Of a stretch of 64,000 nucleotides of DNA, positions 1-64,000 are shown piece after piece (the first letter of the stretch is position 1; the number at the start of each line of letters is the position of its first letter). The stretch is taken from NCBI GenBank assembly GCA_964595755.1, contig CAZQQZ010000001.1, forward strand, positions 22,228-86,227. The letters are read 5' to 3'. The notes under the pieces were generated by a model. It ran no database searches, was not told the DNA's origin, and was given only the letters and a program-made list of their open reading frames with translations. The translations under genes and the position numbers were made by a program. Source of the stretch: an uncultured Candidatus Saccharibacteria bacterium. Its GTDB lineage: Bacteria; Patescibacteriota; WWE3; CAZQQZ01.

Positions 1-147
1 ATTCCCGACCAATTTTACCTGGGAAAAGAGCGGTAACATTCGATTTTTTCCCACGGAAAACGACATAAACTAGATCCGTAGAAGCCTCGGGCTTTTCCCA
101 AACATCCTTCATATCAACCACTTTTCTGAATATGCAGTTCTCGTTTG

Positions 148-1587
148 TCATAAGTATTTTTCCACCTCTCCCATCATAATATCACGAACCTTTTTTAAAT
201 CTAAGTCTGACTTTGCCCATGCAAAAACTTCAAGGTAGGGCATCGTGTCAGAATTTCTAACTAATCCCCAAGCGTCGTTAAAGCCGTCAAATTTTATCCG
301 TGCGTCTCCCTCTAAATCCTGAACATAGTTTTTTTCGGAAAGAGCGTCAGAAACCGCTTTTTCGACTATAAACTTTTTGTCATCCGGGAAAGAAACTAAA
401 ATTTCCCCCGTTGATCGAAAAAAAGGCACGTCACACATAAATTGGGAAAGAGGAACATTAAGATCAGAAAGAATTCGCACAAATCTTCCCGCCGCGTATA
501 GCGCATCATCAAAGCCAAAGTAACCATCGGAAAAGAACATGTGCCCTTTATACTCACCGGCAAAAGGGGCCTCCAAAAGTTCTAACTTTTTGGCAACTGT
601 CCCATGACCGGTGGCCACAAGATGCGGTACTCCGCCATGGGCAACAATATCTTCCTCAACCGCAGGGGAGCATTGAGAGTTAAATATTATTTTAGCACCC
701 GGTCTCCTTTTTAGAATATCTCGCGCGAAAAACATCACCAACCCGTCTCCCCAAAGAGTAAATCCTTTATCGTCCACTATATTTACCCGATCCATATCCC
801 CATCAAAAGCAATTCCCAAATCTGCCTTCTCTTGAACCACTCTTACGCATATTTCCACCATATTTTTCCCGGCTGATGGGTCCGGTTCATGATTTGGAAA
901 AGTGCCATCCAATCGCGAGTGTATATCTATTACATCACAGCCTAAAGATCTGAAAAGCTCCGGGCCAAAAAGCCCTCCCACGCCATTACCAGAATCGATC
1001 ACGACTTTAATTTTTTTGGTATTTTCCTTCGGGAAAAAAGATGACAAAGACTTACAAATTGAGTCTAGGTATGGCTTTTTAAGATCTTGTAGGACAATTT
1101 TTCCAAAACCGGAAGAGAACTTTGCAGAATCTAAAATTGCCTTGATTTCTTTTAACTCCGTATCCGGAATAGTCGTCTTGCCGTCGTAGCAAAGTTTAAG
1201 TCCATTCCATTCCGCTGGGTTATGAGAAGCGGTAATTTCGGCCGCCGCCTTAATTTTTAAAAACTGTCTAGAAAAATAAATTAAAGGAGTACTCACAACT
1301 CCGAGGTCGATGACATCTAATCCAACCGAGAGAATCCCTTTAGTAAAAGCTTCGAAAATCTTTTCTGAAGAAAGACGATTATCTTGGCCAACAATAATCT
1401 TATTCTCGCCTTTATCTCTTAACCAGGTAGCAAAAGCGGCGCCAATGCCAAAAGCATCTTTCGCCTCCCAGTCCTGTCCCCATATACCACGAATGTCGTG
1501 TTTTCTGAATATGAATGGATTCACTTTTTCTTTTTCTGATAATTTGAAAGCGCGTCGTGAATCGCTTCTTCCGCCAAAATCGAACAA
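148..1587 (-). CDS. phosphoglucomutase/phosphomannomutase family protein (alpha-D-phosphohexomutase)
   Basis: The translation has the phosphoserine-loop motif TASHNPAEWNGLK and an FRKHDIRG N-terminal motif; size matches this family. The start overlaps iscU by ~67 nt, so the start codon is uncertain. Confidence 0.75.
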   Translation of the reverse strand: MFDFGGRSDSRRAFKLSEKEKVNPFIFRKHDIRGIWGQDWEAKDAFGIGAAFATWLRDKGENKIIVGQDNRLSSEKIFEAFTKGILSVGLDVIDLGVVSTPLIYFSRQFLKIKAAAEITASHNPAEWNGLKLCYDGKTTIPDTELKEIKAILDSAKFSSGFGKIVLQDLKKPYLDSICKSLSSFFPKENTKKIKVVIDSGNGVGGLFGPELFRSLGCDVIDIHSRLDGTFPNHEPDPSAGKNMVEICVRVVQEKADLGIAFDGDMDRVNIVDDKGFTLWGDGLVMFFARDILKRRPGAKIIFNSQCSPAVEEDIVAHGGVPHLVATGHGTVAKKLELLEAPFAGEYKGHMFFSDGYFGFDDALYAAGRFVRILSDLNVPLSQFMCDVPFFRSTGEILVSFPDDKKFIVEKAVSDALSEKNYVQDLEGDARIKFDGFNDAWGLVRNSDTMPYLEVFAWAKSDLDLKKVRDIMMGEVEKYL

Positions 1588-1934
1588 TGAATTTTCGCTT
1601 TTGGTATCCCTCCAAGAGCTTCAACAACATCAGTATTCTTGACCTTAATAGCATCAGAAAGGGATTTTCCCTTAACCAAATCGGTAACTACCGAGGAGGT
1701 GGCAATCGCCGCCCCGCAACCTAAAGTTTTAAACTTAACATCTTCTATAAACTCCTCCTCCTTACCCTTAACCGTTCGCTTAGCAATTTTTAGCATCATT
1801 TTCATGACATCCCCACAAACCGGATTTCCAACCACCGCCTCTGCATCTGGATCTTCCATATCCCCCATATTATGAGGAGAATAAAAGTGCTTCATTACCT
1901 GATCGTTATAAGTTAAAGTTGATGTATCAGTCAT
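1521..1934 (-). CDS. iscU: Fe-S cluster assembly scaffold protein IscU/NifU-like
   Basis: 137 aa with conserved Cys-containing motifs (GNPVCGD, LGCGAAI, KIHCS) typical of IscU. Sits immediately downstream of a cysteine desulfurase. Confidence 0.8.
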   Translation of the reverse strand: MTDTSTLTYNDQVMKHFYSPHNMGDMEDPDAEAVVGNPVCGDVMKMMLKIAKRTVKGKEEEFIEDVKFKTLGCGAAIATSSVVTDLVKGKSLSDAIKVKNTDVVEALGGIPKAKIHCSILAEEAIHDALSNYQKKKK

Positions 1935-1936
1935 AA

Positions 1937-3124
1937 TTATAAAACAGGACTCATTTCTCTAAGTTTTTCTACTAAGTCGGGAAGGGTTTTAATGACATAA
2001 TCAACCTCCTCGCGAGTAGAATATTTCCCAAGAGACATCCTAATAGATCCGTGGGACCACGCCGGATTTATTCCCATCGCCGTTAGAACATGCGAAGGTG
2101 CCAAAGACTTAGAGGAACAAGCAGAGCCGGTAGATACGAAAATTCCTTCTTTATCCAAAAGCAAAAGGAGGGCTTCACCCTCGATCCCCTCAAAAACAAA
2201 GCTGGCGATGTGGGGGAGCCGATTCTCTGGGTGCCCCGTCAAATGAGAGCTCTTAACATTTTTTAGCACTCCAGTAATTAAGCGATCTCTAAGTTTTGTT
2301 AGAGCCTTCAAATTTGCCAATCTTTCTTTTTGGGAAATTTCAACCGCCTTTCCAAAACCGACGATACCGGCAACATTCTCCGTACCAGATCGAACCCCTT
2401 TTTCTTGGCCCCCGCCATCAATCAAGCGAGAAAATTTTGCCGTTTCTCTCGCATACAACGCCCCTACCCCCTTTGGACCGTATATTTTATGGGCAGAAAG
2501 AGATAGAAAATCAACCCCAAGAAAATCAACATTACAGTTTAAATAGTTAAAAGCTTGAACCGCGTCGGTGTGAAGGTACAAAGGTAAATCACCATCTTTT
2601 CTTTTTCCCCGCACGATTTTAACCATCGAACTTAGGGTTGCAATCGGTTCAATCGCCCCAACTTCATTATTTCCTAACATACAAGAAATCAAAACGGTAC
2701 TCGGCTCTATTTGAGTAAATATTCTTTTAGGGTCAATCTCCCCCGCTTTATTAGCTCCCGCGTAAATAATTTTAACTCCACGAACCCCAAGCTCCTTAGC
2801 GGTATTAATAACAGAAGGGTGTTCCACCTCAGAGACAATAATACTAATTTTCTTTCCTTCCTTTAAAAATCTTTCGGTAACTCCTTTAAGGCAAAGATTA
2901 TTTGATTCGGTTGCTCCGCTAGTAAAGGTTATCTCCGAGGGGTCCGCGCCAAGCGCCTTTGCCAAAATTCCACGGGAAAGCTCAATCGCCTGGCGAGCCT
3001 CTCGACCGAGAGAATGAGCTGACGATGGATTACCATATTTATCTTTCAAAAACGGTAACATTTCCATCATGACATTGGGATCGATTTGGGTAGTCGCGGA
3101 ATTGTCAAAGTAGATGTTATTCAT
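1937..3124 (-). CDS. iscS: cysteine desulfurase (IscS/NifS class V aminotransferase)
   Basis: PLP-lysine motif SLSAHKIYGPKGVGALY and N-terminal YFDNSATT. Start placed at the internal Met (MNNIYFD) because the longer ORF would overlap the histidine kinase gene. Confidence 0.8.
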   Translation of the reverse strand: MNNIYFDNSATTQIDPNVMMEMLPFLKDKYGNPSSAHSLGREARQAIELSRGILAKALGADPSEITFTSGATESNNLCLKGVTERFLKEGKKISIIVSEVEHPSVINTAKELGVRGVKIIYAGANKAGEIDPKRIFTQIEPSTVLISCMLGNNEVGAIEPIATLSSMVKIVRGKRKDGDLPLYLHTDAVQAFNYLNCNVDFLGVDFLSLSAHKIYGPKGVGALYARETAKFSRLIDGGGQEKGVRSGTENVAGIVGFGKAVEISQKERLANLKALTKLRDRLITGVLKNVKSSHLTGHPENRLPHIASFVFEGIEGEALLLLLDKEGIFVSTGSACSSKSLAPSHVLTAMGINPAWSHGSIRMSLGKYSTREEVDYVIKTLPDLVEKLREMSPVL

Positions 3125-3158
3125 AAGAAAATATTCTCTACCTTGGATTATAGCACTT

Positions 3159-4826
3159 TCAATTGAGGGGGAGAGTAAATACAAAACGAGCGCCTTTTCC
3201 AACTTCGCTTTCCACCCAGATACTGCCTCCGTGAGCCTCAACCACGCCTTTGGCTACGACCAACCCCAACCCCGTACCCTTACTTGAAGCCGCCGTTTTT
3301 ATCTGTTCAAATTTTGAAAAAAGTTTAGATTGATCGCTTTTTGCAATCCCAATTCCACTATCTCGAACATATACTTTGACAAAATCTCCTTCTGCGTACA
3401 CACCCACCTCAACGCTTCCTGTATCGGTGAACTTAATCGCGTTAGAAATCAGATTATTAAGGACCAAAGATAATTTCTCTTCATCAAAAGAAACTTTAAG
3501 ATCGTCCTTGGGAAGGTTGATATTCAGGGAAATTTTCTTTTCATCTGCCTTAACTTTAAAGAACTCCACCTCTTTTTTGATAAAGTCAGAAATGGAGGAA
3601 AGCTTTTTGAGTAGTTCAAACTTACCGGCTTCCATCTTGGCGATATTTAGCAAATTGCTAACCACCCCAAGCATAGAGTATGAGGATTGATTAATCTGAT
3701 CATACATTTTCTTGGCCATCTCAAGATCGAGCTGTTGTTGGCGCTTGATCAAGGTATCAGACATTCCGTGAATAACGGTCAGCGGCGCCCTTAGCTCATG
3801 CACCATCATATGGGTAAAATCTTCCCGCATTTTTTGAATTTCTTTGTCCTTGGTTATATCGTGAATCAAAAGAACCGCCCCAATCGTTTCTTCTCCTCTT
3901 TTTACCGGCGACGCGTACAACTGAAGATATTTATCATCCTTCAATATTTCTGAAATTTCAATTTTCTTAACCTTGACCGTTTCCTTCAAAATTTCTCTCA
4001 AATCTGCTTTTCCGCGAAGAGCCTCGTATACTTCAATAATTGAGAGCTCTTTCTGGGGGTCTAATCCAAGTAGTCTTTTGGCGGCAGGATTAACCACCGT
4101 AAGAAGCATATCAGAACTAACCATCACCACCCCGTCAGTCAAACTCTCAACCGCCGTTTCGATTTTCCCTTTTTCCTCGGCTAGCACAATTTGCAAATTT
4201 TCGACCGCCCTTGTTGCTCTTTTTGCTATTCGATAGAGAATTATCATATCTTCTTCGTCATAAGTGCTTTCAGAAACAGCAGCGATGGTCAAAACCCCAA
4301 GAACTTTACCAAAAATAACCAAGGGTACATTAAAAAAAGTTTTCGGAAGAAGCCCCGACGCCTGATCTACCATAAGGCCGGTAATCCGCTCATCAATGGG
4401 GAAATTATGAGCCTGCGGATCAGCCACCTCATAAAAACTGGCGAGCATCCTTTTTTTGACTTCAGAAATGTAGGCGGGGCCAACTCGATCGTTGGCATGA
4501 AGGCGGAGGGCAAGGCTTTTTTGGGTTTTCACCAGATACGAAGCGGAGCTATACTCAAACAACTCCCGTACAGAATCAATAATTATTTCCGCAATTTTTT
4601 GTATGTCCAAAGAATAGCTAATCCGGTCAGAAATCTCTTGGAGAACGGATATCTCAAACAGTTTTCTCTCCGCGTCGTCTTCCCGCCTTTTTAATGAAGA
4701 TAAAAGTCCCGTATAGAGGTCTTCCTTCCTTTTAGCCAAAAAAATCACCGAAAAACACAAAAAAAATAAGAAAAATATCAGAATATCCCGAGGATTAGTT
4801 GTTAAAAGAGGGTCTTGATTATACAT
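3159..4826 (-). CDS. sensor histidine kinase (N-terminal TM segment, GAF/PAS-like region, HisKA H-box, HATPase_c)
   Basis: H-box HELRAPLTVIHGM, followed by N-, G1- and G2-like boxes (LISNAIKFT, DSGIGI, GTGLGL). N-terminal hydrophobic segment. Confidence 0.75.
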   Translation of the reverse strand: MYNQDPLLTTNPRDILIFFLFFLCFSVIFLAKRKEDLYTGLLSSLKRREDDAERKLFEISVLQEISDRISYSLDIQKIAEIIIDSVRELFEYSSASYLVKTQKSLALRLHANDRVGPAYISEVKKRMLASFYEVADPQAHNFPIDERITGLMVDQASGLLPKTFFNVPLVIFGKVLGVLTIAAVSESTYDEEDMIILYRIAKRATRAVENLQIVLAEEKGKIETAVESLTDGVVMVSSDMLLTVVNPAAKRLLGLDPQKELSIIEVYEALRGKADLREILKETVKVKKIEISEILKDDKYLQLYASPVKRGEETIGAVLLIHDITKDKEIQKMREDFTHMMVHELRAPLTVIHGMSDTLIKRQQQLDLEMAKKMYDQINQSSYSMLGVVSNLLNIAKMEAGKFELLKKLSSISDFIKKEVEFFKVKADEKKISLNINLPKDDLKVSFDEEKLSLVLNNLISNAIKFTDTGSVEVGVYAEGDFVKVYVRDSGIGIAKSDQSKLFSKFEQIKTAASSKGTGLGLVVAKGVVEAHGGSIWVESEVGKGARFVFTLPLN

Positions 4827-4844
4827 TGGGCAGAAACTTACACG

Positions 4845-5147
4845 TCACTTTTCTTTTTTAGAAACCCGAAATAACTCAAAGATATTCGTTAAGGATAGAA
4901 TTCCCATTAAACAGAAAAAAGTTTGCGAAAGCGGCACCAACCAAATATTCTCGACGCCAAAAACGCTTGGAATCAAAGCAGAAACCAAAAAACTCAAACC
5001 AATAAAGAAAATTGGCTGTCCGATTTTTCCAGTCCCAATTTTTAAAACAAAAAGCAAAGTTACCAAAAAGGCGATAAAGTTTACAACCGTAAACAACATC
5101 GCGTCCCCAACAAGCGGGCCGGTGTTAGCAATAATTGTTAATCCCAC
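4845..5147 (-). CDS. small hydrophobic membrane protein, function unknown
   Basis: 100-aa ORF with 3 predicted TM helices between the kinase and regulator genes; no recognisable motif. Confidence 0.3.
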   Translation of the reverse strand: MGLTIIANTGPLVGDAMLFTVVNFIAFLVTLLFVLKIGTGKIGQPIFFIGLSFLVSALIPSVFGVENIWLVPLSQTFFCLMGILSLTNIFELFRVSKKEK

Positions 5148-5171
5148 AAAAAATCACCTCCTGTTTATAAC

Positions 5172-5504
5172 TTAAAAATTCCCTTCGCTTTCTTTAACCA
5201 TCTGTTTTCCAAGTTCTAATAAAGACGGGTATCTCGCAAGAAGCGGCTCCATCGTTTTTTTGATTATTTCCCCAGATAAACTGACATACTCGTTAATAAG
5301 AGATTTTAAAGCTTCTTCCGGGGAACCGTTGATCCTTACCACATGCCCATCGTCGTCAATAACAAGCGAGGAAACTTTCCTTGCTTTAAGAAGGGAAATC
5401 GTGGGCCCCAAAACAACCATTTGCTTGGTAATAAGCTCGGTCAAAATTTTTCGGTACTCGATATCGTTTGGCATTTTAAGCGTTTGTGGTAGACATTCCT
5501 TCAT
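5172..5504 (-). CDS. hypothetical protein
   Basis: ORF downstream of the receiver gene. The longest ORF (to 5624) overlaps the receiver by 149 nt. A start at 5504 has a GGAG 6 nt upstream; a start at 5474 is also possible. No recognisable motif. Confidence 0.3.
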   Translation of the reverse strand: MKECLPQTLKMPNDIEYRKILTELITKQMVVLGPTISLLKARKVSSLVIDDDGHVVRINGSPEEALKSLINEYVSLSGEIIKKTMEPLLARYPSLLELGKQMVKESEGNF

Positions 5505-5877
5505 TAGACTCTCCAAGGAGCTGTTCGATTTTGTCGACCACTTCTGAAGGTACAACCTTGTATTTAAGAATAAAATCTTCCGCTCCCATATCAATCGCTT
5601 TGCTAATATTTTCCTCATTACCAAAATTTGTAAGCATAATCACCGGGAGCTTATTAAGTTCCGGGTCGGCTTTCATCTCCCCCAGCGCCTGAATTCCAGT
5701 TTTATCGGGAAGAACTATATCCATAAGAACAACGTTCGGCTTTTCGCTTCGCGCGATTTTTAATCCTTCTTCCACATTACTAGCTCTAAGTAGAGCCAAA
5801 CCCCGAAGCTTAAATTCTGGCTCGTACATCGCAAACAAAGAATCATCGTCTTCTACAATAAGAATTTTTTTCGTCAT
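5476..5877 (-). CDS. response regulator, stand-alone receiver (CheY-like) domain
   Basis: MTKKILIVEDDD...MDIVLPDKTG...LTNFG...K pattern with the conserved Asp pocket and phospho-acceptor Asp. 133 aa, no output domain. Confidence 0.8.
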   Translation of the reverse strand: MTKKILIVEDDDSLFAMYEPEFKLRGLALLRASNVEEGLKIARSEKPNVVLMDIVLPDKTGIQALGEMKADPELNKLPVIMLTNFGNEENISKAIDMGAEDFILKYKVVPSEVVDKIEQLLGESNEGMSTTNA

Positions 5878-5912
5878 TTTTATTTAAAACACCTCCTCCA
5901 AACGTCTAATAA

Positions 5913-6656
5913 TTATTTGAGCATGGACAGATCTTCCATGATTTTTTCCTTGCTGACAACACTTAAACCCTTTTCTTCTTTGGCAGTTGTAAGCAGGAAA
6001 TCTCCCTCGGTAAGAATAAAACAAATCGAAGCTTCTTCCTTATCGCATTTCTCCGCCTGAAGTGCGGCGATAAATGGATTCGGGTCGGAAACATAGGCGT
6101 AAACTGTAGAAAAGGGGTGGGTTTGTTCGTAAAGAGAAAGCCCTCCCTCCATCGTAAAAGCGTAAGGCACCCCCCTTACCTTTGAGGTTTGATTGATTAT
6201 TTTCGCCACCGTTTTTAACGAATTAAAGGGACTTTTGCAATAAATTAATTTCCTATCTGAGCTCTCTAAAGACTCATTCTCCATATTAAGGCTATCCTCG
6301 TCCAAAAAAGTGTCCTTTTTTGGAGGGGCAAAAAATGTTGTCGGGTTCTTTGGCAAATCAAAAACCTCCGCCTCCTTAACTGATTGATCGATTTCCTTTA
6401 AATCCAGGGGTTCGTTTCCCGCTTCCGACTCGGTTTCTAAAACCTTTTCCCGCTCTTTCGCAGGGGCCTTAATCCTGCGTTTGCTTAAAAGCTCCTCAAT
6501 GTTCTTCTTCGAAAAACGATACCTCCCACTCATCAACTGAACATCAGGAACAATGTAACCCCGCTCAAGATAGCGATAAAGCGTCCTCAAGGTAACGTTT
6601 AAAATCGAAGCTACCTCATCCGAAGTATAAAGTTTGTCTTCTAATTCAATCATCAA
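5913..6656 (-). CDS. HTH_17 (MerR/excisionase-family helix-turn-helix) domain protein with C-terminal domain of unknown function
   Basis: N-terminal LYTSDEVASILNVTLRTLYRYLERGYI matches the excisionase/MerR-type HTH. The remaining ~170 aa have no recognisable motif. Confidence 0.5.
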   Translation of the reverse strand: MMIELEDKLYTSDEVASILNVTLRTLYRYLERGYIVPDVQLMSGRYRFSKKNIEELLSKRRIKAPAKEREKVLETESEAGNEPLDLKEIDQSVKEAEVFDLPKNPTTFFAPPKKDTFLDEDSLNMENESLESSDRKLIYCKSPFNSLKTVAKIINQTSKVRGVPYAFTMEGGLSLYEQTHPFSTVYAYVSDPNPFIAALQAEKCDKEEASICFILTEGDFLLTTAKEEKGLSVVSKEKIMEDLSMLK

Positions 6657-6739
6657 GGATCATAATAGAGGATTTGAGGGAAACGTCAATAACCTTGTGC
6701 GGGGTGGTCGTGACCACCCGAAGCTCGGAGAGCGTAGGG

Positions 6740-6814
6740 TGGTGCCGCCATGGGGAGTTGAACCCCACTTTACGGATTGAAGGCCCATTGTCCTAACCGA
6801 TAGACGATGGCGGC
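6740..6814 (-). tRNA. tRNA-Glu (anticodon TTC)
   Basis: The reverse complement folds as a cloverleaf: acceptor GCCGCCA/TGGCGGC, D-stem GTCT/GGAC, anticodon stem ATGGG/TCCGT, loop CCTTCAA, T-arm TGGGG-TTCAACT-CCCCA, discriminator A, CCA encoded. Confidence 0.8.
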
Positions 6815-6836
6815 GTAACTTACCTATTGTAACCTG

Positions 6837-7823
6837 TTACGAGATTTGACGCAACATACCTACAAAAAAATGGAGCTCTTCCTTCCAATAACTTTCATTT
6901 TCGTAGTCTTTTGAAAACGAAATCGTAGCACAAATTCTTTCCAAAAGGCTTACTTTTTCCATAAAAATCACTAGTTTGTCATCAAAAACTGGACAAAATA
7001 AAGAGTAGCCACGTTTAAAACTCTCGGATATTTTCCTGTGGTCCCAACTATTCTGACAAATTGCCCATTGGGCCACCCCAACTCCATAATCATAAAAAGA
7101 GGGACCAAAACAAGTACCCTCAAAATCAAATACTCCGGAAGCTTTGTTTCCTTCAAAAACTAAATTACTGGGACCAAAATCTCCGTGAAGGATACTTTGA
7201 GGCGATCCAAGTAGAGAACGGGTATCCAAAAAAGCCACGCATTGATTAAGTGTACTAAAAACCATCGTGTCCAAGCTTTTTTCCAGATTTATAATGTTTT
7301 GGAAGTCCTTAATTTTTTCGTAGATATCAAGACGAGGAATATCCAAAGAGGTTCCGAAATTTCGGCTTAAAGAGTGAATTTTGCCAAGTAGCTCACCGGA
7401 GCTTTTGACGACCTCCAAATTCCAATCGTCCGGCCAAGCCTTACCTTCAATAAAAGTTAAAACCTCAATCGTGTAACCGTATGGATGATCAAAAAATAAT
7501 TCCCCATTTTTCCCTAAAATTGGGACACGCACGGAGATCCCCTTGCTTTTCAAAAAAATTGACACTTTTTCTTCAAAATAAATACTACCAACGCTCCTTC
7601 TAGGTCGGGAAATTCTAATAATTAATTTTCCAAGATTAGTTTCTGCGATGAAATTAAGATTACTGTAACCGGAAGCAAAAATATTAAAGGAAGTGATATC
7701 TATCGAATAGCGCTCATCAACAAACTTCTCAATTTGAGAATAATCTTTCATTTCCCGAACACGCCTCACAAAAGATGTAAAGGTTTCGTTTTCCTTAAAT
7801 ATTTGCGGTAAAGCAGTCTCCAT
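6837..7823 (-). CDS. aminoglycoside/homoserine-kinase-type phosphotransferase (APH-fold kinase)
   Basis: Brenner motif ILHGDFGPSNLVF and a downstream VFDFEGTCFGPSFYD (DxD) motif, characteristic of the APH/ChoK/ThrB2 kinase fold. Confidence 0.65.
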   Translation of the reverse strand: METALPQIFKENETFTSFVRRVREMKDYSQIEKFVDERYSIDITSFNIFASGYSNLNFIAETNLGKLIIRISRPRRSVGSIYFEEKVSIFLKSKGISVRVPILGKNGELFFDHPYGYTIEVLTFIEGKAWPDDWNLEVVKSSGELLGKIHSLSRNFGTSLDIPRLDIYEKIKDFQNIINLEKSLDTMVFSTLNQCVAFLDTRSLLGSPQSILHGDFGPSNLVFEGNKASGVFDFEGTCFGPSFYDYGVGVAQWAICQNSWDHRKISESFKRGYSLFCPVFDDKLVIFMEKVSLLERICATISFSKDYENESYWKEELHFFVGMLRQIS

Positions 7824-7952
7824 GATTTTTAAATAAGTGGCCGTCAGGTTATATTTTACTGCCCTCCTTCGCCAAGGCTTCGGAGGACACTCCTAGCTCT
7901 AATCTCGCTTCGTATGTGGCTGTAAGCCACCCGAAGCTCGAAGAGCGTAGGG

Positions 7953-8027
7953 TGGTGGGTCCAGTGGGATTCGAACCCACAACTAACGCCTTAAAAGGGC
8001 GCTACTCTACCGTTGAGTTATAGACCC
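7953..8027 (-). tRNA. tRNA-Lys (anticodon TTT)
   Basis: The reverse complement is GGGTCTATAACTCAACGGTAGAGTAGCGCCCTTTTAAGGCGTTAGTTGTGGGTTCGAATCCCACTGGACCCACCA. All four stems pair, the loop is CTTTTAA, and CCA is encoded. Confidence 0.8.
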
Positions 8028-8037
8028 TAATTGTAAT

Positions 8038-8418
8038 TTATCCGTTTTCCTCAAAAACATTCTCAAAAAGATTAATTTTCGAAAGCGACAAATCCTCGTT
8101 AAGAATAATCCCAACTACATCAATCCTCAATGATGGAGGAAGTTCGGGGTGGGTTTCCGAATACACCCAACCAGTGCGAGATAACGCCCGTATTTTCCTC
8201 TCATCAACCGCCTCCTCTGGCTCTTTGTAACTACTCCCAATTTGCGTTTTAACTTCTGCGAAAATAAGCTTGTCCCCCTTGACGAAGACAATATCAATTT
8301 CTCCAAAATCTTTAAACCGCCAGTTTTTTTCGATGAATCGGTATCCTTTTTTAATTAGAAAGTCAAGGGCGATTTCCTCTCCCAAACGACCGACCTCCGT
8401 TTTGGAGTAAGTAGCCAT
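8038..8418 (-). CDS. YraN-family (UPF0102) endonuclease-like protein
   Basis: The motif GRLGEEIALDFLIKKGYRFIEKNWR...GEIDIVF...AEVKT matches YraN/UPF0102. Start taken at the internal Met (MATYSK) to avoid overlap with rplS. Confidence 0.6.
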   Translation of the reverse strand: MATYSKTEVGRLGEEIALDFLIKKGYRFIEKNWRFKDFGEIDIVFVKGDKLIFAEVKTQIGSSYKEPEEAVDERKIRALSRTGWVYSETHPELPPSLRIDVVGIILNEDLSLSKINLFENVFEENG

Positions 8419-8440
8419 ATTTTGATTTAAATTCGGGAAT

Positions 8441-8770
8441 TTAGACTCTAGCGTCAACTTTACTCGCCGCTTTTCCAATCCGGTCGCGGATATAATAAAG
8501 TTTCGCCCGGCGAACATCTCCCTCTTGGGCAAGCTCAATCTTTTGAATCAGGGGGGATCTAAGGGGGAAGATTCTCTCAACACCAATCCCAGCGGCGGCA
8601 ATTTTTCTGACCGTAAAAGTCCCTGTCGCCTGGTTTCCTTTGATCGCAATAACAATTCCCTCAAAGGGCTGAATCCTTTCCTTATCGCCTTCTTTTATCT
8701 TGTAGAACACCTTAACGGTATCCCCGGCGCGAAAATCGAATTTTTTAACTGGTGTTTCTTTATCCTCCAT
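8441..8770 (-). CDS. rplS: 50S ribosomal protein L19
   Basis: 109 aa; FRAGDTVKV...[13 protein letters not shown]...RRAKLYYIR matches L19. Confidence 0.9.
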
Positions 8771-8819
8771 AGCAATTTGCTGATTTTATCATAAAAATGA
8801 CCTAAATCAAGGCTTTTTG

Positions 8820-10892
8820 TCACCGAGCGCTAAACTCGATTTTATTTCCCTGAAGATTAACAACCACTTCCCCTCCATCTTTATACTCCCCATCAATAAT
8901 CATATCCGAAATTTGATTTTCGATTTCCCTTTGAATTAGCCTTCTTAAGGGTCTCGCGCCAAATTCTTCGGAGTAACCCTCTTTGGCCAAATAATCCCGC
9001 ACTTTTTCGGAGATATTGATTTTTATCCCCCGCTCGTTTAGTAATTTCTCTGTTTTTTGAATTTCAAAATCAACAATTTGGCGGATTTCTTTTTGGTTAA
9101 GTGACCGGAAAATGACAATCTCATCCACCCGGTTTAGAAATTCCGGTCTAAAGGCATGTTTAAGCGTTTCCGTAAGTTCCGCTTTTAGTTCCTCATACTT
9201 TTTGACCGCACTTCTTCCTTTTCCAGATACAAACCCCAGTTCCGGCTTATTTAACATTTCCGTCCCCAAGTTACTGGTCATAATAATAATTGTGTTTTTG
9301 AAATCAACTACTCGCCCTTGGGCATCTGACAACCTCCCATCTTCCATTATTTGAAGCAGCATATTAAAAACATCCGGATGGGCCTTTTCGATCTCGTCCA
9401 AAAGGATTACGGAAAATGGTTTTCTCCTTACGATTTCTGTCAATTGCCCACCCTCATCATATCCAATGTATCCCGGCGGCGCCCCCACCATCCGAGAAAC
9501 GGTGTGCTTTTCCATATACTCACTCATATCCAATCGAACAAGCATCTCCTCACTTCCGTACAAAACTTCCGCCAGGGCCTTAGAAAGCTCTGTTTTACCA
9601 ACTCCCGTCGGACCTAAAAAGATGAAGGAACCGATCGGTCGATTTGGATTTTTAAGGCCCGCCCTCGCTCGTCTGATCGCTTCGGAAACTGTTCTTACCG
9701 CCTCATCCTGACCAACGATTCTTTGATGGAGTAAATTTTCCAAGTTAAGAAGCTTCTCTCTCTCTCCAAGAGAAAGATCATCCAAGGGAATCCCGGTCGC
9801 TTTGGAAACAATCTTCGCGATATCTCTCCTTGTAACTTCCGGGACCCGCTCAAGCTTAGTTCTTGCCCAAAGATTTGTCAGTTCCTTTTCTATTCCCCTA
9901 AGCTCCTCAATTTTCGCGAACACTTTAGTGCGCTCCTCCGGGTCTCCTTGGGAAAGTTTCTTCTCGTTTTCTAAAATTTCTTCTCGAATGTCTTTGAGAT
10001 TTTGCGGCTCCTTAACTTGAGCTAAACGAACCTCCGCCCCTGCCTCATCGATCAAATCGATCGCTTTATCGGGAAGAAAACGGTCTGAAATATAACGATC
10101 CGAAAGCTTCGCCGCCGCAACCAGGGCCTCATCTGTTATTCTTACTTTATGATGTTTTTCATATCTTGAACGAAGCCCCTCAAGAATGGCGACCGTTTGA
10201 TCAATTGTCGGTTCACTGACAAGAATAGGCTGAAATCTTCTTTCCAAGGCGGCATCTTTCTCGATGTATCTTCGATATTCATCAATCGTCGTCGCCCCTA
10301 CCATCTGAAGTTCTCCTCGAGCAAGGGCTGGTTTTAGGATATTAGCCGCATCGATGGCTCCTTGAGCCGCCCCCGCTCCGACAACGGTGTGAAGCTCATC
10401 CACAAAAAGAATTATTTGCCCTTTGGCGTTTGTCACTTCTTCAATTACTTTTTTTAGCCTTTCTTCAAATTGACCTCGATGAACAGAGCCAGCAACAAGG
10501 GCGGAAATATCTAAATCCACCACTCTTTTCCCCTGAAGAATTTCTGGAACTTGGGCATCCACTATCCTCTGGGCCAATCCAGCGGCAATTGCCGTTTTCC
10601 CAACCCCCGGATCCCCAATTAAAACCGGGTTATTTTTTGTCCTTCGGCAAAGAATATGGACCAGTCGGTTTATCTCGTCATCTCGGCCAATTACCGGGTC
10701 TAGCTTTCCCTCACCCGCAAGTTTTGTAAGATCTCGACCAAAGTGATCTAAATGAGAAGTCTGACCAGCGCTTCTTCTAAGGTTCTCAAAACATTCCTCG
10801 CAAAGGTTAACGTAAACTCTCTGACCGTTGATAATTTCCGTTGTCGTTATGGAAGCGGGTCTTACCCCGCAGTTTTGGCATATTACAGACAT
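8820..10892 (-). CDS. clpC: ATP-dependent Clp protease ATP-binding subunit (ClpC/ClpE type, two AAA+ modules, N-terminal zinc ribbon)
   Basis: N-terminal CQNCG...CEEC zinc ribbon (ClpE-like). Walker A GDPGVGKT (D1) and GPTGVGKT (D2). ClpA/B-family signature stretches. No Clp_N repeats, and no clpP nearby. Confidence 0.85.
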
Positions 10893-10903
10893 AGTAAATA
10901 TAA

Positions 10904-10931
10904 CTCAAAGCTAAAATCTCAAAGCTCAAAA
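10904..10931. promoter_or_regulatory. direct repeat CTCAAAGCTnAAAA x2 (14-bp period) in the clpC 5-prime leader; possible operator
   Basis: Tandem ctcaaagctaaaat / ctcaaagctcaaaa lies 12-40 bp upstream of the clpC start codon on the coding side. Confidence 0.25.
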
Positions 10932-11046
10932 ACCTTAAAATACAAAAAGGGTATCCTATTATTGAGATTAAGAAAAAATAGAGTCTCACATTATCCGCTA
11001 CCCGGCTTCATGTTTTAGTTTTGATCTTTGCGTTTTGCGCTATTTT

Positions 11047-12861
11047 CTAATGTTGCCAAAGGTCAGCTACCTCTACCGCGCATTCTACCGGAACAGTTTT
11101 CAAAATCTGCTTCCCTGCCCGCTTCATCTCTTCTTCCACCGCCACCCGGGCCTTCTCCGCATCGGCTTCCGCCACCTCAAGCACAACTTCATCATGAACG
11201 GTAAGGATGAGATGCGCCTTTAAACCCTCCTTCTTAATTCTATCATAAATGTAAATAAGAGCGAATTTTGTCATATCGGCGCTACTCCCTTGAATGGGGG
11301 TATTTTTTCCCTGCCTCTCAATATGAGAAATAAGCCGATCATACATCGGGTCAGAGGGGTCTGGCACCCTAAACCATCTTTTTCTACCAACCAAAGTGAC
11401 GCTATACCCTTTTTTGACAGTTTCTTTGGCCACCGTATCTAGCCATTTTTTAACTTTTTTGAAGGTGTTGAAATACTTGTCCATCAAATTCCTTGCCTCG
11501 TCAACAGAAACTCCAAGCTGGTCAGCCAAGGAATTTGCTCCCCGACCATACATCAAACCAAAATTGATGGTTTTGGCCGCTTGTCTTTCGACCGTCTTTC
11601 GCACCTTTGTAATCGGAATTCCATACATAAGACTCGCCGTCATCGTGTGTAAATCCTGCCCCGAAAGATACGCTTTCATAAGCTCTGGATCCTGCGAATA
11701 CTCTCCCATCACCCGAAGTTCAATTTGGGAGTAATCCGCCGTCACCAACTTATTCCCAGGAAAAGCCATAAAACAACTGCGAAAAGTCGATTCTCTAGGA
11801 ATCTGCTGCAAGTTTGGATTTGAACAAGCAAACCGGCCCGAATCCGCTCCGATTTGAATAAAATCAGGATGAATTCTTCCCGTCACTTTATGAATTTTGG
11901 AAAGAAGATTTTCCCCGAAAGCGGAAATCATTTTTTGGTATCCTCGATATTCAAGTAACATTTTGGCAATTGGATGATTTAATTTACTTAAAATCTCTTC
12001 CCCCGTAGAAGGAGCGTCAAGTCCTAATTTATCGTTTAAAAGCTCTAATAGCTGAGGCTGACTATTAAGGTTTATAACGTCCACCTGCTCCCCAAATAAA
12101 TCAAACTGGGTATTTTTGTATAGGGGGCGAATTTCATCCTGAATTTTCTTGGCGAGTTCATTTCGCTTAATTTCCTGCTCCCGAAGATTTTCTCGCCATT
12201 TAGAAACATCAATATAAGCGCCGGTAATTTCCATGTCGGCTACAGGTTGGATAAGTCTAAACTCCAATTTTGCCGTCTCTAGGAGACCTTCCTTTTTAAT
12301 TTGGGCATATTGTTGGTCAAAAATTGGAAAAAGGATAAGAACGTCTCCTGCCGCGTATTTTAATTGTCTTTCAGTAGGGTTTCCCTTTTCTCCCAACTTG
12401 TCCCACTCATAAGATTCGTAATCTTTATCAAGAGTTATCCCTAAACGATTGTTGGCGATTGCAAGAAGAGAGCTGTTCCCCCGCTCCATCCCGGCGGTGA
12501 CGATGCGCTCTGCCAACATTGTGTCAAACATATTTTGGATCTCGATATCATATTTAACTTTTAAAACTTCATAATCAAATTTCGCATTTTGCAATATTTT
12601 TAAAATATTTTTGTTTTCTAATAAGCCTTTAAGTTTTTGGCAATCAACTTTGCGCGCATCGATCACATAGGCTTTATCGCGGGTTCCAATTTGAACAAAG
12701 AGAACACGAGTAAGGTAAGGATCAAGCCCAGTTCCTTCAGAGTCAACCGCCAGCATTTTTTCTTTCTCAACAATTTCCAAGACTTCAAGAAGCCTCTTTT
12801 CGGAATCAATATATTCAAAATTGGGATTGCTTAAATCGATCTTAAAATCAGTTTCTGCCAT
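11047..12861 (-). CDS. polA: DNA polymerase I (family A), 3-prime-5-prime exonuclease plus polymerase domains, no 5-prime nuclease domain
   Basis: Motif A DYSQIELR, motif B RQAAKTINFGLMYG and motif C VHDEVVLE. N-terminal DEDDy-like exonuclease region. Only 604 aa. Confidence 0.85.
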   Translation of the reverse strand: MAETDFKIDLSNPNFEYIDSEKRLLEVLEIVEKEKMLAVDSEGTGLDPYLTRVLFVQIGTRDKAYVIDARKVDCQKLKGLLENKNILKILQNAKFDYEVLKVKYDIEIQNMFDTMLAERIVTAGMERGNSSLLAIANNRLGITLDKDYESYEWDKLGEKGNPTERQLKYAAGDVLILFPIFDQQYAQIKKEGLLETAKLEFRLIQPVADMEITGAYIDVSKWRENLREQEIKRNELAKKIQDEIRPLYKNTQFDLFGEQVDVINLNSQPQLLELLNDKLGLDAPSTGEEILSKLNHPIAKMLLEYRGYQKMISAFGENLLSKIHKVTGRIHPDFIQIGADSGRFACSNPNLQQIPRESTFRSCFMAFPGNKLVTADYSQIELRVMGEYSQDPELMKAYLSGQDLHTMTASLMYGIPITKVRKTVERQAAKTINFGLMYGRGANSLADQLGVSVDEARNLMDKYFNTFKKVKKWLDTVAKETVKKGYSVTLVGRKRWFRVPDPSDPMYDRLISHIERQGKNTPIQGSSADMTKFALIYIYDRIKKEGLKAHLILTVHDEVVLEVAEADAEKARVAVEEEMKRAGKQILKTVPVECAVEVADLWQH

Positions 12862-12873
12862 ACAGCCAAAAGG

Positions 12874-14283
12874 TTAATCTATTTTCTTTTCCTTTACAAT
12901 ACCCACGAATCCAACCATCTCCCTCAAAACCCTATCTGCTTCTTGGGGATTGGCTTTGCCAGCCGAAAGTCTCATTACTTGCCCAACTAAAAATTTAAGG
13001 GAAGCTTCTTTGCCCTTCTTATAATCCTCCACTGCCTTTCCGTTTTCGGAAATTACTTTCTTGCAAATCTCTTTAAGTTCCGCCTCACTCATTGATGGCC
13101 TGCTCGCTTGAGCTTTAACTATCTCGACAATTTCTGCTGGCGTCATAACTCTCGTCTCCTTTTTGTTGACGAGAGTATCCGCGACTTTTTTGGCGTTATC
13201 TTTTCCAGAAAGCTTAACGGCTTGTTCGAAAAGATTCAAAAGCGTCACATCTTCAACAATAATTTCCGCCGAGGAAGTAGCGACCGTTGGGTACTCCTTT
13301 ATAAAATTATCCTTTTTCTCCCAGGGAAGCTCCGGAATTGAAGCCTTAATTTCTGCTAACCAAGAATCAGAAATTTCTATCGGAGGAATATCCGGCTCGG
13401 GAAAATACCGATAGTCCTTGGCAGTTTCTTTGACTCGTTGAGAAAAAGTTTCTCCCGTTTCTTCGTTGTAACCTCTTGTTTCCTGAATAACCTTTTCCCC
13501 TGCTTCCAATAATTCTTGTTGACGTTTGAGTTCGTATTCGATCACTTTTCCCAAAAATCTAAAAGAATTTATATTTTTAACTTCTACTTTGTAATCTGGC
13601 AAGTCTTTACTTCCCACTTCCCACTTCAATAATCCAGCTTCCGTCCTCCCATCTTCGACTTCCTTTAAAGATATATTCGCTTCCAGTCGCATATTTCCTT
13701 TTTCCATATCTGCCTCTGAAACGCCAATTTCCCGCACTAGTTGTTGTATTTTTTTACAAAAAGAAACCGCCTCCTCCGCCGAACGAAAATCTGGCTCGGT
13801 CACTAATTCTGCCAAAGGGATTCCCGATTTATTAAAATCAAGCAAAGTCGTTCCTCCGTCATGAAAAGATTTACCAGTATCTTCCTCCAAATGAATTTCC
13901 CTAATTCTGATATTCTTGCCACCCTCCAAGGTAAAATTTCCCCCTTTACAAAAGGGGAAATAAAACTGACTAATCTGATAACCCTTTGGTAAATCCGGGT
14001 AGAAATAGTTTTTGCGGTCAAAGTAAGACATCTTACTTATTTTCGATCCAAGCGACAAACCAATCTTAATCACTTTTTCGATCGCCTCCTTATTAGGAAC
14101 CGGAAGCGCTCCGGGAAGCCCCAAACAGGTTGGACAAACGTGGGTGTTTGGAGTTGCTGGCACACCCCCCGAAGCCTTGGCGAAGGGGGGCCAAATATCC
14201 GCTCCGCAAGCACAAAACATCTTTGTTTTTGTATTAAGTTGGATGTGAACCTCAAGCCCAATAACGGGAATGTATTTTGCCAT
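12874..14283 (-). CDS. gatB: Asp-tRNA(Asn)/Glu-tRNA(Gln) amidotransferase subunit B
   Basis: N-terminus PVIGLEVHIQL and Cys cluster, plus a C-terminal GatB/YqeY domain. Confidence 0.9.
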   Translation of the reverse strand: MAKYIPVIGLEVHIQLNTKTKMFCACGADIWPPFAKASGGVPATPNTHVCPTCLGLPGALPVPNKEAIEKVIKIGLSLGSKISKMSYFDRKNYFYPDLPKGYQISQFYFPFCKGGNFTLEGGKNIRIREIHLEEDTGKSFHDGGTTLLDFNKSGIPLAELVTEPDFRSAEEAVSFCKKIQQLVREIGVSEADMEKGNMRLEANISLKEVEDGRTEAGLLKWEVGSKDLPDYKVEVKNINSFRFLGKVIEYELKRQQELLEAGEKVIQETRGYNEETGETFSQRVKETAKDYRYFPEPDIPPIEISDSWLAEIKASIPELPWEKKDNFIKEYPTVATSSAEIIVEDVTLLNLFEQAVKLSGKDNAKKVADTLVNKKETRVMTPAEIVEIVKAQASRPSMSEAELKEICKKVISENGKAVEDYKKGKEASLKFLVGQVMRLSAGKANPQEADRVLREMVGFVGIVKEKKID

Positions 14284-14288
14284 AGCGA

Positions 14289-14693
14289 TTAAACAGAAAT
14301 GCCAATATCAGATAAACCTTTTTTAAATTTAGAAATTGCCTCCTTCGTTACGAAATAAGGCGCCTCGTAACTATCTTCGTGCACAATTGCGTTTCTTATT
14401 TTATGCGCCTCCCAAACATCTTGATAATCTCGATAATCTCTAAATAAATTTTTGGCGTTTTTTAACCTTTCGCCCATCGTCTCCCCTTTAACCAAAGACT
14501 TTAAAGCCTTATCAAAAATCTTGTCTGCCTCAACCACCGCCTGCCGAAGGCTGCTCGGGGAAGAAATACTTAAATAATTTTCTACTCTTGCCCAAGCAAT
14601 TTTAATGCTTTCTTCTTCGGCGGAAGTTAAATTATGTTTTGTGATTGGGGAAAATAACCCCGGTCCAAATAATTTTTTTAAAAAGTTAAACAT
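14289..14693 (-). CDS. hypothetical protein inserted between gatA and gatB
   Basis: 135-aa ORF starting at MFNFLKK, 2 nt after the gatA stop. No recognisable motif; no Shine-Dalgarno sequence upstream. Confidence 0.35.
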   Translation of the reverse strand: MFNFLKKLFGPGLFSPITKHNLTSAEEESIKIAWARVENYLSISSPSSLRQAVVEADKIFDKALKSLVKGETMGERLKNAKNLFRDYRDYQDVWEAHKIRNAIVHEDSYEAPYFVTKEAISKFKKGLSDIGISV

Positions 14694-14695
14694 AA

Positions 14696-16051
14696 TTAGT
14701 GTGAAATTGCATTCTCTAAAGCGTAAGCTCCTCGTAAAATTAATTCTTCTGAAAACATCGGTCCAATCAGCTGAACCCCCACGGGAAGTCCTTCTGAAAG
14801 TCCGCATGGGATAGAAATACCCGGTAATCCGGCTAAGCTTGAAGCTTCAACCAGAACATCCTGAAGTTCGCCAAACATTGCCGAATCTTTTGAGGAACCA
14901 AGAGGCAAAGCCACACTAGGAGAAGTTGGCGCAATCAAAAGATCGACTTCTTTAAAAATTCTATTAAAATCGTTAACAATAAGGGTCCTCACTTTTTGAG
15001 CTTTTGTGTAATATTGATCATAATATCCAGCCGAGAGAGTATAAGTTCCAAGCAGTATTCTTCTTTTTGCCTCATCTCCGAAGAATGATCGGTCGTTGCC
15101 GAAGCGAATCCCATCATAACGAGCAAGGTTTGAGGAAACTTCCGAACGCTGAATAATCGTGTAAACGCCAATTGAATATTTTGGGGGAAGAATGGAAACC
15201 GGAACAATCTTTGCCCCTAACTTTTTAAAGAGTTCAATTGCCTCTTCTACTTTTTTTCGTACTCCCGCTTCAATCTCTATTTCAAAATATTCCTTGGGGA
15301 TGCCTATTTTTAAGTCCCTCACTCCATCTTTAAGAGTTTTCATTAAGGGAATAAATTCTCTGCTAGAAGTAGCATCAAGGGGATCAAACCCACTCATTGC
15401 CTGAAAAACCAAAGCGGCGTCCTCGACTGTTTTTGTAATCGGGCCAGGGGAATCGGTGGAAGAGCACATCGCAATAATTCCATAACGACTGACTCGCCCG
15501 TATGTTGGCTTAAGACCTACCACGCCACACCAACTTGCCGGTTGACGGATAGAGCCAGCCGTTTCACTTCCCAAAGCAAAAGTACACATATTGGTAGCAA
15601 CCGCCGCCGCCGAGCCCCCAGAGGAACCGCCGGCAGAGCGGGTTAAATCAAACGGGTTTTTTGTTGGCCCGAAATCAGAAGTTTCCGTGGATGATCCGTG
15701 CGCCCAAGCGTCCATGTTAGTCTTTCCGATTAAAGAGGCTCCTGCCGATTCAATTTTCTTAAAAGCAGTCGCGCTGTAGGGAGGCTTAAAGTCTGCAAGA
15801 ACTTTGGAAGATGCGGTTGTTAAAATCCCTTCTGTACAATAATTATCTTTAACCGCAAAAGGAATTCCGGAAAAAATTCCCTCTTTGGCCTTCTGATCCG
15901 GTGTTACAGTTAGAAAAGCGTTAATTTCGCCATTTTTCTCTTTAATGTTGTCAATGCAAGCGGAAAACAACTCGCCTTGGCTAAATTTTTTAGCCTTTAA
16001 TCCGGCAACCGCTTCAGTTAAAGTAATCTTCGCTAAATTCATATAAATCAA
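14696..16051 (-). CDS. gatA: Glu-tRNA(Gln) amidotransferase subunit A (amidase signature family)
   Basis: Amidase signature GGSSGGSAAAVA and a Ser-cisSer-Lys context. Its start overlaps the gatC stop (ATGA). Confidence 0.9.
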   Translation of the reverse strand: MIYMNLAKITLTEAVAGLKAKKFSQGELFSACIDNIKEKNGEINAFLTVTPDQKAKEGIFSGIPFAVKDNYCTEGILTTASSKVLADFKPPYSATAFKKIESAGASLIGKTNMDAWAHGSSTETSDFGPTKNPFDLTRSAGGSSGGSAAAVATNMCTFALGSETAGSIRQPASWCGVVGLKPTYGRVSRYGIIAMCSSTDSPGPITKTVEDAALVFQAMSGFDPLDATSSREFIPLMKTLKDGVRDLKIGIPKEYFEIEIEAGVRKKVEEAIELFKKLGAKIVPVSILPPKYSIGVYTIIQRSEVSSNLARYDGIRFGNDRSFFGDEAKRRILLGTYTLSAGYYDQYYTKAQKVRTLIVNDFNRIFKEVDLLIAPTSPSVALPLGSSKDSAMFGELQDVLVEASSLAGLPGISIPCGLSEGLPVGVQLIGPMFSEELILRGAYALENAISH

Positions 16052-16341
16052 GCTTGTGAAAGAGCCAGTCTCGTTTCAAACATATTATTCTTCACCTTTC
16101 TCGCGTTAGCGAGAGCTTTCTCGAGGGATAAAGTTGCCATGGCTTTGGAATCGTCCCGAAAAACATTGGTCAGTCCGGTAACCTGGGAAGTAGCAGAAAA
16201 GGGACTAATATCAAGCCCGTCTAAAATGGAAACGTAATCAAGCGCTTCCGAAAGGCTCTCTTGAAGCTTTGCGAGCTCCTCATTTGAAAGAGACAAATTT
16301 GCTAATTTTCCAATATGGGTCGTTTCTTCTATAGAAATCAT
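16048..16341 (-). CDS. gatC: Glu-tRNA(Gln) amidotransferase subunit C
   Basis: 97 aa; the start has the typical GatC motif (IGKLANLSLSNEEL). First gene of the gatCAB operon. Confidence 0.8.
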   Translation of the reverse strand: MISIEETTHIGKLANLSLSNEELAKLQESLSEALDYVSILDGLDISPFSATSQVTGLTNVFRDDSKAMATLSLEKALANARKVKNNMFETRLALSQA

Positions 16342-16345
16342 ATCT

Positions 16346-17236
16346 TTAGAGTTCCTTGAGCCTACTTATTCTATCAGCAATTGGCGGATGAGTCGAAAAA
16401 GCGGTGCTAACTGCCCTCGAAAGGTTGCCCTTAAACGGATTAACAATGTATAAGTGAGCAGTAGCTCTATTTGCTGCTTCCAATGGTTCTGGGTCAGCGG
16501 AAATCTTTTCCAGGGCGGAGATTAATCCGTTTGGCTGCTTTGTCAAAGAAACCGCAGAAGCGTCCGCAAGATACTCTCTTTGCCGAGAAAGCGCAAGTTG
16601 AATTAGCTTGGCAAAAATTGGGGCAAATATTGCCAATATAAGACCTAATATGACAAATATACCACTGCGGTCTCTACTTTTTGAACTGCGGCGCCCACCC
16701 CAAAACATCCGACGATTAAACAGATCTGCCAAAAGAACAACCATCCCGACCAAAACAGAAACTATCATCATTAAGCGAATATCGTAATTTCTAATATGAG
16801 AGAGTTCGTGAGCAACAACTGCCTCAAGTTCCGTTCTATCAAGTTTTCCTAAAAGACCAGTAGTAGTGCAAATTATCGCGTGATTTGGATCTCTGCCAGT
16901 TGCAAAGGCATTTGGGGCGGAATCGGGAATCACGTAGAGCTTCGGCATCGGCATCCCGGAACCAAGGGCAAGGTTTTCTGTAACAGTAAAGAAATTAAAA
17001 TCCCGATTTTTATCGGCCGGCCGGGCTCCGGAGAGAGCAAGTATTATCTTATCACCAAAAAAATAGCTCCCAAAAGAAGAAAATAATGAAAAAACAAAGG
17101 CGGGGATGATATAAGCAAAACCGGCATCTGATGCCTGTCCAAAGACACAAGCAACTGCCCCTATTAAAACAAAGAATATAGAAATAATCAGTAGGGTGTT
17201 TCTCTTATTTTGATCAATTTGTTCATAGAATGTCAT
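16346..17236 (-). CDS. htpX: zinc metalloprotease HtpX (M48 family)
   Basis: HELSHIRNYD (HExxH) motif, N-terminal TM helices, and ~296 aa. Confidence 0.8.
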   Translation of the reverse strand: MTFYEQIDQNKRNTLLIISIFFVLIGAVACVFGQASDAGFAYIIPAFVFSLFSSFGSYFFGDKIILALSGARPADKNRDFNFFTVTENLALGSGMPMPKLYVIPDSAPNAFATGRDPNHAIICTTTGLLGKLDRTELEAVVAHELSHIRNYDIRLMMIVSVLVGMVVLLADLFNRRMFWGGRRSSKSRDRSGIFVILGLILAIFAPIFAKLIQLALSRQREYLADASAVSLTKQPNGLISALEKISADPEPLEAANRATAHLYIVNPFKGNLSRAVSTAFSTHPPIADRISRLKEL

Positions 17237-17251
17237 ATATTTCTTACACCC

Positions 17252-17280
17252 AGAAAACTCGGAAGGAAGATCCTTCCGAG
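17252..17280 (-). terminator. rho-independent terminator after lemA
   Basis: Perfect 9-bp stem CUCGGAAGG-AUCUU-CCUUCCGAG on the minus strand, followed by UUUUCU. Confidence 0.55.
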
Positions 17281-17301
17281 TGTCCTAAATGAAAGCGTAA
17301 G

Positions 17302-17895
17302 TCAAAGACTAACCCTCGGTGTCTTTGTTTCTTCGGAAGAGACCGTAACATGCTCACCCTCCATTGGGGTAGAAAGACCTTTCTCCGCCTTGAAACCAAA
17401 TAACGACGCGATCAGACTTGATGGAATCGTTACCAACATCGTGTTATATTGGGTAGTAAGCTCGATGAGAAGCCTCCTTGCGTACATTAGTTTATCAGAT
17501 GAGTCACGAAGATTAGCCATCAAATCCTGAACCACGGTTGAAGAAATAATTGCAGGATTACTCTCCATAAGAGCAAAGAAAGAACCGAAAAGCTTGCTAC
17601 TAACCTCCGCGGTTTTTGACATTTTGTCGACGTCTCCTGAAGAGGCCGCTTCCGAGATCGATTTTCTCGCGTTTGTTAAATCCTCAAAAATACCCTTCTC
17701 CTGCTTCATCATCCCCTTTGCCGCTTCTACCAAGTTCGGAATTAACTCCGCTTGCCTTTTAAGCTGATTACCAATCTCCTGAATCGATTGCACTATCCTC
17801 ACTTTAAGACCCTGAAGTTTGTTGTAGATAGATAGGGCGTACAAGACGAGCAAAACTAACGGTACTAATAAAAAATAGATCATATTATTTTTCAC
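17302..17895 (-). CDS. lemA: LemA family protein
   Basis: N-terminal TM helix followed by YNKLQGLKVRIVQSIQEIGNQLKRQAELIPNLVEAAKG, matching the LemA family. Adjacent to htpX, a common pairing. Confidence 0.75.
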   Translation of the reverse strand: MKNNMIYFLLVPLVLLVLYALSIYNKLQGLKVRIVQSIQEIGNQLKRQAELIPNLVEAAKGMMKQEKGIFEDLTNARKSISEAASSGDVDKMSKTAEVSSKLFGSFFALMESNPAIISSTVVQDLMANLRDSSDKLMYARRLLIELTTQYNTMLVTIPSSLIASLFGFKAEKGLSTPMEGEHVTVSSEETKTPRVSL

Positions 17896-17907
17896 CTCCT
17901 TAAATAA

Positions 17908-19647
17908 CTATTTACGACGACCGACTAACCACTTTTCGACATTTTCTAAATCCCAAGTATTAAGTATATCACCTTTTTCCGCCCAACCTCGCCGAGCCAT
18001 AGTTACACCATAGCGAATCCCAGGTAAACTTTGCGTGTCATGAGCATCGCTTCCAATCACCAGTTTTACTCCCCGGCGAATTGCTTCGCGAATGGGCCCT
18101 TCGGAAAGATCTAATCTTTTCGGATAAGCATTAATCTCAAGCGCTTTGTCATACCTCGCGCAAGCGGCAAAAATCACATCAAAATCAAGTTCATACCCTT
18201 CTCGCTCTTTCAAAAGCCTTCCGGTTGGGTGACCAATAATATCAACATACGGGTTTTTGATCGCCGCAAGAAGCCTTTCCGTTTGTTTCTCCTTTGGTAA
18301 ACCAAAACTGGTGTGAATCGAGGCAATTACATAATCTAGGGGCTGAAGCAAAGTATCAGGCAGAGACATCTTACCTTCGGCAGTGATACTTACCTCAAGC
18401 CCATTAAATACTTGGATTCCATGTCTTTTCGCCGTTTCTTTAATAATTTTTGCTCTCTCCGAAAGATCCCTTCCCGCCCGGACCTCCCCTCTTGATTTGA
18501 CACTCGGGTTGTGGTCAGAAATTCCGATATACTGGTATCCCATCTTCTCACCCGCCAAAATCATATCTTCGATTGAGTTTTCCCCTTCCAAAAAGTCGCT
18601 ATGCATGTGAAAATCCCCTTTGATATCGGAAAGCTCGATTAGATCGGGTAACCCGCCCTTTTGGGCCGCATCAACCTCACCCGTATCTTCCCTTATTTCT
18701 GGAGGAATATAATCAAATCCCAAAAAATTATAAAATCCTTTTTCGTCGGAAAAAACCGTTTCCTTATCACTTTCTAGTGATTTAATTCCATGCTCAGAAG
18801 CGGTAAATCCTTTTTGTTTAGCAATCCCCCTCAAGTGAATATTATGCGACCTAGAACCGGTGAAGTATTGGAGAAGACTGCCGTAAGAAGACGGGTTCTC
18901 CGTTACAACATCGACCTGCCTGCCAGATTTTAAGAGTACTGTTGCCTTGACATCTCCCGCACTAACAACCTCCCGAACCATTTCCCAATGAACAAAATAG
19001 TTGATAACATTTTTACTGTTTTCGCAAGCGACGCTGATATCAACATCTCCAATAGTGGAAACTCCGCGCCTTAATGATCCCAAAGGATCCGCCCTTTTAA
19101 CATTAGGGTTCTTTTTTAGATAAGAAATTACATTCTCGGCAACAATTAAAGCCTCCGGAAAAAGTAACCGGTCGCCTAAAGATTCAAGTTCTTTAATTCT
19201 TCTAAGAATATCCCGTTCGGACTCTTCCCCAAAACCAGAAAGTTCAGAAACTTTGTGTAAGGAGGCGGCACACTTTAGATCATCTATACTTTCAACTTTA
19301 AGCTCTTTTGCCAGACGAAACGCTCTTTTGGGGCCAATACCAGACACATCTAACAGTTTAAACATTCCCTCCGGCAAACCTTTTTTAACCTCTTCAAAAT
19401 GAGTAACTCTCCCTGTTTTAAAATATTCATCAAGATAAGAAGAAATCCCTTTTCCAATTCCCGGAACTTCATCAAGAGAACGCTCTTCCCAAAGCTCTTT
19501 AATATCATTTGAAGTATGCTCAATTGAAGTTGCCGCATTTCCGTAAGCCCGAATTCTAAACAAATCTCCCCCTTTAACCTCATAGGCCGCCTCAACTTCT
19601 CGAAGCATATTAGATACCGCTTTGTTAGAATATTTTGGAATTTTCAT
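17908..19647 (-). CDS. polX: DNA polymerase X family protein with C-terminal PHP phosphoesterase domain
   Basis: N-terminal HhH/Pol-beta-like region (GIGPKRAFRL) and C-terminal PHP motifs (HMHSDF...GISDHN...GSDAHD). Confidence 0.8.
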   Translation of the reverse strand: MKIPKYSNKAVSNMLREVEAAYEVKGGDLFRIRAYGNAATSIEHTSNDIKELWEERSLDEVPGIGKGISSYLDEYFKTGRVTHFEEVKKGLPEGMFKLLDVSGIGPKRAFRLAKELKVESIDDLKCAASLHKVSELSGFGEESERDILRRIKELESLGDRLLFPEALIVAENVISYLKKNPNVKRADPLGSLRRGVSTIGDVDISVACENSKNVINYFVHWEMVREVVSAGDVKATVLLKSGRQVDVVTENPSSYGSLLQYFTGSRSHNIHLRGIAKQKGFTASEHGIKSLESDKETVFSDEKGFYNFLGFDYIPPEIREDTGEVDAAQKGGLPDLIELSDIKGDFHMHSDFLEGENSIEDMILAGEKMGYQYIGISDHNPSVKSRGEVRAGRDLSERAKIIKETAKRHGIQVFNGLEVSITAEGKMSLPDTLLQPLDYVIASIHTSFGLPKEKQTERLLAAIKNPYVDIIGHPTGRLLKEREGYELDFDVIFAACARYDKALEINAYPKRLDLSEGPIREAIRRGVKLVIGSDAHDTQSLPGIRYGVTMARRGWAEKGDILNTWDLENVEKWLVGRRK

Positions 19648-19703
19648 AATTTCTTTAGATATAATTTAGCAAATCGGACGAATCTTTTAAACAAGGTAAA
19701 TTG

Positions 19704-19732
19704 TTGACTATCTCTCAATAAATTGCTATACA
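19704..19732 (+). promoter_or_regulatory. sigma70-type promoter for tRNA-Asp
   Basis: TTGACT, a 17-bp spacer, then TATACAAT, about 25 nt upstream of the mature tRNA 5-prime end. Confidence 0.45.
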
Positions 19733-19757
19733 ATGAGGTTGAACATTCAAATAATTT

Positions 19758-19834
19758 TGGAGCTGTAGCTCAGTTGGTTAGAGCGCTGCCCTGTCACGGC
19801 AGAGGTTGCGGGTTCGAGCCCCGTCAGCTCCGCC
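19758..19834 (+). tRNA. tRNA-Asp (anticodon GTC)
   Basis: GGAGCTGTAGCTCAGTTGGTTAGAGCGCTGCCCTGTCACGGCAGAGGTTGCGGGTTCGAGCCCCGTCAGCTCCGCCA. The cloverleaf folds with loop CTGTCAC, and CCA is encoded. Confidence 0.85.
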
Positions 19835-20035
19835 ACGTAAAAATCTTGATGAACCCCGATTACATCGGGGTGAGTCTAGAGTTTTACAGTGCCCTCGTTT
19901 ATCCCGAGCGCAGCGAAGGATATTACGGGGCTGGAGATGGCATGTCACCAAGATTTAACGTGGCAGGCCACCCTCAATACCTGCCAAAACCTTGACTGCC
20001 CAAGAAAATATACAGTGCAAGGAGGTGATTTACAC

Positions 20036-20512
20036 ATGAGCGAACAAATTGAAGAACAGTCCACAAAGGGCGCCCTCGCAGCGATTACTGCCGGAGTTTT
20101 GGTCATTATTGCCGGCTTTTTAGTTTACAATTACTTTTCCAAAGTAGGAAAACTTCCGGAAGGAGAAAATAATAAAACAGAAGAAGTCACTCTTGAAGAG
20201 GAAGAAGTTCCTTCTGAGGAAGTTGCCGGAACCAACGGGGGAACAGGAACGACCGAAACTGGAACATTAGGAACAGGAGGGGCCACGGGAGAAACCACTT
20301 CTTGGGTAGCAATTGATTATCAGAAGGATCAAATTACCGGTAAAAAACACACCGTTAAATGGGGGGACACCCTTTGGGAAATAGCGGAAGCGAGATATGG
20401 GACCGGATTTGATTACGGGAAAATTGTCGAAGCTAACAAGGACGCCATCGGGTTTTTAGCCAACGGAACCCAGGCTTTGATCGAACCGGGGCAAGTTCTT
20501 AAACTTCCCTAA
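20036..20512 (+). CDS. membrane-anchored LysM domain protein
   Basis: Strong RBS AAGGAGGTG 7 nt before the ATG at 20036. N-terminal TM helix, a Gly/Thr/Glu-rich linker, and a C-terminal LysM motif (HTVKWGDTLWEIAEARYG...). The in-frame upstream part of the ORF, back to 19889, is treated as untranslated leader. Confidence 0.6.
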   Translation: MSEQIEEQSTKGALAAITAGVLVIIAGFLVYNYFSKVGKLPEGENNKTEEVTLEEEEVPSEEVAGTNGGTGTTETGTLGTGGATGETTSWVAIDYQKDQITGKKHTVKWGDTLWEIAEARYGTGFDYGKIVEANKDAIGFLANGTQALIEPGQVLKLP

Positions 20513-20604
20513 CCTTGTATCCAAATAATCCTCGGGGTACCCCTTGGGTTGTTTGAAGTAGCTAGTCGTTAAATCTAATAATTTATTAGATGTGTTTTGT
20601 GTGT

Positions 20605-20634
20605 TTCGATTTTGTAAACCCTTTAAGGTATAAT
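20605..20634 (+). promoter_or_regulatory. candidate promoter for tRNA-Gly/tRNA-Thr (perfect -10 TATAAT)
   Basis: TATAAT at 20629-20634, 10 nt upstream of tRNA-Gly. The -35 is weak (TTCGAT, or TTGTAA with a short spacer). Confidence 0.35.
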
Positions 20635-20643
20635 GGTTTTGTT

Positions 20644-20719
20644 GCGATGGTAGTTCAGTTGGCAGAACGCCTGCTTCCCAAGCAGGAGGTCACCGGTTCG
20701 AATCCGGCCCATCGCTCCA
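20644..20719 (+). tRNA. tRNA-Gly (anticodon CCC)
   Basis: GCGATGGTAGTTCAGTTGGCAGAACGCCTGCTTCCCAAGCAGGAGGTCACCGGTTCGAATCCGGCCCATCGCTCCA. One A-C mismatch in the T-stem. Confidence 0.7.
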
Positions 20720-20791
20720 TACAAATGTAGCTTAGTGGCCCGCCTCGCCGAAACGGCGAGTCGAGGCTGGTAGAGCATTTTAAACCTAAAT

Positions 20792-20867
20792 GCCCACTTA
20801 GCTCAACTGGTAGAGCAGCGGTTTCGTAAATCGCAGGTAGTCGGTTCGAGTCCGACAGTGGGCTCCA
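20792..20867 (+). tRNA. tRNA-Thr (anticodon CGT)
   Basis: GCCCACTTAGCTCAACTGGTAGAGCAGCGGTTTCGTAAATCGCAGGTAGTCGGTTCGAGTCCGACAGTGGGCTCCA. All stems pair, and CCA is encoded. Confidence 0.85.
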
Positions 20868-20876
20868 TAAAAAATT

Positions 20877-21578
20877 ATGCCAAATAAGAAAAAAATCAAA
20901 GAAAACTCCAAACAGTTTTTTACTCTATTCTTAATTACCCTGGTAATAGGCACCGTTGCCGTCCTTGGAATGATAAAAATCCTCTCTAATCTGGACATTC
21001 TCTGGAGTTTCTTTAACCCAGAAGAAGCCGCCGTCAAAGATGATCAAATCGCCCCCTCCGCCCCAGTCATAATTCCCGTTCAAAAATATACTAACAAGAG
21101 CGAAATAACAATTGAAGGTTATTCAGAAAAAGGCGCCACCGTTATCTTATTTTCGGGAAATCTCAAAAAACGGGAGGTGATTGTTGATAACGACGGAAGA
21201 TTTGCCTTTAATGAAATTCCCCTAAGTGGAAAGCAAAACAGATTTTACTTAACCGCCAAAGATAAATCTGACAATGAAAGTGAAAAATCAGAGGAAATCC
21301 TAGTCATCTTTGATAACGAAAAGCCTAAACTAGAGATAAACGAACCTATCAACGGAAGTCGCTTTGTAGGAGAAGATAAGAAACAAGTCAACATTGCAGG
21401 AACAACAGAGCTTGGCGGTGTTATTTTTGTTAACGACGCTTACGCCATCGTTAATTCGGCCGGAAATTTCACCTACACCTTCACACTCACCCAAGGAGAG
21501 AATAAAATTAAAATAAAAGCGGAAGATCAAGCCGGCAATGAAGAGAACAGAGAGTTGACAATTTTCTTTAGTCCCTAA
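20877..21578 (+). CDS. membrane-anchored extracellular protein with two bacterial Ig-like repeats
   Basis: N-terminal TM helix, then two ~70-aa beta-rich repeats with a G-x-fxx-a-D-x-sGNES pattern typical of Big/Ig-like domains. Confidence 0.4.
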   Translation: MPNKKKIKENSKQFFTLFLITLVIGTVAVLGMIKILSNLDILWSFFNPEEAAVKDDQIAPSAPVIIPVQKYTNKSEITIEGYSEKGATVILFSGNLKKREVIVDNDGRFAFNEIPLSGKQNRFYLTAKDKSDNESEKSEEILVIFDNEKPKLEINEPINGSRFVGEDKKQVNIAGTTELGGVIFVNDAYAIVNSAGNFTYTFTLTQGENKIKIKAEDQAGNEENRELTIFFSP

Positions 21579-22755
21579 AAAGGTAAATCCCCAGAAGAAA
21601 AAACCAAACGAGTAATATTGGAGCATAAAAAAGTGAGTTAATAAAATTGGATTCTGCCAAAAGCGAGAACGAAATCGCAAGAAATGGGGGGGCTTTTTCT
21701 TGAATTCCCCGAAAAATGGAAAATAAGTGAATGGAAATATAAGAAATGAAGCCAATAACTCCTGTGGTAGCTAGAACAAGAAGTAAGCTGGAATCCGCTC
21801 CGGAACCGCTATGTCCCCCTAAGGGGTTGGTGATATCAAAAAGCCCCTTCCTTTCTTGGGCAAAGCGATACGTATTAAATCCAACCCCAATAATCGGATT
21901 ATCCTTTACAAAACCTAGCGTGTTTTTCCAAGAAATCAAACGAAACCGAGCAGAATCAGAAGGATCCGTAATCCCAGTCAATCTAGTTTGTACCCTTGGA
22001 ATTAATCGATAAGAAGCAAAGGCCAAAAAGGCGATAAACAAAAAAAAGAGCGCTTTTTCATAAATTTTTCTTTTTGAGAAAAGAAGCAATGTAAATAAAG
22101 CGATACCTAACATTCCCCAAGCACTTCGGGAAAAAGTAAGAAAAATCCCTAATAGTATAATCCCCCTTAATACAGTCGTTACCCACAAATTTTTTATTCT
22201 TTGCCCAAAGCTTAATACAAAAGCAATTACCAGGTAAGCCCCGGTGAAGTTAGGATCAAAAAAGGTAGCTGCTAATCGATTTTTGTGAGGATCCCAACCT
22301 AATGAAGGATCAAGAATTGAAAAATCGGGAAGGAAAATCAGTTGGAAAAAACCAAAAATAGAAAGTAATAAACCAGATAGCGTAATCCACTTCAGTAGAT
22401 CGTCTTTAAAGTCCTCTATTCTAAGATAATTTGAAACTAGAAGGCCGGACATAGCATATAGGACAAACCGAATCAAGTATAAAGAAGAAACCAAGAAGGA
22501 GCCAAACGCAAGCCGATTCAGCGAAAAAAGTAAAGAAATAAAAGCAATCAGGCAAAATAAAAATACAAGAAGAAATACTTTTGGAACGTATAATTTTCTG
22601 CTCGACGTAACAAAAAAGAGAACTGACCAAAAAATTAATATAAGGATCAAAAAATCGGAAAAATACAAAACTGCGGAAGCAACGCTTACCCGAGCGATCT
22701 GTCCAAGAGTCAGGGAAAGTACCAACGACAATAAAAGTATTTTCGTGATTTTCAT
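21568..22755 (-). CDS. O-antigen ligase/polymerase-like integral membrane protein (Wzy_C-like)
   Basis: About 10 predicted TM helices, with a periplasmic loop motif (FSRSAWGMLGIALF...) resembling the Wzy_C domain. Sits next to a GT2 and a flippase. Confidence 0.5.
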   Translation of the reverse strand: MKITKILLLSLVLSLTLGQIARVSVASAVLYFSDFLILILIFWSVLFFVTSSRKLYVPKVFLLVFLFCLIAFISLLFSLNRLAFGSFLVSSLYLIRFVLYAMSGLLVSNYLRIEDFKDDLLKWITLSGLLLSIFGFFQLIFLPDFSILDPSLGWDPHKNRLAATFFDPNFTGAYLVIAFVLSFGQRIKNLWVTTVLRGIILLGIFLTFSRSAWGMLGIALFTLLLFSKRKIYEKALFFLFIAFLAFASYRLIPRVQTRLTGITDPSDSARFRLISWKNTLGFVKDNPIIGVGFNTYRFAQERKGLFDITNPLGGHSGSGADSSLLLVLATTGVIGFISYISIHLFSIFRGIQEKAPPFLAISFSLLAESNFINSLFYAPILLVWFFLLGIYLFRD

Positions 22756-22756
22756 A

Positions 22757-23632
22757 TTAGTTTCTTATAAAATATTGCTGGTAAATCTGATAACCTCGCG
22801 CGTATCCATTTATAGCCACCTTAATACCCCTAAATCCCCCTAAAACAACACATCTTCCAACTGCCCGCCAATGCTTTAAAATGTGAATTGGCCAAAAACT
22901 GCCATAATTTTTAAGGCTAAAATACAAATAATTTGCAAATAATTGCTCAAACCAACTTAATTTATCACCAAAACTTCTGGAGCCGCCAGTGGCCTTTAAA
23001 TGCAGCACTTCCGCCTTAGGCTCATAGATAATCTTCCCAAAACGCTTTAACGAAAAGCAGAAATCTATGTCTTCGTATGCGCAATTCCCATAAAAATTTT
23101 CGTCGTATCCGCCCGATCGTTCCCAAACCTCCTTCCGAAAAGAAAGATCACAACCGCCCCCTACTAAAGAAACCTCAGTTGCCTTATCAACCTTAACCCA
23201 GGAGAAATTTCCAAGAAGGTTCATTTTATTCTGCCTTGTTCCTGTAATCTCACTCCCATCTTTTTGGTTAATCACTTTACCACCAACCGCAACGACCTTT
23301 TGATCAAGATATTGGTTTAAATGAGCTCCGATAAGCTGGCTCCCAAAAGAAACGTCATCATCTAAAGTTAGAACAATTCCAGATTTCGCAAGGCTTATCG
23401 CTTTGTTTTTCGCTTTTGTGATATGAGGAGGCGAAAAACAAAAATAACGAAATCGCTTATCCATAAGGTATTTTTCCAAATTCTTTTTAAAGCCATCAGA
23501 ATGAGTTTCCGATTGATCAGCAATTATCACCTCAAAATCAGAAATGGTCTGTGATTTAAGCATCTCAAGAACATTTAACAATTCTTTTTCTCTTTTATAA
23601 GTAGGAAGCACAACACTAATTCGTGGAACCAT
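22757..23632 (-). CDS. glycosyltransferase family 2
   Basis: SVVLPTYKREKELLNVLEMLKSQT...EVIIADQSE...LDDD, the GT-A fold DxD signature. Confidence 0.7.
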   Translation of the reverse strand: MVPRISVVLPTYKREKELLNVLEMLKSQTISDFEVIIADQSETHSDGFKKNLEKYLMDKRFRYFCFSPPHITKAKNKAISLAKSGIVLTLDDDVSFGSQLIGAHLNQYLDQKVVAVGGKVINQKDGSEITGTRQNKMNLLGNFSWVKVDKATEVSLVGGGCDLSFRKEVWERSGGYDENFYGNCAYEDIDFCFSLKRFGKIIYEPKAEVLHLKATGGSRSFGDKLSWFEQLFANYLYFSLKNYGSFWPIHILKHWRAVGRCVVLGGFRGIKVAINGYARGYQIYQQYFIRN

Positions 23633-24881
23633 TTGTTTTTTTTATAACAGGCAAGAGGAAAATAACAAGCAAAATTAAAATCAATCCTTCAGTGACGGAA
23701 GTCCAAACGGCTGCTCCATAGAAACTATAACGAGGAATAATCAACAGGTTTCCAAGAATATTAAATATAGCCGAAGCCCCGTAGATAAAGGGTAAATATT
23801 TTTGACGATCAAAAATGATTAGGTACCAAAAAAGCATTGAAGTTAAGAAAAATATCGGGAGTCCCGCCAAAAGAAGTCTGAGCGCCAAAACGGAAGGGGA
23901 AAAAGAGTCACCTCCTATTAGTCTAATTAGATACGGAGCTAATAAAATCCCCACCAAACCCCCTAACATTCCCAATCCCCCCAAAAAAACAAAAATCTTT
24001 TTAGTCAAAGTAGCAAACTCACCAGTACTTTCCTCTTTCTTTCCTAAAAGGATCGGATAAACCACATTCATAAAAAAAGTGGGAAAGACGAGAATAACTT
24101 CAAATATTTTGTAAGCAATACCGTAATATCCTACATCCTCAGTCTTTTTAAGGAGGGATAGCAGAATCGAATCCGCCTTGCCAGTGGTGACACTTAAAAA
24201 GGCGGTCATTCCAAGAGGAATCGAAGGCAAAAAAAGTTCCCGCCAATAATTTGTATCAATTATTGGAGCCGAAAAAGTATTCTTTGAAATCAATCGCTTG
24301 GCTAAAAATAAAGAGGTTAACGCGGTGACTAAACCACCAGCCGAATAAGCAAAGATAGCAAAATTCAAAGAAGTTAATCCGAAATATATTAAAACCAAAA
24401 AAAGTGCGCTTCCGAAAAAAACAGATATTGTCGAAAGATCATAACGAGCTTTAAGTTGAAAAATGGCGTTGGCGGAAGTTATTAACCCTTGAGTCAGAAT
24501 CGAAAAAAGCCCGATCGCGATCCCAATTTTAAGGTTTTGGGAATAGGGAAAGAGAATAAGCAACAAAAGCGCTAGCGCAATTAACGAAAGTGACCAGAAA
24601 AATCTTAATGAAACTAATTTTCCAAAATTAATATGGAGAGTTTCGTCATTTTCAGTAATGGATTTCTTGGCAAAAATCGCGTTTAACCCAAAATCAACCG
24701 CCATATAAAAAAAGGCGGGGAAAGCCAGCATTAAACTAAATTCACCGTACCCCGATGGACCAAAACGCCTAGTCAAAAGAAAGGTGATGAAAAGCGTTGA
24801 AGTCGTCGTGATCGCCTTACCAATAAGTTGATAAAGGGTGTTTTTGGCTATTTTTACTGATAGTCCGCTTAAAGATGACAT
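23616..24881 (-). CDS. polysaccharide/oligosaccharide flippase (Wzx, MOP superfamily)
   Basis: 421 aa with ~12 TM helices. N-terminus KNTLYQLIGKAITTTSTLFITFLLTRRFGPSGYGEF is typical of Wzx/polysaccharide biosynthesis proteins. Confidence 0.65.
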   Translation of the reverse strand: MSSLSGLSVKIAKNTLYQLIGKAITTTSTLFITFLLTRRFGPSGYGEFSLMLAFPAFFYMAVDFGLNAIFAKKSITENDETLHINFGKLVSLRFFWSLSLIALALLLLILFPYSQNLKIGIAIGLFSILTQGLITSANAIFQLKARYDLSTISVFFGSALFLVLIYFGLTSLNFAIFAYSAGGLVTALTSLFLAKRLISKNTFSAPIIDTNYWRELFLPSIPLGMTAFLSVTTGKADSILLSLLKKTEDVGYYGIAYKIFEVILVFPTFFMNVVYPILLGKKEESTGEFATLTKKIFVFLGGLGMLGGLVGILLAPYLIRLIGGDSFSPSVLALRLLLAGLPIFFLTSMLFWYLIIFDRQKYLPFIYGASAIFNILGNLLIIPRYSFYGAAVWTSVTEGLILILLVIFLLPVIKKTNGSTN

Positions 24882-24889
24882 ATTAAGAT

Positions 24890-24918
24890 TTTACCACTTA
24901 ACTGGTTACTGTTATAAT
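24890..24918 (+). promoter_or_regulatory. candidate promoter for tRNA-Val (-10 TATAAT)
   Basis: TATAAT at 24913-24918, 10 nt upstream of the tRNA. Weak -35 TTTACC/TTACCA. Confidence 0.35.
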
Positions 24919-24928
24919 TAAGCAGGTT

Positions 24929-25005
24929 GGGTGATTAGCTCAGCTGGTTAGAGCGTCCCGGTCACATCGGGAAGGTCGCAGGTTCGATTCCTGCATCGCC
25001 CACCA
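24929..25005 (+). tRNA. tRNA-Val (anticodon CAC)
   Basis: GGGTGATTAGCTCAGCTGGTTAGAGCGTCCCGGTCACATCGGGAAGGTCGCAGGTTCGATTCCTGCATCGCCCACCA. Stems pair, and CCA is encoded. Confidence 0.75.
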
Positions 25006-25131
25006 AAATCAAACAAAATTCTCGGTGTTTTCATGTTAAAATTATCCTATCTAATTATGCTAGACACCGTAGTCACAATAAACACAAAAGAGAAAATAGC
25101 CACCACTCCGTTTTTTTAAGCGAATAATATT

Positions 25132-25536
25132 TTGATATTCAGGGATGATATTTTAAAAATTTCCGCAATTCCAAATAATTCGATTGACTTAATCGTCACC
25201 TCACCACCCTACAATGTTGACATTCATTATAATACCCACGCCGACGACTTAACATATGAAGATTACTTGGAGTTTACTCAAAAATGGATCAAAAAATGTT
25301 TCGACCTAGCGAAAAGTGAAGGGAGATTTTTGCTCAATATCCCACTTGATAAGAATAAAGGTGGACAAAAATCAGTTGGTGCGGATATTACAAAAATCGC
25401 AAAAGATATAGGATGGAAATACCATTCAACAATTATCTGGAACGAAGGAAATATATCGCGTCGCACTGCCTGGGGTTCATTTATGTCCGCCTCCGCTCCC
25501 TATGTTATTGGGCTTAATGGACATCCGTGTTGGTAA
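25132..25536 (+). pseudogene. truncated beta-class N4-cytosine/N6-adenine DNA methyltransferase (N-terminal fragment only)
   Basis: Motif IV DLIVTSPPY comes first, as in beta-class MTases. The ORF stops after 134 aa, with no FxGxG SAM-binding motif downstream. Confidence 0.55.
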
Positions 25537-25917
25537 TTTGTTTGCTTTTTAGAGATTTTAGGTACCAATACCAAGCGACAAAATTCTCCCTTCTATTTCT
25601 TGAAAGGCCTGTATGCATGTTTATTTTTCCTTTTAGGTGAGTGAATTCTGCTTCAAGACCATTAGTGTCTTTGGGGATTGATTGATCATCTAGGTAGAAG
25701 AAGATATTGTCTAGGGAGCTTTTAATCGTTCTAAAAGCCAGTCTTAAATTTCTGTGGGTGTACCACCAGCTTCTTTTTGAGTTTGGGTCTTTATTGTATG
25801 TCCTGTTGTTTATTATTTCCTTATTCTCCTCCTCAAATCTTTTAAACCAGTTTAGAAATACTTGCTTTTCTCCCAGGGTTTTTATTTGATTTAAAAATCT
25901 AACTATTTCAAGAAGTT

Positions 25918-26394
25918 TTATGCCTGCTTCGGTCTCTTATTCTCGGTTAAAAGGGTTTGACACCTCTTTTGAAGATGAACCATGCAATATTGATGGGGAA
26001 TGTTTGGGAAGGTTACCTTTACAGCAGAAACAAGGGATCCGTGCTTATCCGAGGTAACTGATTTTATTATGTATCCAAGCTCATTAAGCTTTGAAAAACA
26101 GAAAAGATAGTTGAAGTAGTTTTCCCTAAGAGCATAATGCCAGAAGATTATATTTTCCCCCTCCTTAAACACCATGGTGCAACCGCACCTCCCAAAGTAT
26201 TTAGCATCACACTTCAAGTTAATTTCCTTAAAAGAAGGTGGATTAGAAACCCTCTCTGGAAGGGGTTTCTGATCTAAAAACACCTGAAAATATCTAGATA
26301 GCTGTTTTTCAGAGACTCTAGTTTTGGTTGGATCTATTAAATTGGCAATGGAAATTCCTGAATCTACCCATTTGGTAAACAGGGAAAAGTACAA
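25918..26394 (-). mobile_element. DDE transposase remnant (IS256/Mutator-like C-terminal motif), truncated
   Basis: 158-aa ORF containing SDKHGSLVSAVKVTFPNIPHQYCMVHLQKR. This matches the IS256-family pattern D..G...A....FP....Q.C..H..R, but the N-terminal catalytic region and the C-terminus are missing. Confidence 0.45.
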
Positions 26395-26766
26395 ACCAGT
26401 CTTGATCTCGTATTTAGGAGAAAATGTTTTAAAACAAGTTAAGCATCTATATCTTTAGTAGTTAGAAGAGAAACCCCACTTAACCGATTTCCCATCACAA
26501 AAAGGGCACTTTTGACCATACTTTTTTTAATCATTTTGAGATTTTACCAGATTAAAGCCCAGTAACAAGCAAAACCCTCGTTTTTACCAACATACATGTC
26601 TATTAAGCCCAACTTTCAACATATCCGAGGAGGTTACAGGTTGGATGAAGACCAATTTGTAATGCACCCACCCAATATCACGTCAACCGAAGAGTATAAA
26701 GGAAAGTAAAAACACAAACAAACTCCCTCTTGAACCCTACCCCCTTTAAGAATAAAATAATCGAGT

Positions 26767-27345
26767 ATGTTTAAAGCTCTTAAAGGACTTCTCGTCGCCG
26801 CCGGCGACTTCATGGAAACTTTTCTTTTTTTCTCCGCCATTTTAGTGGTTTTTTATTTTTTCTTCGCCATTCCTCACGAAGTGGTCGGGGATTCGATGCT
26901 CCCAAATTTTGTTAACGGAGAACACCTTTTAACTAATAAAATTCTTTATTCTGTCAAAGAACCTCAACGTGGGGATGTAGTTACTTTTAAATTCCCCAAA
27001 GCGCCTCAATTTGATTACATTAAAAGAATTGTTGGCCTACCGGAAGAGCAAATAATGCTAAAGGATAATAAAATTTATATTTATAACAAAGAAAACCCGG
27101 AAGGATTTGTTCTAAATGAAACATACTTGCCAGAAGGAACAATTACCGCCGGGAAATCTTTCTTACCTGAAGGAAAAAAAGTTTTAATTCCAAAGAATAA
27201 TTACATTACGTTTGGAGATAATCGTTCAAGAAGCTCCGATTCAAGGGAATGGGGGTTTGTGCCAAGAAGAAATTTAATTGGGAAAGCCTGGGTAAGATAT
27301 TGGCCACCAAAAGAACTGGGGTTAATCAAGAACCCAACCTACTAA
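26767..27345 (+). CDS. lepB: signal peptidase I
   Basis: GDSMLP (Ser box), KRIVGLPEE (Lys box) and GDNRSRSSDSREWG (box E). Confidence 0.85.
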   Translation: MFKALKGLLVAAGDFMETFLFFSAILVVFYFFFAIPHEVVGDSMLPNFVNGEHLLTNKILYSVKEPQRGDVVTFKFPKAPQFDYIKRIVGLPEEQIMLKDNKIYIYNKENPEGFVLNETYLPEGTITAGKSFLPEGKKVLIPKNNYITFGDNRSRSSDSREWGFVPRRNLIGKAWVRYWPPKELGLIKNPTY

Positions 27346-27349
27346 AAAA

Positions 27350-27607
27350 TTAAGAAGCGATAACGGAAACTTTCTGTTTACCAGTTTTTCGATGACCGAA
27401 TAGAATTTTCCCCTCCTTTTCCGCAAACAGAGTATGGTCCTTTCCCATCCCAACGTTTTTTCCGGCAACTACCTTGGTGCCTCTTTGGCGAACAATAATG
27501 TTGCCGGCCAAAACAGTTTGGCCATCATAAAGCTTAACGCCTAAACGCTTGCCCTTAACCTTAACTCCTTGTGATGCTCCAGAACCGCCGGATTTTTTAT
27601 GCGCCAT
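27350..27607 (-). CDS. rpmA: 50S ribosomal protein L27
   Basis: [10 protein letters not shown]...[11 protein letters not shown] matches L27. Confidence 0.9.
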
Positions 27608-27613
27608 AGATTT

Positions 27614-27910
27614 TTATGAAATTTTGTCCACTTTAAGAACAGTTAAAAAAGATCGGCTGCCAATTCGTCTTCGATGCCTGCTTTTTGCCCTAAATCTTCG
27701 AACATGCATCTTTTCTCCTCTTTTTTGTTCGGCTACGGAAAGGTCAACTTTAGCTCCAGTCAACGTTGGCGTGCCGACCTCCATTTTATCCCCATCCATT
27801 GTCATAAGTACCGTTGCCTCTGGTTTTTCGGTTTTTTTAACCTCAAAGGTATCTCCTTCCGAAACAATATATTGCGCGCCATTTAGTTTTATTACTGCTT
27901 GTTTTGCCAT
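27614..27910 (-). CDS. rplU: 50S ribosomal protein L21
   Basis: MAKQAVIKLNGAQYIVSEGD...HVRRFRAKSRHRRRIGSRSFLTVLKV matches L21. Start taken at the internal Met. Confidence 0.85.
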   Translation of the reverse strand: MAKQAVIKLNGAQYIVSEGDTFEVKKTEKPEATVLMTMDGDKMEVGTPTLTGAKVDLSVAEQKRGEKMHVRRFRAKSRHRRRIGSRSFLTVLKVDKIS

Positions 27911-27945
27911 AGACTGGGGGATTCTACCCTTTTTCCATCTTTCCG

Positions 27946-29049
27946 TCAACCACAAGATACAACGTTATCAAAAAGGGCCTTGTCGTTCGCATCAAGTGAT
28001 TTATGAATGGCCACACTCTGGACAACTCCCAGAAAAATCATCATCGTAAGCAGAGAGCTACCACCATAGGAAATTAAAGGCAAAGGGATTCCGGTGATCG
28101 GCATAATACCAATGTTCATGCCGACATTAACCACAAGCTGCACAAGAATAATGGAAAAAACCCCCACACAAATTAAAGAACCCAAGCAATCCGCGGATTT
28201 GGCGATCTGAAGAATTCTAAGTAGCAAAAAAAGGAAGAGAAAAAGCATCAAAATCGTTCCCAAAAAACCCCACTCTTCGGCGAAGGAAGCAAAAATGAAG
28301 TCCGTATGGTATTCTGGCAAAAACCTTAAGTGCGATTGGGTCCCTCTCCCAAATCCCCTTCCTAGTATCTTTCCACTACCAACCGCAATCTTTGCTTGAA
28401 TTACATTATAGCCTCGCCCAAGAGGATCCAAGGCCGGATTAAAAAAAGAAATAAGCCGATTTTTCTGGTATTCTTTCAAAATATTCCAAAACGGGTAAGA
28501 AATAATTCCCCCCAACGAAAATATGGAAATTATGTAAGGAATAGGTATTCCCGAGTAAAAAACCATAAAAAACCAAACGGCGATTAAAACAATTGAAGTT
28601 CCAAGATCGGGTTGTATAAAAACTAATGCTGCTAAAGGTAAAGTGATGGTAAGAGTACCTAAAAGTTTAGACAAAGAAATTTTCACGAAAACTTTTGAAA
28701 GGTAACCTGCCAAAGAAATGACGAGGGTTATTTTTGCAAATTCTGATGGTTGCAACCCAAACTCCCCGAAAGTAAACCAGCGAGAAGAACCTCTGGTTAC
28801 CTCCCCAAGAACATAAACAGCAACTAAAGAAAAAACAGATAATATAAAGATAGGATTTTTTAAAGCCACGAGAGAATGATAATCAATAAAAGAAAAAAGA
28901 AAATAAAAGACCAAAGAGACACCGAAAAAAACAATTTGATTATCGGCCGAGGCACGACTCGTCGAATAAAGCGCCGAATACCCAAGCATGAACAGAAAAA
29001 CCATCGGAAGAAAGAGCAAAAAATCGAATCGGGGTAATGTTTTTAACAT
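27946..29049 (-). CDS. rodA: SEDS-family peptidoglycan glycosyltransferase (RodA-like)
   Basis: Ten TM helices and the SEDS motifs PDLGTSIVL and RFLPEYHTDFIFASFAEEWGFLG. Lies outside the dcw cluster, so RodA is inferred rather than FtsW. Confidence 0.7.
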   Translation of the reverse strand: MLKTLPRFDFLLFLPMVFLFMLGYSALYSTSRASADNQIVFFGVSLVFYFLFSFIDYHSLVALKNPIFILSVFSLVAVYVLGEVTRGSSRWFTFGEFGLQPSEFAKITLVISLAGYLSKVFVKISLSKLLGTLTITLPLAALVFIQPDLGTSIVLIAVWFFMVFYSGIPIPYIISIFSLGGIISYPFWNILKEYQKNRLISFFNPALDPLGRGYNVIQAKIAVGSGKILGRGFGRGTQSHLRFLPEYHTDFIFASFAEEWGFLGTILMLFLFLFLLLRILQIAKSADCLGSLICVGVFSIILVQLVVNVGMNIGIMPITGIPLPLISYGGSSLLTMMIFLGVVQSVAIHKSLDANDKALFDNVVSCG

Positions 29050-29065
29050 CAGAAATGTTTGTAAA

Positions 29066-31984
29066 TCAAACCTTCTCTATCGAGAAATTCTCTCCTTTGG
29101 TCATTGAGACGGCTAAAGTTTTTGCCATAATTTTGTCTTTAAAAAGCTCTACTGCCTTGACATTTTCGGGAGTATCTTTATAAACTACCTTGATTTTATC
29201 GGATATTGCGAACACGGAATCTTTTCTTAAAGTTTGAATCGTCCGCATCATATCTCTTGCGGTTCCTTCCGCTTTAAGCTCGTCTGAAAGTTTCGTATCG
29301 AGAGTAACCTTAAGATCCGCTCTTTTATTAACCTCAAAAACTACCTCCTTCACATTTAGCTCGTCTTTAATAAGAGGAAAAAGGGTGTCAGCGACTGTTT
29401 TTGAATATTCAACTGTCACTTTGGCGAGAGGCTGGCGAACCTTAAGTTGTTGATCCTTACGCTCCGCGTGCCCCAAAGCGCAAACTTCCCTAACCGTCCC
29501 CATTTCCTCCATCAACTGTGTATCGATACATAGAGACAGTGGGGTAGGGAAATCGGACAAATGAACAGAGATACTTTTTTCGTTTTTTTCATTAAATCTT
29601 TGCCAAAGTTCTTCGCTTATAAACGGAGTAAACGGAGCTAAGAGACGAACCAAGTTCGTAAGAACGTAGTGAAGAACCGAGAGACACTCTTTACCATCGG
29701 GGGTATCTTTAGCTTCATAAGACAACCGATCTCGCGAACGCCTGATGTACCAACCAGAAAGGTCATTTATAACGAAATTTTCTATTGCCTGAGATGCCTT
29801 AACGTGATCATAATGGTCGAGCCTTTCGGTCACTTCTCTTATTAGTGAGTGTAGGCGGGAGATAATCCATCGGTCCAAAACGTTCTTAAATTTTGTTTTT
29901 TCCGTGATTTTAAGTTCGAATAAAGACTTGGTCCCAGCTTTAGCTTGATCGTAAAATTGGTAGCAATTCCAAAGAGGAAGTATAAAACGTCGTCTTACTT
30001 CATTCGCAGGCGTGTAACCAAAGTTTAGATTTAATTCAATCGGTTGAGTCACATAAAGCCATCGCATCACGTCCACCCCCATTTTCTCGGCCGCATCATC
30101 AAACCAAATCGCGTTCCCTTTGCTTTTGTGCATCTCTTCGCCCTTTTCGTCCTTTACGAGACCGTGTCCTACAAGTTGTTTAAAAGGAGGCTTGCCGGTT
30201 AGAACGGTACTCATCGCAATCAAAGAGTAAAACCAATTTTTAAATTGCCCGGGGAAGCATTCCAAAACTAAATCAGCCGGAAACCACTTTTTAAAGTATT
30301 TCTCATCCGTAAAATACTTCAGGGTTGAATAGGCAACAATCCCCGCATCAAGCCAAGGGTTACCAACATCTGGAATCCTAGAGGCTAGTTTCCCACATTT
30401 TTCACACTTTATTTTTATCTCATCCACATAAGGCCGATGAGGAGTGTGCCCTTCAAACTTATCCCACCCAGAAACCGCTCGTCTTTTAAGCTCTTCTAAA
30501 GATCCGATCACCTCAAAATTTCCACAAGAACACTCCCAAATTGGAAGGGCTAATCCCCAATAACGCTTTTTGGAAATCAGCCAATCTTCCATATTATTTA
30601 GCCAATCCAGCTCTCTTCTATAACCAAAATCCGGTGCCCACTTTATTTCCTTAATCACTTTCTTCATCATCTCTCGCGGACTATCCTTTTTAAAATCCCG
30701 CTCTCCCTCTTTGGCTCCCATAGAGATGTACCATTCATCAACCACCCGCCAAATTAGTTCGGTTTTGCAGCGCCAGCAGACAGGGTAACGATGAGTTACA
30801 TTTTTAAGCCCAAAAAGATAAAGTCCTTTTTCAACTTTTCCAAGGTAATCAAATATCAGTGGAGGATCATCCTTTGCGTTTTTCTTGGATAAATTGCCGA
30901 AACCGGTAAGATAATTGCCCGCCTCGTCCACTAGAGGAAGAACACACCCAAGAAGCTGAAGATACCTCGCTAAGCGAAAATCTTCCGTTCCGCACCCGGG
31001 GGCGATGTGGACCAAACCAGTACCCTCTTCTTCATTAACCAAATCCTCACTCAAAACCACTTGATGAAATCTGTTTCCTTGGTCTTTCGCCATCTTTGCC
31101 ACTTCCGGAAGCGAATCAAACGGACCTTTGTAATTTAATCCTGAAAGTTTCTCCCCCAAAACTACCTTTTCCGGAGCAATGCCCCCAAATATCTCACTCC
31201 CAAGCTTCCTAGAAACCCAATACTTTTTTCCTTCATAAGAAATCAAGGCGTATTCCATCTTTGGATTAACGGCAACTAGAGTGTTTCCTGGGATGGTCCA
31301 GGGGGTAGTTGTCCAAACCAAGAGGAACTCGCCGTATTTTACGAGAGGAAACCTCATAAAAACAGATTTGTGAGTAAGCTCTTTGTATTCCTCCGTTAAA
31401 ATTTCATGTTGGGAAATGGCTGTCCCACACCTCGGGCACCAGGGAACGCTATCTTTGCCTTTGTATAACCAATTACTTTCCCAACATTTCTTGAGGAAGG
31501 CCCAAATCGCATAATTATTCTCTTCGCTCATCGTAAAATAATCGTTCCCCCAATCCATAAAATAGCCTAAACGCTGACTCTGCTTTGTCTGAACATCGGC
31601 GAAGTGTTTCGTGTGTTCTTTACAATCTTCAACGAACTTCGCAATCCCGTATTTTTCGATCTCCGTTTTTGATTTAAATCCTAATTTTTTCTCCACCTCT
31701 ACCTCCACCCAAAGCCCTTGGTTATCAAACCCGTTTTGATACCTCTGTCGATATCCCTTCATCGTTTTATATCTCTGATAAAGGTCTTTTAAAGTCCTTC
31801 CCCAAGCATGATGGACTGCCATCGGATTATTGGCGGTAATTGGGCCATCCAAAAAGGAAAATTGCTTTTCCGATTTTTCATTCTTTTTGAGATATTTCTG
31901 TAAAACTCCGTTTTCTTCCCAAAATTTAAGGGTTTTGTGTTCTATTTCTATAAAATTTGGGGAGTTACTTTGAGTTTCCGACAT
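29066..31984 (-). CDS. ileS: isoleucyl-tRNA synthetase
   Basis: 972 aa with a HIGH-region variant ([11 protein letters not shown]), KMSKS variant (HKSKGNAI) and an editing-domain region. Confidence 0.9.
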
Positions 31985-32123
31985 AATTTTGGCTAAACAT
32001 CAAATCCACCCGACGCGCTCGTAAAATCAAAACGCCTAAAAGTAGAGTGCAAACAAATACCAATCCCAAAAAACCTAGGTAAAGTCGATTCATAAATTGG
32101 GACTATACTACCATAAAAATTGA

Positions 32124-32810
32124 CTAGAATCTAAGCGCCACCTTAGGCGCAATCGCTTTTATCTTCGGAAAAAGAATATCAAAAAACTCCCGCTTGTAAG
32201 GTTTTACACTTTTAAAAAACGGGTCGAGCGTAGAAATAGGGTTAAAGTTCTGTAGAAACCATTTATCTTTCTTTCCAATAATCCTCGCCATCGCTAAAAG
32301 ACCCTCTTCGTTATGAATTCCCGGAACAACTGTCGTTCTAATCTCAAAGGTAATTCCGCTCTTTCTAAGAATCTCAAACGATTTTAGAAAGTTTTCGTAA
32401 TCTGACTCCTTATAAATTTTTCCACTTTCCCTCACTTCTTTAAAATCAAGGGCAACATAATCAAGTAACTTTTCTGATGTTAACCTACTTAATACCTCGA
32501 AGTTAAGCCCATTGGTGTCAAGTTTAATAAGAAAACCTAAACTGCGACATTTTTTGATAAATTCAAAAAGATCCGATTGAAGGGTGGGCTCACCGCCGGA
32601 GATAACTATTCCGTCCAAAAGTCCTTTTCGGCTTTCTAAAAACTTAAAAAAGTAGGTTTCATCTATCTTTGGCAACTTTTCTGGAGTTAAAACTAATTCT
32701 TGGTTATAACAAAAAGGGCAACGGAGGTTGCAATATTGGGTAAAAATGATGCAGGCGACTTTGTTCGGAAAATCCATCAAAGTAATTTTTTGTAGTCCTC
32801 GAATCTCCAT
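32124..32810 (-). CDS. nrdG: radical-SAM activating enzyme, probably anaerobic ribonucleotide reductase activase
   Basis: CNLRCPFCYN (CxxxCxxC) radical-SAM motif in a ~228-aa protein. nrdD is 3 kb away. Confidence 0.6.
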   Translation of the reverse strand: MEIRGLQKITLMDFPNKVACIIFTQYCNLRCPFCYNQELVLTPEKLPKIDETYFFKFLESRKGLLDGIVISGGEPTLQSDLFEFIKKCRSLGFLIKLDTNGLNFEVLSRLTSEKLLDYVALDFKEVRESGKIYKESDYENFLKSFEILRKSGITFEIRTTVVPGIHNEEGLLAMARIIGKKDKWFLQNFNPISTLDPFFKSVKPYKREFFDILFPKIKAIAPKVALRF

Positions 32811-32861
32811 AAGTACCTAAATTTAACACTTTTTGATATTTATGGTAAAATGAAGATAACA

Positions 32862-32885
32862 AAAGGCAGGATTTGCCTTTTTTGG
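32862..32885. other. orphan terminator-like hairpin in the nrdG/typA divergent intergenic region
   Basis: AAAGGCA-GGATT-TGCCTTT: a 7-bp stem with T-runs on both sides, 25 bp upstream of the typA ATG. Confidence 0.3.
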
Positions 32886-32910
32886 TTGTTAGAAGTATTT
32901 TTTATAACGT

Positions 32911-34731
32911 ATGGCAAAAGAAAACATTAGAAATGTCGCGGTTATCGCCCACGTTGATCACGGCAAAACCACTTTAATAGACGCTCTTCTTAAGCAAACT
33001 CATGTTTTTCGCGACAACGAAAAGGAAATGAGCGAACAATGTATTCTCGATAGTTCGGATCTTGAACGAGAAAAAGGAATTACCATCTTGGCCAAAAACT
33101 GCACCGTTTTTTATAAAGGCATAAAAATTAACATTATTGATACTCCAGGTCACGCCGATTTTTCGGGGGAAGTAGAACGCACGCTTGGAATGGCGGACGG
33201 AGCCCTTCTTATTATCGACGCCCAAGAAGGGCCAATGCCCCAAACCAGATTTGTGCTTAAAAAAGCCCTTGAACTAGGATTAAAAATCATTGTCGTTATC
33301 AATAAAATTGACAAGCAGTTTGCCGATGTCGACCGAGCAATTTCCAAAACAAGCGATTTATTTTTGGATATCGCAACAGATGAAACTCAAATAGATTTTC
33401 CCGTTCTTTACGCCGTCGGTCGGGCAGGGGCGGTTTATAATGAAGTTCCGAGTGATCTTAACGAGCCGCAAAATGCCCTACAGCTTTTGGATAAAATAAT
33501 CGATTACGTTCCCGCGCCAAAAGGTGAATCTTCTGGCCTTTTTAAAATGGTTGTTTCCTCTCTCGATCATGATATTCATCTAGGACAAATCATTCTTGGA
33601 AAAATTTATTCCGGTACGATTTCTGAAGGCCAAGAAGTTATCCTTGCCCAAAAGCCAGAAACAAAATTAAAGATTGAACGGGTAATGGTTAATTCTGGAC
33701 TAACGAGAATAAAAACAGAAAAAGCTGAAGCGGGCGATATTGTCGCTCTCTCCGGAATTCAAGAGGTGGAAATCGGAATGACTTTAACCGACCCAAAAGA
33801 GCCTTCCCCACTACCCGCGCCAAAAATCTCGGAACCAACCCTTCATATGAGCCTTGGACCTAATACTTCCCCATTCTCTGGGAAAGAGGGGCAATTTTGC
33901 ACCGCCAGGCAACTTGAGGAAAGACTAAACCGGGAACTCAAGAAAAATTTAAGCTTAAGGGTAGAAAAAATGGACAATAATAAATTTAAAATTTCGGGAC
34001 GGGGAGAACTACATCTAGCAATTCTGCTTGAAACAATGAGACGAGAAGGCTACGAAATGGAAGTTGGGAAACCAGAAGTCATCGTTAAAAATATCGACGG
34101 AGCCGACTCTGAGCCTGTCGAAGAAGTTGATATTATCGTTCCGGAAATGCATGTTGGGACAATTAATCGAGAGCTTGGAGCAAGGGGCGGTAGTTTAATT
34201 AAAATGAGCCCATTAACGGAAACAGAAATGGAATTTATTTATGAAATTCCAACTAGGGCTTTAATTGGATTAAGGAGTCTGCTTCTAACCCAAACAAAAG
34301 GGACGGTGGTTTTTAATTCAATTGTGACCGGATATGCTCCTTTAGGAAAGCCTTTACAAAAACTCCGCCAAGGTGCGTTGGTTTCCGCAGAGACCGGACC
34401 CGCCCTTTCTTATGGTCTGGAAAACGCCCAAGGCCGGGGAATTACTTTCGTAGACCCTGGAATTCAAGTATACGAAGGAATGATTATTGGTCTTGGGGCT
34501 AAGGAAAATGACATTGACATCAATGTCTGTAAAGGCAAGCATTTGACTAACATTCGCGCCGCTTCCGCCGATAAAATGATCCAACTAGCCCCCTCAACCA
34601 TTTTGAGTTTGGAGCAATCGCTTGATTTCTTAGAGAACGATGAACTTCTCGAAATTACCCCAAAGTCATTGAGGCTCCGTAAAAAATTTCTAACTGACTT
34701 AGACAGAAGACGCGCCAAAAGAGCAGGCTAA
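32911..34731 (+). CDS. typA: translational GTPase TypA/BipA
   Basis: [18 protein letters not shown]1 motif and DTPGHADF. 606 aa with an EF-G-like domain order. Confidence 0.9.
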
Positions 34732-34736
34732 TTTAT

Positions 34737-34772
34737 GTACGAAAACATCGACGGTCGTCGATAAAACCGTAC
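34737..34772. repeat. 36-bp nested palindromic element, copy A (GTACG-AAAAC-ATCGAC-GGTC-GTCGAT-AAAAC-CGTAC)
   Basis: Seen directly. The second copy, at 35610-35645, is identical at 34 of 36 positions. Confidence 0.8.
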
Positions 34773-34827
34773 ATCGTTATTTTGGGGAAACAGACACTCT
34801 GGTAACTTCTGGTACTTTAATTAAGAG

Positions 34828-35583
34828 TCAAAGATTTACTTCGATTTTTTTTCGTATTTCGTCGAATATTTTCCTTGCTTCTCTGCCTCCCCAATCAGCA
34901 GGCAAAATTTCGTCAGGAAGATATGGGTCTTCTTTCAGTATTTCTAAATATTGACCAAAAAATGAAGTATTAACTACCGATGAATTCACGTTTATATTCT
35001 TTTTGCAATTTTCTATGAGGAGGGAGTATCTTTCAGAAATCGCAGGAAGATCCCACGCCTTCATAGCTATTTCTTCATTCGAGTAAGATCCGACTTTCTC
35101 CGCTTCAAAAAACAAAACTCCTATTTCGATATTTTCCGTTTTAAACAATTCTTCTATCTCGTCAATAACTGGATGCGGGGATATCCAAACGCTTTCTTGA
35201 AGTAAACCAAACCCAAGTTGGCGAAGATGATTTCTAACACGTTCTCGCGCATTTCTACTTTTTTCTTCTATGTCAAAAATCACAATTCTCCACTTCTTAT
35301 CCCATGGTTTTTTATTAATCTTGTTAATATTTATTGTTCTGTTTAGAGTCTTAAGGCCTAAACTAGTTATTTTATAACGAATCTCTCCCTCTTGAGATAC
35401 TTCTTTTTCTATTTCACCAACAGACACTAACCTTCTTACCGCCTGCTCTACTTTCCGATCCTTCTTACCCATTCTCAGACCAAGAATATCGTGAGATCTT
35501 TTATTGTAAAGACCAGAAACATAACTCCAATAATCAACCGTTTCCGCAAGTTCTATTAGGATTTTATCTTTTGTTCTCATCAC
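34828..35583 (-). CDS. PaaX-family-like transcriptional regulator (winged HTH plus PaaX_C-like domain)
   Basis: The central motif WDKKWRIVIFDIEEKSRNARERVRNHLRQLGFGLLQESVWISP matches the PaaX-family signature (W.G.W.lv.fdiPE..R..R..lr..L...GfG.lq.SVwisP). The N-terminal region is winged-helix-like. Confidence 0.55.
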   Translation of the reverse strand: MMRTKDKILIELAETVDYWSYVSGLYNKRSHDILGLRMGKKDRKVEQAVRRLVSVGEIEKEVSQEGEIRYKITSLGLKTLNRTININKINKKPWDKKWRIVIFDIEEKSRNARERVRNHLRQLGFGLLQESVWISPHPVIDEIEELFKTENIEIGVLFFEAEKVGSYSNEEIAMKAWDLPAISERYSLLIENCKKNINVNSSVVNTSFFGQYLEILKEDPYLPDEILPADWGGREARKIFDEIRKKIEVNL

Positions 35584-35609
35584 TCTATATGTTACTTCAT
35601 TTTATTAGT

Positions 35610-35645
35610 GTACGAAATTATCGACGGTCGTCGATAAAACCGTAC
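35610..35645. repeat. 36-bp nested palindromic element, copy B
   Basis: gtacgaaattatcgacggtcgtcgataaaaccgtac. It lies 27 bp upstream of the PaaX-like start codon and just after the nrdD stop. Confidence 0.8.
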
Positions 35646-35683
35646 ATAATCCTGAGGGAAAATTGCGCCGACCGATATCAACC

Positions 35684-37801
35684 TTAGACCTTATATTCCT
35701 TCCTCATCGCAAATTCGGATTGCTTTCCATCATTCCACTGCTTTACCGGGCGCAAATAACCAACAATCCTTGAGAATACTTCACACTCTGCCTTGCAATC
35801 CGGACATTCAAAATGCTCTCCCGCAATATACCCATGAGTTGGGCAAATGCTGAATGTTGGCGTTAGAGTAAAGTAGGGCAAGTGGTAATTCGAAGAAATC
35901 TTTCTTACCAAAGATTTTACTGCCTCAATCGAGGGAAGCTTCTCCCCCACAAATCCGTGCAAAACCGTTCCCCCGGTGTATTTAGTCTGAATTTCGTCCT
36001 GAAGGGTAAGGGCAGCAAATAAATCATCGGTATAGTTTACCGGCAGTTGAGAGGAGTTGGTGTAAAAAGGAGCGGCTCGCTTTTGCAAGTAGTCAAGCTC
36101 ATTGGCAACTACAATATCGGGATACATCTGCTTATCTTTCTTGGCCAAGCTAAAGCTAGTGCCTTCCGCTGGAGTTGCCTCCAGGTTATAAAGCTCATTC
36201 TGCTCTTTTTGAAAATCCCCCAATTTCTCCCGCATAAAATCTAGCACCTCCACCGCGAACTCCCGCCCTTCATCCGAAGCAATATTCTTCCTCATGAAAT
36301 TCATAATCGCTTCGTTCATTCCACAAAGTCCAATTGTATTAAAGTGGTTTTTCCAGTATGCCCCAAATCTTTCCTTAACTGAGGAAAGGTAAACCTTGGC
36401 GTATGGATACAGTCCTTGATCAGTAAAAGTCTCGAGAACATTCCTTTTTAAAGAAAGACTATCTTTAGCAAGCATCATTAACTTTTCAAGACGGGAGAAG
36501 AAATCCTTTTTATCATTGGCTAAATACCCAATTCTTGGCATATTTATGGTAACGACCCCAATACTTCCAGTCAAGGGATTAGAGCCAAATAACCCTCCAC
36601 CACGTTTCCTTAGTTCTCTCTTATCAAGACGCAATCGACAGCACATCGAACGAGCGTCCGAAGGATCCATATCGGAATTAACAAAGTTTGCAAAATAGGG
36701 AATCCCGTATTTTGCCGTCATTTCCCAAATCGGCTCCAAATTTTTATTATCCCAATCAAAATCCTTGGAAATATTGTAAGTGGGAATGGGAAAGGTAAAA
36801 ACCCGACCCTTAGCGTCCCCCTGGACATAAACCCGAGCGAGCGCTCGATTTATCATATCCATCTCTACCTGAAACTCGCCGTATTTTTTATCAATCGGTT
36901 TTCCCCCAACAATGGCATGATCTTTCGCAATATCTTTGGGGGGTGTCAAATCGAGAGTTATGTTGGTAAAGGGAGTCTGAAAGCCGACCCGGGTTGGGAC
37001 ATTGGCGTTAAACATAAATTCCTGAAGCGCTTGTTCCACTTCTCGTTCGGTAAGTTTATCCACCCAAACAAAAGGGGCAAGGTAAGTATCAAAATTGGAA
37101 AAAGCGACCGCCCCAGCGATTTCCCCCTGAAGGGTATACAAGAAGTTAACCATCTGCCCAAGGGCCACCCGGAGGTGCTTGGGAGGCTTACACTCAATTT
37201 TCCCAGAAACTCCACCGAAACCTCGAATAAGTAAATCACGAAGGTCCCACCCACAACAATACGGAGCTAGAATCTGAAGATTATGAATATGCATGTCTCC
37301 CTTAACGTGAGCATCGCGAATTTCCGAGGAATATATTTTATTAAGCCAGTAGCGGGCGGAAATGGTTGAAAAAACATGGTTATTTAACCCCTGCAAAGAA
37401 TAATCCATATTGGAATTCTCTTTAACTCGCCAGTCAGAACGGGTTAAATAGCTGTCCATCAGCTCGTCAGTATCAACCAGAGAGTTTATATCGCGGATGC
37501 GGTTATGAAGATCGCGGTACAAAATATAAGATTTGGCGGTTTTTGCGTGTCCAGTTTCGATCAAAACCTTCTCTACAATATCTTGAATATCTTCCACCGA
37601 AGGAATCGTGTGTCCATCATATTTTTTTTCGAGCAAAGTAACGACCTTATCAGAAAGCGCTTTCGCCAGCTCCTTGTCCTTTCCCCCAACACTACGAGCC
37701 GCTTTAAAAATCGCGTCCGTAATCTTAACTTGCTCGAAAGGAACAATTCTCCCATCTCTCTTTCTGATTTCGGTTACCGTAATATCTTTTGTCTTTTCCA
37801 T
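35684..37801 (-). CDS. nrdD: anaerobic ribonucleoside-triphosphate reductase (class III)
   Basis: N-terminal ATP-cone. C-terminal CPxHG...CPDC zinc ribbon and glycyl-radical motif RIVGY. Confidence 0.85.
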   Translation of the reverse strand: MEKTKDITVTEIRKRDGRIVPFEQVKITDAIFKAARSVGGKDKELAKALSDKVVTLLEKKYDGHTIPSVEDIQDIVEKVLIETGHAKTAKSYILYRDLHNRIRDINSLVDTDELMDSYLTRSDWRVKENSNMDYSLQGLNNHVFSTISARYWLNKIYSSEIRDAHVKGDMHIHNLQILAPYCCGWDLRDLLIRGFGGVSGKIECKPPKHLRVALGQMVNFLYTLQGEIAGAVAFSNFDTYLAPFVWVDKLTEREVEQALQEFMFNANVPTRVGFQTPFTNITLDLTPPKDIAKDHAIVGGKPIDKKYGEFQVEMDMINRALARVYVQGDAKGRVFTFPIPTYNISKDFDWDNKNLEPIWEMTAKYGIPYFANFVNSDMDPSDARSMCCRLRLDKRELRKRGGGLFGSNPLTGSIGVVTINMPRIGYLANDKKDFFSRLEKLMMLAKDSLSLKRNVLETFTDQGLYPYAKVYLSSVKERFGAYWKNHFNTIGLCGMNEAIMNFMRKNIASDEGREFAVEVLDFMREKLGDFQKEQNELYNLEATPAEGTSFSLAKKDKQMYPDIVVANELDYLQKRAAPFYTNSSQLPVNYTDDLFAALTLQDEIQTKYTGGTVLHGFVGEKLPSIEAVKSLVRKISSNYHLPYFTLTPTFSICPTHGYIAGEHFECPDCKAECEVFSRIVGYLRPVKQWNDGKQSEFAMRKEYKV

Positions 37802-37935
37802 AGGCAGGGTGTAACTTAGGATTCCAAGTCTAAAGGCGATTAAAATCTATTGCAAACGAACTCGAAAAAATTTGGGGCGTTATTAAAAGAAAAAATTTCC
37901 CTCCCGCCCACTTTTATGCATGATCAACCTATCCG

Positions 37936-39021
37936 TTAAATTCCATGACGTAGGAAAGTGGGAATCTCATATTTATCATCAGAAGTGTCTTCCGGTTTCT
38001 TGTTTTCCGGTTCTTCTGGTTCCAAAATCTGTCTCTCTTCTCTTAATTTCTCTAGCGTTCTTGTAGTTTGAGTATCAAAACCGGTAGCGATAACGGTAAT
38101 CCTGATTGAATCCGTCGTCGCTTCATCAATCGAAGCGCCAAAAATAATATTCGCGTCGGGATTCGCCGCCTCGGAAATAATCTTGGCTGCCTTGTCAATT
38201 TCGTGCATCATTAAATCTGACCCGCCAACGACATTAAAGAGAATTCCGGTCGCTCCCTCGATGTTTACATCAAGAAGAGGTGAAAAAACCGCCATTTTTG
38301 CCGCTTTTTCCGCTCTCTCCTCTCCAGAGGCATTGCCAATCCCCATCATCGCTGACCCGGCATTGGTCATAATTGTTCTAACATCGGCAAAATCAACGTT
38401 TATAAGACCGGGCTGTACTATTAAGTCAGAAATTCCCTGTACTCCTTGGGCAAGAATTGAATCGGCGATCCTAAACGCTTCAAGAATGGTAGTCGTCTCT
38501 TTAATCACTTCCAAAAGTTTTTGGTTCGGGATAACAATCAAGGCGTCAACTTTGTCTCTTAGATCATTTACCCCCTTTTCTGCTTGGGATAGACGTACTC
38601 TTCCCTCAAAATCGAATGGCTTGGTGACCACCCCAACCGTCAACGACCCAAGACTTTTAGCAATCGCAGCAATTATCGGAGAGGCTCCCGTTCCCGTTCC
38701 TCCGCCCATTCCCGCGGTCAAAAAAATCATATCGGCCCCCTGAAGGTGATTTTTGATATCCTCACTCGATTCTTCCGCCGCTTTTCTCCCAATTTCCGGG
38801 TTCGCCCCAGACCCAAGCCCTTTTGTTAAATCTTCGCCTATTTGAATTTTTACATCAGCCGCATTTTTACCCAAGGCTTGAGCATCAGTATTGACAGTAA
38901 TAAACTCAACCCCCCGGATCTTACGATCGGAAACCATCGTATCGACGGCATTTCCACCGCCGCCACCAACCCCGACCACCTTAATTCTTGCAAATCTGTC
39001 AATTTCTGGTTTTACAAGCAT
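37936..39021 (-). CDS. ftsZ: cell division GTPase FtsZ
   Basis: Tubulin signature GGGTGTG, an NTDAQAL-like loop, and an acidic C-terminal tail. Confidence 0.9.
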
Positions 39022-39076
39022 TTTATAAGTTGATACCTGTTTTTGCGAAAAAAATCAAGGGGCAGAGGCAAAAAAC

Positions 39077-40351
39077 CTATGGCAAAAAAGACTTAAACCA
39101 ATCGACAATCCCCCCGAAAAACCTTCTAACTTTCCCTTTTCCAGAAAAAGAACGCTTTGCCGACTGGCTAAAGCCACTCCCATATATTATCAATCCCACT
39201 CCAGTTGAGGAAGCCGGACCGCCAATTTCCTCAATTAAACCTGTTACTCCCGTGGGAACCCCCTCCCTAACCGGTAATTTAAGCTCGTTCTTGGCGATTT
39301 CCACCGATTTATAAGTTAAGGAACCGCCCCCGGTAAGAACCGCCCCAGCCGGCAACATTCCCTCAAAACCGGATCGTTTAATCTCAGAGTTAACCAGTTC
39401 AAAAATCTCTTCCATTCTTACCCTAGTAATGTCATGTAAAAATTTTACCGGTACCGTATTAAAATCAAGGCCAAATTCAGAAACGTCTATCTCATTTCGA
39501 AGTTCTTTTTTAGAAGAGGTCAAATCAACTGGCACCGGCACCCCGTTCAGAGACTTTGCTATCTCTGATAAACGAAATTTTATTGATTCCGCATTCTCAA
39601 GCGAAGTCCTTAAGCCAATCGCCAAGTCGTTGGTAACATGTTTTCCGCCAATCGGGAGTACCGATGAAAAGGCAGGGCTCCCCTCCAAATATATGATAAT
39701 TGAGGTTGTCCCTCCGCCAATGTTAATAAGAACAGTCCCAAGTTCCTTTTCCGTATCAGTCAAAACCGCCTCCGCATCCGCAAGAGCTGAATAAATAATT
39801 CCGTTTTCTGGAACGGAAACGCCCACCTGTTGAACACATTTCGCAAGATTCCGAAGCGAAGTGGAAGAACCAGTAATAATGTTAGTCTCCACCTCAAGCT
39901 TTATCCCACTCATTCCAACAGGATCCTTTATTCCCTCCTGACCGTCAACGATAAAATCCCTAGGAAGAACATGGATAATCTCGCGAGAAGTGGGAAGAGT
40001 AATCGCTTGAGCAACCTCGGTCACTCGCGAAACATCTTCGGCGTCAATCTCCTCGCCCGGATGAGAAACCGCCACCACCCCACGGGAATTCTGGGAGGAT
40101 ACATGACTCCCATTAACGGAAACAAAAGTTGATGACACCGGACACCCCGCCATCCGTTCCGCTCCCTCAAGGCTTTGAGAAATTGCAGTGACCGCCTCGT
40201 CTATGTCAACAACCACCCCACGTCTCAACCCCCTTGAAGGAACGGAACAAACCCCAATAACCGACCGCTTACCTTCAAGAACAGAGGAAATAACCGTGCA
40301 TATCTTCGAAGAACCAATATCAATTCCAGCGACAATTCTTTCTTTAGGCAT
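39077..40351 (-). CDS. ftsA: cell division protein FtsA (actin-like ATPase)
   Basis: GIDIGSSKI phosphate-1 motif, VLTGGGS adenosine motif, 424 aa, immediately upstream of ftsZ. Confidence 0.85.
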   Translation of the reverse strand: MPKERIVAGIDIGSSKICTVISSVLEGKRSVIGVCSVPSRGLRRGVVVDIDEAVTAISQSLEGAERMAGCPVSSTFVSVNGSHVSSQNSRGVVAVSHPGEEIDAEDVSRVTEVAQAITLPTSREIIHVLPRDFIVDGQEGIKDPVGMSGIKLEVETNIITGSSTSLRNLAKCVQQVGVSVPENGIIYSALADAEAVLTDTEKELGTVLINIGGGTTSIIIYLEGSPAFSSVLPIGGKHVTNDLAIGLRTSLENAESIKFRLSEIAKSLNGVPVPVDLTSSKKELRNEIDVSEFGLDFNTVPVKFLHDITRVRMEEIFELVNSEIKRSGFEGMLPAGAVLTGGGSLTYKSVEIAKNELKLPVREGVPTGVTGLIEEIGGPASSTGVGLIIYGSGFSQSAKRSFSGKGKVRRFFGGIVDWFKSFLP

Positions 40352-40380
40352 ATGAGGGCAGACAGCAAGTCTAACTTATT

Positions 40381-41130
40381 TCAGAAACTAACCACTGGGT
40401 TTTGAAACCGTAAATCTACCTTTCTTAAATCTTTACCTTCTATCTTATACTTCAAAAGGATTTGCTTCAAGAGTGAAACCAATTCTATAAAATCAGCGTC
40501 GATTTCAAAAATAGCAGAGGGGCCGTTTTTAATCAAGGCGGAAATCGAGCTCTCAACCACAGAAACCTCGGAAACTGGGATGTTTTTTTCCTTAAGCGCC
40601 GACAAAAGGCTTATCCTTGCCATAATTTTCTCCGCGTTTACAAAGTCCCCAATACTAAGATTATCCTCAAAAACAACTTTGGGCAAGATCAGACTTTCTC
40701 CCGCCTCACAAAAGACTTGTCCATTTTTATCAACGACAAAATTGCCGTTTTTAGCCGAAATTATGGCAAGAGGGGTTCTTTCTGTTATCGAAATGATAAT
40801 AGATTTAGGAAATTTTTTTTCGATTACCGCCCTTTCTATCACGGGAAAGTTACTAGCCGCGCGATCGGAAATATCAGAGCTGTTAATGATAATCAAATTC
40901 TTACCAAAAAGCTGCTCTTTAAAAAAAAGACTGGTATCCTGACCCTCATTGCCTCCAATGTAAGATATTTTATCTATAGAAAAGAAGGTCGACTTTAAAA
41001 AAACCCAATAAAGAAAATAAGAAAGCAAAGCCAAAAGAAAAGTTATCACCACAACTCTTGCAAAAACCTGTCGATTTTTTCGACTCTTAACCTTAAGATT
41101 TAGCTTTCGCCTAAATTTTCTTAAAAACAT
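40381..41130 (-). CDS. ftsQ: cell division protein FtsQ/DivIB-like (TM plus POTRA-like domain)
   Basis: N-terminal TM helix, ~250 aa, positioned between murG and ftsA. Sequence motifs are weak. Confidence 0.5.
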   Translation of the reverse strand: MFLRKFRRKLNLKVKSRKNRQVFARVVVITFLLALLSYFLYWVFLKSTFFSIDKISYIGGNEGQDTSLFFKEQLFGKNLIIINSSDISDRAASNFPVIERAVIEKKFPKSIIISITERTPLAIISAKNGNFVVDKNGQVFCEAGESLILPKVVFEDNLSIGDFVNAEKIMARISLLSALKEKNIPVSEVSVVESSISALIKNGPSAIFEIDADFIELVSLLKQILLKYKIEGKDLRKVDLRFQNPVVSF

Positions 41131-41149
41131 TTCGTAAAGAACCTTACCC

Positions 41150-42280
41150 TTAAAATAGATATTTGATTATTTCAGAAGAGATTGTTTCTGAAGCGTTAAG
41201 GGGTATTTTCTCCCCGAATTTTTTGGCGTTCTCCGAAAGTTCCCTTAGATTCGCAATTACGTTTACAAGAGCTTTTACAAAATCGGAATTTTTCGTTTTG
41301 TCCTGGTCGAGAATCACCGCCGAACCGGCTTTTTCTAAAACTTCCGCATTTTTTCGTTGTTCGTTGTGAGAAACCCAAGGAATTGGTATAAATATTGCCG
41401 GTTTTGCAATCGCCGCCAACTCATAGACTGTGTTGGCGCCACTTCTTCCAACAACTAAAGCGGCGTATCTAAAAAGCAAGCCCGTTTCTTTGGCGGAAAA
41501 GTAATCTTTAACAAAATAATGATCATTTTTAATTTTTTGAAGGGTACTAAAATCGCCAAAAACCGTACTACTACCACATTGGTGGATAACAAAGTAGTCA
41601 ATGGGCAGTAAATCTAAACTCTCCCTAACCAATTCGTTTAAAAAATGGGCCCCCTGCTTACCACCGGTAATGTATATCAGAGGTTTTCCTGATGCTTTTT
41701 TTATAAACTCTCCCAAAATTCCACCTTCGGAAAATGCGGGTGGATTTAAAATCTCCTTCCGGAGCGGCAGTCCAACCAAAGTGACCTTAGACTCTTTCAA
41801 GCCGGGCAAGGAATCTTCCCAAGTAAGAAATATCTTTGAGGCAAATTTTGAGACGACATCATTCGCAAAACCAACGCCGGTTGTCTGCTCATGAGTAAAG
41901 GAGGTAATCCCAAGTATTTTTCCGATTATGACGACAGGAACTGCCAAATATCCACCAAAGGAGACAATCAAATCGGGCTTAATTTTAAGAAGATAATACA
42001 AGGATTGAAAAAACCCAAAAGGAATTCTAATAAGTTTTAGGGGATTATAAGTTCGGTAAAATTTTCCCGCGGACAAATTGTAAAAAGGAATTCCCAAAGA
42101 GGTTACCTCTTTATATTCAGCGCTCTCGTTTTCATCTCCCCACATTGAATGTTTATGCCCAATCCAGTAAATTTCGAAAGAAAAGTGCTTCTTGGCGCTT
42201 TCCAAAGCCTCTATAACCGCAAGCGCGGTCGTATGGTGTCCACCAACAAATACAACTTTTTTAAAAGTTTCTTCAAACAT
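41150..42280 (-). CDS. murG: undecaprenyldiphospho-muramoylpentapeptide beta-N-acetylglucosaminyltransferase MurG
   Basis: GT28 N-terminus VVFVGGHHTTALAV (G-loop) and a C-terminal GT-B motif. Start taken at the internal Met. Confidence 0.8.
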   Translation of the reverse strand: MFEETFKKVVFVGGHHTTALAVIEALESAKKHFSFEIYWIGHKHSMWGDENESAEYKEVTSLGIPFYNLSAGKFYRTYNPLKLIRIPFGFFQSLYYLLKIKPDLIVSFGGYLAVPVVIIGKILGITSFTHEQTTGVGFANDVVSKFASKIFLTWEDSLPGLKESKVTLVGLPLRKEILNPPAFSEGGILGEFIKKASGKPLIYITGGKQGAHFLNELVRESLDLLPIDYFVIHQCGSSTVFGDFSTLQKIKNDHYFVKDYFSAKETGLLFRYAALVVGRSGANTVYELAAIAKPAIFIPIPWVSHNEQRKNAEVLEKAGSAVILDQDKTKNSDFVKALVNVIANLRELSENAKKFGEKIPLNASETISSEIIKYLF

Positions 42281-43427
42281 ATTTAGGGGCCGAAAGCGCC
42301 CGAATCGCCGCTCCAAGGGCAAACATTGTTAAAACCAATGACGAGCCGCCATAAGAGATCAGAGGCAGGGGCACTCCGGTTAAAGGCACCACTCCCATCA
42401 TTGCTGACAAATTAAGGATGGTTTGAGCAGAAATCCAAAGAGCCACTCCCGATATTATAGCTTTATCACTAAACTTTTCACCAGCAAGAACTCCCTTTAA
42501 CAACCTAAATATAATAAAAACAAAAAGAAAGACAACGAAAAAACCGCCCACAAAGCCAAACTCTTCACATAAAATCGCAAATATGGAATCGGTAGTCACT
42601 TCCGGGAGGTAGCTATATTTTTGACGGGACTCTCCGGGCCCAAGCCCAAAAATCCCGCCCGAACCCACCGCAATCATTATTTGATTAACGTGATACCCAG
42701 TCGTAAGGGCATCCGCTTCTTCCGGATTAAGGTACGTCTCAAGTCTAGATTTTCTATATGGAGAAATCAAAATAAAGCCAAGAGCAATCAAAAATATAAA
42801 GGGTATTACGGCGAAAAAAAGACGCAAGTCTTCTTTAAGAATAAAAAACATTCCAAACCCAATCGAAGCAATTACGAGACTGGTCCCAAAGTCCGGTTGA
42901 ATAATCACCAACCCGCAAATTAAAAACACCAGGCCTAGGTAAGTAATTATTTCAGAAAGCTTCTCCCTGCCCGGAAGCCAAAAAGCGGCATAAAAAATTA
43001 AGGAGAGCTTTACCAATTCAGAGGGCTGAAACCCCAATCTCCCAATAAAAGGTAATAGAGGAAGGGGAGGCGGATTTAGAAAAAGCCAACGCCTTGCCCC
43101 GTAGATTTTTGGTGAAAAAGGTGTTGGCAAAATAACAAGGAATAGACAAATTATCGAAAAAAACAAAAGAAAAAAAGAAATTTTTTTTAAAAAAACTTGA
43201 TCGAGTTTTAAAGAAATCAGCATCCCAATTATACCAACTAAAACCCAGGCCGCCTGTAATAAAAGGGAGTGATATTTACCTCCAAAAGTATTAACAGAAG
43301 TCACTACCGAAGCATCAAACACCATCACAACCCCGACTAAAAGAAGGAGAAGTACACTGGCAAACAAAGATATTGAGGAATCCCTAGAACGCTCTGGTTT
43401 TCTTTTTTTTTCACCATGTGTAGCCAT
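42273..43427 (-). CDS. ftsW: SEDS-family protein FtsW
   Basis: SEDS motifs QPDFGTSLV and SYLPEVTTDSIFAILCEEFGFVG. Located in the dcw cluster next to ftsI. Confidence 0.75.
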   Translation of the reverse strand: MATHGEKKRKPERSRDSSISLFASVLLLLLVGVVMVFDASVVTSVNTFGGKYHSLLLQAAWVLVGIIGMLISLKLDQVFLKKISFFLLFFSIICLFLVILPTPFSPKIYGARRWLFLNPPPLPLLPFIGRLGFQPSELVKLSLIFYAAFWLPGREKLSEIITYLGLVFLICGLVIIQPDFGTSLVIASIGFGMFFILKEDLRLFFAVIPFIFLIALGFILISPYRKSRLETYLNPEEADALTTGYHVNQIMIAVGSGGIFGLGPGESRQKYSYLPEVTTDSIFAILCEEFGFVGGFFVVFLFVFIIFRLLKGVLAGEKFSDKAIISGVALWISAQTILNLSAMMGVVPLTGVPLPLISYGGSSLVLTMFALGAAIRALSAPKYV

Positions 43428-43430
43428 ACT

Positions 43431-44759
43431 TCAGCTTTTTCTTTCAATGAAGGCGCCAAGCCCTTTAAGCTTCTCTTCAAATCTTTCGTAACCTCGATCT
43501 ATAAGCTCAACCCCATAAACCTCGCTCTTTCCTTTTGCCGATAGTGCCGCCAAGACTAGAGTCGCTCCCGCTCGAAGATCAACCACCGTTAAACGTCTTC
43601 CACGAAGGTCGGTAGGTCCTGAAATTGAAGCGGCGTACAAACCTTCTTCAGTATAATCAGAAAAACTGTAAACCGAAGGCGCGGCTACCGGATGGTAAAG
43701 AGAAATTTTCGCTCCCATCCGATTAAGCTCTTTAGTATACTCAAACCGATCGGAATAAACGGTTTCGTGAATCGTAGAAACCCCTTCTGCCAAACACAAA
43801 AGCACCGAAAAAGGCTGTTGCCAGTCAGTCATAAACCCGGGATGGGGTGCGGTTACTAAATCGAGACTTTTTAATTTCGTCCCTTCCTCCCGCCAAACCC
43901 GCAGGCTATTTTCCGAAACTTCGTAATCAACCCCCGCTTGTTGAATTTTCGCCAAAAAGGCGATTAAATCTTTGGGACGAGCGTTCTCGATTACTATATC
44001 TCCCTGCGTTACCGACCCAGCTAGAGCAAAGGTAACCGCCTCATTTCTATCAGGAATGATACTATGGGTGGCTCCCTTCAGATTATCTACCCCTTCAACC
44101 TCAATTGTGTTTCTTCCCGCGCCATCCAAAGACCGAGCAATTTTTGCCCCCATTTTCGTAAGAAGTAAAATCAGATCATCAACTTCTGGTTCAAGTGCCG
44201 CCCCAATTATCCTTGTTTTCCCAATACCCAAAACAGAACTTAAGATAACATTCTCGGTCCCCATTACCGTCACTTTTTCAAAAACGACCGATGCTCCTAC
44301 CAATCTTCCGGAGGATTCCGCCGTATAAGCGCCACCCGAATAATCAATCCTGGCCCCCAAGGTTTTAAGGGCATTAATATGTCGATCTAGCGGACGACTT
44401 CCGATTTTGCAACCGCCAAGTTCATATATTTTTGCCTTTCCAAAGCGATAAAGAAGTGGTCCAAGAAGCAAAATCGAAGCTCTTGATTTTGAAGACAACT
44501 CTTTAAAAACTTCGTAGGAGTGAATTTTTTTGCTTGACAGTTTGAGGACATTCGGACGAATATATAGAGCCTCTACCCCCAAACTGCGAAGTATCTCAAT
44601 ATCTACCTCGACATCAGAAATTTCCGGAACATCTTCTAAAATGACGTCTTCGTCGGTCAAAAGCGAGGCGACAATCATTTTAATCGCCGCGTTTTTCGCC
44701 CCGGATAGTTTAACTTTTCCCTTAAGAGGATTTCCACCCTCAATCTGGAAAAAAGACAT
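43431..44759 (-). CDS. murA: UDP-N-acetylglucosamine 1-carboxyvinyltransferase MurA
   Basis: N-terminus KLSGAKNAA and catalytic-Cys loop GGCKIGSRPLDRH; EPSP-synthase-fold length. Confidence 0.85.
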   Translation of the reverse strand: MSFFQIEGGNPLKGKVKLSGAKNAAIKMIVASLLTDEDVILEDVPEISDVEVDIEILRSLGVEALYIRPNVLKLSSKKIHSYEVFKELSSKSRASILLLGPLLYRFGKAKIYELGGCKIGSRPLDRHINALKTLGARIDYSGGAYTAESSGRLVGASVVFEKVTVMGTENVILSSVLGIGKTRIIGAALEPEVDDLILLLTKMGAKIARSLDGAGRNTIEVEGVDNLKGATHSIIPDRNEAVTFALAGSVTQGDIVIENARPKDLIAFLAKIQQAGVDYEVSENSLRVWREEGTKLKSLDLVTAPHPGFMTDWQQPFSVLLCLAEGVSTIHETVYSDRFEYTKELNRMGAKISLYHPVAAPSVYSFSDYTEEGLYAASISGPTDLRGRRLTVVDLRAGATLVLAALSAKGKSEVYGVELIDRGYERFEEKLKGLGAFIERKS

Positions 44760-44768
44760 AGTTAATAA

Positions 44769-46469
44769 TTAAAGGTCTGGACTAACACCAAAATAAATCG
44801 CCAATTCCTTAGCGGTTTCCATCCAAAGAGGAACCGCCGTTTCCGCAGCGTAGGGGCTTGTGCTCGGTCTCTCTATTTTCACTAGCATAACAAATTTTGA
44901 ACTGCTAGGAAAGAACCCAACAAAGGTGGCGTTTGTAAGGGTGGGATCATATTTTCCACCAACCGGAATTTGGGCGGTCCCCGTTTTTCCGGCAATTTTA
45001 TAATTGGGAAGATTATAATATTTAGATTCTCCCCCGGAAACAGCTTGCGTTAAAAGCCCGACCACTTTCTTCGAGACGTCCGGAGAAATTACCCTCCCAA
45101 TCTTTTTATTTTGAATTGTCTTAGAGGCATTTCCCTTTTTGAGTTCTTTTACAAGTTTAGGCTTCATCAAAATCCCATTGTTAAAAATCGCGGAAAAAGC
45201 ACTTGTTATTTGAAGAGGAGTCACCGATAAGCCCTGTCCAAACGAGGCAGTGGCAAGATCAATCGGATACCAATCCAGAACCTCCTTAAGCTCTCCGGCT
45301 GCTTCTCCTTCAAGATCGACCCCGGTGAAAACACCTAATCCAAATTTTGCAAAATGTGACCTTAAGTTTTTAATACCTATCCTTTGCCCTATCATAGCCG
45401 CCCCAATATTGTTCGAGTGTTGCAAAATACTGGTAACTGTTTCATCTCCGTAGTGTTTTCCATCCCAAGTGTCAATCGTGTAACCACCGATTTCCATCGG
45501 GCCTTCATCGTAAAAATGCGAGTTTTCGTTTATCGCACGGATCTCAAGCCCACTTGCTACCGTTAGCGCCTTCACAACTGATCCGGGCTCATAAGAGGAG
45601 GAAATTGCAATATTCCAAAGAGGCGAATCGATTTCTAAAGGCGAATCATCCTTATTGGAAGGCTTTCCGGGATCCGAAAATGGATAGTTTGCCATTGCCA
45701 AAATCGCGCCGGATGCAGGTTCCATAATAATTATTGTCCCCGTCTCCGCACCATAACGGATAACTCCCTCTTTAATTTTTCTTTCGGCCAAATACTGCAA
45801 AGAACGGTCTATGGTAGTCACAAGCGCGCTTCCATCGGAGGGGGGAATTTTTCTAAACTCTCCATAAGGAATGGGCACCCCCAAAGCATCTTTTTCCTCA
45901 ACCATTCTGCCCGCCCTTCCCTCCAGATCGCCGTTATAAAAACCCTCAAGACCAAAGTAACCTCGCTCCTTGCCAGATTCGTCTTTCGCAACATACCCAA
46001 GAACAGAACCAAGTAACTTTTTTTCTGGGTAACTTCTTCTCGGCTCCTCTTCAAATCCAATCCCGGATAAATTATTTAGCAAAATTTTATCTTTTTCTTG
46101 GAGAGAAATCCCATGTCTTAGAATTAAAAAAGTGAGATCGAGAGACAATTTTTCTTTAATATCTGAAACACATTTTTGGGAATTTTCTGTAAGGACTGAA
46201 CAAATTATCCTTGAGGTTTTTTTTCCATCAGTTATCTTCTTCGGCTCGCCGTAAAGCATATAAAGAATTTCTGTGGTAGCTAGAGGATAACCATCCGACG
46301 AGAAAATGTCCCCTCTCCTTGCCGGAAGCTCATAACTCGCCCAATGCTGATTTTCCGCTAACTTTAAAAACTTACCATGACCCAGAACAGAAATAGAAAA
46401 GAGCCTTCCTAGGATAAGGATGAAAAATACCGAAAGGAAAGCTAGGAGAAGGTTTATCTTTAACCGCAT
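44769..46469 (-). CDS. ftsI: penicillin-binding protein (class B transpeptidase, FtsI/PBP2-like)
   Basis: N-terminal TM helix and the transpeptidase motifs SxxK (SVVK), SxN (SSN) and KTGTA. Confidence 0.8.
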   Translation of the reverse strand: MRLKINLLLAFLSVFFILILGRLFSISVLGHGKFLKLAENQHWASYELPARRGDIFSSDGYPLATTEILYMLYGEPKKITDGKKTSRIICSVLTENSQKCVSDIKEKLSLDLTFLILRHGISLQEKDKILLNNLSGIGFEEEPRRSYPEKKLLGSVLGYVAKDESGKERGYFGLEGFYNGDLEGRAGRMVEEKDALGVPIPYGEFRKIPPSDGSALVTTIDRSLQYLAERKIKEGVIRYGAETGTIIIMEPASGAILAMANYPFSDPGKPSNKDDSPLEIDSPLWNIAISSSYEPGSVVKALTVASGLEIRAINENSHFYDEGPMEIGGYTIDTWDGKHYGDETVTSILQHSNNIGAAMIGQRIGIKNLRSHFAKFGLGVFTGVDLEGEAAGELKEVLDWYPIDLATASFGQGLSVTPLQITSAFSAIFNNGILMKPKLVKELKKGNASKTIQNKKIGRVISPDVSKKVVGLLTQAVSGGESKYYNLPNYKIAGKTGTAQIPVGGKYDPTLTNATFVGFFPSSSKFVMLVKIERPSTSPYAAETAVPLWMETAKELAIYFGVSPDL

Positions 46470-46475
46470 AAAAGT

Positions 46476-46748
46476 TTAGCGGGAGGCAACGACGGGATTA
46501 GCGACGTAATCAACTTGGGAGAATTTGACCATCCCAAGAGCCTTCGCCCTTGCTTCAATCTTTTTTAGAGAAATTTTCTCCGCAAGCTCTTCCCGCAAAA
46601 TCAAGTTTTCTCTTTCTAAAGTTTCTTTTCTAGCCTCTGTTGCCCGTAGCTCTCCCCCATCCGCACAAAAACAATTTACCGCCACAATTCTTCCAACCGT
46701 GGCGAGAGCAAAAGCAATAATTGCGATCCGGGCAGTCTTTTTGACCAT
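46476..46748 (-). CDS. ftsL: small bitopic coiled-coil membrane protein, FtsL/septum-formation-initiator-like
   Basis: 90 aa with a TM helix followed by a coiled coil. Sits between rsmH and ftsI, where ftsL normally lies. Confidence 0.45.
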   Translation of the reverse strand: MVKKTARIAIIAFALATVGRIVAVNCFCADGGELRATEARKETLERENLILREELAEKISLKKIEARAKALGMVKFSQVDYVANPVVASR

Positions 46749-46758
46749 AATGATAATG

Positions 46759-47640
46759 TTAACCTGTCTTTTCGTAAGCTCTTAGCTTGGCGCTTCTAGA
46801 TTTAGGATTATTCAAAAGCTCCTCTTCCTTTGCCATTACCGGTTTATCCGTAATCTTCTTAAGCCGCATCTCACTTAACCCATAACCTTTCACGATCCGA
46901 TCCTCAAGGGAGTGAAAGCTAACTACCACCAACCTTCCTCCGGCCTTAAGCAAAGATGCGGCTTGAGGCAGTGAAATTTTCAAATTATCAAGTTCGTTAT
47001 TTACAATAATTCTTAAGGCTTGAAAACATTGAGTCGCCGGATGAATTTTCCCTAACCCAGAAAGGCGTACCTTACTTTTTAAAATTATGTCTGCTAACTG
47101 CTTACAAGTTGATATCTTTTCGCTTTTCCGTGCGTTTACAATATCGCGAGCAATTTTTCGACTCATTTTCTCTTCTCCGTATTCCAAAAAAAGCTGGGCC
47201 AACTCTTTTTCAGTTAGGCCATTTACCAAATCCTTCGCCATAACCGAAAGGTTAGGATTCATACGCATATCTAAATCCGCATCAGAATTTATTGAAAACC
47301 CCCTATTTAAATCGGTAAGTTGGCGCTCGGAAACCCCAAGATCATATAAAACCCCCGAAACTTGACCAAACCCATTCTCATTAGCGATCTTTGAGATATC
47401 AGAAAAGTTCCCTTCCGCTAAAATTAGTTTCTTTTTCTTTATAAAATCCTCAAATAAATTGTTAACGTACGCAATCGCCTCCGGATCTTGATCTATCCCA
47501 AGAACGATCGCCCCTTTTTCTAAAATCCTTCCCGTGTGACCGCCGCCTCCTAAAGTGGCGTCGATAACAACAGAGCCAGAATCAACCTTTAGAAATTCAA
47601 TTGCTTCTTCCAAAAGAACCGGAGTGTGGTAGTTATTCAT
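46759..47640 (-). CDS. rsmH: 16S rRNA (cytosine1402-N4)-methyltransferase RsmH (MraW)
   Basis: YHTPVLLEEAIEFL...DATLGGGGHT is a canonical RsmH start. The SAM-MTase fold follows. Confidence 0.85.
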   Translation of the reverse strand: MNNYHTPVLLEEAIEFLKVDSGSVVIDATLGGGGHTGRILEKGAIVLGIDQDPEAIAYVNNLFEDFIKKKKLILAEGNFSDISKIANENGFGQVSGVLYDLGVSERQLTDLNRGFSINSDADLDMRMNPNLSVMAKDLVNGLTEKELAQLFLEYGEEKMSRKIARDIVNARKSEKISTCKQLADIILKSKVRLSGLGKIHPATQCFQALRIIVNNELDNLKISLPQAASLLKAGGRLVVVSFHSLEDRIVKGYGLSEMRLKKITDKPVMAKEEELLNNPKSRSAKLRAYEKTG

Positions 47641-48043
47641 TCGTAACCTCCCGTTCAATTTTCTTCAAATTTTCGGTCCAAACCGATTCTTCCCAAATCT
47701 CAAAATGATCCCCCGCCCCAAGAACAACAGCCTTCTCGTTTATCCCCGCGTATGATTTAAGGTTTCCAGGCAGGACAAATCTCCCTTGACGATCCATCGC
47801 TACCTCAGACGCCCCCGAATACATATAGCGTTTTAAATTTCGGCTTCTTGCGTCTGATATCGGCGAGCCGAGTTGCTTAAGCGATTCAACTTCCCAATCA
47901 GACGGGGCGTAACCGAAAATACATTTCTCAAAACCCTTGGAAAGAATGACATCCATGCCGGCAATCTTTTCTCGGATTTTCTTGGGAAGGGCTAACCTAC
48001 AGCCCTCAGTAATATTTTGTTGAAATTCTCCAAGAAACATCAT
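47633..48043 (-). CDS. mraZ: transcriptional regulator MraZ
   Basis: Duplicated SpoVT-AbrB-like halves (FLGEF...LALPKKIR and RFVLPGNLKSYAG), 136 aa, first gene of the dcw cluster. Confidence 0.85.
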   Translation of the reverse strand: MMFLGEFQQNITEGCRLALPKKIREKIAGMDVILSKGFEKCIFGYAPSDWEVESLKQLGSPISDARSRNLKRYMYSGASEVAMDRQGRFVLPGNLKSYAGINEKAVVLGAGDHFEIWEESVWTENLKKIEREVTNE

Positions 48044-48139
48044 AATTAAATATCACCACTGGTCACCTGTCAAGAACCAATTTGCACCAAAAATAGTATT
48101 TTGTCAACGGAGAGATTCGCACGAAAATGCTTTTGGTTT

Positions 48140-48167
48140 TGTAGCTGCGACATTTATGTCGCCAATT
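48140..48167. repeat. short palindromic version of the intergenic repeat family (tgtagctgcga-catttatgt-cgccaatt)
   Basis: Shares both termini (TGTAGCTGCG and CGCCAATT) with the full repeats; the internal gcgacat/atgtcgc is a 7-bp inverted repeat. Confidence 0.6.
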
Positions 48168-48202
48168 GTATTTATTTGAAATTAACCTAATCGACTAACA
48201 TT

Positions 48203-48261
48203 AATTGGCGAGGCACAGCCAGCCTCGCCGAACGTGAGTCTAGGCGGGCCTCGCAGCTACA
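48203..48261. repeat. intergenic repeat copy 1 (reverse orientation relative to copies 2 and 3)
   Basis: Its reverse complement is tgtagctgcgaggcccgcctagactcacgttcggcgaggctggctgtgcctcgccaatt, which aligns with 54987-55042 and 56608-56658. It contains the 8-bp stem GGCGAGGC/GCCTCGCC. Confidence 0.7.
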
Positions 48262-48282
48262 ATAATAGAAAGGAATGAAAAT

Positions 48283-49665
48283 TTAGTTTAGAAGAGCAAA
48301 AAAGTGGGTTTTGAGGTCTTTGATACTGAACCTAATTTGTTCCATTGAGTCTCGATCCCTAACGGTGACCGTATCGTCCTCAAGGGTCTGGTAATCGATT
48401 GTAACGCACCAAGGCGTGCCGATCTCATCCTGTCTGCGATATCTCTTACCCACGTTTCCAGCATCGTCCCAAGCGGTGTAGAAGTTCGTCTTTAACCCGT
48501 CATAAACCTCCCTTGCCTTTGCCGTAATTTCCGGCCTGTTCGCCATTAATGGGAAAACGGCAACTTTGTAAGGAGCCAGGTTTGGAGGAAGTTTAAGAAG
48601 CGTCCGAGAGATTTCTCCCATTTCATCTTTTTCTTCCGTAAAGGCGCTTAGAAGAACCGCAAGAAGCGTCCGAGTGACTCCAAAGGTAGGCTCAACGACA
48701 TGGGGAACAAATCTCTTATTTTCTTTGGTATCAAAATAACTTAATTCCTGACCCGAAAATTTAGCATGGTTAGTGAGATCAAAGTCGGTTCGATAAGCCA
48801 AACCATAAAGTTCCTGAAAGCTCCCGAAAGGAAAGTCGTATTCAATATCCTCTGTTCTTTTTGAATAATGAGATAGTTCTTCTTTCGAATGAGCCCTCCA
48901 GCGAAGCTTCTCTTCCTCCAAACCAAGTTCTTTTGCCCATTCCCACATCAAGCCCTTCCATTCCTCAAAAACATTTTCCCAGTCCTCTTCTCTAATAAAA
49001 TACTCGATCTCCATTTGCTCAAATTCCAAAGTTCTAAAAACAAAATTCCCGGGGGTAATTTCATTTCTAAAAGCTTTTCCAATCTGGGCAACTCCAAATG
49101 GAATTTTTGGGGAAAAAGAATCAACTATATTTTTAAAGTTGACAAATATATTCTGGGCCGTTTCCCCCCGAAGGTAAACATCAAACTTGGTGTTTTCAAC
49201 ACTCCCAAGAGATGTTTTAAAAAGAAGGTTAAATTTACGAGCCTCGGTTAAATTTGTGCTTCCGCATTTAGGACATTTAAGATTCTTTTCTTTAATTATC
49301 TCTGTGAGTTCCGCGGGCGTTTTTCCACCCGCACTAATTTTAAGGGAGTCTTCAACCAAATGATCTGCCCTAATTCTTTCTTTGCAGTCCTTGCAATCAA
49401 CCAAAGGATCATTAAAATTAGTTACGTGCCCAGACGCCTCCCAAACTTTGGGGTTTGAGATGATTGCCCCATCCATTCCGTAAATATTTTCCCGAGTTCC
49501 CACAAAAGTTTTCCACCAAAGATTTCTGATATTCCTTAAAAGTTCCGCCCCCAAAGGACCGTAATCATAAGCATTGGAAAGCCCCCCATAAATCTCAGAA
49601 TTCGGGTAAACAAACCCCCTTCTCTTACATAAAGAAACAATTTTTTGCATCAGATCTTCTGTCAT
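48283..49665 (-). CDS. glyQS: glycyl-tRNA synthetase (class II, dimeric GlyQS type)
   Basis: N-terminus RRGFVYPNSEIYGGLSNAYDYGPLG, class II motifs, and a C-terminal anticodon-binding domain. Confidence 0.85.
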   Translation of the reverse strand: MTEDLMQKIVSLCKRRGFVYPNSEIYGGLSNAYDYGPLGAELLRNIRNLWWKTFVGTRENIYGMDGAIISNPKVWEASGHVTNFNDPLVDCKDCKERIRADHLVEDSLKISAGGKTPAELTEIIKEKNLKCPKCGSTNLTEARKFNLLFKTSLGSVENTKFDVYLRGETAQNIFVNFKNIVDSFSPKIPFGVAQIGKAFRNEITPGNFVFRTLEFEQMEIEYFIREEDWENVFEEWKGLMWEWAKELGLEEEKLRWRAHSKEELSHYSKRTEDIEYDFPFGSFQELYGLAYRTDFDLTNHAKFSGQELSYFDTKENKRFVPHVVEPTFGVTRTLLAVLLSAFTEEKDEMGEISRTLLKLPPNLAPYKVAVFPLMANRPEITAKAREVYDGLKTNFYTAWDDAGNVGKRYRRQDEIGTPWCVTIDYQTLEDDTVTVRDRDSMEQIRFSIKDLKTHFFALLN

Positions 49666-49667
49666 AA

Positions 49668-50189
49668 TTATCGATATGAATCCAAGGATCTTAATTTCCT
49701 CCCAATAATTTCTTCGATATAATACCGATTATTTACCTTTCCTTCAAGTTCTTTTGACCAGTATCCTAACAATTTTAATAATTTGATTTCAAAATCAGAG
49801 ATGGAAATATCTTTCTCGCACAAACCCTGCATAAATTTTAAAAGAAGCTCATAAACCTCTTTGTGCGCCTGCTCTTCCGGCAAAAGCGCGTCCGTAAGTT
49901 CACAAACATGAAAAGCCAATCTAATCTTTTTTAGGCTACCCTTAAGAAGACAAAAATCATTAATTAGGACGGACTCAGAAAGAGTATAAAAAGTTTTTCC
50001 TTCATAAATCTGAAGTTGGGACAAACACAAAAGATCGATTGTCGGGGCTCTTCTGGAAGTAATCTTTCGAACGCCTTTGGCGATAACTTTAATCTTTCCC
50101 AAATTTCTCGTCATCACCGTTAGAATCCGATCAGATTCGGAGAAATTTTTTCTTTTTATAATAATCCCCGCTACTCCAAAACTTCCCAT
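49668..50189 (-). CDS. recO: DNA repair protein RecO-like (short form)
   Basis: N-terminal OB-fold motif GIIIKRKNFSESDRILTVMTRNLGKI typical of RecO. Start placed at the Met with a GGGGA RBS; the longer ORF reaches 50225. Confidence 0.55.
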   Translation of the reverse strand: MGSFGVAGIIIKRKNFSESDRILTVMTRNLGKIKVIAKGVRKITSRRAPTIDLLCLSQLQIYEGKTFYTLSESVLINDFCLLKGSLKKIRLAFHVCELTDALLPEEQAHKEVYELLLKFMQGLCEKDISISDFEIKLLKLLGYWSKELEGKVNNRYYIEEIIGRKLRSLDSYR

Positions 50190-50211
50190 GCCACCGATTC
50201 TATCCCAAAGG

Positions 50212-52095
50212 CTATTTGATAACAACTTCCCGATCAGTTTTAAGTTTGAAGCTTTCTTTTTTACCTAAGAAACCTACCACGTAATCAAAAGCGTCCGTAC
50301 CCGGTTGCTTTTGGATTAATAGCTTGTACGCGTCTTCTTCAACAACCCCAACAGGCAACTCATATTTTAAAGTCAAGGTCGCCTTTTTAAGCGGATCAAC
50401 CGCCATATATCCCGTAAAGACGGTTTTTCCAAGATCAGTTGAACTAGTAACCGTATTTAAAGATCCCGACGAATCGATGAGTTTTGCGCCTTCAGGCACA
50501 TAAACCCTAACCCAATCACGATAACCGGTATTCCATTCCGCATCATACTCACCGGTGTTTTCGTAATCGATTGTAACGACCTTCTCATAGATATCTCCCC
50601 TCTTAACAATCTCTTGCGTGACAAACTCCGTTATCCACCAATTAGCTTTTCTTCCTCCAAAATTGGAATCGTTGATGTGAAGGTAATCACCCTTATAAGA
50701 AACAAGACGCCCGGCAACCTTGTAATGTTCAGCAAGTGTTTGAAGATCTGCATCAAAAAAACGCATCAAAATGTGCTTTTCCGAAAGAAGCGCTCCAATT
50801 TCCTTTAAAAAGTCGTCGTACTTTCCCGAAGGCATCCCATATGCTCGATTAATAATTTCATTCATTAGAGCCCCCAAAATATCCTTTCTCCCTTTTTCCA
50901 TTTTTCTTAAAACGTTCGCGTAAAGTTCAAGCTCATGCACAACGTTCTCACTCGTAAATGGAGTGGAATAACCAGTAACAGCAACATCCCCAAGCACCCT
51001 CAACAGTCCTTGGACAAACTGGGTATCTACCGCAATTACCCCATCAACCGCTGGAACCCCCGGAACCCGCATCCAAAAATCCATCAAAGTATCGGTAGAA
51101 ACTTTATAATCCGGAGAAAGGTTGGAATCTCGGATGTACCAATCATCAAGCTTAAGATAGGCCTTTATAGGAGCCGGCGCAGGTGGATACGCCCCCGCCT
51201 TGTTATCAATATCCAACATGTACATGTCACCGGAAGCAGAGCTAACGATCTGAGCGTTCTGAAATGTGAACAAAGCGTAGGCGGTCCAAAAACCTCCCGT
51301 TGGGCGAATTTCTTTATCATTTTGAAACAAAACCAAATAACGCATTGGACTACTGTTACCTGTCAGAACGGGGAAAATCTCGAATAATCTTTTGATATCG
51401 GGAAACGAAGTATTTATTCCAGAAACAACGCTTCTTAAAGAGAGTATTTGACCACGAACATCTTTTCCTCTTACGGATTTTGGATAACGATTGGGATTAA
51501 TCTTATCTAGATCAGAAGAAGCGGAAGCGAGCTCAATTCCAATTTCATCCATATCTTCGGCTACTTTTGGAAACAAAGTCACTAATGCCTTGACTTTTTC
51601 CGGACCATAAAGCGGCGTCGAGGCTTTCTCATCGGTAGAGAAACCTAGCAGATTTGCGTTTGGATAAATGCTATCAACCAATAATAAAGCGGAGGTAGTT
51701 AAATGATTTGCCGCCGACAAACCTGACTCTGCATCCTTATAGTACATTCCCAAAAAAGGCACGAATTTTGTCCAAGATAATTTCTTAGTTTTTGCTTCAA
51801 CCGTGAGCACATCTTCCTTAAGATACCCGACCCCCCGCTTAACCTGAGTCATATTCTGCAGCAAAAAACCGTCCTTGGTGTATTTAATGTGCTCATTCAA
51901 AGAAGCGGTCGAAGAAAAAATGTTCTTAACAGGAATTATAATCAGAAAAAAAAGCACCAACCCAATAATTGCAGTTGCCCCAAAAACCCAAAGCAGAATT
52001 TTTTTGTTAAATTTAAATTTAGACATAAAAGGAATATTAATTTTGGGAAGATTAAAAGAAAAAGAAGCCTTTCTGCTTTGGTTTATGCTTTTCAT
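50212..52095 (-). CDS. large membrane-anchored extracytoplasmic protein, possibly DUF4012-like, associated with the glycan locus
   Basis: 627 aa; N-terminal TM helix, the rest predicted outside. Adjacent to the PglC-like sugar transferase. The family assignment is recalled from memory and was not searched. Confidence 0.35.
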   Translation of the reverse strand: MKSINQSRKASFSFNLPKINIPFMSKFKFNKKILLWVFGATAIIGLVLFFLIIIPVKNIFSSTASLNEHIKYTKDGFLLQNMTQVKRGVGYLKEDVLTVEAKTKKLSWTKFVPFLGMYYKDAESGLSAANHLTTSALLLVDSIYPNANLLGFSTDEKASTPLYGPEKVKALVTLFPKVAEDMDEIGIELASASSDLDKINPNRYPKSVRGKDVRGQILSLRSVVSGINTSFPDIKRLFEIFPVLTGNSSPMRYLVLFQNDKEIRPTGGFWTAYALFTFQNAQIVSSASGDMYMLDIDNKAGAYPPAPAPIKAYLKLDDWYIRDSNLSPDYKVSTDTLMDFWMRVPGVPAVDGVIAVDTQFVQGLLRVLGDVAVTGYSTPFTSENVVHELELYANVLRKMEKGRKDILGALMNEIINRAYGMPSGKYDDFLKEIGALLSEKHILMRFFDADLQTLAEHYKVAGRLVSYKGDYLHINDSNFGGRKANWWITEFVTQEIVKRGDIYEKVVTIDYENTGEYDAEWNTGYRDWVRVYVPEGAKLIDSSGSLNTVTSSTDLGKTVFTGYMAVDPLKKATLTLKYELPVGVVEEDAYKLLIQKQPGTDAFDYVVGFLGKKESFKLKTDREVVIK

Positions 52096-52105
52096 ATTTT
52101 AAAAA

Positions 52106-52747
52106 CTACTCCGCCCCCCGACCGGCGACCACCGCCCAAGGGGTTTTAAATAAAATTAACAAATCTTTGAGAAAAGAATAATTTTCAGAATATTTCGCGT
52201 CCATCTTTACTCTTCCTGGAAAATCAATCGTGGTTCTCCCAGAAACTTGCCAGGGTCCCGTCAATCCTGGTTTTATACTAGTTGCCTTTTTAATAAAAAC
52301 TTCAATCCCCTCATTTCTTTTATTTTGCTCCTCAAGCTCAAAGGGATAATACGCCCTCGGACCAACGAGACTCATCTGCCCCCGCAAAATATTCAAAAAT
52401 TGAGGCGCCTCATCAATTGAAAATCTCCTTAAGAACCTACCTCCCGGAATAATCCTTGGATCCTCCTCTGGTTTTAATTTGTAGTTATTGAGTTTATACT
52501 TCTCGTGCAAATCTGGGTGGTTCAAAAGGTACTCGTGGGCTTTGGGGATCATTGTCCTTAACTTATACATTCGGAAAGGCTTCCCGCCTTTCCCAACTCT
52601 GGCGGGAATATCGGCAAAGACTGGTCCAGGAGAAGTAATTTTGATCCAAATGGCAGAAAGGATTAACATGGGCGAATAACAAAAAAGGAAAAAACCTGCC
52701 CCTAAAATATCAATTAATCTCTTGATGGGATTGTAAAAATTTTTCAT
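52106..52747 (-). CDS. undecaprenyl-phosphate sugar phosphotransferase (small PglC/WbaP-C-terminal type)
   Basis: RLIDILGAGFFL...SPGPVFA...GKPFRMYKLRTM...DEAPQFLNILRGQMSLVGPR is the bacterial sugar transferase signature. Confidence 0.8.
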   Translation of the reverse strand: MKNFYNPIKRLIDILGAGFFLFCYSPMLILSAIWIKITSPGPVFADIPARVGKGGKPFRMYKLRTMIPKAHEYLLNHPDLHEKYKLNNYKLKPEEDPRIIPGGRFLRRFSIDEAPQFLNILRGQMSLVGPRAYYPFELEEQNKRNEGIEVFIKKATSIKPGLTGPWQVSGRTTIDFPGRVKMDAKYSENYSFLKDLLILFKTPWAVVAGRGAE

Positions 52748-53804
52748 ACTCGCGTTTTACCGAAACGGAAAAAGTTTTTAAGAAAATTTCTTTTGAAAAT
52801 TCCTTACCCCGACGAACACAATTCTCCCCTTTAAAATGAAACTTGTCAAAATCAAGAACCGCTTTCTCTAATGATACGACAGTTTGGTCATTGAAAAAAA
52901 TACCGGTTTCCTCGTTAATAACAGTTTCAAGCGCCCCACCTTCGGAAAACGCAATCACGGGGCATTTGCAAACCATCGCTTCTACCGCCGTTATCCCAAA
53001 ATCCTCTTTTTGAGGAAAAATCAAAGCTTTTGCCCGACTCATTAAGTCTACCACATTCGAATCTGAAATTCTCCCCGTAAAAGTTACCGTCTTCCCTGCC
53101 ATCCTTTTTAGTCGAGGGAGATCCTCCCCTTCGCCAACAACAACAAGTTTAATTTTAAGCTTATTTGCGACAAGGATCGCAAGATCCGTCTGCTTCCAAC
53201 GGGAAAGTCTAGAAACAATTAGAAAAAAGTCCTTTCTCTTTTCAACAGGTTGCCGGCATTCTTTACTTTGAAAAGGATAAACGATCGTTGAATCGCGGTT
53301 GTAGAACTTTTTGATCTTCTCTGCAGTGTAATTAGAATTTGCAAAAATCGCGTCGACCCGTTCAACCGCCGCCTGATCCCAAATCCGAAGCCATAAATTG
53401 ATTGGCGAAGTAATCAGTCTTATAAGATTGCTCGAAAAATAATCAAACGGCTCCCAAAGAAAACGGGCGGGAGAGTGCATATAACAAATATGGCAAGTTT
53501 TTGAGCTAGTTGTTATACCATGAGAAAAACGGGCGGAAGAGCTAATCACCAAATCGTAACCGGAAAAATCAAAAGATTCAAAAACTAAAGGCATTAGGAA
53601 ATAAGCGAATTTTTCAATTTTATCCTTAAAGGGAAGCCTCTGTAATAGGCGGGAAGCCTTAATTTTCCCGTAACGGGAAGCGAACTTCTTATCATAAATA
53701 GAGGTAAAAATATCCGCTTCTGGGTAAAGTTCAAATATTGCCTCAAAAACACTTTCCGCCCCACCCGATTGTATAAAACTATCGTGAACTAAAGCAATTT
53801 TCAT
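52710..53804 (-). CDS. glycosyltransferase family 4 (GT-B)
   Basis: EDFGITAVEAMVCKCPVIAFSEGGALETV matches the EX7E GT4 motif. Confidence 0.75.
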   Translation of the reverse strand: MKIALVHDSFIQSGGAESVFEAIFELYPEADIFTSIYDKKFASRYGKIKASRLLQRLPFKDKIEKFAYFLMPLVFESFDFSGYDLVISSSARFSHGITTSSKTCHICYMHSPARFLWEPFDYFSSNLIRLITSPINLWLRIWDQAAVERVDAIFANSNYTAEKIKKFYNRDSTIVYPFQSKECRQPVEKRKDFFLIVSRLSRWKQTDLAILVANKLKIKLVVVGEGEDLPRLKRMAGKTVTFTGRISDSNVVDLMSRAKALIFPQKEDFGITAVEAMVCKCPVIAFSEGGALETVINEETGIFFNDQTVVSLEKAVLDFDKFHFKGENCVRRGKEFSKEIFLKTFSVSVKREYEKFLQSHQEIN

Positions 53805-54946
53805 AAGGCATGATATTGGGCAAGGGTTTCTCGGGCCATTTTTTCCCAACTAAACTTCTTGGTTTGGTTAAGCCCTTTTTCCACCAAACTTTTCTGCAAT
53901 TTCTCATCTCCCAAAAGACCAATTATTTTCTCTGCCATATCTTTAGGGTCATACGGATTAAAATAATAAACAGCCTCTCCTCCAATCTCTGGCATGCAGG
54001 AAATATTAGAAGCGCAAACGGGTAATCGATGGGTCATCGCTTCAAGGAGTGGTAATCCAAAGCCTTCCTTTAAAGAAGGAAATACATAAAGGGCCGCGTT
54101 TTTATAAAAATAGTACAGATCCTCATCCGGAAGATATCCATCATCCCTTTGAAAATTGGGAAATATCACCTCTTTACTTAAATCTTCTCCCAAAATCTCC
54201 TTCACTTCATTTCTTGCTCGTTTAGAAAAATAACTCACCTTTCCCACCAGTACCAACTGAATATCTTTATCCTTTTTGATAATCTTAAAAGCCTCCGCCA
54301 AACGAGCAACATTTTTGTGGGGGTACATACTGCTAACATAGAGTAAATATGGTTTGGAAATACCATATTCTTTAGGAATTTCCTCCGAGCCAGTTAAATC
54401 TTTTGTTTTGGATAAATCCACGTCCAAACCTTCATAAGTGACTACTATTTTTTCTGACGCGGTCTTAAAGTTTTTGACAATATCTTCTTTTGTGGCGTTT
54501 GAGACTGCGAGAACCTTCTTGGCGAACTTTATCGCCCACCTGATTGTGAGTTCATATCCCAAACGTTTAAAGAAAAAAACAATTGCTCCGCGGGTGGAAG
54601 TTTTTTGAGTGGGAAATTCACTCATTATTAAATCATGAATGGTAACAACATATGGGCGAAGATAAAGAAGGGGTAAATTAAAATGGGTAAAATGAACTAA
54701 ATCAAGCTTATTTTTGTATAAAGTTATTGGGAAAAAAAGTTGCTCCGAAAATGAATAGGGCTTAAAGTCAGCCTCAACTTTCTTAAATCTTGGATTTTCA
54801 CATTTATACTTCTCGAAACCCTCCGAGTTTAGGAAAATAAAATAATCATTTTCTTTATCCAATTTTTCTAACTCGCGGATTAAATTGCTTTGATACCTTC
54901 CTATTCCACCCACCCCATAAAATCGCGCGTCTATTCCTATTCTCAT
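53801..54946 (-). CDS. glycosyltransferase family 4 (GT-B)
   Basis: EGFGLPLLEAMTHRLPVCASNISCMPEIGGEAV matches the GT4 motif. Confidence 0.75.
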   Translation of the reverse strand: MRIGIDARFYGVGGIGRYQSNLIRELEKLDKENDYFIFLNSEGFEKYKCENPRFKKVEADFKPYSFSEQLFFPITLYKNKLDLVHFTHFNLPLLYLRPYVVTIHDLIMSEFPTQKTSTRGAIVFFFKRLGYELTIRWAIKFAKKVLAVSNATKEDIVKNFKTASEKIVVTYEGLDVDLSKTKDLTGSEEIPKEYGISKPYLLYVSSMYPHKNVARLAEAFKIIKKDKDIQLVLVGKVSYFSKRARNEVKEILGEDLSKEVIFPNFQRDDGYLPDEDLYYFYKNAALYVFPSLKEGFGLPLLEAMTHRLPVCASNISCMPEIGGEAVYYFNPYDPKDMAEKIIGLLGDEKLQKSLVEKGLNQTKKFSWEKMARETLAQYHAL

Positions 54947-54986
54947 GTCCTTATTATACCAAATTTGATGGCTTGAAACTGAATTT

Positions 54987-55042
54987 TGTAGCTGCGGGGC
55001 CCGCCTAGACTCGTGGGCGAGGCTGGCTGTGACCCGCCAATT
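54987..55042. repeat. intergenic repeat copy 2
   Basis: tgtagctgcggggcccgcctagactcgtgggcgaggctggctgtgacccgccaatt, between the GT4 gene start and the methyltransferase gene end. Confidence 0.7.
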
Positions 55043-55048
55043 TATTGC

Positions 55049-55819
55049 TTATATGTTTATGGCGATAATCCAAATGTCGGTCGCAAAAAAACGATTAATA
55101 GGGTACCTATCAATAAAAAAGCTCCCGATTTTACTGTCTATAATCTTATCGAAAAGACAAAGTATAAATTTTAGCATCCGCTGCTTTGCATCAATTTGGG
55201 AAGACCAAAATTTAGGCGTTCTCTCCAACCAAACTTTTCCTGTTAGATTATGTTTATTTAACGAGGCTAAAACGGAACCATAGCTCTGCTCGTTTATATG
55301 CCAGGCGGGAGAGTTGGGAGTAAGTCCCAATAACCGCATCAAAAAATGACCGAGCTTCACCTGATACTTAGTTGGGGAGGTTTGGGCAATAAAAAAACCA
55401 TCTTTCTTAAGAATTTTTGATACGGTAGAAAGAACCAGATTGATCTCACTTTCGTTAAGATGCTCCCAGACATTTAAAAAAAGCACTAAATCAAAAAAAT
55501 CTTCCGGAAAATTCATCTCGCTTACCTCTTTTTTAAGTAGAGAAATTTTTCTCTCCCCAATCTCTGCCTTAGCTTTTTTGACCGCTGATTCGGAACAATC
55601 AACCCCCATTGAGTTCCACCCCGCATCATATAGGTACTTGAGCATTTCTCCTCGGCCAAAACCAATGTCCAAAACCCTTCCTTTGCGCTTTCCAAAAGTT
55701 GAATTGATTAAACGTTTCGCCGTTCGAAAAACATAGTGATCATCAATTGTGTAACCGGTAACATCTCGAAAATAATAGTCATCATAAATTCTGTGATCAA
55801 TTTTTTCTTTAGATTTCAT
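55049..55819 (-). CDS. class I SAM-dependent methyltransferase (not a DNA MTase)
   Basis: Motif I VLDIGFGRGEML and post-I acidic residue. No D/NPPY motif. Confidence 0.65.
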   Translation of the reverse strand: MKSKEKIDHRIYDDYYFRDVTGYTIDDHYVFRTAKRLINSTFGKRKGRVLDIGFGRGEMLKYLYDAGWNSMGVDCSESAVKKAKAEIGERKISLLKKEVSEMNFPEDFFDLVLFLNVWEHLNESEINLVLSTVSKILKKDGFFIAQTSPTKYQVKLGHFLMRLLGLTPNSPAWHINEQSYGSVLASLNKHNLTGKVWLERTPKFWSSQIDAKQRMLKFILCLFDKIIDSKIGSFFIDRYPINRFFATDIWIIAINI

Positions 55820-55822
55820 AGA

Positions 55823-56548
55823 TTAATCTTTCCATCCTCCACAAAGGTTTATGGCAGAGAAATTTTTAACAAATGGGAGTCTATACAGAAAGTTTTCTAT
55901 TTTTATTATTAAAGGCAATCTATCCGGCGAAATCATCGGAAAAAGTTCAAGTGGTAGTATTTCAATCTTTGTGATATCTGCTTTTTCAAAATAGCCTCTA
56001 AGTTTTTGTGGGGAAGTCTTTGTCATTCCCGATTCAATACTTAAATCAAAATATTTATCAAATAGGGGCGCCCCAATCCACCACCAAAGGTTAAATGGAT
56101 TAGGTTCGAGAACACTTACTTTCCCACCGGTAACAACCGCACGCGACATCTGTAAAACAACTTCGGCAGGGTTAGAAATGTGGTGTAAGGTATCAATGCA
56201 AAATACTCGCTCAAATCCGGATAAAGCAAGGGGTTTAGTGATGTCTTTTTCATAGGTGGTGAGTCTATCAGAAAATCCAAAAGAGCGAGCTCTTTCTTCG
56301 AGAATTTTTAATGATTTGGGAGAAAAATCAACCGCGGTAACCTTGTATCCAAGCTCTAATAGTAAAAGGGTCCAAGGACCCTTGCCACAACCAAGTTCCA
56401 AAATTCTTGCATCGGTTTTGACTCCACCTAGAACAAAATCAAGGACAATCTTGTTGATTCTTTTTACAGCGAAGCTTCCCGTACTTCTTAAAGGCGCGTA
56501 ATCACCGGCAGCTAAATCATCAAAAAATTCTTTTTGATCTTTTTTCAT
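55823..56548 (-). CDS. class I SAM-dependent methyltransferase (not a DNA MTase)
   Basis: Motif I ILELGCGKGPWT followed by VDFS. No D/NPPY motif. Confidence 0.65.
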   Translation of the reverse strand: MKKDQKEFFDDLAAGDYAPLRSTGSFAVKRINKIVLDFVLGGVKTDARILELGCGKGPWTLLLLELGYKVTAVDFSPKSLKILEERARSFGFSDRLTTYEKDITKPLALSGFERVFCIDTLHHISNPAEVVLQMSRAVVTGGKVSVLEPNPFNLWWWIGAPLFDKYFDLSIESGMTKTSPQKLRGYFEKADITKIEILPLELFPMISPDRLPLIIKIENFLYRLPFVKNFSAINLCGGWKD

Positions 56549-56607
56549 TGGGGTGATTCTACCGCAAAATACCCCTTCTCGCTTTTTGTTTTTTCAATTG
56601 TATTATC

Positions 56608-56658
56608 TGTAGCTGTGAGACCCGCCTAGCAGTCGAGGCTGATCCTATCTCGCCAATT
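56608..56658. repeat. intergenic repeat copy 3 (shorter, internally deleted)
   Basis: tgtagctgtgagacccgcctagcagtcgaggctgatcctatctcgccaatt. Confidence 0.65.
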
Positions 56659-56670
56659 TCTTGTGGAATT

Positions 56671-56692
56671 ATTGTGACAATATTGTGACAAT
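56671..56692. repeat. tandem direct repeat ATTGTGACAAT x2
   Basis: Two perfect 11-bp units, preceded by the degenerate ttgtggaatt. A related ATTATTGTGAC occurs at 60326-60337. Confidence 0.6.
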
Positions 56693-56707
56693 AACGATAG
56701 TATGAAA

Positions 56708-56731
56708 GATTACTTATTCGAATAAGTAATC
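56708..56731. repeat. perfect 24-bp palindrome GATTACTTATTCGAATAAGTAATC (left boundary of the RM cassette)
   Basis: Exactly self-complementary; 30 bp downstream of the RM gene stop. The second copy, at 60219-60242, has one mismatch. Confidence 0.85.
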
Positions 56732-56760
56732 TCGAAAAAGACCCACCCAATTAAATGTTG

Positions 56761-59700
56761 TTATTTTGATAATTGCTCATAAAATTTATTTTTCAGGCAT
56801 TGGGAATTAACGAATTTGGCATCCGAAACTTTGTCTTTAGGAATGTCAATGTTGAAGTAAAGACAAAAGACGAGGTTGTCTATAAAACCTTTAATCCCCT
56901 TTTGCTTATCAAAATCAATGATCGGCAATGATTTTAAATCTTCCAGTAGTATTTGCTTTCTTTCAAAATCTAATTTTTGGTCACCGTAATTCCCGTCAAT
57001 TATCTTTTTGATCAGATCAAGATTATCCTTAATTTGTAGCTTTATCTCTTTGTCATCTTTTATTAAAACCAAACAGCCATCTTTTGTTATAACGTTGTCA
57101 AACTTCTGAACCAACACGTTTGAAAAATCAACAAAATCTGAAAGAGTTAACTCCTCTAAACCGAGTAATTGGCTAGTCTGTTTAATAATTTCGTTCTTGA
57201 TTAGTTGATTTCTTTCATCAATCTTTGGCACACGAACAAACTCTTTTACAGAAGTGGTTGAAATAAGAAAGTTTTTTTCATTTTCGCTTCTTAGGAGGGA
57301 ATTAAGAATTAGAGTTATGGATGAGGAGTTGAGCAAAGCAAAGAGATATAAAACCTCTTTTTCGTTGTCACTTCCTATTGCACAGATTTGATTTCTCGCC
57401 CAGATAACTGGCTGAGTGGTAAAGAAAAACCTACTAGGATTGGCGTATGACCACATCAGTTTAAATTTACTATCTAGCAGGTTATACCCTTGGTTGGCCT
57501 GCCTCAACTTTATGGTATATGACGAATTACCTAAGCGAATGTTTGGCCAATACCCCTTAGACCCTTTAATTGTCCAGAGTGAACTATTTAATTTGGGGTA
57601 GTAATAAAATTCCTCGTTCGGCTCTTCTTTCAACAGCTTACTTTCATCAATGCTATACCCACTATCAAAAAAGAATTTAGTTTTGAATTGGAATTTAGAA
57701 AATGTATGTTCGTAATAGATTGAAATATCCTCAGTAGTTCTCTTGTACTCGTTATAAAAGTCAAGAAATGCTTTGTTTTGCTTAATAAAGTTCCAATTAG
57801 TCACATTTCGTAAAAACTCAGATTGCAATACCATCTTTTTATTGATTTTTTTATTGGCTGAAATGTTTTCTAGCGCGTGCCCTACCTCATCGTCTGAATT
57901 CGCATAGTTGATTATCTCGACATGGTGAAGTGTAGGTGGTAGTTCTCTCCTTATAGCAAAAATCAGGCTCGAGGTAGCTATTGGCTTATTCTGCCTTAAT
58001 CCTCTACCCACAAACATCTTGCCGCTAAATGTAATTATTTTCTCAATCGTGGTAAATTTAGCTAAATGATAGCGAAGAACGTCTAGATCTCCAGCGGTTA
58101 AAAGTGTTTGCGGAATGATATAGCAAAGTCTACCATTATCTTTAAGAAGGGCAAAACCTAATGCAATGAAAAAAGCATAAAGATTGGGGTTAGGACGATA
58201 CTTTTTAGAATTGTCAGGAACACTATGAAGATTCACACCGTAAATATTATTGAGTTTTATTTTGCCACGCTTCATTAACTCAAAGGTCAAAACACTCTGT
58301 TTTGCGCACTCGTTATATCCCACATAAGGCGGGTTACCTATTACAAAGTCAAAACGCCTTCTTGGGCATTCCTGCTGGTTTTCAAGGCTTTTTTTCATTT
58401 CCTCCAAATCGCTTTCCTCTCTGACGTAACTTTTGTATCCTAAATCTAATTTTTGAGAAAAAAGAGGAATTTGATTGGGGGAACGTGCTTTCTTTTGAAA
58501 TTCAACTGTCTGGTCATTAAAAGTATTGCGTAAAGCAGTGTCCATAAACTCAGAAATACTATCTCTAGTGAGGAAAACCTTAATTTTTTTATCAACGGGG
58601 TTGTTATATTTCTCGTTAATTATTTGAGGTAACATTCTCATTAAGATATTCATTTCGGCTAGGTATAGTGGGAACTCGGCAATGTCCAACCCAAAAATAT
58701 TATCATTGATAATTTTCTCGACCTGTTCAGATTTTTCAAAGGAACTGTTGCCAAATGCTTTAAGAACAGAGTCAACAGCGCTGTAGAGGAAAGTCCCGCT
58801 TCCGCAAGATGGATCAATTAATGAAATGCTATTTTTGTCGTCCTGATATCTTTTTTGAAGAGCCTCCGGGGTAAATCCGACTTGTTGTAGCATAAAGTTA
58901 ACAACTGCCGGATCGGTAAAGTATTGCCCCTTTTTTGTGTCCTCATACAACTCCTTAAGATAGTTTTCGTAAATATAACCAAAAATCTCATTCTGGATGT
59001 TAGCGAAGTTATATTTTTTAATAAAAACGAATATATCAAGCCACGGGGCAACATCGTGAAGTTCGTTCTTGGGTTGCCTGTACAAGGCAAGCAAAATCTG
59101 ATTGATGAAATCCTGCTCCTTCTTGAAAGGTCTATAAATATTTTGAGAGATTTTATTTGAGATACCTTCAATAACACCTAAAATCTTACCGTATTGTTTA
59201 ACTTTGAGGCATTCGTGAATCGCTTTAACAATATCTGCAAATTCCTGAACAAAATTATCAAACCCGTTATCAACCAAAGTTTTATACAAAATGAACTGGA
59301 TAACATAAGCGTAAGTAATCTCGACTGCCTTTTTCTCTCTATCTCTTCTGTCCAATCCCTCAAAATATCCCTCAATCTGAAGCTTGTTTTTAAAACTTCT
59401 TATTAGTTTGGTAATATCGTCAAAAAATATCTGCCTATTTTCTTCAACAGGAAGTCTTTCCTCTTTCAAAAGAGTGAGTTGGCTTTGAGGTTCAAAAAAA
59501 GTTAGGTAATAAAACTCCGGCTTGACGTATTCCTTCCAAAATTCAAGGAAAAGATCGGTTTCATTAAAAATTTGGTCTAAGCTAAACTCACGATAAATGT
59601 TGTTGTTGTAAAAACGCCAAGTATAGCCATCCGTTAAAATCCCGTAATGTTTATCGAAATCTTTTTGGTAAGCGATAAGTTGTTTTATACCCGCTTGAAT

Positions 59701-60024
59701 ATTACCGTAACACTCTGCTTCCAAAGGAATAATAATCTCTGGACTAATATAAACAACAAAATCTGCCTTTCGACCTTCCTTTGCTTTATTTTCGTGAATA
59801 TACTCATTTTTTCTTGATTCCAATTTTCTTGAAAGAGAGCCTTCCCTTAAATCAAAGAGCTCTTCGCTTTCAAAAAAAGCTTTGACGAAACTATGAACAC
59901 CCGAGCCAAGCTCTTGGTTTTTATAATATTCCTTTTCTTTACTCCACTTACCTTTTAACTCTTTGATGCTCATATTCCTGTTTCTTTCTTGAAATTGCCT
60001 TTGCCATCGGATTAAGGTTTCCAA
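56761..60024 (-). CDS. Type IIG/IIL restriction-modification enzyme, MmeI-like fused endonuclease-methyltransferase-TRD
   Basis: 1087 aa. Gamma-class N6-adenine MTase motif I LIDPSCGSGTFL and motif IV FDFVIGNPPYVG, matching MmeI FFDPACGCGNFL and ILGNPPFVG. N-terminal GRKADFVVYISPEIIIPLEAECYG aligns with the MmeI PD-ExK region GFVDLFWPGILLIEMK. Long C-terminal TRD-like region. Confidence 0.7.
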   Translation of the reverse strand: METLIRWQRQFQERNRNMSIKELKGKWSKEKEYYKNQELGSGVHSFVKAFFESEELFDLREGSLSRKLESRKNEYIHENKAKEGRKADFVVYISPEIIIPLEAECYGNIQAGIKQLIAYQKDFDKHYGILTDGYTWRFYNNNIYREFSLDQIFNETDLFLEFWKEYVKPEFYYLTFFEPQSQLTLLKEERLPVEENRQIFFDDITKLIRSFKNKLQIEGYFEGLDRRDREKKAVEITYAYVIQFILYKTLVDNGFDNFVQEFADIVKAIHECLKVKQYGKILGVIEGISNKISQNIYRPFKKEQDFINQILLALYRQPKNELHDVAPWLDIFVFIKKYNFANIQNEIFGYIYENYLKELYEDTKKGQYFTDPAVVNFMLQQVGFTPEALQKRYQDDKNSISLIDPSCGSGTFLYSAVDSVLKAFGNSSFEKSEQVEKIINDNIFGLDIAEFPLYLAEMNILMRMLPQIINEKYNNPVDKKIKVFLTRDSISEFMDTALRNTFNDQTVEFQKKARSPNQIPLFSQKLDLGYKSYVREESDLEEMKKSLENQQECPRRRFDFVIGNPPYVGYNECAKQSVLTFELMKRGKIKLNNIYGVNLHSVPDNSKKYRPNPNLYAFFIALGFALLKDNGRLCYIIPQTLLTAGDLDVLRYHLAKFTTIEKIITFSGKMFVGRGLRQNKPIATSSLIFAIRRELPPTLHHVEIINYANSDDEVGHALENISANKKINKKMVLQSEFLRNVTNWNFIKQNKAFLDFYNEYKRTTEDISIYYEHTFSKFQFKTKFFFDSGYSIDESKLLKEEPNEEFYYYPKLNSSLWTIKGSKGYWPNIRLGNSSYTIKLRQANQGYNLLDSKFKLMWSYANPSRFFFTTQPVIWARNQICAIGSDNEKEVLYLFALLNSSSITLILNSLLRSENEKNFLISTTSVKEFVRVPKIDERNQLIKNEIIKQTSQLLGLEELTLSDFVDFSNVLVQKFDNVITKDGCLVLIKDDKEIKLQIKDNLDLIKKIIDGNYGDQKLDFERKQILLEDLKSLPIIDFDKQKGIKGFIDNLVFCLYFNIDIPKDKVSDAKFVNSQCLKNKFYEQLSK

Positions 60025-60212
60025 TCGCGAACTACAATAATTTTATTTTTGGAATCTATTTTGAGGATTACTTTTTGCCTTTCCTTCCAGCCAAACTGAC
60101 GAATAACTTCAATTGGAATGGTGATTCCGTAGGAAATGTTTCCAATTCTAGTTATTTTTCTGATATTCCTATCTTCCAGTTTTTTGTCAGACATAGCTAA
60201 TTTATACCACAC
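60012..60212 (-). CDS. AbrB/MazE/SpoVT-fold (swapped-hairpin) DNA-binding protein; candidate controller of the RM gene
   Basis: IRKITRIGNISYGITIPIEVIRQFGWKERQKVILKIDSKNKIIVVRD matches the looped-hinge helix pattern v.k.G.itIP.eiR..lg...gd.v.i. Its 3-prime end overlaps the RM start codon by 13 nt. The start may instead be the ATG at 60194. Confidence 0.5.
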   Translation of the reverse strand: MWYKLAMSDKKLEDRNIRKITRIGNISYGITIPIEVIRQFGWKERQKVILKIDSKNKIIVVRDWKP

Positions 60213-60218
60213 TTTAAA

Positions 60219-60242
60219 GATTACGTATTCGAATAAGTAATC
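60219..60242. promoter_or_regulatory. 24-bp palindrome GATTACGTATTCGAATAAGTAATC immediately upstream of the AbrB-like gene; candidate operator
   Basis: Lies 7-25 bp upstream of the candidate start codons of the AbrB-like gene; one mismatch from the perfect copy at 56708-56731. Confidence 0.5.
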
Positions 60243-60507
60243 CAGAAAAAACGCTTTATCTTAAGAACAATCACTCCCAGTCTAACAAAATATGTAACTT
60301 AGAAGGGGTATTTATTTCGATAATGATTATTGTGACGTCCCGACGGTTGCTTCAATTTCGAAAAAAGTATCAAAATTGACTTTTCGCTGGTGCCCTCCTG
60401 ATTTTTCGGGGCTACTTATCTAGCCTCTCAAACCTACTTAAGCGACTCCAAACAATCATGAAACAGTTTTGGTGTGTTGAAATTTATGATAATTATCGAA
60501 ATATCTG

Positions 60508-61764
60508 TCATAAGTAACTAAGTAACTTCTCTCCTAAACTAAACGCCTGCTCAATCCCCCTATCCCAAGGCCAGATATGCTCCATTGAAGCAAAATACAA
60601 GTTGTTGCCCAGGTCCATCTTGGGCAAGTTATTTTCGTAACCCACCCGCATAATTGGTTGAGCATATTTTTCCCGGAAAACAAAGGCTTTCTCAATATTT
60701 TTTTCCGAAAAATTCGGCTTTATTTTTTTAATAAAAGAAATCGCCTTATCGACAACTTCTCCATCCGGCAATTTATATTCATCACTACTTATATCTAGGT
60801 AATTTCCTAAATAAACAATATGCTTACCGCTATACTCCTTAGTGTCACGGAAATTCGTATGTTCAACAAGCGCCAAAAAGGGAGAATTCCTGTCATTTAA
60901 GTTTACCCAGTAATAATCAGATATCTTTTCTTTAAGAATTAAAACTGCCGTGCGCGCGCCAATATAAGGAACCTTGGTTACTTTAATCATCTCGCTATCT
61001 CTAAGAAGCAACTCCAATGTTTCAGAGGAACCTGTAAAGACAACTTTGTCAAAGAAATACTCCCCCTTATTTGTCGTGATTTTCCAATTAGACTCATAAG
61101 ACATATTAGTCACTTCTTCATTAAGATGGGCTGAGCCGTCTTTTTTAAGTATTTGTTCAGAAAGAGACTCGAAAAGAGCCTGAGAACCGCCTACAAGATA
61201 GCCTAAATTAGAACTTCGTAGTTTAATTCTCCCCCAAAACCAAACCATAGAAATATCTTCAACAAATGGCCCAAATTTTCCGGACAAAAGCGGTTTCCAA
61301 ACTTCTTCATAAGCTGATTTTCCATAAATTTTAGGGGTAATTTTTGTGGCTTCGTTTTTTGAAAATAATGAAATCCCTAAAGATACCGGGAGAAATTTAA
61401 GAAAAGCGGTCGCTATTCCAAAACGGAGTCGGTCAAACAAACTTAACCGATTGAATTTAAGAATATCGAGTGGAGTAGAAAATGGATAGAATTTCCCTTC
61501 AACAAAATTAGCCGTATTCTGGCCTCTCCAATCAAGCCTGTCCGATAAACCCAGCTCTTTTATCAAAGAGACAACCTTTTCGTCGGTAGAAAAAAAATGA
61601 TGATAAAACTTTTCTAGAGTAAAACCAGCATAGGAAAAACTCCCTGCCAAACCTCCCAAAGTATCCGACTTTTCAAAAAGAGTAACTTTATGTCCGTTTT
61701 TAGAAAGTTTGTAAGCAATGTAAAGGCCTTGAGGACCTCCGCCAACGACCGCGATTTTTGTCAT
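60508..61764 (-). CDS. FAD/NAD(P)-binding oxidoreductase (amine-oxidase/UDP-galactopyranose-mutase-like Rossmann N-terminus)
   Basis: KIAVVGGGPQGLYIAYKLSKNGHKVTLFEKSDTLGGLAGS dinucleotide-binding motif, in a glycan-locus context. Confidence 0.55.
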   Translation of the reverse strand: MTKIAVVGGGPQGLYIAYKLSKNGHKVTLFEKSDTLGGLAGSFSYAGFTLEKFYHHFFSTDEKVVSLIKELGLSDRLDWRGQNTANFVEGKFYPFSTPLDILKFNRLSLFDRLRFGIATAFLKFLPVSLGISLFSKNEATKITPKIYGKSAYEEVWKPLLSGKFGPFVEDISMVWFWGRIKLRSSNLGYLVGGSQALFESLSEQILKKDGSAHLNEEVTNMSYESNWKITTNKGEYFFDKVVFTGSSETLELLLRDSEMIKVTKVPYIGARTAVLILKEKISDYYWVNLNDRNSPFLALVEHTNFRDTKEYSGKHIVYLGNYLDISSDEYKLPDGEVVDKAISFIKKIKPNFSEKNIEKAFVFREKYAQPIMRVGYENNLPKMDLGNNLYFASMEHIWPWDRGIEQAFSLGEKLLSYL

Positions 61765-62483
61765 ACTTTTGGTTTTTGCTGGGAGCTAGAGTAATTTAGG
61801 CGAAAACGGAAGAGCTCCTTGAAAGCTCTGATAATCACTTTGGGCTTCGCTCCCGTACTCCCACCTAGCTTCTCTGGGCTAACAAGATGAATTACCGGTA
61901 GCTCCAAAAAAGTAAATCCAGCATCCTTTGCCTTAATCAAAAGCTCAGCAGAAACCATCGCCCCTTCCGACTGCATTTTGGGAATAGCATCAATCACCTT
62001 TTTGTTGATCAATTTAAAAGCGCAATCAATGTCTCTAACCCTTAAGTTAAACATAGCTCGATTAAGTACATTCCAGAGTTTGGCGTTTAAAACTCGCTTC
62101 CAACCATCGGTCTCCATGCGATTAGTTCTATACCCAAGAATTAAATCCGCTTCTTTTCTCCGATCCCAAAAAACTTGAAATTGGGAAAAATCAAATTGGC
62201 CATCTCCATCACTAAAGAAAATATAATCCCCCGTTGCCCCGTAAAAACCAGACTTTAAAGCCCCACCATAACCGCGATTTGGATGATGGGAAATTACCCT
62301 AACTTTTTTGTTTTTTTCGGATAAACTATTTGCAATCTCCTCCGTTTTATCTCTTGAGCCATCGTTAACCACAATAATCTCGTAATCCGATTCGATTTTT
62401 TCAAGAATCTCGGAGGCATTCGTAACTACCCGCTCAATGTTTAGTTCTTCATTATAAAAAGGAAAAAAGACAGATAATTTCAT
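61761..62483 (-). CDS. glycosyltransferase family 2 (polyprenyl-phosphate glycosyltransferase, DPM1/ArnC-like)
   Basis: LSVFFPFYNEE...IIVVNDGSRDKTEEI...FSDGDGQ (DxD), 240 aa. Confidence 0.75.
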   Translation of the reverse strand: MKLSVFFPFYNEELNIERVVTNASEILEKIESDYEIIVVNDGSRDKTEEIANSLSEKNKKVRVISHHPNRGYGGALKSGFYGATGDYIFFSDGDGQFDFSQFQVFWDRRKEADLILGYRTNRMETDGWKRVLNAKLWNVLNRAMFNLRVRDIDCAFKLINKKVIDAIPKMQSEGAMVSAELLIKAKDAGFTFLELPVIHLVSPEKLGGSTGAKPKVIIRAFKELFRFRLNYSSSQQKPKV

Positions 62484-64000
62484 ATTCTTTCTATGAGTAA
62501 CAAATCGGAAGAAGAAGCAACCACTCGTAAACCCACCTTATCTGAATAAAAGGACTCCTTAAGACTATCATACTTTTCGACGTTAAGAAAAACAAAGGAG
62601 CCTTTATTCCACTTCAAAATCTCCTCTCGTAAAGTCGACTCCTCCACATATTTAAAAGGCACTTCCCCATGATAATCAAGAGTATCTGAAGGCGACATCA
62701 CAATAATATTTGGCAAATTTCCATTGTTATTTATCTTTTCACGAATTCCGATAAGATAAACTTCGTGTTTTAAGACATTTTCTGGAAAAATATAAGTCTT
62801 AAAAATTACTAAAGATAAGAGGGGAAGAAGCAAAGATATAAATGAAAAATTTATTGGCAGAGAAACGGATTTTCGTTTTATATTGCGGGCAAAGATTGCA
62901 CTTATTCCAAACGCGACCAGAAGTATCCCAAATATTAAAAGTGAGTAGGGTAAGCCCAACTTGGTAAATTTTAAAAATACAGGACAAGAAAGAAAAAGAG
63001 CACTTAAAAGCAACGCGAACCTAATATTGAAAAATTTTCTTACGATTACATAGATAAAAAGAGTTGAAATAGAGCCAAAGAAAGCCGACCAAAATCTTGG
63101 AGTGACTGGGTTTATTTGATAAAAAAACATTGCTAAAGACGAAAGCCAGACGTAAATTTGATTTAATCCCATCTTCATTGGGTAATCTACACCTCGATAA
63201 ATCGGAACCCACCAGTGGGCCCAACTTCTCTCCCAATCGCGAAGGACAGATTTAGATAAAACCGCAAAGAAGGCTTCCCGACCGGATAAATTCGCCGCGC
63301 CAATTCCAAAAAAAATAATTAGAAGGGAAAATCCAAAAATAAACATTAGGGGAATAATTTCCCTAAAATCAACCTTTTCTGGCGAGAACTCCTCTTTTTT
63401 GATTTCGCGAGTATCTATAAAAATCAAACGGGCCAAAAAAATTCCGGAAAAAAGAAAAAACCAAAAATAGACAAGATTATATGAGTAAAATATGCCCCCA
63501 ACTAAAATTCCAACCACGCTCGAAATAATTCCTGCGGAAAAAAGTCGGTCATGATTATTCTTTGCTAACTCAACAGATTTGGCTAGCGAATGAACTAAGT
63601 AAAACATAAACCCAAAATATGGCAAAAAACCGAGCAACCCCGTCTCACAAAGCACCTCAAGCCAAATACTGTGAGTGGGAAGACGGACATTCAAAGCGGG
63701 GTCAATTTTGGCGTGAGCCTCTCCGATCGGGGTACCTCTAAAATGCTCATTAAATGAACCATAACCAACGCCAATTAGCGGATTTTTGGTAAATAAATCC
63801 CATTCTCCGGAAAGCAAGAGGCCATGAGCGCTGGTCGATCTTTCCATTGGGTTTATTACGGAAGCGATTCTTTTTACAAAAGAAATGTTTGTTCTAGAAG
63901 ACAGAACAAAAAGCAAGATTAGAATTCCAAAAAGGCCGGCGAAAAGGCTAACTTTTTGGTAATATTTAAATTTAATTAGGTAAGCGACAAAGAAAAAAAT
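62480..64000 (-). CDS. large integral membrane protein with O-antigen-ligase (Wzy_C)-like loop; 5-prime partial at the window edge
   Basis: The frame stays open to position 64000 with no stop upstream of the listed TTG start. The loop motif SAHGLLLSGEWDLFTKNPLIGVGYGSFNEHF and about 10 TM helices are present. Confidence 0.5.
   Translation of the reverse strand: MFFFVAYLIKFKYYQKVSLFAGLFGILILLFVLSSRTNISFVKRIASVINPMERSTSAHGLLLSGEWDLFTKNPLIGVGYGSFNEHFRGTPIGEAHAKIDPALNVRLPTHSIWLEVLCETGLLGFLPYFGFMFYLVHSLAKSVELAKNNHDRLFSAGIISSVVGILVGGIFYSYNLVYFWFFLFSGIFLARLIFIDTREIKKEEFSPEKVDFREIIPLMFIFGFSLLIIFFGIGAANLSGREAFFAVLSKSVLRDWERSWAHWWVPIYRGVDYPMKMGLNQIYVWLSSLAMFFYQINPVTPRFWSAFFGSISTLFIYVIVRKFFNIRFALLLSALFLSCPVFLKFTKLGLPYSLLIFGILLVAFGISAIFARNIKRKSVSLPINFSFISLLLPLLSLVIFKTYIFPENVLKHEVYLIGIREKINNNGNLPNIIVMSPSDTLDYHGEVPFKYVEESTLREEILKWNKGSFVFLNVEKYDSLKESFYSDKVGLRVVASSSDLLLIERI

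Follow-up and report, generated by a model that had tools for sequence, protein, structure and literature searches.

A single gene for a protein of the PaaX superfamily lies, in the window (the whole 64-kb stretch of DNA that was analysed), between two near-identical 38-bp bipartite palindromes, and this arrangement of one gene between two palindromes is general in the protein family. Judging from comparisons of sequence, both palindromes are probably operators, candidate double-stranded DNA sites for a dimer of the PaaX-superfamily protein encoded between them. The literature searched held no description of this layout, nor anything relevant on PaaX together with Cas2, on PaaX in CPR or on Cas2-like winged-helix regulators. 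Patescibacteria have tiny genomes with few recognisable regulators, and their cis-regulatory code is almost uncharted. The arrangement offers a testable candidate protein-DNA pair, with a predictable 38-bp bipartite site, outer arms that are specific to the locus and a CGRYCG centre in most loci, and each locus supplies its own putative cognate site.

The two palindromes and the gene between them

The preliminary description of this region had reported two near-identical 36-bp nested palindromes, at 34737-34772 (GTACGAAAACATCGACGGTCGTCGATAAAACCGTAC) and at 35610-35645 (GTACGAAATTATCGACGGTCGTCGATAAAACCGTAC), both on the + strand. They differ at only two internal positions (AC versus TT), and a search with the 36-mer allowing up to 3 mismatches confirmed the pair, with two matches in the window and none in 100 dinucleotide-preserving shuffles. 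The similarity between the copies spans 44 nt (34731-34774 and 35604-35647, repeat family D8), and the full palindrome is therefore 38 bp long, TGTACG-N26-CGTACA. On the + strand the upstream, promoter-proximal copy (35609-35646) reads TGTACG-AAATTATCGA-CGGTCG-TCGATAAAAC-CGTACA and the downstream copy (34736-34773) TGTACG-AAAACATCGA-CGGTCG-TCGATAAAAC-CGTACA. The CGGTCG centre, of the class CGRYCG, occupies 35625-35630 in the upstream copy and 34752-34757 in the downstream one. The outer half-site CGTACA (35641-35646 and 34768-34773, respectively) is paired with TGTACG (35609-35614 and 34736-34741), and the arms are complementary at 13 of 16 positions upstream and 11 of 16 downstream. In the upstream copy the outer half-sites are 32 bp apart from centre to centre, or about three helical turns. 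The two copies stand in direct orientation to each other, 873 bp apart. Only one other partial match was found in the window, at 4535, where 10 of the 12 bases of the outer arms agree. The element is also carried by JGI contig L002; the pattern TACG-N5-ATCGAC-N4-GTCGAT-N5-CGTA had no matches in a set of metagenome contigs that evidently lacked the sample of L002.

The gene between the palindromes (34828-35580, - strand) encodes 250 amino acids from the ATG at 35580, or 251 from the GTG at 35583. Upstream and co-directional is nrdD, for the anaerobic ribonucleotide reductase (35684-37801, - strand; Pfam NRDD and ATP-cone), and downstream and convergent is typA/bipA (32911-34731, + strand; Pfam GTP_EFTU and BipA_C), followed by the radical-SAM activase gene nrdG (32124-32810, - strand; Pfam radical SAM). 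Together with ftsZ and ileS these are its neighbours in the window. The downstream copy is located between the convergent 3' ends, 5 nt from the typA stop (34731) and 55 nt from the end of the PaaX-like reading frame (34828), while the upstream copy lies 26-29 nt from the start codon, according to which of the two is used, and 38 nt from the nrdD stop (35684). The distances given earlier agree with these coordinates. It had also been proposed that the gene splits nrdD from nrdG. The gene does lie between them, but so does the 1.8-kb typA on the opposite strand, and thus it is not the sole separator.

Within the upstream copy only there is a -10-like hexamer in the sense of the gene, GATAAT (35617-35622, - strand), which the two distinguishing bases turn into GATGTT in the downstream copy. 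This hexamer could be the promoter -10 of the PaaX-like gene, a suggestion made from its sequence and position; across the family the difference in -10-like hexamers between upstream and downstream copies was borderline (p=0.05). A promoter and terminator consensus scan of the window gave counts near the shuffle expectation and was uninformative.

The assignment of the gene to PaaX-like regulators held at the level of the superfamily, by Pfam (PaaX_M 3.2e-26, PaaX_C 2.9e-9), by profile matches and by structure, although the protein is not a PaaX orthologue. Its N-terminal winged helix is followed by a Cas2-like middle domain, in which the Cas2 signature VIFDIxE...LQxSVW is retained, and by the helical PaaX_C domain. 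Its sequence matched PDB entries 8a39 (E=1e-11, about 23% identity) and 3kfw (E=9e-7), and a Foldseek search with an AF2 model (pLDDT 76, the N-terminal winged helix being of low confidence) returned PaaX 8a39, Rv0674 3kfw and 3l09 as the best PDB matches. The family is large, with about 5,300 representatives among 50%-identity clusters (E<=1e-10) and several diverged paralogues per genome. The 80 loci listed by the family search of genome contigs included no close relatives of the window protein.

The same layout in other Patescibacteria

The comparison set consisted of 76 homologous loci, taken from Patescibacteria genome contigs and encoding contigs. An element shared between the upstream and downstream flanks, with a score of at least 14, was found in 44 of the 76 loci and in none of 600 mismatched upstream/downstream pairings, and at each of these 44 the palindrome is specific to the locus. 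About 40% of the sampled loci have no detectable palindrome pair. Palindromes of 38 bp centred on CGRYCG reach a density of 2.31 per kb within 200 nt of the ends of the gene and of 0.0136 per kb in the remainder of these loci, an enrichment of about 170-fold (82 loci, other genomes). A search that made no assumption on the centre placed CGRYCG exactly in the middle of the palindrome in 35 of the 44 loci. The PaaX-like genes of the relatives adjoin unrelated housekeeping or accessory genes. Homologues about 70% identical (L003, L004/L005) are located in unrelated gene contexts, each again between two copies of TGTAC(A/G)-N26-(C/T)GTACA with a different inner palindrome.

The positions of the elements follow a common plan, with variations. 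The median distance of the element centre is 39.5 nt 5' of the start codon for the upstream copy and 34.5 nt 3' of the stop for the downstream one. Most pairs are in direct orientation, and those of L092 and L016 are inverted. In four loci (L009, L010, L012 and L019) the second copy is inside the coding sequence, at nt +629, with none downstream; in L026 the +629 copy is a third one, beside a downstream copy. L027, L062 and L068 each have two copies with different RY bases at the centre. Copy spacing ranges from 636 to 957 bp, and no signal of helical phasing was detected among these spacings. Extra sites away from the family's own gene are few: one in L081, upstream of a gene for a small secreted protein, and others in L025 and in the arrays of L036. 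The L036 arrays were considered as a CRISPR-like array and rejected, since their 49-bp spacers are themselves repeated, so that they represent a tandem 87-bp duplication. The downstream copy was also considered as an operator of the next gene, but that gene is convergent in the window, as are the neighbours in 13 of 28 loci, for which reason the idea was rejected.

Across the family loci, arm symmetry is 93% next to the centre, falls to 63-80% at positions 2-8 and rises again to 88-96% at positions 9-15. The mismatches between arms have no strand bias, with 60 G.T and 60 A.C. This bipartite symmetry without a mismatch bias fits a protein dimer on duplex DNA and not an RNA hairpin. The two copies of a locus evolve in concert, being 90% identical in the outer arms and 73% in the inner arms. 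Between loci with 50-70% protein identity these values are only 61% and 46%, and between more distant loci arm identity is about 33%. Moreover, similarity of arms correlates with similarity of proteins (Mantel r=0.26, a value reached in 0 of 2000 permutations), although common descent by itself would be expected to produce part of this correlation. The match within loci and this correlation indicate that both copies track the protein of their own locus.

Candidate operators and other readings of the palindromes

The preliminary description had left three readings side by side: operators of an autoregulatory repressor, bidirectional terminators, or the ends of an inserted cassette. Of these, the first is favoured by the PaaX-type geometry, the family-wide association, the arms that follow the protein and the symmetry at the DNA level, while its binding part is putative. 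We infer protein binding, autorepression, and looping or a roadblock at the palindromes. In such a model each winged helix of the dimer would contact one outer arm (TGTACG or CGTACA), the two arms lying on the same face of the DNA helix at a distance of 32 bp, an arrangement like that of the E. coli PaaX operator, and the CGRYCG centre would sit beneath the Cas2-like dimer core. Since most of the 100-bp intergenic space between nrdD and the PaaX-like gene is taken up by the upstream copy, this copy would have to overlap the promoter of that gene, and its occupation would give negative autoregulation; it might also block read-through from nrdD. The downstream copy, past the stop codon and facing typA, may be an auxiliary operator, either as a looping anchor comparable to lac O2, gal OI or lambda OL-OR, or as a protein roadblock that would shield the gene from antisense transcription coming from typA. 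The copies at +629 inside coding sequences argue that what matters is a second site 0.65-0.95 kb away, and not the gene boundary. A site at both ends of its own gene, or inside the coding sequence, is an unusual architecture, which points to looping, transcriptional insulation or the behaviour of a cassette. It must be taken into account that no physiological output is obvious for a regulator whose detectable sites lie mainly around its own gene, and this counts against the operator model.

The behaviour of a cassette was considered in its own right. In this alternative the gene and its sites move together, or are exchanged together, as a small mobile or selfish element, with the palindromes as its ends or as its sites of recombination. 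Either the encoded protein binds the ends as a transposase does, or a host recombinase crosses over in the 6-bp CGRYCG core, and autoregulation is a by-product. We regard this as unlikely, although the gene does occupy variable spots in otherwise conserved gene orders. Thus, nrdD adjoins nrdG in L091 and is followed by an unrelated NYN gene in L086, and in L025 the interval between cobT and cobS contains an ERCC4-like nuclease gene and a PaaX-like gene, each preceded by a site, with another site behind the two. The unrelated contexts of 70%-identical homologues, the diverged paralogues and thousands of family members, the mostly direct orientation of the copies, the invariant acidic residues of Cas2 type and a conserved 6-bp centre with inverted arms, similar to a recombinase core, also fit a cassette. 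However, contigs that encode an identical protein share the same gene context (at least 23 contigs from many samples for P0056, 10 for P0009), and the window locus is identical in all six contigs recovered. A search of IMG/VR viral contigs found no family member, neither L086 nor L091 has an empty site that contains one palindrome, and the window gene has no recombinase or transposase gene next to it. The inverted copies of L092 and L016 and the mismatched central RY of L027, L062 and L068 also speak against a cassette, and in the four loci with an intragenic copy and none downstream, excision would truncate the gene because the second copy is within the reading frame. The closest relatives of nrdD and typA are 80% and 70% identical, respectively, and have different gene orders, so they give no clean comparison of before and after. 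The idea of an inserted cassette is thus weakly supported by the variable spots in conserved operons and opposed by the fixed contexts, the missing empty site and the intragenic and inverted copies, and recent mobility is not supported.

The acidic residues lead to another possibility. The beta1 aspartate D103 is invariant in 23 family members, and the Cas2-type acidic residues D103 and E106, invariant in the family, are lost in true PaaX; their loss there against their retention here hints at an activity beyond DNA binding. The loci might then be unrecognised, self-contained and possibly selfish one-gene modules, widespread in Patescibacteria, whose protein would not just bind the palindromes around its gene but would also nick or cut the CGRYCG dyad by means of these residues at the dimer axis. 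We consider this improbable. If true, the enzymatic action could serve gain or loss of the cassette, recombination, or interference directed at plasmids or phages, and the family would be an evolutionary intermediate between Cas2-like nucleases and PaaX-type repressors.

Each copy is predicted to form a nested hairpin (-15 to -21 kcal/mol, z-scores from -1.6 to -5.0), with the best values on the gene-sense strand, and a terminator scan picks out the inner stem (34763-34746). Moreover, one copy follows the stops of two convergent genes and the other the stop of nrdD, as would be expected of RNA or DNA hairpins at the ends of transcription units, either factor-independent bidirectional terminators or mRNA-stabilising stem-loops. 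We find such a role very unlikely. Neither copy is followed by a T-run on either strand, and of 34 downstream elements in relatives just one has 6 or more T among the 9 nt behind it. As G.T and A.C mismatches are equal in number, neither strand stands out as the transcribed one, and symmetry is lowest at positions 2-8 near the centre, where the stem of a hairpin needs it most. The conserved, self-complementary CGRYCG loop, the locus-specific arms and the exclusive association with one gene family are not traits of a general terminator, and no Rfam family matches the elements. The proposal of a bidirectional terminator was therefore not borne out, for want of a T-run, of a G-U bias and of strong symmetry beside the centre.

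Finally, that the 36-mer is one of many REP-like palindromes dispersed over the genome, standing beside the gene by chance, is scarcely credible: it is indeed a GC-rich, nested and intergenic palindrome in an AT-rich genome, but its only two copies in the 64 kb both flank this gene, elements of this kind are about 170-fold enriched at the gene ends of the family, the arms are locus-specific, and no HUH/RAYT gene was seen nearby.

Comparison with known systems

Like RAYT/REPIN systems and the terminal repeats of insertion sequences, the locus has a gene between sequence-specific palindromes that co-vary with the encoded protein. Unlike them, the window locus lacks dispersed copies, an HUH or DDE domain and multiple identical copies, and contexts stay constant.

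The middle domain resembles Cas2. It scores 25.0 with TIGR01573 against a cut-off of 24.5 (residues 97-132), matches Pfam CRISPR_Cas2 at 2e-4 and PADLOC Cas2 models at up to 1.3e-6, and in the AF2 model resembles Cas2 structures with Foldseek probabilities of up to 1.0. In contrast to Cas2, it is part of a larger protein with a winged helix and PaaX_C. There is no cas1 among the neighbouring ORFs and no CRISPR array nearby, the palindromes are two isolated copies, and the largest repeat families in the window have at most 4 weak copies and form no repeat array. The NCBI annotation of these PaaX-like proteins as 'Cas2' is misleading. The retained signature bears on how a Cas2-like fold became the dimerisation module of a transcription factor.

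LacI with O1/O2, GalR with OE/OI and lambda CI with OR/OL combine a promoter-proximal operator with a distant auxiliary operator and act by DNA looping, and in lambda the repressor gene lies between the two operator regions, which flank cI-rexAB. The family studied here likewise has a second site of the same type hundreds of bp away, sometimes intragenic as in the +629 copies. It differs in that its 636-957 bp spacings are not phased with the helix and in that the second site controls no outward-facing promoter, as 13 of 28 loci have a convergent gene on the downstream side. Looping and tetramerisation are hypothetical for this family.

A further comparison is with PaaX itself, the phenylacetyl-CoA-responsive repressor of the paa genes in E. 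coli and Pseudomonas, whose operator is TGATTC-N27-GAATCA (PMC9493321). We re-found the PaaX-type sites of E. coli K-12 at Pa (N27), at Pz (N28) and upstream of paaX (N26). The window protein is distinct from PaaX in scoring 104.3 with TIGR02277, against a cut-off of 264.55, and in having no paa genes near its gene. PaaX has lost the FDIxE and QxSVW motifs of the Cas2 signature, which the window protein keeps. The spacers of the E. coli operators are AT-rich and without CGRYCG, whereas the window site adds the CGRYCG centre and an inner palindrome, and the second copy, downstream of the window gene and inside the gene in some relatives, had no credible counterpart among the E. coli sites found. 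Both proteins nevertheless share a winged helix, a Cas2-like dimerisation domain and a C-terminal helical domain, and in both an operator, putative in the window, precedes the gene of the regulator itself (in E. coli, Px). Moreover, two 6-bp inverted half-sites about 26-28 bp apart are common to the PaaX operator and to the candidate operator TGTACG-N26-CGTACA of the window.

The palindrome pair and its neighbourhood

The preliminary description had noted two near-identical 36-bp palindromes, and both are real: copy 1 (GTACGAAAACATCGACGGTCGTCGATAAAACCGTAC) lies at 34737-34772 and copy 2 (GTACGAAATTATCGACGGTCGTCGATAAAACCGTAC) at 35610-35645, both as read on the + strand, with two base differences between them. 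The distances from the elements to the adjacent genes had also been given correctly. Similarity between the copies spans 44 nt, and therefore the complete unit is a 38-bp palindrome, TGTACG-N26-CGTACA, with CGGTCG at its centre. The sole ORF bracketed by the two elements (34828-35580, - strand) encodes a PaaX-like protein of 250 aa (Pfam PaaX_M, 3e-26; PaaX_C, 3e-9), in which a Cas2 match was sub-threshold in Pfam. Its neighbours are nrdD (35684-37801, -), typA (32911-34731, +), nrdG (32124-32810, -), ftsZ, ftsA and ileS, and a TypA identical to that of the window is annotated in a metagenome-assembled genome of candidate division WWE3 (CPR). The PaaX-like gene had been said to split nrdD from nrdG; it does lie between them, but so does typA, on the opposite strand, so that this is only partly true. 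An extra CGGTCG hexamer (TATCGGTCGGCG, 35675-35684), directly past the nrdD stop and 30 nt upstream of the upstream copy, is probably due to chance, since the window holds 47 CGRYCG hexamers.

Other paired repeats were observed in the window. A 24-bp palindrome, GATTAC(T/G)TATTCGAATAAGTAATC (GATTAC-N12-GTAATC), occurs as direct copies at 56708-56731 and 60219-60242, flanking a type IIG restriction-modification gene (56761-60024, -; 1087 aa; Pfam Eco57I, N6_Mtase and MmeI_Mtase). Similar GATTAC...GTAA(T/A)C elements are found in two related loci. In L086 (~7147-7170) one lies upstream of an NYN gene, directly past the nrdD stop, and in L003 (~985-1010) one precedes the PaaX-like gene by ~100 nt; another regulator of this lineage may have such an element as its operator. 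A 6.7-kb block of genes on the - strand, encoding a class II aminoacyl-tRNA synthetase, RecO, a DUF4012 protein, a sugar transferase and two GT4 glycosyltransferases, lies between GC-rich inverted repeats of ~63 nt with internal hairpins (48200-48262 and 54986-55045, 90-96% complementary). The segment may be capable of inversion or mobility, or the repeats could be paired structured RNAs. Two tRNA genes 1.2 kb apart (6743-6814 and 7956-8027, -) have 52 nt in common at 85% identity, and are probably recent paralogues or isoacceptors.

Self-bracketing PaaX-like genes in Patescibacteria

The observation is confirmed, and the self-bracketing arrangement is widespread in Patescibacteria, well beyond the window. 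Six metagenome contigs carry the window locus, both elements included, and the genes of the homologues P0003 and P0004 (~70% identical proteins), which lie in unrelated contexts, are each bracketed by two copies of TGTAC(A/G)-N26-(C/T)GTACA. The inner palindrome varies among loci and is nearly constant inside one locus, reading ...ATCC(T/G)CGATCGCGGA... in L003 and ...AGCACGATCGTAC... in L004. A degenerate element pattern had no match in metagenome contigs, a result uninformative on copy number, as the sample of L002 (JGI metagenome 3300008086), a locus that carries the element, is apparently outside the collection.

A protein-based scan with one genome per species gave at least 589 loci. The 80 that were kept are almost all from Patescibacteria, with multiple paralogues in several genomes. 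The ORF is complete, with a 200-nt flank at either end, in 76 of these loci, and in 44 of the 76 a segment scoring ≥14 is common to the two flanks, as opposed to none of 600 mismatched upstream/downstream pairings used as a control. The density of CGRYCG-centred 38-bp palindromes (those complementary in ≥11 of the 16 arm pairs) is 2.31 per kb up to 200 nt from the gene ends, 0.14 per kb within the PaaX-like ORFs and 0.0136 per kb in the rest of the loci. When no centre was assumed in the search, CGRYCG still fell exactly on the dyad in 35 of the 44 loci (CGATCG in 13, CGGTCG in 11, CGGCCG in 8 and CGACCG in 3). The centre of the upstream copy lies at a median of 39.5 nt ahead of the start codon, and that of the downstream copy 34.5 nt past the stop. 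When 1.84 billion cluster representatives were searched with a profile, 8,266 relatives were obtained at E≤1e-3 and 5,330 at E≤1e-10.

Some loci depart from this layout. The second copy is within the coding sequence, at a conserved position (nt +629), in L009, L010, L012 and L019, where the downstream copy is absent, while L026 has both the +629 and the downstream copies; internal palindromes are also present in the ORFs of L015 (+778) and L014 (+608). The internal copy reads in frame as MYVxSxGRxLQHT or ...HDR... (xHDRx), with CAC GAT CGT encoding His-Asp-Arg, and at +629 it falls in a variable linker of the C-terminal domain, appearing as an operator-like site embedded in the protein. L092, a short family member from Falkowbacteria (175 aa), has copies at 2947-2985 and 3580-3618, the downstream one being the exact reverse complement of the upstream one (CGACCG versus CGGTCG centre). 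The copies of L016 are also inverted, and therefore relative orientation is not fixed in the family. In L036, CGATCG-centred palindromes (GGGACAA...TTGTCCC) form tandem arrays with an 87-bp period (2414-2800 and 3720-3845), with ~5 units preceding the PaaX-like gene and 2 following it. A CRISPR-like array was rejected here, because the 49-bp spacers are themselves repeated, indicating tandem duplication. A CGGCCG-centred palindrome with no adjoining PaaX-like gene was observed in L081 (1099-1136; also in L084, ~980-1017), ~70 nt upstream of a gene for a putative secreted protein of 119 aa. Its arms (GTACAGCG) are related to those of the local PaaX-like gene (TTACAGTG) yet different, and it may be a true regulon target of a paralogue.

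Function of the elements and competing explanations

Among the alternatives put forward in the preliminary description, an operator is the best supported, given the PaaX-like geometry and the matching of arms within each locus. The operator reported for E. coli PaaX is TGATTC(N27)GAATCA (PMC9493321), and the PaaX-type sites re-found in E. coli K-12 have spacers of 27 bp (Pa), 28 bp (Pz) and 26 bp (upstream of paaX); in the window, the centres of the outer half-sites are 32 bp apart. The encoded protein belongs to the PaaX superfamily by sequence (PDB 8a39, 1e-11; 3kfw, 9e-7) and by predicted fold; the top Foldseek matches of its AF2 model (pLDDT 76) are 8a39, 3kfw and 3l09, and its middle domain is matched by structures of Cas2. 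The two copies of one locus are 90% identical in the outer arms and 73% in the inner ones; the values are 61% and 46% between loci with 50-70% identical proteins, and near random (~33%) between more distant loci. As the bracketing is ancestral to the family, such concordance within a locus must be kept up by selection or by gene conversion, linked to some factor specific to that locus; the only protein of this kind is that encoded between the copies. Mainly on these grounds, we infer that the PaaX-like protein would bind both copies.

The upstream copy lies in the middle of the 100-bp region between nrdD and the PaaX-like gene, so any promoter there must overlap it, which would imply autorepression. 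The two bases that distinguish the copies give GATAAT upstream (gene sense) and GATGTT downstream; the former is suggestive of a -10 element, and a family-wide test for this motif in upstream versus downstream copies was borderline. The downstream copy as operator of a neighbouring promoter was rejected, since the next gene is convergent in the window and in 13 of 28 other loci. Because the +629 copies replace downstream ones in four loci, what is conserved seems to be the presence of a second site at a distance of 0.64-0.96 kb. This site could serve as an auxiliary operator that anchors a loop, forms a roadblock, or does both. For the window, read-through from nrdD might be blocked by the upstream copy and antisense transcription from typA by the downstream copy. 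The inter-copy spacing showed no helical phasing, which is uninformative at such distances.

It is rather improbable, if compatible with operator function, that the gene and its flanking palindromes constitute a cassette or mobile element. In its favour, nrdD adjoins nrdG in a relative at 69% nrdD identity, with neither PaaX-like gene nor palindrome between them, and in another at 80% an NYN gene comes next after nrdD. Copies are also mostly in direct orientation, and in L025 (2069-3700) cobT and cobS are separated by an ERCC4/(HhH)2-type nuclease gene, split in two ORFs, and the PaaX-like gene. Three sites there share the arms TACGCTACA...TGTAGCGTA, before the nuclease gene, between the genes and past the PaaX-like gene, and the whole resembles an accessory cassette inserted in a cob operon. 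However, identical proteins keep one context across many samples (P0056 in at least 23 contigs, P0009 in 10), no family member was found in IMG/VR, and no recombinase gene adjoins the PaaX-like gene. Moreover, copies are mutually inverted in L092 and L016, excision at the +629 copies would truncate the gene, and the central RY is sometimes unequal between copies of one locus.

Bidirectional terminator hairpins were rejected. Either window copy can be folded as a nested hairpin (-15 to -21 kcal/mol), but non-complementary arm positions on the gene-sense strand include 60 G.T and 60 A.C, with no strand bias. In a stem-loop, pairing is needed most beside the loop; here symmetry is bipartite, 93% beside the centre, 63-80% at positions 2-8 and 88-96% at positions 9-15. 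No T-run follows either window copy, only 1 of 34 downstream elements from relatives is followed by one, and no Rfam family matches the elements. The comparative data thus argue for recognition as duplex DNA. A REP-like element was dismissed, with only two copies of the 36-mer in the 64-kb window at up to 3 mismatches and none in 100 shuffles of it.

Comparison with PaaX and Cas2

The protein is not a PaaX orthologue, as it scores 104 against a TIGR02277 cut-off of 264.55 and no paa genes are nearby. The family keeps the Cas2 signature VIFDIxE...LQxSVW, with D103 and E106 invariant, whereas E. coli PaaX has ...LLLLSEGLDKS... and ...ALAPSLMASP there. The Cas2 model TIGR01573 is barely passed (25.0 versus 24.5), which explains the "Cas2" names given in some sources; neither a cas1 gene nor a CRISPR array was found near the gene. 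Full-text searches turned up no connection of PaaX to Cas2 or CPR, and no description of such elements. Action of the conserved acidic residues on the CGRYCG dyad, if it occurs, would make the system much more interesting. The best supported interpretation is a PaaX-type repressor/operator pair that is self-bracketing, in which the CGRYCG core is universal and the Cas2 signature has been retained. Unlike the E. coli PaaX sites, which have AT-rich spacers and no credible downstream copy, the window element adds to the PaaX operator a conserved CGRYCG dyad, an inner palindrome and a second occurrence downstream of the gene.

Follow-up and report, generated by a model that had tools for sequence, protein, structure and literature searches.

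GTAG-tagged, dimer-forming repeats, probably of the REP type, in a WWE3 bacterium of the Candidate Phyla Radiation

Results

The 64-kb stretch of DNA analysed here (henceforth termed the window) encodes proteins identical to candidate division WWE3 proteins of Crystal Geyser MAGs (GCA_002774235.1 and others), and DUF4012 together with the compact arrangement of its genes is consistent with a CPR organism. On its minus strand lies a gene array that, according to Pfam, begins with an R-M gene (MmeI/Eco57I-like, 56761-60024) and continues with two Methyltransf_11/25 genes (methyltransferases MT1 and MT2), two glycosyltransferase (GT) genes, Bac_transf, DUF4012, RecO, GlyRS, MraZ, RsmH and the dcw cluster. 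Small repeat units are set into this order at three places: el3 between the R-M gene and MT1, el2 between MT2 and the first GT gene, and el1 together with a short unit between GlyRS (glyQS) and MraZ. The GlyRS, MraZ and methyltransferase assignments agree with those of the initial annotation, which had also placed these four units correctly. Including a divergent copy elsewhere in the window, the features are as follows.

48140..48167, plus strand: short unit of 28 nt, with head TGTAGCT, stem GCGACA/TGTCGC, a 4-nt loop and tail CAATT
48168..48202, no strand: spacer of dimer D1, 35 nt, AT-rich
48203..48261, minus strand: long unit el1 of 59 nt, with head TGTAGCT, a GC-rich nested-hairpin core and tail CAATT
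48140..48261, no strand: dimer D1, 122 bp, made up of el1 and the short unit in inverted orientation, GTAG ends outward (REPIN/BIME-like 'HH')
54987..55042, plus strand: long unit el2 of 56 nt, a singleton antisense to the neighbouring genes
56608..56658, plus strand: long unit el3 of 51 nt, a singleton antisense to the neighbouring genes, its core partly deleted
20726..20780, plus strand: divergent copy between tRNA-Gly(CCC) and tRNA-Thr(CGT), in a spacer of 72 nt

The exact termini TGTAGCTG.G…CGCCAATT are common to the four units of the gene array. A search with the pattern TGTAGCTGNG-N(8-38)-CGCCAATT matched the three plus-strand units, compared with 0.00 matches expected from 100 dinucleotide shuffles, and the 59-nt minus-strand el1, whose gap is one base over the pattern limit, was recovered by a mismatch-tolerant scan. 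The octamer TGTAGCTG has four exact occurrences in the 64 kb, each inside one of the four units. Allowing up to two terminal mismatches gave no extra copy in the 64-kb window, and no further copy was present in 18 kb flanking it.

The divergent copy was found at 20726-20772 (E=0.0015) by a model trained on el1-3 only. Head TGTAGCT and core CCCGCCT…CGAGGCTGG are retained in this copy, whereas the tail CGCCAATT is missing. The sequences flanking this copy resemble a tRNA D-arm (GCTT-AGTGG^TA-GAGC), with the core in between. A tRNA origin of the copy at 20726-20780 was considered and rejected, as a tRNA model gives no match over it.

All copies are intergenic and mixed in orientation, as first annotated. 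The long unit el1 begins 21 nt past the glyQS stop codon and is sense to transcription, el2 lies 6 nt past the MT2 stop and 40 nt ahead of the next GT start, and el3 lies 102 nt past the R-M gene stop and 59 nt ahead of the MT1 start, in each case between co-directional genes; the mraZ start is 96 nt downstream of the short unit. These three long units occupy the only sizeable intergenic gaps of the gene array at 39-60 kb. A GC content above that of the surroundings, which had been ascribed to every copy, holds for the long units (0.64, 0.68 and 0.55, where the window as a whole has 0.40 and the remaining glyQS-mraZ gap 0.31); the short unit has only 0.43.

The units follow a common plan of an unpaired (T)GTAGCT head, a GC-rich stem of 5-7 bp, a loop and a CAATT tail. 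In the short form (28-29 nt) the loop measures 4-7 nt, and in the long form (51-59 nt) it consists of a nested GC-rich hairpin of ~31-33 nt; across units, the central region ranges from 3 to ~45 nt. The short form lies inside the REP size criterion of 20-40 bp, and the long form does so only with its core counted as a complex loop (GTAG-3/14-like). GTAG is present in nine of nine units of the window genome and in four of five short units of relatives, the remaining one having CGAG. Single long units fold with energies ordinary for their composition (z -1.7 to +0.2), and no clear strand preference was seen by fold energy, both strands folding about equally; in the el3 stem, a U·G pair turns into a C·A mismatch on the gene-transcribed CTAC strand. 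The short unit folds at -7.8 kcal/mol (z -2.3) and scores 40.6 bits with covariance model R1.

Compensatory base changes, which the initial annotation had proposed as a check on the family, are found in the stems of both forms. For the long form, three of seven basal-stem pairs are changed on both sides, a number that none of 500 shuffles attained. Pairing covers 87% of the cells, compared with 27-49% when the partner column is slid. The basal stem reads GCGAGGC/GCCTCGC in el1, with the further variants GCGGG/CCCGC and GTGAGA/TCTCGC and, in a relative, GCGACAC/GTGTCGC; the enclosed core stays near-identical while this stem varies. For the short form, seven units from four loci and organisms were compared: 97.9% of stem cells are paired, four of seven pairs are changed on both sides, none of 500 shuffles matched the covariation score, and sliding the partner column lowers pairing to 28-64%. 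Its inner arms include GCGAC/GTCGC, GCGGGAT/ATCCCGC and GCGAGAC/GTCTCGC, and the short-form covariance model recovers, with 37 bits, a unit outside its training set (L145 6656-6685).

The imperfect inverted structure of ~120 bp first noted at 48140-48261 is present and is not a one-off. As a single strand, D1 can form a single long hairpin whose outer stem has 11 bp (TGTAGCTGCGA/TCGCAGCTACA) and whose inner stem has 9 bp (CGCCAATT/AATTGGCG); the fold z values are -4.2 and -4.5 on the two strands. Two further dimers of a long and an inverted short unit occur on another contig of the same genome (L142 2023-2136 and L142 3712-3816), with spacers of 26 and 17 nt as compared to 35 nt in the window. 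All three have GTAG outward, combine unequal halves (59 nt vs 28-29 nt) and fold as single strands with z values of -4.2 to -5.1. The inverted long-plus-short dimer, foldable as one long hairpin in the manner of REPINs and BIMEs, is the preferred arrangement of the family.

Contig L142, whose locus is also represented by L137-L144 from other samples, carries in order a PaaX-like gene, a long unit, a 26-nt spacer, an inverted short unit, a GTAG-palindrome terminator and a convergent gene for an Xer-like recombinase (2199-3200); dimer D2 of this contig is placed between convergent genes. The second dimer, with the 17-nt spacer, follows ~500 nt beyond the recombinase gene, which therefore has dimers on both sides, in direct orientation and ~1.6 kb apart.

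The same locus was met on contig L106, which is labelled Candidatus Roizmanbacteria. Its unit is 97% identical and its PaaX-like protein only 40% identical to the window paralogue, which was the basis of a first reading as transfer between phyla. This transfer was rejected, since L106 is 99.95% identical to PEYV01000049.1 of the window population's WWE3 assembly. L106 is therefore a mis-binned WWE3 contig that ends at the repeat; it belongs to the window genome and represents no second host. Altogether, ~92 kb of the window genome contain nine units at six loci, a biased sample in that one locus was found via its copy; the unbiased 82 kb contain five units at four loci, with the four canonical units within 8.5 kb. 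The further copies that had been sought to establish a family were hence found in the tRNA spacer, in L142 and, as described below, in relatives.

Within the population, no insertion polymorphism was seen among ~20 contigs, which differ by one SNP only. We saw no target-site signature, target duplication was absent in the five flanks compared, and a clean empty site marking an insertion boundary was not found.

The closest relatives reached come from the Logan sample SRR22388171, with ~73-78% protein identity. In L121, the order MT1-MT2-GT is the same as in the window, but without long units: a short unit, TGTAGGGGCGGGAT-CTT-ATCCCGCC, follows MT2 at the site orthologous to el2 and in the same orientation, and the site orthologous to el3 has no unit. 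The unit shared between el2 and L121 argues for persistence by vertical descent over a recent move. In L145, a short unit occupies the position orthologous to that of the paaX-xer dimer, the orthologous xer gene has three GTAG hairpins on its 3' side, and a tandem short and long pair lies at the end of pyrG, where the TAG of the long unit's GTAG head is the pyrG stop codon. The core of this long unit is almost identical to that of the window units, in a relative whose proteins are ~78% identical. In L146, two short units precede, by 80-150 nt, the gene for a Y1 transposase of 142 aa, which NCBIfam scores as IS200 TnpA (99 bits) and only at 20 bits as RAYT (cut-off 80); the Y1 element has its own terminal hairpins (GCCACGGSCTCCTGSCCGTGG), unrelated to the units. 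At glyQS-mraZ, no family unit was found in L114, L117 or L147, in which synteny is kept (GlyRS 69-71% identical), and in L114 and L117 ordinary hairpin terminators follow glyQS at the position of el1.

Searches for other carriers were conducted in several public collections. Scanning a single genome per species, for 185,579 species, with a generalised core pattern gave eight matches, approximately the chance number, of which only the one in L106 is real, and a first termini-pattern scan of genome contigs gave 0 matches. These public scans missed the known copies of the source population except for the one mis-binned contig, so that no genome-wide count can be derived from them. In viral contigs, the termini pattern had 85 matches, all single coding or chance matches, and the core pattern three chance matches; ten pattern matches in metagenome contigs were all due to chance, and blastn against phages and plasmids returned no copies. 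Rfam gave no match at the units, either at the gathering score or at E<=10, and no common promoter-like motif was found upstream of them. Neither a RAYT nor any other Y1 transposase was detected in ~92 kb of the window genome by Pfam on ORFs, gene tables and tblastn. A simple terminator scan flagged a hairpin inside el1 and another inside the short unit, each with a weak tail rich in T, while the sequence downstream of el2 and el3 in gene sense is A-rich, not U-rich.

Discussion

We consider it probable that these units constitute a GTAG-tagged REP family of a WWE3 bacterium, including the spread and the 3'-hairpin role proposed below. Feature for feature, their architecture agrees with what has been described for GTAG-tagged REPs (Di Nocera, De Gregorio & Rocco 2013, PMC3733652). 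Members of those families have an unpaired GTAG, stems of 6-9 bp with complementary changes and loops that are sometimes long and self-complementary; they are located near the 3' end of an upstream ORF, between co-directional or convergent genes, and sometimes supply its TAG stop; their dimers lie 20-100 bp apart, mostly with GTAG outside (PMC3733652). The WWE3 units likewise combine an unpaired GTAG with a covarying short GC-rich stem, variable or nested loops and sites 3' of ORFs, their dimers are 17-35 bp apart with GTAG outside, and the TAG of one tag is a stop codon. Nearest among the published families are GTAG-1/2, in which a spacer separates tag from stem and the opposite end bears a conserved motif, and GTAG-3/14, with long self-complementary loops. 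Unlike them, the WWE3 family resides in an ultra-small CPR host with a small genome, at apparently low copy number, has a 7-nt head, a 5-nt tail and a long form of 51-59 nt with a conserved core of ~31-33 nt, and is without a RAYT in the ~92 kb searched. Against the REP reading stand the missing RAYT in ~92 kb, the IS200 type of the Y1 gene in L146 with its own hairpins, the apparently low and local copy number, the lack of insertion polymorphism, of a target-site signature and of a clean empty site, the orthologous unit of el2 and L121, a long form that exceeds the classical 20-40 bp, and the position of the CTAC strand of both el2 and el3 as the one transcribed with the genes.

The dimers resemble REPINs and BIMEs (Bertels & Rainey 2011, PMC3116915; Ton-Hoang et al. 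2012, PMC3333891) in being inverted pairs with a short spacer that form one hairpin, and with three dimers found, it is apparently the pair that is repeated. They differ in their unequal halves, in the co-occurrence of singletons and in the Xer-like gene that lies between two of them; a flanked RAYT ('REPtron') was not seen. With the ends of IS200/IS605 elements and with PATEs, the units have in common subterminal hairpins, a short conserved motif that is single-stranded and lies 5' of the stem, and the lack of target duplication; on the other hand, the insertion sequence of L146 has unrelated hairpins and the WWE3 units bound no transposase gene. The 106-122 bp dimers are also similar to MITEs in their 11-bp terminal inverted repeats, intergenic location and association with assembly breaks, yet they lack target-site duplications, no related full-length IS was found, and single units occur alone. 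Of the three readings initially offered (a REP/MITE-like element, a small structured RNA, or a terminator or insulator), the first is the best supported, by the unpaired GTAG, the covarying stem, the inverted dimers, the positions 3' of ORFs, the assembly breaks and the copies in relatives.

We take the family to work like a REP/REPIN system and probably to be one. In a first step, the units would have been spread by an HUH/Y1 transposase that recognises single-stranded DNA hairpins (RAYT- or IS200-like), or they may be relics of such spreading. In E. coli, both binding and cleavage by TnpAREP, the REP-associated Y1 transposase, need GTAG as well as the hairpin (PMC3333891). In a second step, the units would be transcribed with the upstream gene, and their 3' hairpins would end or protect the transcript. 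Such a role at the 3' end of upstream transcripts is established for E. coli REPs. That the long units are found where relatives have GC-rich hairpins might be explained in the same way, because the units would act as 3' transcript hairpins.

This overlap in position also favours a competing explanation, that the units are ordinary terminator or insulator hairpins of operon boundaries, alike by local duplication or gene conversion and involving neither a transposase nor mobility. All intergenic gaps of 50 bp or more at 39-60 kb contain a unit, in each case at a gene-block boundary, relatives have GC-rich hairpins at two of the junctions (after glyQS in L114 and L117, and the short family unit after MT2 in L121), the terminator scan flags el1 and the short unit, and the four canonical copies are clustered within 8.5 kb with no insertion polymorphism. 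Termination needs neither the conserved unpaired TGTAGCT head nor the CAATT tail, yet both are kept across copies and species. Moreover, what follows el2 and el3 in gene sense is rich in A and not in U, the near-identical core in the ~78%-identity relative would demand a sequence-specific constraint, and the dimer on another contig and the tRNA-spacer copy 27 kb away indicate that spread was not only local. We therefore consider it unlikely that terminators account for the family as a whole. The terminator or insulator function suggested initially remains plausible as a host-level effect at the glyQS and MT2 junctions, while it leaves head and tail unexplained and lacks a U-tract in two of three orientations.

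The position of el2 and el3 on either side of MT1 and MT2, which the initial annotation had pointed out, is correct, but a cassette is not implied by it. A mobile methyltransferase cassette bounded by el3 and el2 was rejected: the MT1-MT2-GT order of L121 exists without long units, and there only a short unit follows MT2 and none precedes MT1.

The gene between the L142 dimers raises a different possibility, in which the Xer-like tyrosine recombinase encoded on PEYV01000049.1 recognises or recombines the units, either as dif-like sites or as folded single strands (attC/attP). This gene has two of the three dimers as neighbours, one on each side and in direct orientation, its product is a full-length Xer-family protein with the C-terminal HxLRH and GH…Y motifs kept, and the orthologous xer gene of L145 again has three GTAG hairpins on its 3' side. 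The units share with integron attC, CTX-phage attP and Xer dif sites the conserved termini, the variable structured middle, a stem in which structure rather than sequence is conserved, and a nearby tyrosine recombinase gene, and the short form, with two arms around an AT-rich centre of 6-7 bp, can be laid out like dif (7+5 / 6-7 / 5+5). However, covariation of the inner arms is a sign of intrastrand pairing and not of a double-strand protein-binding half-site, and a centre that varies from 3 to ~45 nt is too variable for a double-strand Xer site. No likeness to the dif consensus was seen by eye. The recombinase scores 127 bits against an integron-integrase cut-off of 265, and its conserved synteny with paaX argues for a resident chromosomal xer. 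An integron integrase, attI or cassette array is missing, orientations are mixed, and the MT pair between el2 and el3 is ancestral and no cassette. Taken together, we regard Xer recombination sites as a distinctly improbable explanation.

We give equally little credence to two variants of the REP reading, taken together: that a RAYT-less REP/REPIN family is serviced by, or co-evolves with, the resident Xer-like recombinase (a 'REPtron' of another class), and/or that the core inserts independently. In the Xer-serviced version, the invariant core of ~31-33 nt, CCCGCCTAGACTC…GGCGAGGCTGGCTGT, would be a protein- or RNA-binding module, and its presence in D-arm-like sequence of the tRNA-Gly/Thr spacer would mark it as independently inserting.

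That the units are instead multi-copy genes for a structured RNA of ~28-60 nt with its own transcription, possibly tRNA-related, is very improbable: GC-rich islands in AT-rich spacers, covariation that includes G·U pairs on the GTAG strand, a core sequence conserved across species, a copy within a tRNA operon that is oriented like the tRNAs and has D-arm-like flanks, and the tRNA 3'-end-like …CGCCA at which all units end would fit such genes, but the small structured RNA proposed initially is disfavoured by the absence of an Rfam match and of a consistent upstream promoter motif, by the unremarkable and strand-symmetric folds of single long units, by units lying sense or antisense to their neighbours, by inverted dimers and assembly breaks typical of DNA repeats, and by the lack of another carrier of the long-form core pattern among the 185,579 species.

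REP and REPIN elements have been catalogued mainly in Proteobacteria and in a few other phyla, and CPR genomes, at ~1 Mb, are repeat-poor. A search of the accessible literature revealed no published description of REP/REPIN repeats in the Candidate Phyla Radiation, WWE3 included. On the preferred reading as GTAG-tagged REPs, a covarying, dimer-forming family in WWE3 would extend the host range of a known and ordinary element type. With few copies, two size classes and orthologous copies in a sister species, it offers a compact system for studying the origin of repeats, the switch between short and long forms and the takeover of terminator positions. If these genomes contain no RAYT, the family would additionally serve to test whether REPs can be maintained independently of a RAYT.

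The repeats also leave a trace in metagenome assemblies. Four independent metagenome contigs stop 2-3 nt after el1 and one stops inside it, and L106 ends 22 nt after a long unit. The units thereby account for contig breaks that recur in the Crystal Geyser MAGs and for at least one contig that was mis-binned there.

Family units that extend or adjoin genes

The GTAG-tagged hairpin repeats reach into coding sequence in a relative of the window genome. At positions 6656-6747 of its contig L145, a short family unit encodes the last ~13 codons of pyrG, and the stop codon is the TAG supplied by the GTAG head of the following unit; the family repeat has lengthened the pyrG coding region in this relative. 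A stop codon is also involved in L147, a more distant relative (69% identity), where CTCGTAGCAACGAGACAGCTAC at 4936-4960 forms the end of glyQS and its TAG lies within a GTAGC…GCTAC mini-palindrome. This mini-palindrome occupies the position of the TGTAGCTG…CAGCTACA dimer (a long unit with an inverted short unit) of the window, and may represent a minimal precursor, a remnant or a chance resemblance. In a third relative, an insertion of the IS200/IS605 type directly adjoins two short family units, and its left and right hairpins match each other (GCCACGGSCTCCTGSCCGTGG):

L146 9970-10510, IS200/IS605-type tnpA (142 aa; HUH and Y motifs present)

A divergent copy in the window itself is embedded in tRNA-like sequence:

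20720-20791, tRNA-Gly/tRNA-Thr spacer holding a divergent family copy, with its core CCCGCCTCGCCGAAACGGCGAGTCGAGGCTGG inside D-arm-like sequence

Read across the core, which splits it at ^ and is bordered on either side by TGG, the spacer would read as a canonical tRNA D-arm, GTAGCTTAGTGG^TAGAGCA. The D-arm-like sequence may be a tRNA 5' remnant that was hit by the core, or may hint at where the family's TGTAGCT head came from. All family units end in …CGCCA, resembling a tRNA 3' end.

Family units at a recombinase gene and at a contig end

Within 2023-3816 of PEYV01000049.1, a further contig of the same WWE3 genome, two dimers of long and short units lie in direct orientation on either side of a recombinase gene:

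PEYV01000049.1 2199-3200, - strand, Xer-family tyrosine recombinase gene, 333 aa

Some contigs of the population carry a C-to-T SNP, and the gene called there encodes 317 instead of 333 aa, its C-terminus being shorter by 16 residues. PFLI01000111.1, a 2.5 kb contig labelled Candidatus Roizmanbacteria CG_4_10_14_0_8_um_filter_33_9, ends at a family repeat; it shares 99.95% identity with a WWE3 contig of GCA_002774235.1 and is almost certainly mis-binned.

A palindrome-bounded restriction-modification locus

An MmeI/Eco57I-like restriction-modification (R-M) gene in the window is bounded by one palindrome on each side, and a tandem repeat lies close to the long family unit between this gene and methyltransferase 1 (MT1):

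56705-56739 and 60216-60250, two copies of the 35-nt AT-rich perfect palindrome GATTACTTATTCGAATAAGTAATC
56671-56692, perfect tandem 11-mer, ATTGTGACAAT x2, 12 nt from the long unit

The palindrome is also present upstream of MT1 in the relative L121, in which the corresponding slot holds another R-M system (N6_N4 methylase, unknown ORF and D12 methylase) and a MazE-like ORF. The slot, with the palindromes as its borders, looks like a swap-prone defence locus. The tandem 11-mer sits in sequence missing from the orthologous L121 spacer.

PEYV01000029.1 (NCBI), which otherwise matches the window, stops within the R-M gene; since the window runs on for ~4.5 kb (~59457-64000), it must derive from another assembly of this population, one that reaches further. 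Public DNA-pattern scans recovered 0 of the known copies in the source population, so their copy counts are meaningless for the window genome.

Other repeats and remnants

Three further features were found in the window:

34731-34774 and 35604-35647, 44-nt nested palindrome in two copies with 91% identity, ATGTACG…TCGACGGTCGTCGA…CGTACAT
6714-6765 and 7927-7978, two copies (85% identical) of a 52-nt repeat
25132-26394, truncated N6_N4 DNA methylase ORF (134 aa) and IS256/Mutator-family transposase fragment (158 aa), beside tRNA-Val

The nested palindromes, between which lies a PaaX-like regulator gene (34828-35583, adjoining nrdD), are candidate operator sites. One tRNA 3' end (of tRNA-Glu or tRNA-Lys) falls within each copy of the 52-nt repeat, together with a downstream CCACCC…GGGTGG hairpin that pairs with the CCA end of the tRNA itself; the repeat may be a common processing or terminator signal. 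The methylase-transposase region is a decayed mobile-element remnant.

Follow-up and report, generated by a model that had tools for sequence, protein, structure and literature searches.

The window analysed here is a stretch of 64,000 nt (64 kb) from the genome of an uncultivated groundwater bacterium of the candidate division WWE3. Within it, two genes on the minus strand are enclosed by glycan-assembly genes, with an FAD oxidoreductase, a GT2 and a Wzy_C gene on one side and two SAM-MTase genes and GT4 genes on the other; the neighbouring gene calls agree with a preliminary description of the locus in this respect. The first gene (60012..60194) encodes a 60-aa SpoVT/AbrB-fold predicted DNA-binding protein (MSDKKLEDRNIRKITRIGNISYGITIPIEVIRQFGWKERQKVILKIDSKNKIIVVRDWKP), and the second (56761..59973) a 1070-aa single-chain Type IIG/IIL-like restriction-methylase. 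Both ORFs and their strand had been described before as genes for 66 and 1087 aa, but the likely starts are ATG 60194 and ATG 59973, the same as in public gene calls and at the N-termini of 20 homologues. The genes are therefore 38 nt apart and do not overlap, contrary to the earlier claim that the stop of the small gene overlaps the enzyme start.

In the enzyme, an N-terminal PD-(D/E)xK-like domain is joined by a helical linker to a gamma-class N6-adenine MTase, and the C-terminal region that follows is presumably the target-recognition domain. The same order of nuclease, linker, methylase and C-terminal region, with a similar length (about 1000–1100 aa), is found in the single-chain Type IIG–IIL enzymes Eco57I, MmeI and DrdV. 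Both of the MTase motifs noticed earlier (DPSCGSGTFL and NPPY) are present, and the best Pfam match was Eco57I (PF07669, 2.6e-21), followed by a weaker MmeI_Mtase match (6.6e-09), both above the cut-offs. This upholds the description of a fused single-chain R-M enzyme, but the best family is Eco57I, and no further MmeI-specific domains (N-terminal, helical, TRD) were reported in the Pfam search. The N-terminal nuclease, previously also called MmeI-like, is moderately supported, with nuclease Pfam matches below the cut-offs and DrdV giving the best structural matches to the model of this part. Its candidate motif, D71...E85-x-E87, reads D-X13-E-x-E instead of the usual D...E-x-K, and position 88 varies (K, C, S, V, R).

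The small protein scored 29 bits with MazE_antitoxin/SpoVT-AbrB (PF04014), for which the cut-off is 24.7. Its AlphaFold2 model (pLDDT 80) has the AbrB/MazE fold, and the top PDB matches in Foldseek were AbrB-N, MazE, SpoVT and Sso7c4, in accordance with the fold proposed in the preliminary description. The SpoVT/AbrB domain takes up residues 12–57 of 60, without a C-terminal toxin-binding extension. In the alignment of the regulator family, the IRKI, SY, T-P and W-E-QK positions are invariant.

Two copies of a 24-bp palindrome lie around these genes, as described before. The upstream copy (O1, GATTACGTATTCGAATAAGTAATC, 60219..60242) has one mismatch to the perfect downstream copy (O2, 56708..56731), which is located 29 nt after the enzyme stop codon, with a T-run before it on the coding strand. 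These are the only copies in the 64 kb at up to three mismatches, with 0 expected, and they are embedded in a 35-nt direct repeat (56705–56739 and 60216–60250, 91% identical). The palindrome alignment comprised four upstream and two downstream copies. In four loci of the WWE3 clade, the distance from the palindrome end to the ATG of the small gene is 23–24 nt, and the palindrome is followed by a conserved TGNTATAAAT and then 6 nt. The exact frame ATTAC-N12-GTAAT was found at most 55 nt ahead of the small gene in 7 of the 11 distinct homologue loci and, with one mismatch, in three more (10/11 overall). It occurs exactly only twice in the window and had no exact match in control loci totalling 761,900 bp. 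The inner bases of the palindrome differ between subgroups of the regulator protein. The association with 10/11 loci and the absence from control DNA make the palindrome very probably the autoregulatory operator of the small protein, as the preliminary description had supposed.

O1 covers about −48 to −25, counted from the ATG, which is also the probable transcription start. Between the two, an extended −10 element (TGGTATAAA, 60201..60209, minus strand) was read from the sequence; it lies 6 nt from the ATG, without a Shine–Dalgarno sequence, and the pattern TG(G/A/C)TATA(A/T)A(T) + 6 nt + ATG is kept in three further loci (L084, L096 and L097). We regard this element as a predicted promoter of the leaderless type that would serve the small gene and the genes downstream; O1 overlaps its −35 region. 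Since a −35 match is lacking, the element was absent from the output of a simple sigma-70 scan. The 38-nt spacer between the two genes contains AGGA, and a terminator scan found no terminator-like site there; the small gene and the enzyme gene are probably co-transcribed.

The genome of a related WWE3 bacterium (L084) has the same regulator and both palindromes at the same chromosomal site but an unrelated cargo of 3.2 kb, consisting of two methylase genes and an ORF of unknown function (M-ORF-M). Identity between L084 and the window is about 76% in the flanks and 81% over the operator and regulator. On the upstream side, homology stops where the regulator gene ends and not at the palindrome; it resumes exactly at the T-run and palindrome downstream. 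Here, a 40-bp island around O2 is 90% identical to L084 9391–9430, and in blastn the cargo and adjoining spacer are non-homologous. Since the regulator and both palindromes are kept in L084 despite the different cargo, the variable part is only 56745..60017 (minus strand), for which blastn of the window against L084 gave no homology. The GC fraction of the cargo is ~0.31–0.38, compared with ~0.36–0.45 in the flanks. The R-M genes are the only exchanged part, and the regulator and palindromes form a conserved frame. Thus the view of the R-M genes as foreign to the glycan locus is borne out by their replacement in L084, while the view of the two-gene unit as a discrete cassette has to be abandoned.

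The other close homologues of the regulator are 73–88% identical to it. In L096, such a homologue precedes genes for an N6_N4 MTase and a TdeIII-type endonuclease, and in L097 a DUF3800 gene matching PADLOC DUF3800_VII. The surroundings in both are non-glycan (an NYN-domain gene in L096 and a radical-SAM gene in L097), and tblastx revealed no similarity of their flanks to the window. Altogether, 4/5 contexts in the close clade, a small sample, are R-M or defence. In L098, a perfect palindrome is followed by a truncated regulator ORF, another gene and a second regulator paralogue. The presence of the same regulator before quite different defence genes in related genomes gives the head of these loci the appearance of a non-classical R-M control module. 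More distant homologues (54–67% identical) adjoin genes for Wzy, RecG, Adk, YHYH and other non-defence genes, and the regulator family is therefore general and not R-M-specific. The regulator was absent from all 73 related enzyme loci examined, and the idea that it is a partner of this enzyme family is not supported.

Based on the above results, we suggest, as a rather probable arrangement, that the 60-aa AbrB-fold protein is an autorepressor acting at the promoter–operator head of an exchangeable defence cargo, similarly to the C proteins of R-M systems. This minimal SpoVT/AbrB-fold transcription factor would bind the palindrome over the −35/spacer region of its own promoter and would most likely repress its own transcription together with that of the co-transcribed genes behind; the sign of regulation (repression and not activation) is deduced solely from the position of O1. 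The head, consisting of promoter, operator and regulator, would be fixed at the surface-glycan site in the WWE3 lineage, and the defence cargo behind it could be exchanged, being an Eco57I/MmeI-like Type IIG restriction-methylase in the window and the M-ORF-M set in the sister genome. The regulator may keep a potentially self-toxic enzyme low or buffered and permit a burst of expression in a naive cell. O2, which marks the far border of the exchangeable cargo, would be a second binding site, most likely serving as a roadblock or insulator toward the downstream glycan operon or as a distal homology arm for cargo replacement.

According to a review (PMC12707154), C proteins control their own promoters through operators located there, and C.Kpn2I serves as a roadblock to elongation. 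As with C.PvuII, C.AhdI, C.Esp1396I and C.Kpn2I, the gene of the small protein directly precedes a restriction gene in the same direction, a palindromic operator at its own promoter with autogenous control is predicted, and different R-M systems have related regulators. Several C genes have leaderless transcripts, and a promoter of this type is predicted for the small gene as well. However, C proteins are of the Xre-type helix-turn-helix and use a pair of C-boxes, whereas the present protein is a SpoVT/AbrB swapped-hairpin barrel with one 24-bp palindrome and a second copy at the 3′ end of the cargo. Furthermore, the small gene fronts a fused single-chain enzyme, and distant family members are unlinked to R-M genes. 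It would thus be a functional analogue of C proteins on another fold. It should be noted that a fused enzyme has a less obvious need for temporal control of the C-protein type, and this counts against such an analogy, as do the absence of the regulator from related enzyme loci, the non-defence distant contexts and the solo palindromes described below.

The small protein shares its Pfam family and predicted fold with the N-terminal domains of AbrB, Abh and SpoVT and with MazE antitoxins (PF04014), which are dimeric and typically repressing DNA binders, as is predicted here; at only 60 aa, it has no AbrB C-terminal multimerisation domain, MazE toxin-binding tail or toxin partner. AbrB sites are loosely defined, in contrast to the long palindromic target proposed here. 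Another comparison is offered by the WYL-domain regulators BrxR/CapW, where one family heads unrelated defence systems and is autoregulated via an inverted repeat. Their fold is unrelated, and the small protein is much smaller, has no ligand-sensing domain and is known here only from CPR metagenomes.

An unlikely alternative is that the AbrB-like protein belongs to the glycan locus as its resident regulator and that the R-M genes were merely inserted in its operon, separating the regulator gene from the genes under its control; control of the enzyme would be incidental, and the perfect O2 would be the original operator before the SAM-MTase/GT4 operon. This would account for the regulator and both palindromes at the same glycan site in two WWE3 genomes with any cargo, for the perfect palindrome upstream of the SAM-MTase operon in both, and for the many non-defence contexts of the family, including a 67%-identical homologue that heads a Wzy_C gene. 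But the distance from this palindrome to the SAM-MTase ATG varies (160 nt in the window and 72 nt in L084), the palindrome lies well upstream of a conserved TTTTGCGGTA(G/A)AAT promoter, and the homologues in L096 and L097 head defence genes in dissimilar, non-glycan surroundings.

It is decidedly less probable that the palindromes serve mainly for recombination or as landing sites. In this reading, a circular or linear unit of palindrome, regulator and cargo would integrate into a pre-existing solo palindrome through site-specific recombination or recombination over short homology, direct repeats would be left behind, and the operator role would be secondary or additional. The 35-nt repeat around the unit and the exact restart of L084 homology at the T-run and palindrome fit this idea, and the arrangement in L098 resembles a tandem array. 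In addition, the same 24-bp palindrome is present without a regulator gene nearby at four other sites, on contigs that come from the same genome or from related ones and match the window in tetranucleotide signature (r = 0.93–0.95; controls at most 0.875). Integron cassettes, pdif modules and, among R-M genes, the "insertion with long target duplication" are loosely similar. For R-M genes, both allelic substitution and mobile forms flanked by repeats were documented by Furuta, Abe and Kobayashi in 2010 (PMC2853133); there too, different R-M types occupy one site between conserved flanks with direct repeats of >30 bp, but here one flank is a conserved regulator gene and the repeat is its probable operator, not an anonymous duplicated target. 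Against the recombination reading, no recombinase gene adjoined the unit in any locus examined, the upstream break falls where the regulator gene stops and not at a palindrome, and a family-wide upstream palindrome whose inner sequence varies with the protein fits an operator. An empty site was not found in 10 contexts, and viral contigs gave no match.

The preliminary description also considered a toxin–antitoxin-like addiction module. In such a module, the small protein would be a MazE-type antitoxin neutralising the enzyme or a lost toxin by protein contact. The name of the Pfam family, a weak NCBIfam "doc_partner" match (E = 7e-4, 19.9 bits against a cut-off of 55.9) and the autoregulation of antitoxins via palindromes are in its favor, but we find it very improbable for a bare 60-aa domain without a toxin-binding extension, with no toxin family (MazF, Doc, PIN, etc.) adjoining any of the 11 homologues, downstream partners structurally unrelated to each other and no PADLOC match. 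That the palindromes are mere RNA hairpins (weak terminators) or REP-like repeats that have no dedicated binding protein and lie near the small gene by coincidence is hardly credible. Each copy has a T-run before and TTT after it, z-scores for folding are −3.2 and −2.5 for the perfect copies, and copies dispersed in other contigs are often near a CACCCGTCGGGTG hairpin, but the terminator scan does not call the palindromes, the upstream copy of the window folds like shuffled sequence (z = −0.12), mismatches in upstream copies are not compensatory, and ATTAC-N12-GTAAT is tied to the small gene, promoter-proximal, across distant lineages.

Two features lie outside the cassette. The ATTGTGACAAT-type motif, formerly placed at both edges, occurs as two tandem copies at 56671–56692, but at 60326–60336 only the 11-mer ATTATTGTGAC recurs, and the motif does not act like a border of the cassette. 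The tandem copies belong to direct repeats TTGTCAC-AATA-TTGTCAC-AATA-(ATTCCAC) with an 11-bp period (56669..56692, minus strand), 120–145 nt ahead of the SAM-MTase start codon (ATG 56548), resembling a response-regulator (Pho-box-like) site. On the other side, a 77-nt remnant (60255..60331, minus strand) shares homology with the 3′ end of an additional GT2 gene, present in intact form in L084 (76.6% identity to L084 5793–5869 in blastn, within the gene 5016–5888).

The most plausible starts are ATG 60194 for the small ORF (60194–60012, minus strand, 60 aa) and ATG 59973 for the large ORF (59973–56761, minus strand, 1070 aa). The same starts are found in public gene calls for more than 10 contigs of the same population, and ATG 59973 is where the N-termini of 20 homologues align. 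Therefore, the genes are separated by a 38-nt gap and do not overlap; the overlapping 66-aa and 1087-aa versions of the preliminary description were built on upstream GTG and TTG codons.

The AbrB/MazE fold proposed for the small protein was confirmed by PF04014 (MazE_antitoxin, SpoVT/AbrB domain; 29 bits, cut-off 24.7). Its structural model comprises four strands and one helix (pLDDT 80) in the SpoVT/AbrB layout. The top structural matches in the PDB were 1yfb (AbrB-N, probability 0.99), 2mrn and 1mvf (MazE) and 2w1t (SpoVT), and all the best ones lay within the SpoVT/AbrB superfamily (AbrB-N, MazE, SpoVT, Sso7c4); the PDB sequence search gave marginal AbrB matches. The 44 homologues are nearly all 58–63 aa long and share invariant IRKI, SY, T-P and W-E-QK positions. 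The domain occupies residues 12–57 of 60, and the protein ends three residues past it, whereas AbrB and MazE carry a C-terminal part for multimerisation or toxin binding. A MazE-like Type II toxin–antitoxin module, in line with the MazE matches, is unlikely because no toxin family adjoins the regulator gene in 11 contexts and the C-terminal toxin-binding extension is missing. Neither the protein nor the palindrome discussed below had relatives in viral contigs, and a viral origin is unsupported.

The 24-bp palindrome is perfect at 56708–56731 (distal copy) and has one mismatch at 60219–60242 (upstream copy), as had been noticed before; no further copy with up to three mismatches was found in the 64-kb window (0 expected by chance). 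Both copies sit within a 35-nt direct repeat, AAAGATTAC(T/G)TATTCGAATAAGTAATC(TC/CA)GAAAAA (56705–56739 and 60216–60250, 91% identity). The earlier suggestion that the palindrome is the operator of the small protein gained comparative support. A palindrome is located directly upstream of the regulator gene in 11 of 11 distinct homologue loci; the exact frame ATTAC-N12-GTAAT lies within 55 nt of the start in seven of them, and three more show one mismatch. The inner 12 bases vary by protein subgroup (TTATTCGAATAA, GTATTATAATAC, GTAATATATTAC and AGCAT(A/T)(A/T)ATGCT). The exact frame was absent from 761,900 bp of enzyme-homologue loci, and the 64-kb window has just two occurrences of it. These comparisons argue strongly that the regulator family would bind the ATTAC-N12-GTAAT frame and autoregulate.

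In four WWE3-clade loci, the palindrome ends 23–24 nt before the ATG and is followed by a conserved (T/C)TTAAA(G/A)TGTG-N-TATA(A/T)AT, 6 nt and the ATG. This motif is predicted to be an extended −10 promoter, with which a leader or a Shine–Dalgarno sequence would not fit; the palindrome then spans about −48 to −25, next to the extended −10. A plain hairpin is an unlikely reading: an RNA hairpin is possible at the distal copy (z = −3.2), but the terminator scan calls neither palindrome, and shuffled sequence folds as well as the upstream copy.

The enzyme translation contains DPSCGSGTFL and GNPPY, which correspond to motifs I and IV of gamma-class N6-adenine methyltransferases. Pfam searches gave Eco57I (PF07669, 76.9 bits, cut-off 25.3, 2.6e-21), N6_Mtase (PF02384, 64.3 bits, cut-off 20.4, 1.6e-17) and, more weakly than Eco57I, MmeI_Mtase (35.7 bits, cut-off 27, 6.6e-09). 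No other MmeI-named Pfam domain was found along the chain at E ≤ 0.1. Thus, of the MmeI-like fused restriction–modification (R-M) enzyme proposed in the preliminary description, the methyltransferase motifs and an MmeI_Mtase match above its cut-off stand, but Eco57I scores better, and membership in the MmeI family proper (Type IIL) was rejected, MmeI_Mtase being the sole MmeI-named domain. PADLOC matched Type I MTase and Type IIG REase-MTase models, while NCBIfam gave only partial PglX-like methylase matches far under the cut-offs, and the PDB sequence search returned methylase-domain relatives only.

At the N-terminus, residues 55–123 matched HSDR_N_2 (18.4 bits, cut-off 25) and Tox-REase-9 (17.6 bits, cut-off 27.3), both below the cut-offs. 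In an alignment of 20 homologues, D71, P83, E85 and E87 are invariant, and residue 88 is C in the window enzyme and K, S, V or R elsewhere; therefore, the motif is D-X13-E-x-E and not the canonical E-x-K. The AlphaFold2 model of residues 1–300 was confident only for about 1–150 (pLDDT ~75–90), where an alpha/beta core is present. The best Foldseek matches of this model in the PDB were chains of DrdV, a Type IIL member of the MmeI family (E = 0.02–0.05), including nuclease-only chains (TM 0.53–0.57), followed by a Cas4 and an HsdR fragment. An N-terminal nuclease domain is probable, with moderate support. Overall, we take the protein to be a putative Type IIG/IIL-like restriction-methylase in a single chain, akin to Eco57I and MmeI. 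Such Type IIG enzymes are not unusual, and relatives of the enzyme with 44–81% identity are found in many CPR phyla, Planctomycetota, Bacteroidota and others, a wide range that indicates horizontal spread. At least 10 independently assembled contigs of the 99.5–100% identical population (L003, L005–L007, L009, L010, L094, L107, L109, L112) end inside the Type IIG gene at differing positions (window 56902–59566), which hints at strain-level heterogeneity or coverage problems in this part.

The most informative comparison was with L084, a contig from a related WWE3 genome whose flanking genes are about 76% identical in DNA to those of the window. Glycan-assembly genes lie on both flanks, as the preliminary description stated. 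The L084 regulator (88% amino-acid identity) sits at the equivalent chromosomal site, with the FAD-oxidoreductase and GT2 genes on one side and the SAM-MTase on the other. Behind it, L084 carries an N6_N4 methylase, a 288-aa ORF, a Dam-like D12 methylase and a 58-aa ORF; no family match was found for the 288-aa ORF, which lies between the two methylases and may be an endonuclease. According to blastn, the glycan flanks (window 64000–60441 and 56569–54189; L084 1526–5086 and 9478–11826) share about 76% identity, the operator plus regulator (window 60250–60018; L084 5963–6195) 81%, and a 40-bp island around the distal palindrome (window 56744–56705; L084 9391–9430) 90%. No identity was detected by blastn between the genes behind the regulator (the cargo; window 56745–60017, L084 6196–9390) or between the spacers after the distal palindrome (window 56704–56570, L084 9431–9477). 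Both palindromes are likewise arranged in L084, the upstream copy with three mismatches and the distal one with none. Therefore, the exchangeable unit is the R-M cargo alone, and the regulator gene with the two palindromes forms a conserved frame.

This pattern is at odds with the proposal that the two genes were inserted together as a cassette, because the regulator and both palindromes are shared with L084 and only the R-M cargo differs. A related genome with the glycan locus free of the cassette was not found either: in 10 contexts with a 100%-identical flanking SAM-MTase, the cassette was present in all 10, and L084 represents a substitution rather than an empty site. At E ≤ 1e-40, the SAM-MTase had only five homologues. 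As regards Kobayashi-type insertion criteria, the 35-nt repeat at 91% identity is present, and the empty site was not found in these 10 contexts. R-M genes in glycan and other loci, allelic R-M substitution and repeat-flanked R-M units are all documented (PMC2853133). The locus provides a clean natural example of R-M cargo replaced between fixed boundaries inside a surface-glycan cluster.

The unit of promoter, operator and regulator (hereafter, the head) was also found elsewhere. In L096 (regulator 85% identical), behind the palindrome and regulator lie an N6_N4 methylase, encoded on the other strand, and a TdeIII-type endonuclease; in L097 (75%), a DUF3800 protein matching PADLOC DUF3800_VII; and in L098 (73%), the regulator precedes a 129-aa ORF. 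None of the three contigs resembles the window in its flanks, and the head is thus found in differing genomic settings. With the window and L084 included, R-M or defence-candidate cargo lies behind the regulator in four of the five close contexts (73–100% identical). More distant homologues (54–67%) precede or adjoin PF1765-like, YHYH, Wzy_C, RecG, a 156/156/516-aa trio and Adk (in a SecY-Adk region), and none of these six contexts received a convincing PADLOC assignment; the sample of five close and six distant contexts is small.

L098 contains, at 881–1084 and 2222–2404, a perfect palindrome, a ~50-bp stretch duplicated in tandem (two copies), a promoter and a regulator ORF truncated to 23 codons (MSDKKQEDRNDRKITRI...stop), followed by a Fib_succ_major gene and a second, intact paralogue with its own different operator, TTTACGTAATGTATTACGTAAA. 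It looks like a tandem arrangement of heads, and its truncated and intact regulators imply that heads decay and recur.

The regulator is not a conserved partner of the enzyme family: a tblastn search against 73 enzyme-homologue loci (44–73% identical) placed it within 6 kb in none of them. In 3 of 59 enzyme-relative loci with enough upstream sequence, an unrelated 58–71-aa HTH_17 (excisionase/MerR-like) gene lies 3–26 nt upstream (L021, 4242–4457; L022, 2944–3129; L040, 5820–5996). There, the position of the AbrB gene is taken by a gene for another small DNA-binding protein.

The position of the regulator gene resembles that of the controller (C) proteins of R-M systems: it is upstream of and co-directional with the restriction gene, and its predicted operator lies at its own promoter. 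C proteins bind through HTH motifs, and the known C-protein circuits are built on helix-turn-helix proteins (PMC12707154), of Xre type, whereas the small protein has the SpoVT/AbrB fold. R-M or defence-candidate genes lie behind the regulator in four of five close contexts and in none of six distant ones, and the regulator is missing from the 73 enzyme-relative loci. In the main rival reading, the small protein would be resident in the glycan locus as its regulator, with the R-M genes as passengers. Defence cargo behind the heads of L096 and L097, in unlike flanks, speaks for the other reading, that of an R-M controller. The two are not mutually exclusive.

For the controller reading, we suggest the following mechanism. 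A dimeric AbrB-fold repressor would occupy positions −48 to −25 of the leaderless promoter of its gene and buffer transcription of this gene and of the cargo behind, which would be co-transcribed. The distal palindrome lies 29 nt past the enzyme stop codon; a T-run before it, the palindrome itself and TTT are the sole features that the distal copies in the window and L084 share with the upstream copies. Its distance to the SAM-MTase ATG is 160 nt in the window but 72 nt in L084, and the downstream promoter TTTTGCGGTA(G/A)AAT lies 7 nt before this ATG in both; therefore, the distal palindrome is not positioned relative to that promoter. The distal site would most likely act as a protein roadblock or insulator and also bound the replaceable segment on its far side; C.Kpn2I is on record as a roadblock (cited in the review PMC12707154). 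We did not find an AbrB-fold regulator in the C-protein position, or one common to several R-M or defence cargos, in the part of the literature covered. If the AbrB-fold controller does the job of a C protein, the control logic (a small autoregulator acting on a palindrome at a leaderless promoter ahead of a toxic nuclease) would have arisen at least twice. A 60-aa AbrB gene after ATTAC-N12-GTAAT would then also be a simple marker for defence cargo in Candidate Phyla Radiation genomes, in which CRISPR is rare and defence systems are poorly annotated, and ORFs behind heads, such as the 288-aa ORF of L084 and the 129-aa ORF of L098, would become candidate defence genes.

The identical 24-mer was found by a metagenome scan at four more non-homologous places (L088/89/92, L090, L091/95 and L093), all intergenic (L088, 8037–8060; L090, 1531–1554; L091, 6359–6382; L093, 3856–3879), near a RusA-like gene, smpB/tmRNA and others, with no regulator gene nearby. 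Two of these contigs match the window in tetranucleotide signature (r = 0.95 and 0.93) as closely as the sister genome does, against at most 0.875 in 60-odd controls, and judging by this signature their source is probably the same genome or a close relative. For the solo palindromes, roles as relics, additional operators or landing sites are all conceivable. A role of the palindrome as a recombination site is possible; the distal copy borders the replaced segment, and the gene lists around the locus include no recombinase. A dif/Xer site or an integron attC would be a less apt comparison, because the palindrome is multi-copy and no recombinase gene adjoins it.

A more far-reaching reading, which we consider rather improbable, is that in CPR/WWE3 a portable head (leaderless promoter, 24-bp operator and 60-aa AbrB-fold autorepressor) serves as a generic platform on which interchangeable defence genes land and are expressed, the palindrome doubling as a recombination site for cargo swap or head integration and the solo copies being empty landing pads. 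If true, this would amount to a cassette system for immunity genes that resembles integrons but lacks an integrase.

Several further features were observed around the locus. The SAM-MTase gene is preceded by the conserved TTTTGCGGTA(G/A)AAT without a Shine–Dalgarno sequence (window 56549–56575; L084 9478–9499), and leaderless-type starts may be common in this organism. The ATTGTGACAAT motif, previously placed at both boundaries, is present as two tandem copies at 56671–56692, but at 60326–60336 just the 11-mer ATTATTGTGAC recurs. On the minus strand, 56669–56692 reads TTGTCAC-AATA-TTGTCAC-AATA-ATTCCAC, that is, direct repeats with an 11-bp period located 120–145 nt upstream of the SAM-MTase start; they are absent from the corresponding L084 spacer and look like a candidate Pho-box or OmpR-type response-regulator site. 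Beside the head, a 77-nt remnant (60255–60331) matches, at 77% identity, the 3′ end of an additional GT2 gene, which L084 retains intact (5016–5888); therefore, a glycosyltransferase gene was lost in the lineage of the window. Rfam scans of the window and the solo-palindrome loci gave tRNAs and one tmRNA and nothing else.

Each solo palindrome lies 40–60 nt from a GCTTAG..ACGGTCTAAAGA stretch and a conserved CACCCGTCGGGTG hairpin; the hairpin motif is missing from the 64-kb window. In addition, a PaaX-like regulator gene (PaaX_M, 3e-26; 34828–35583, minus strand) is flanked by its own 38-bp palindrome, TGTACG..ATCGACGGTCGTCGAT..CGTACA, at 34736–34773 and 35609–35646, a layout like that of the AbrB unit, with the regulator between two palindrome copies. 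The PaaX-type palindrome is also found 33 nt upstream of the AbrB operator in L084 (5897–5938) and 39 nt from the solo GATTAC palindrome in L091 (6421–6460), so the two types of palindrome co-occur.
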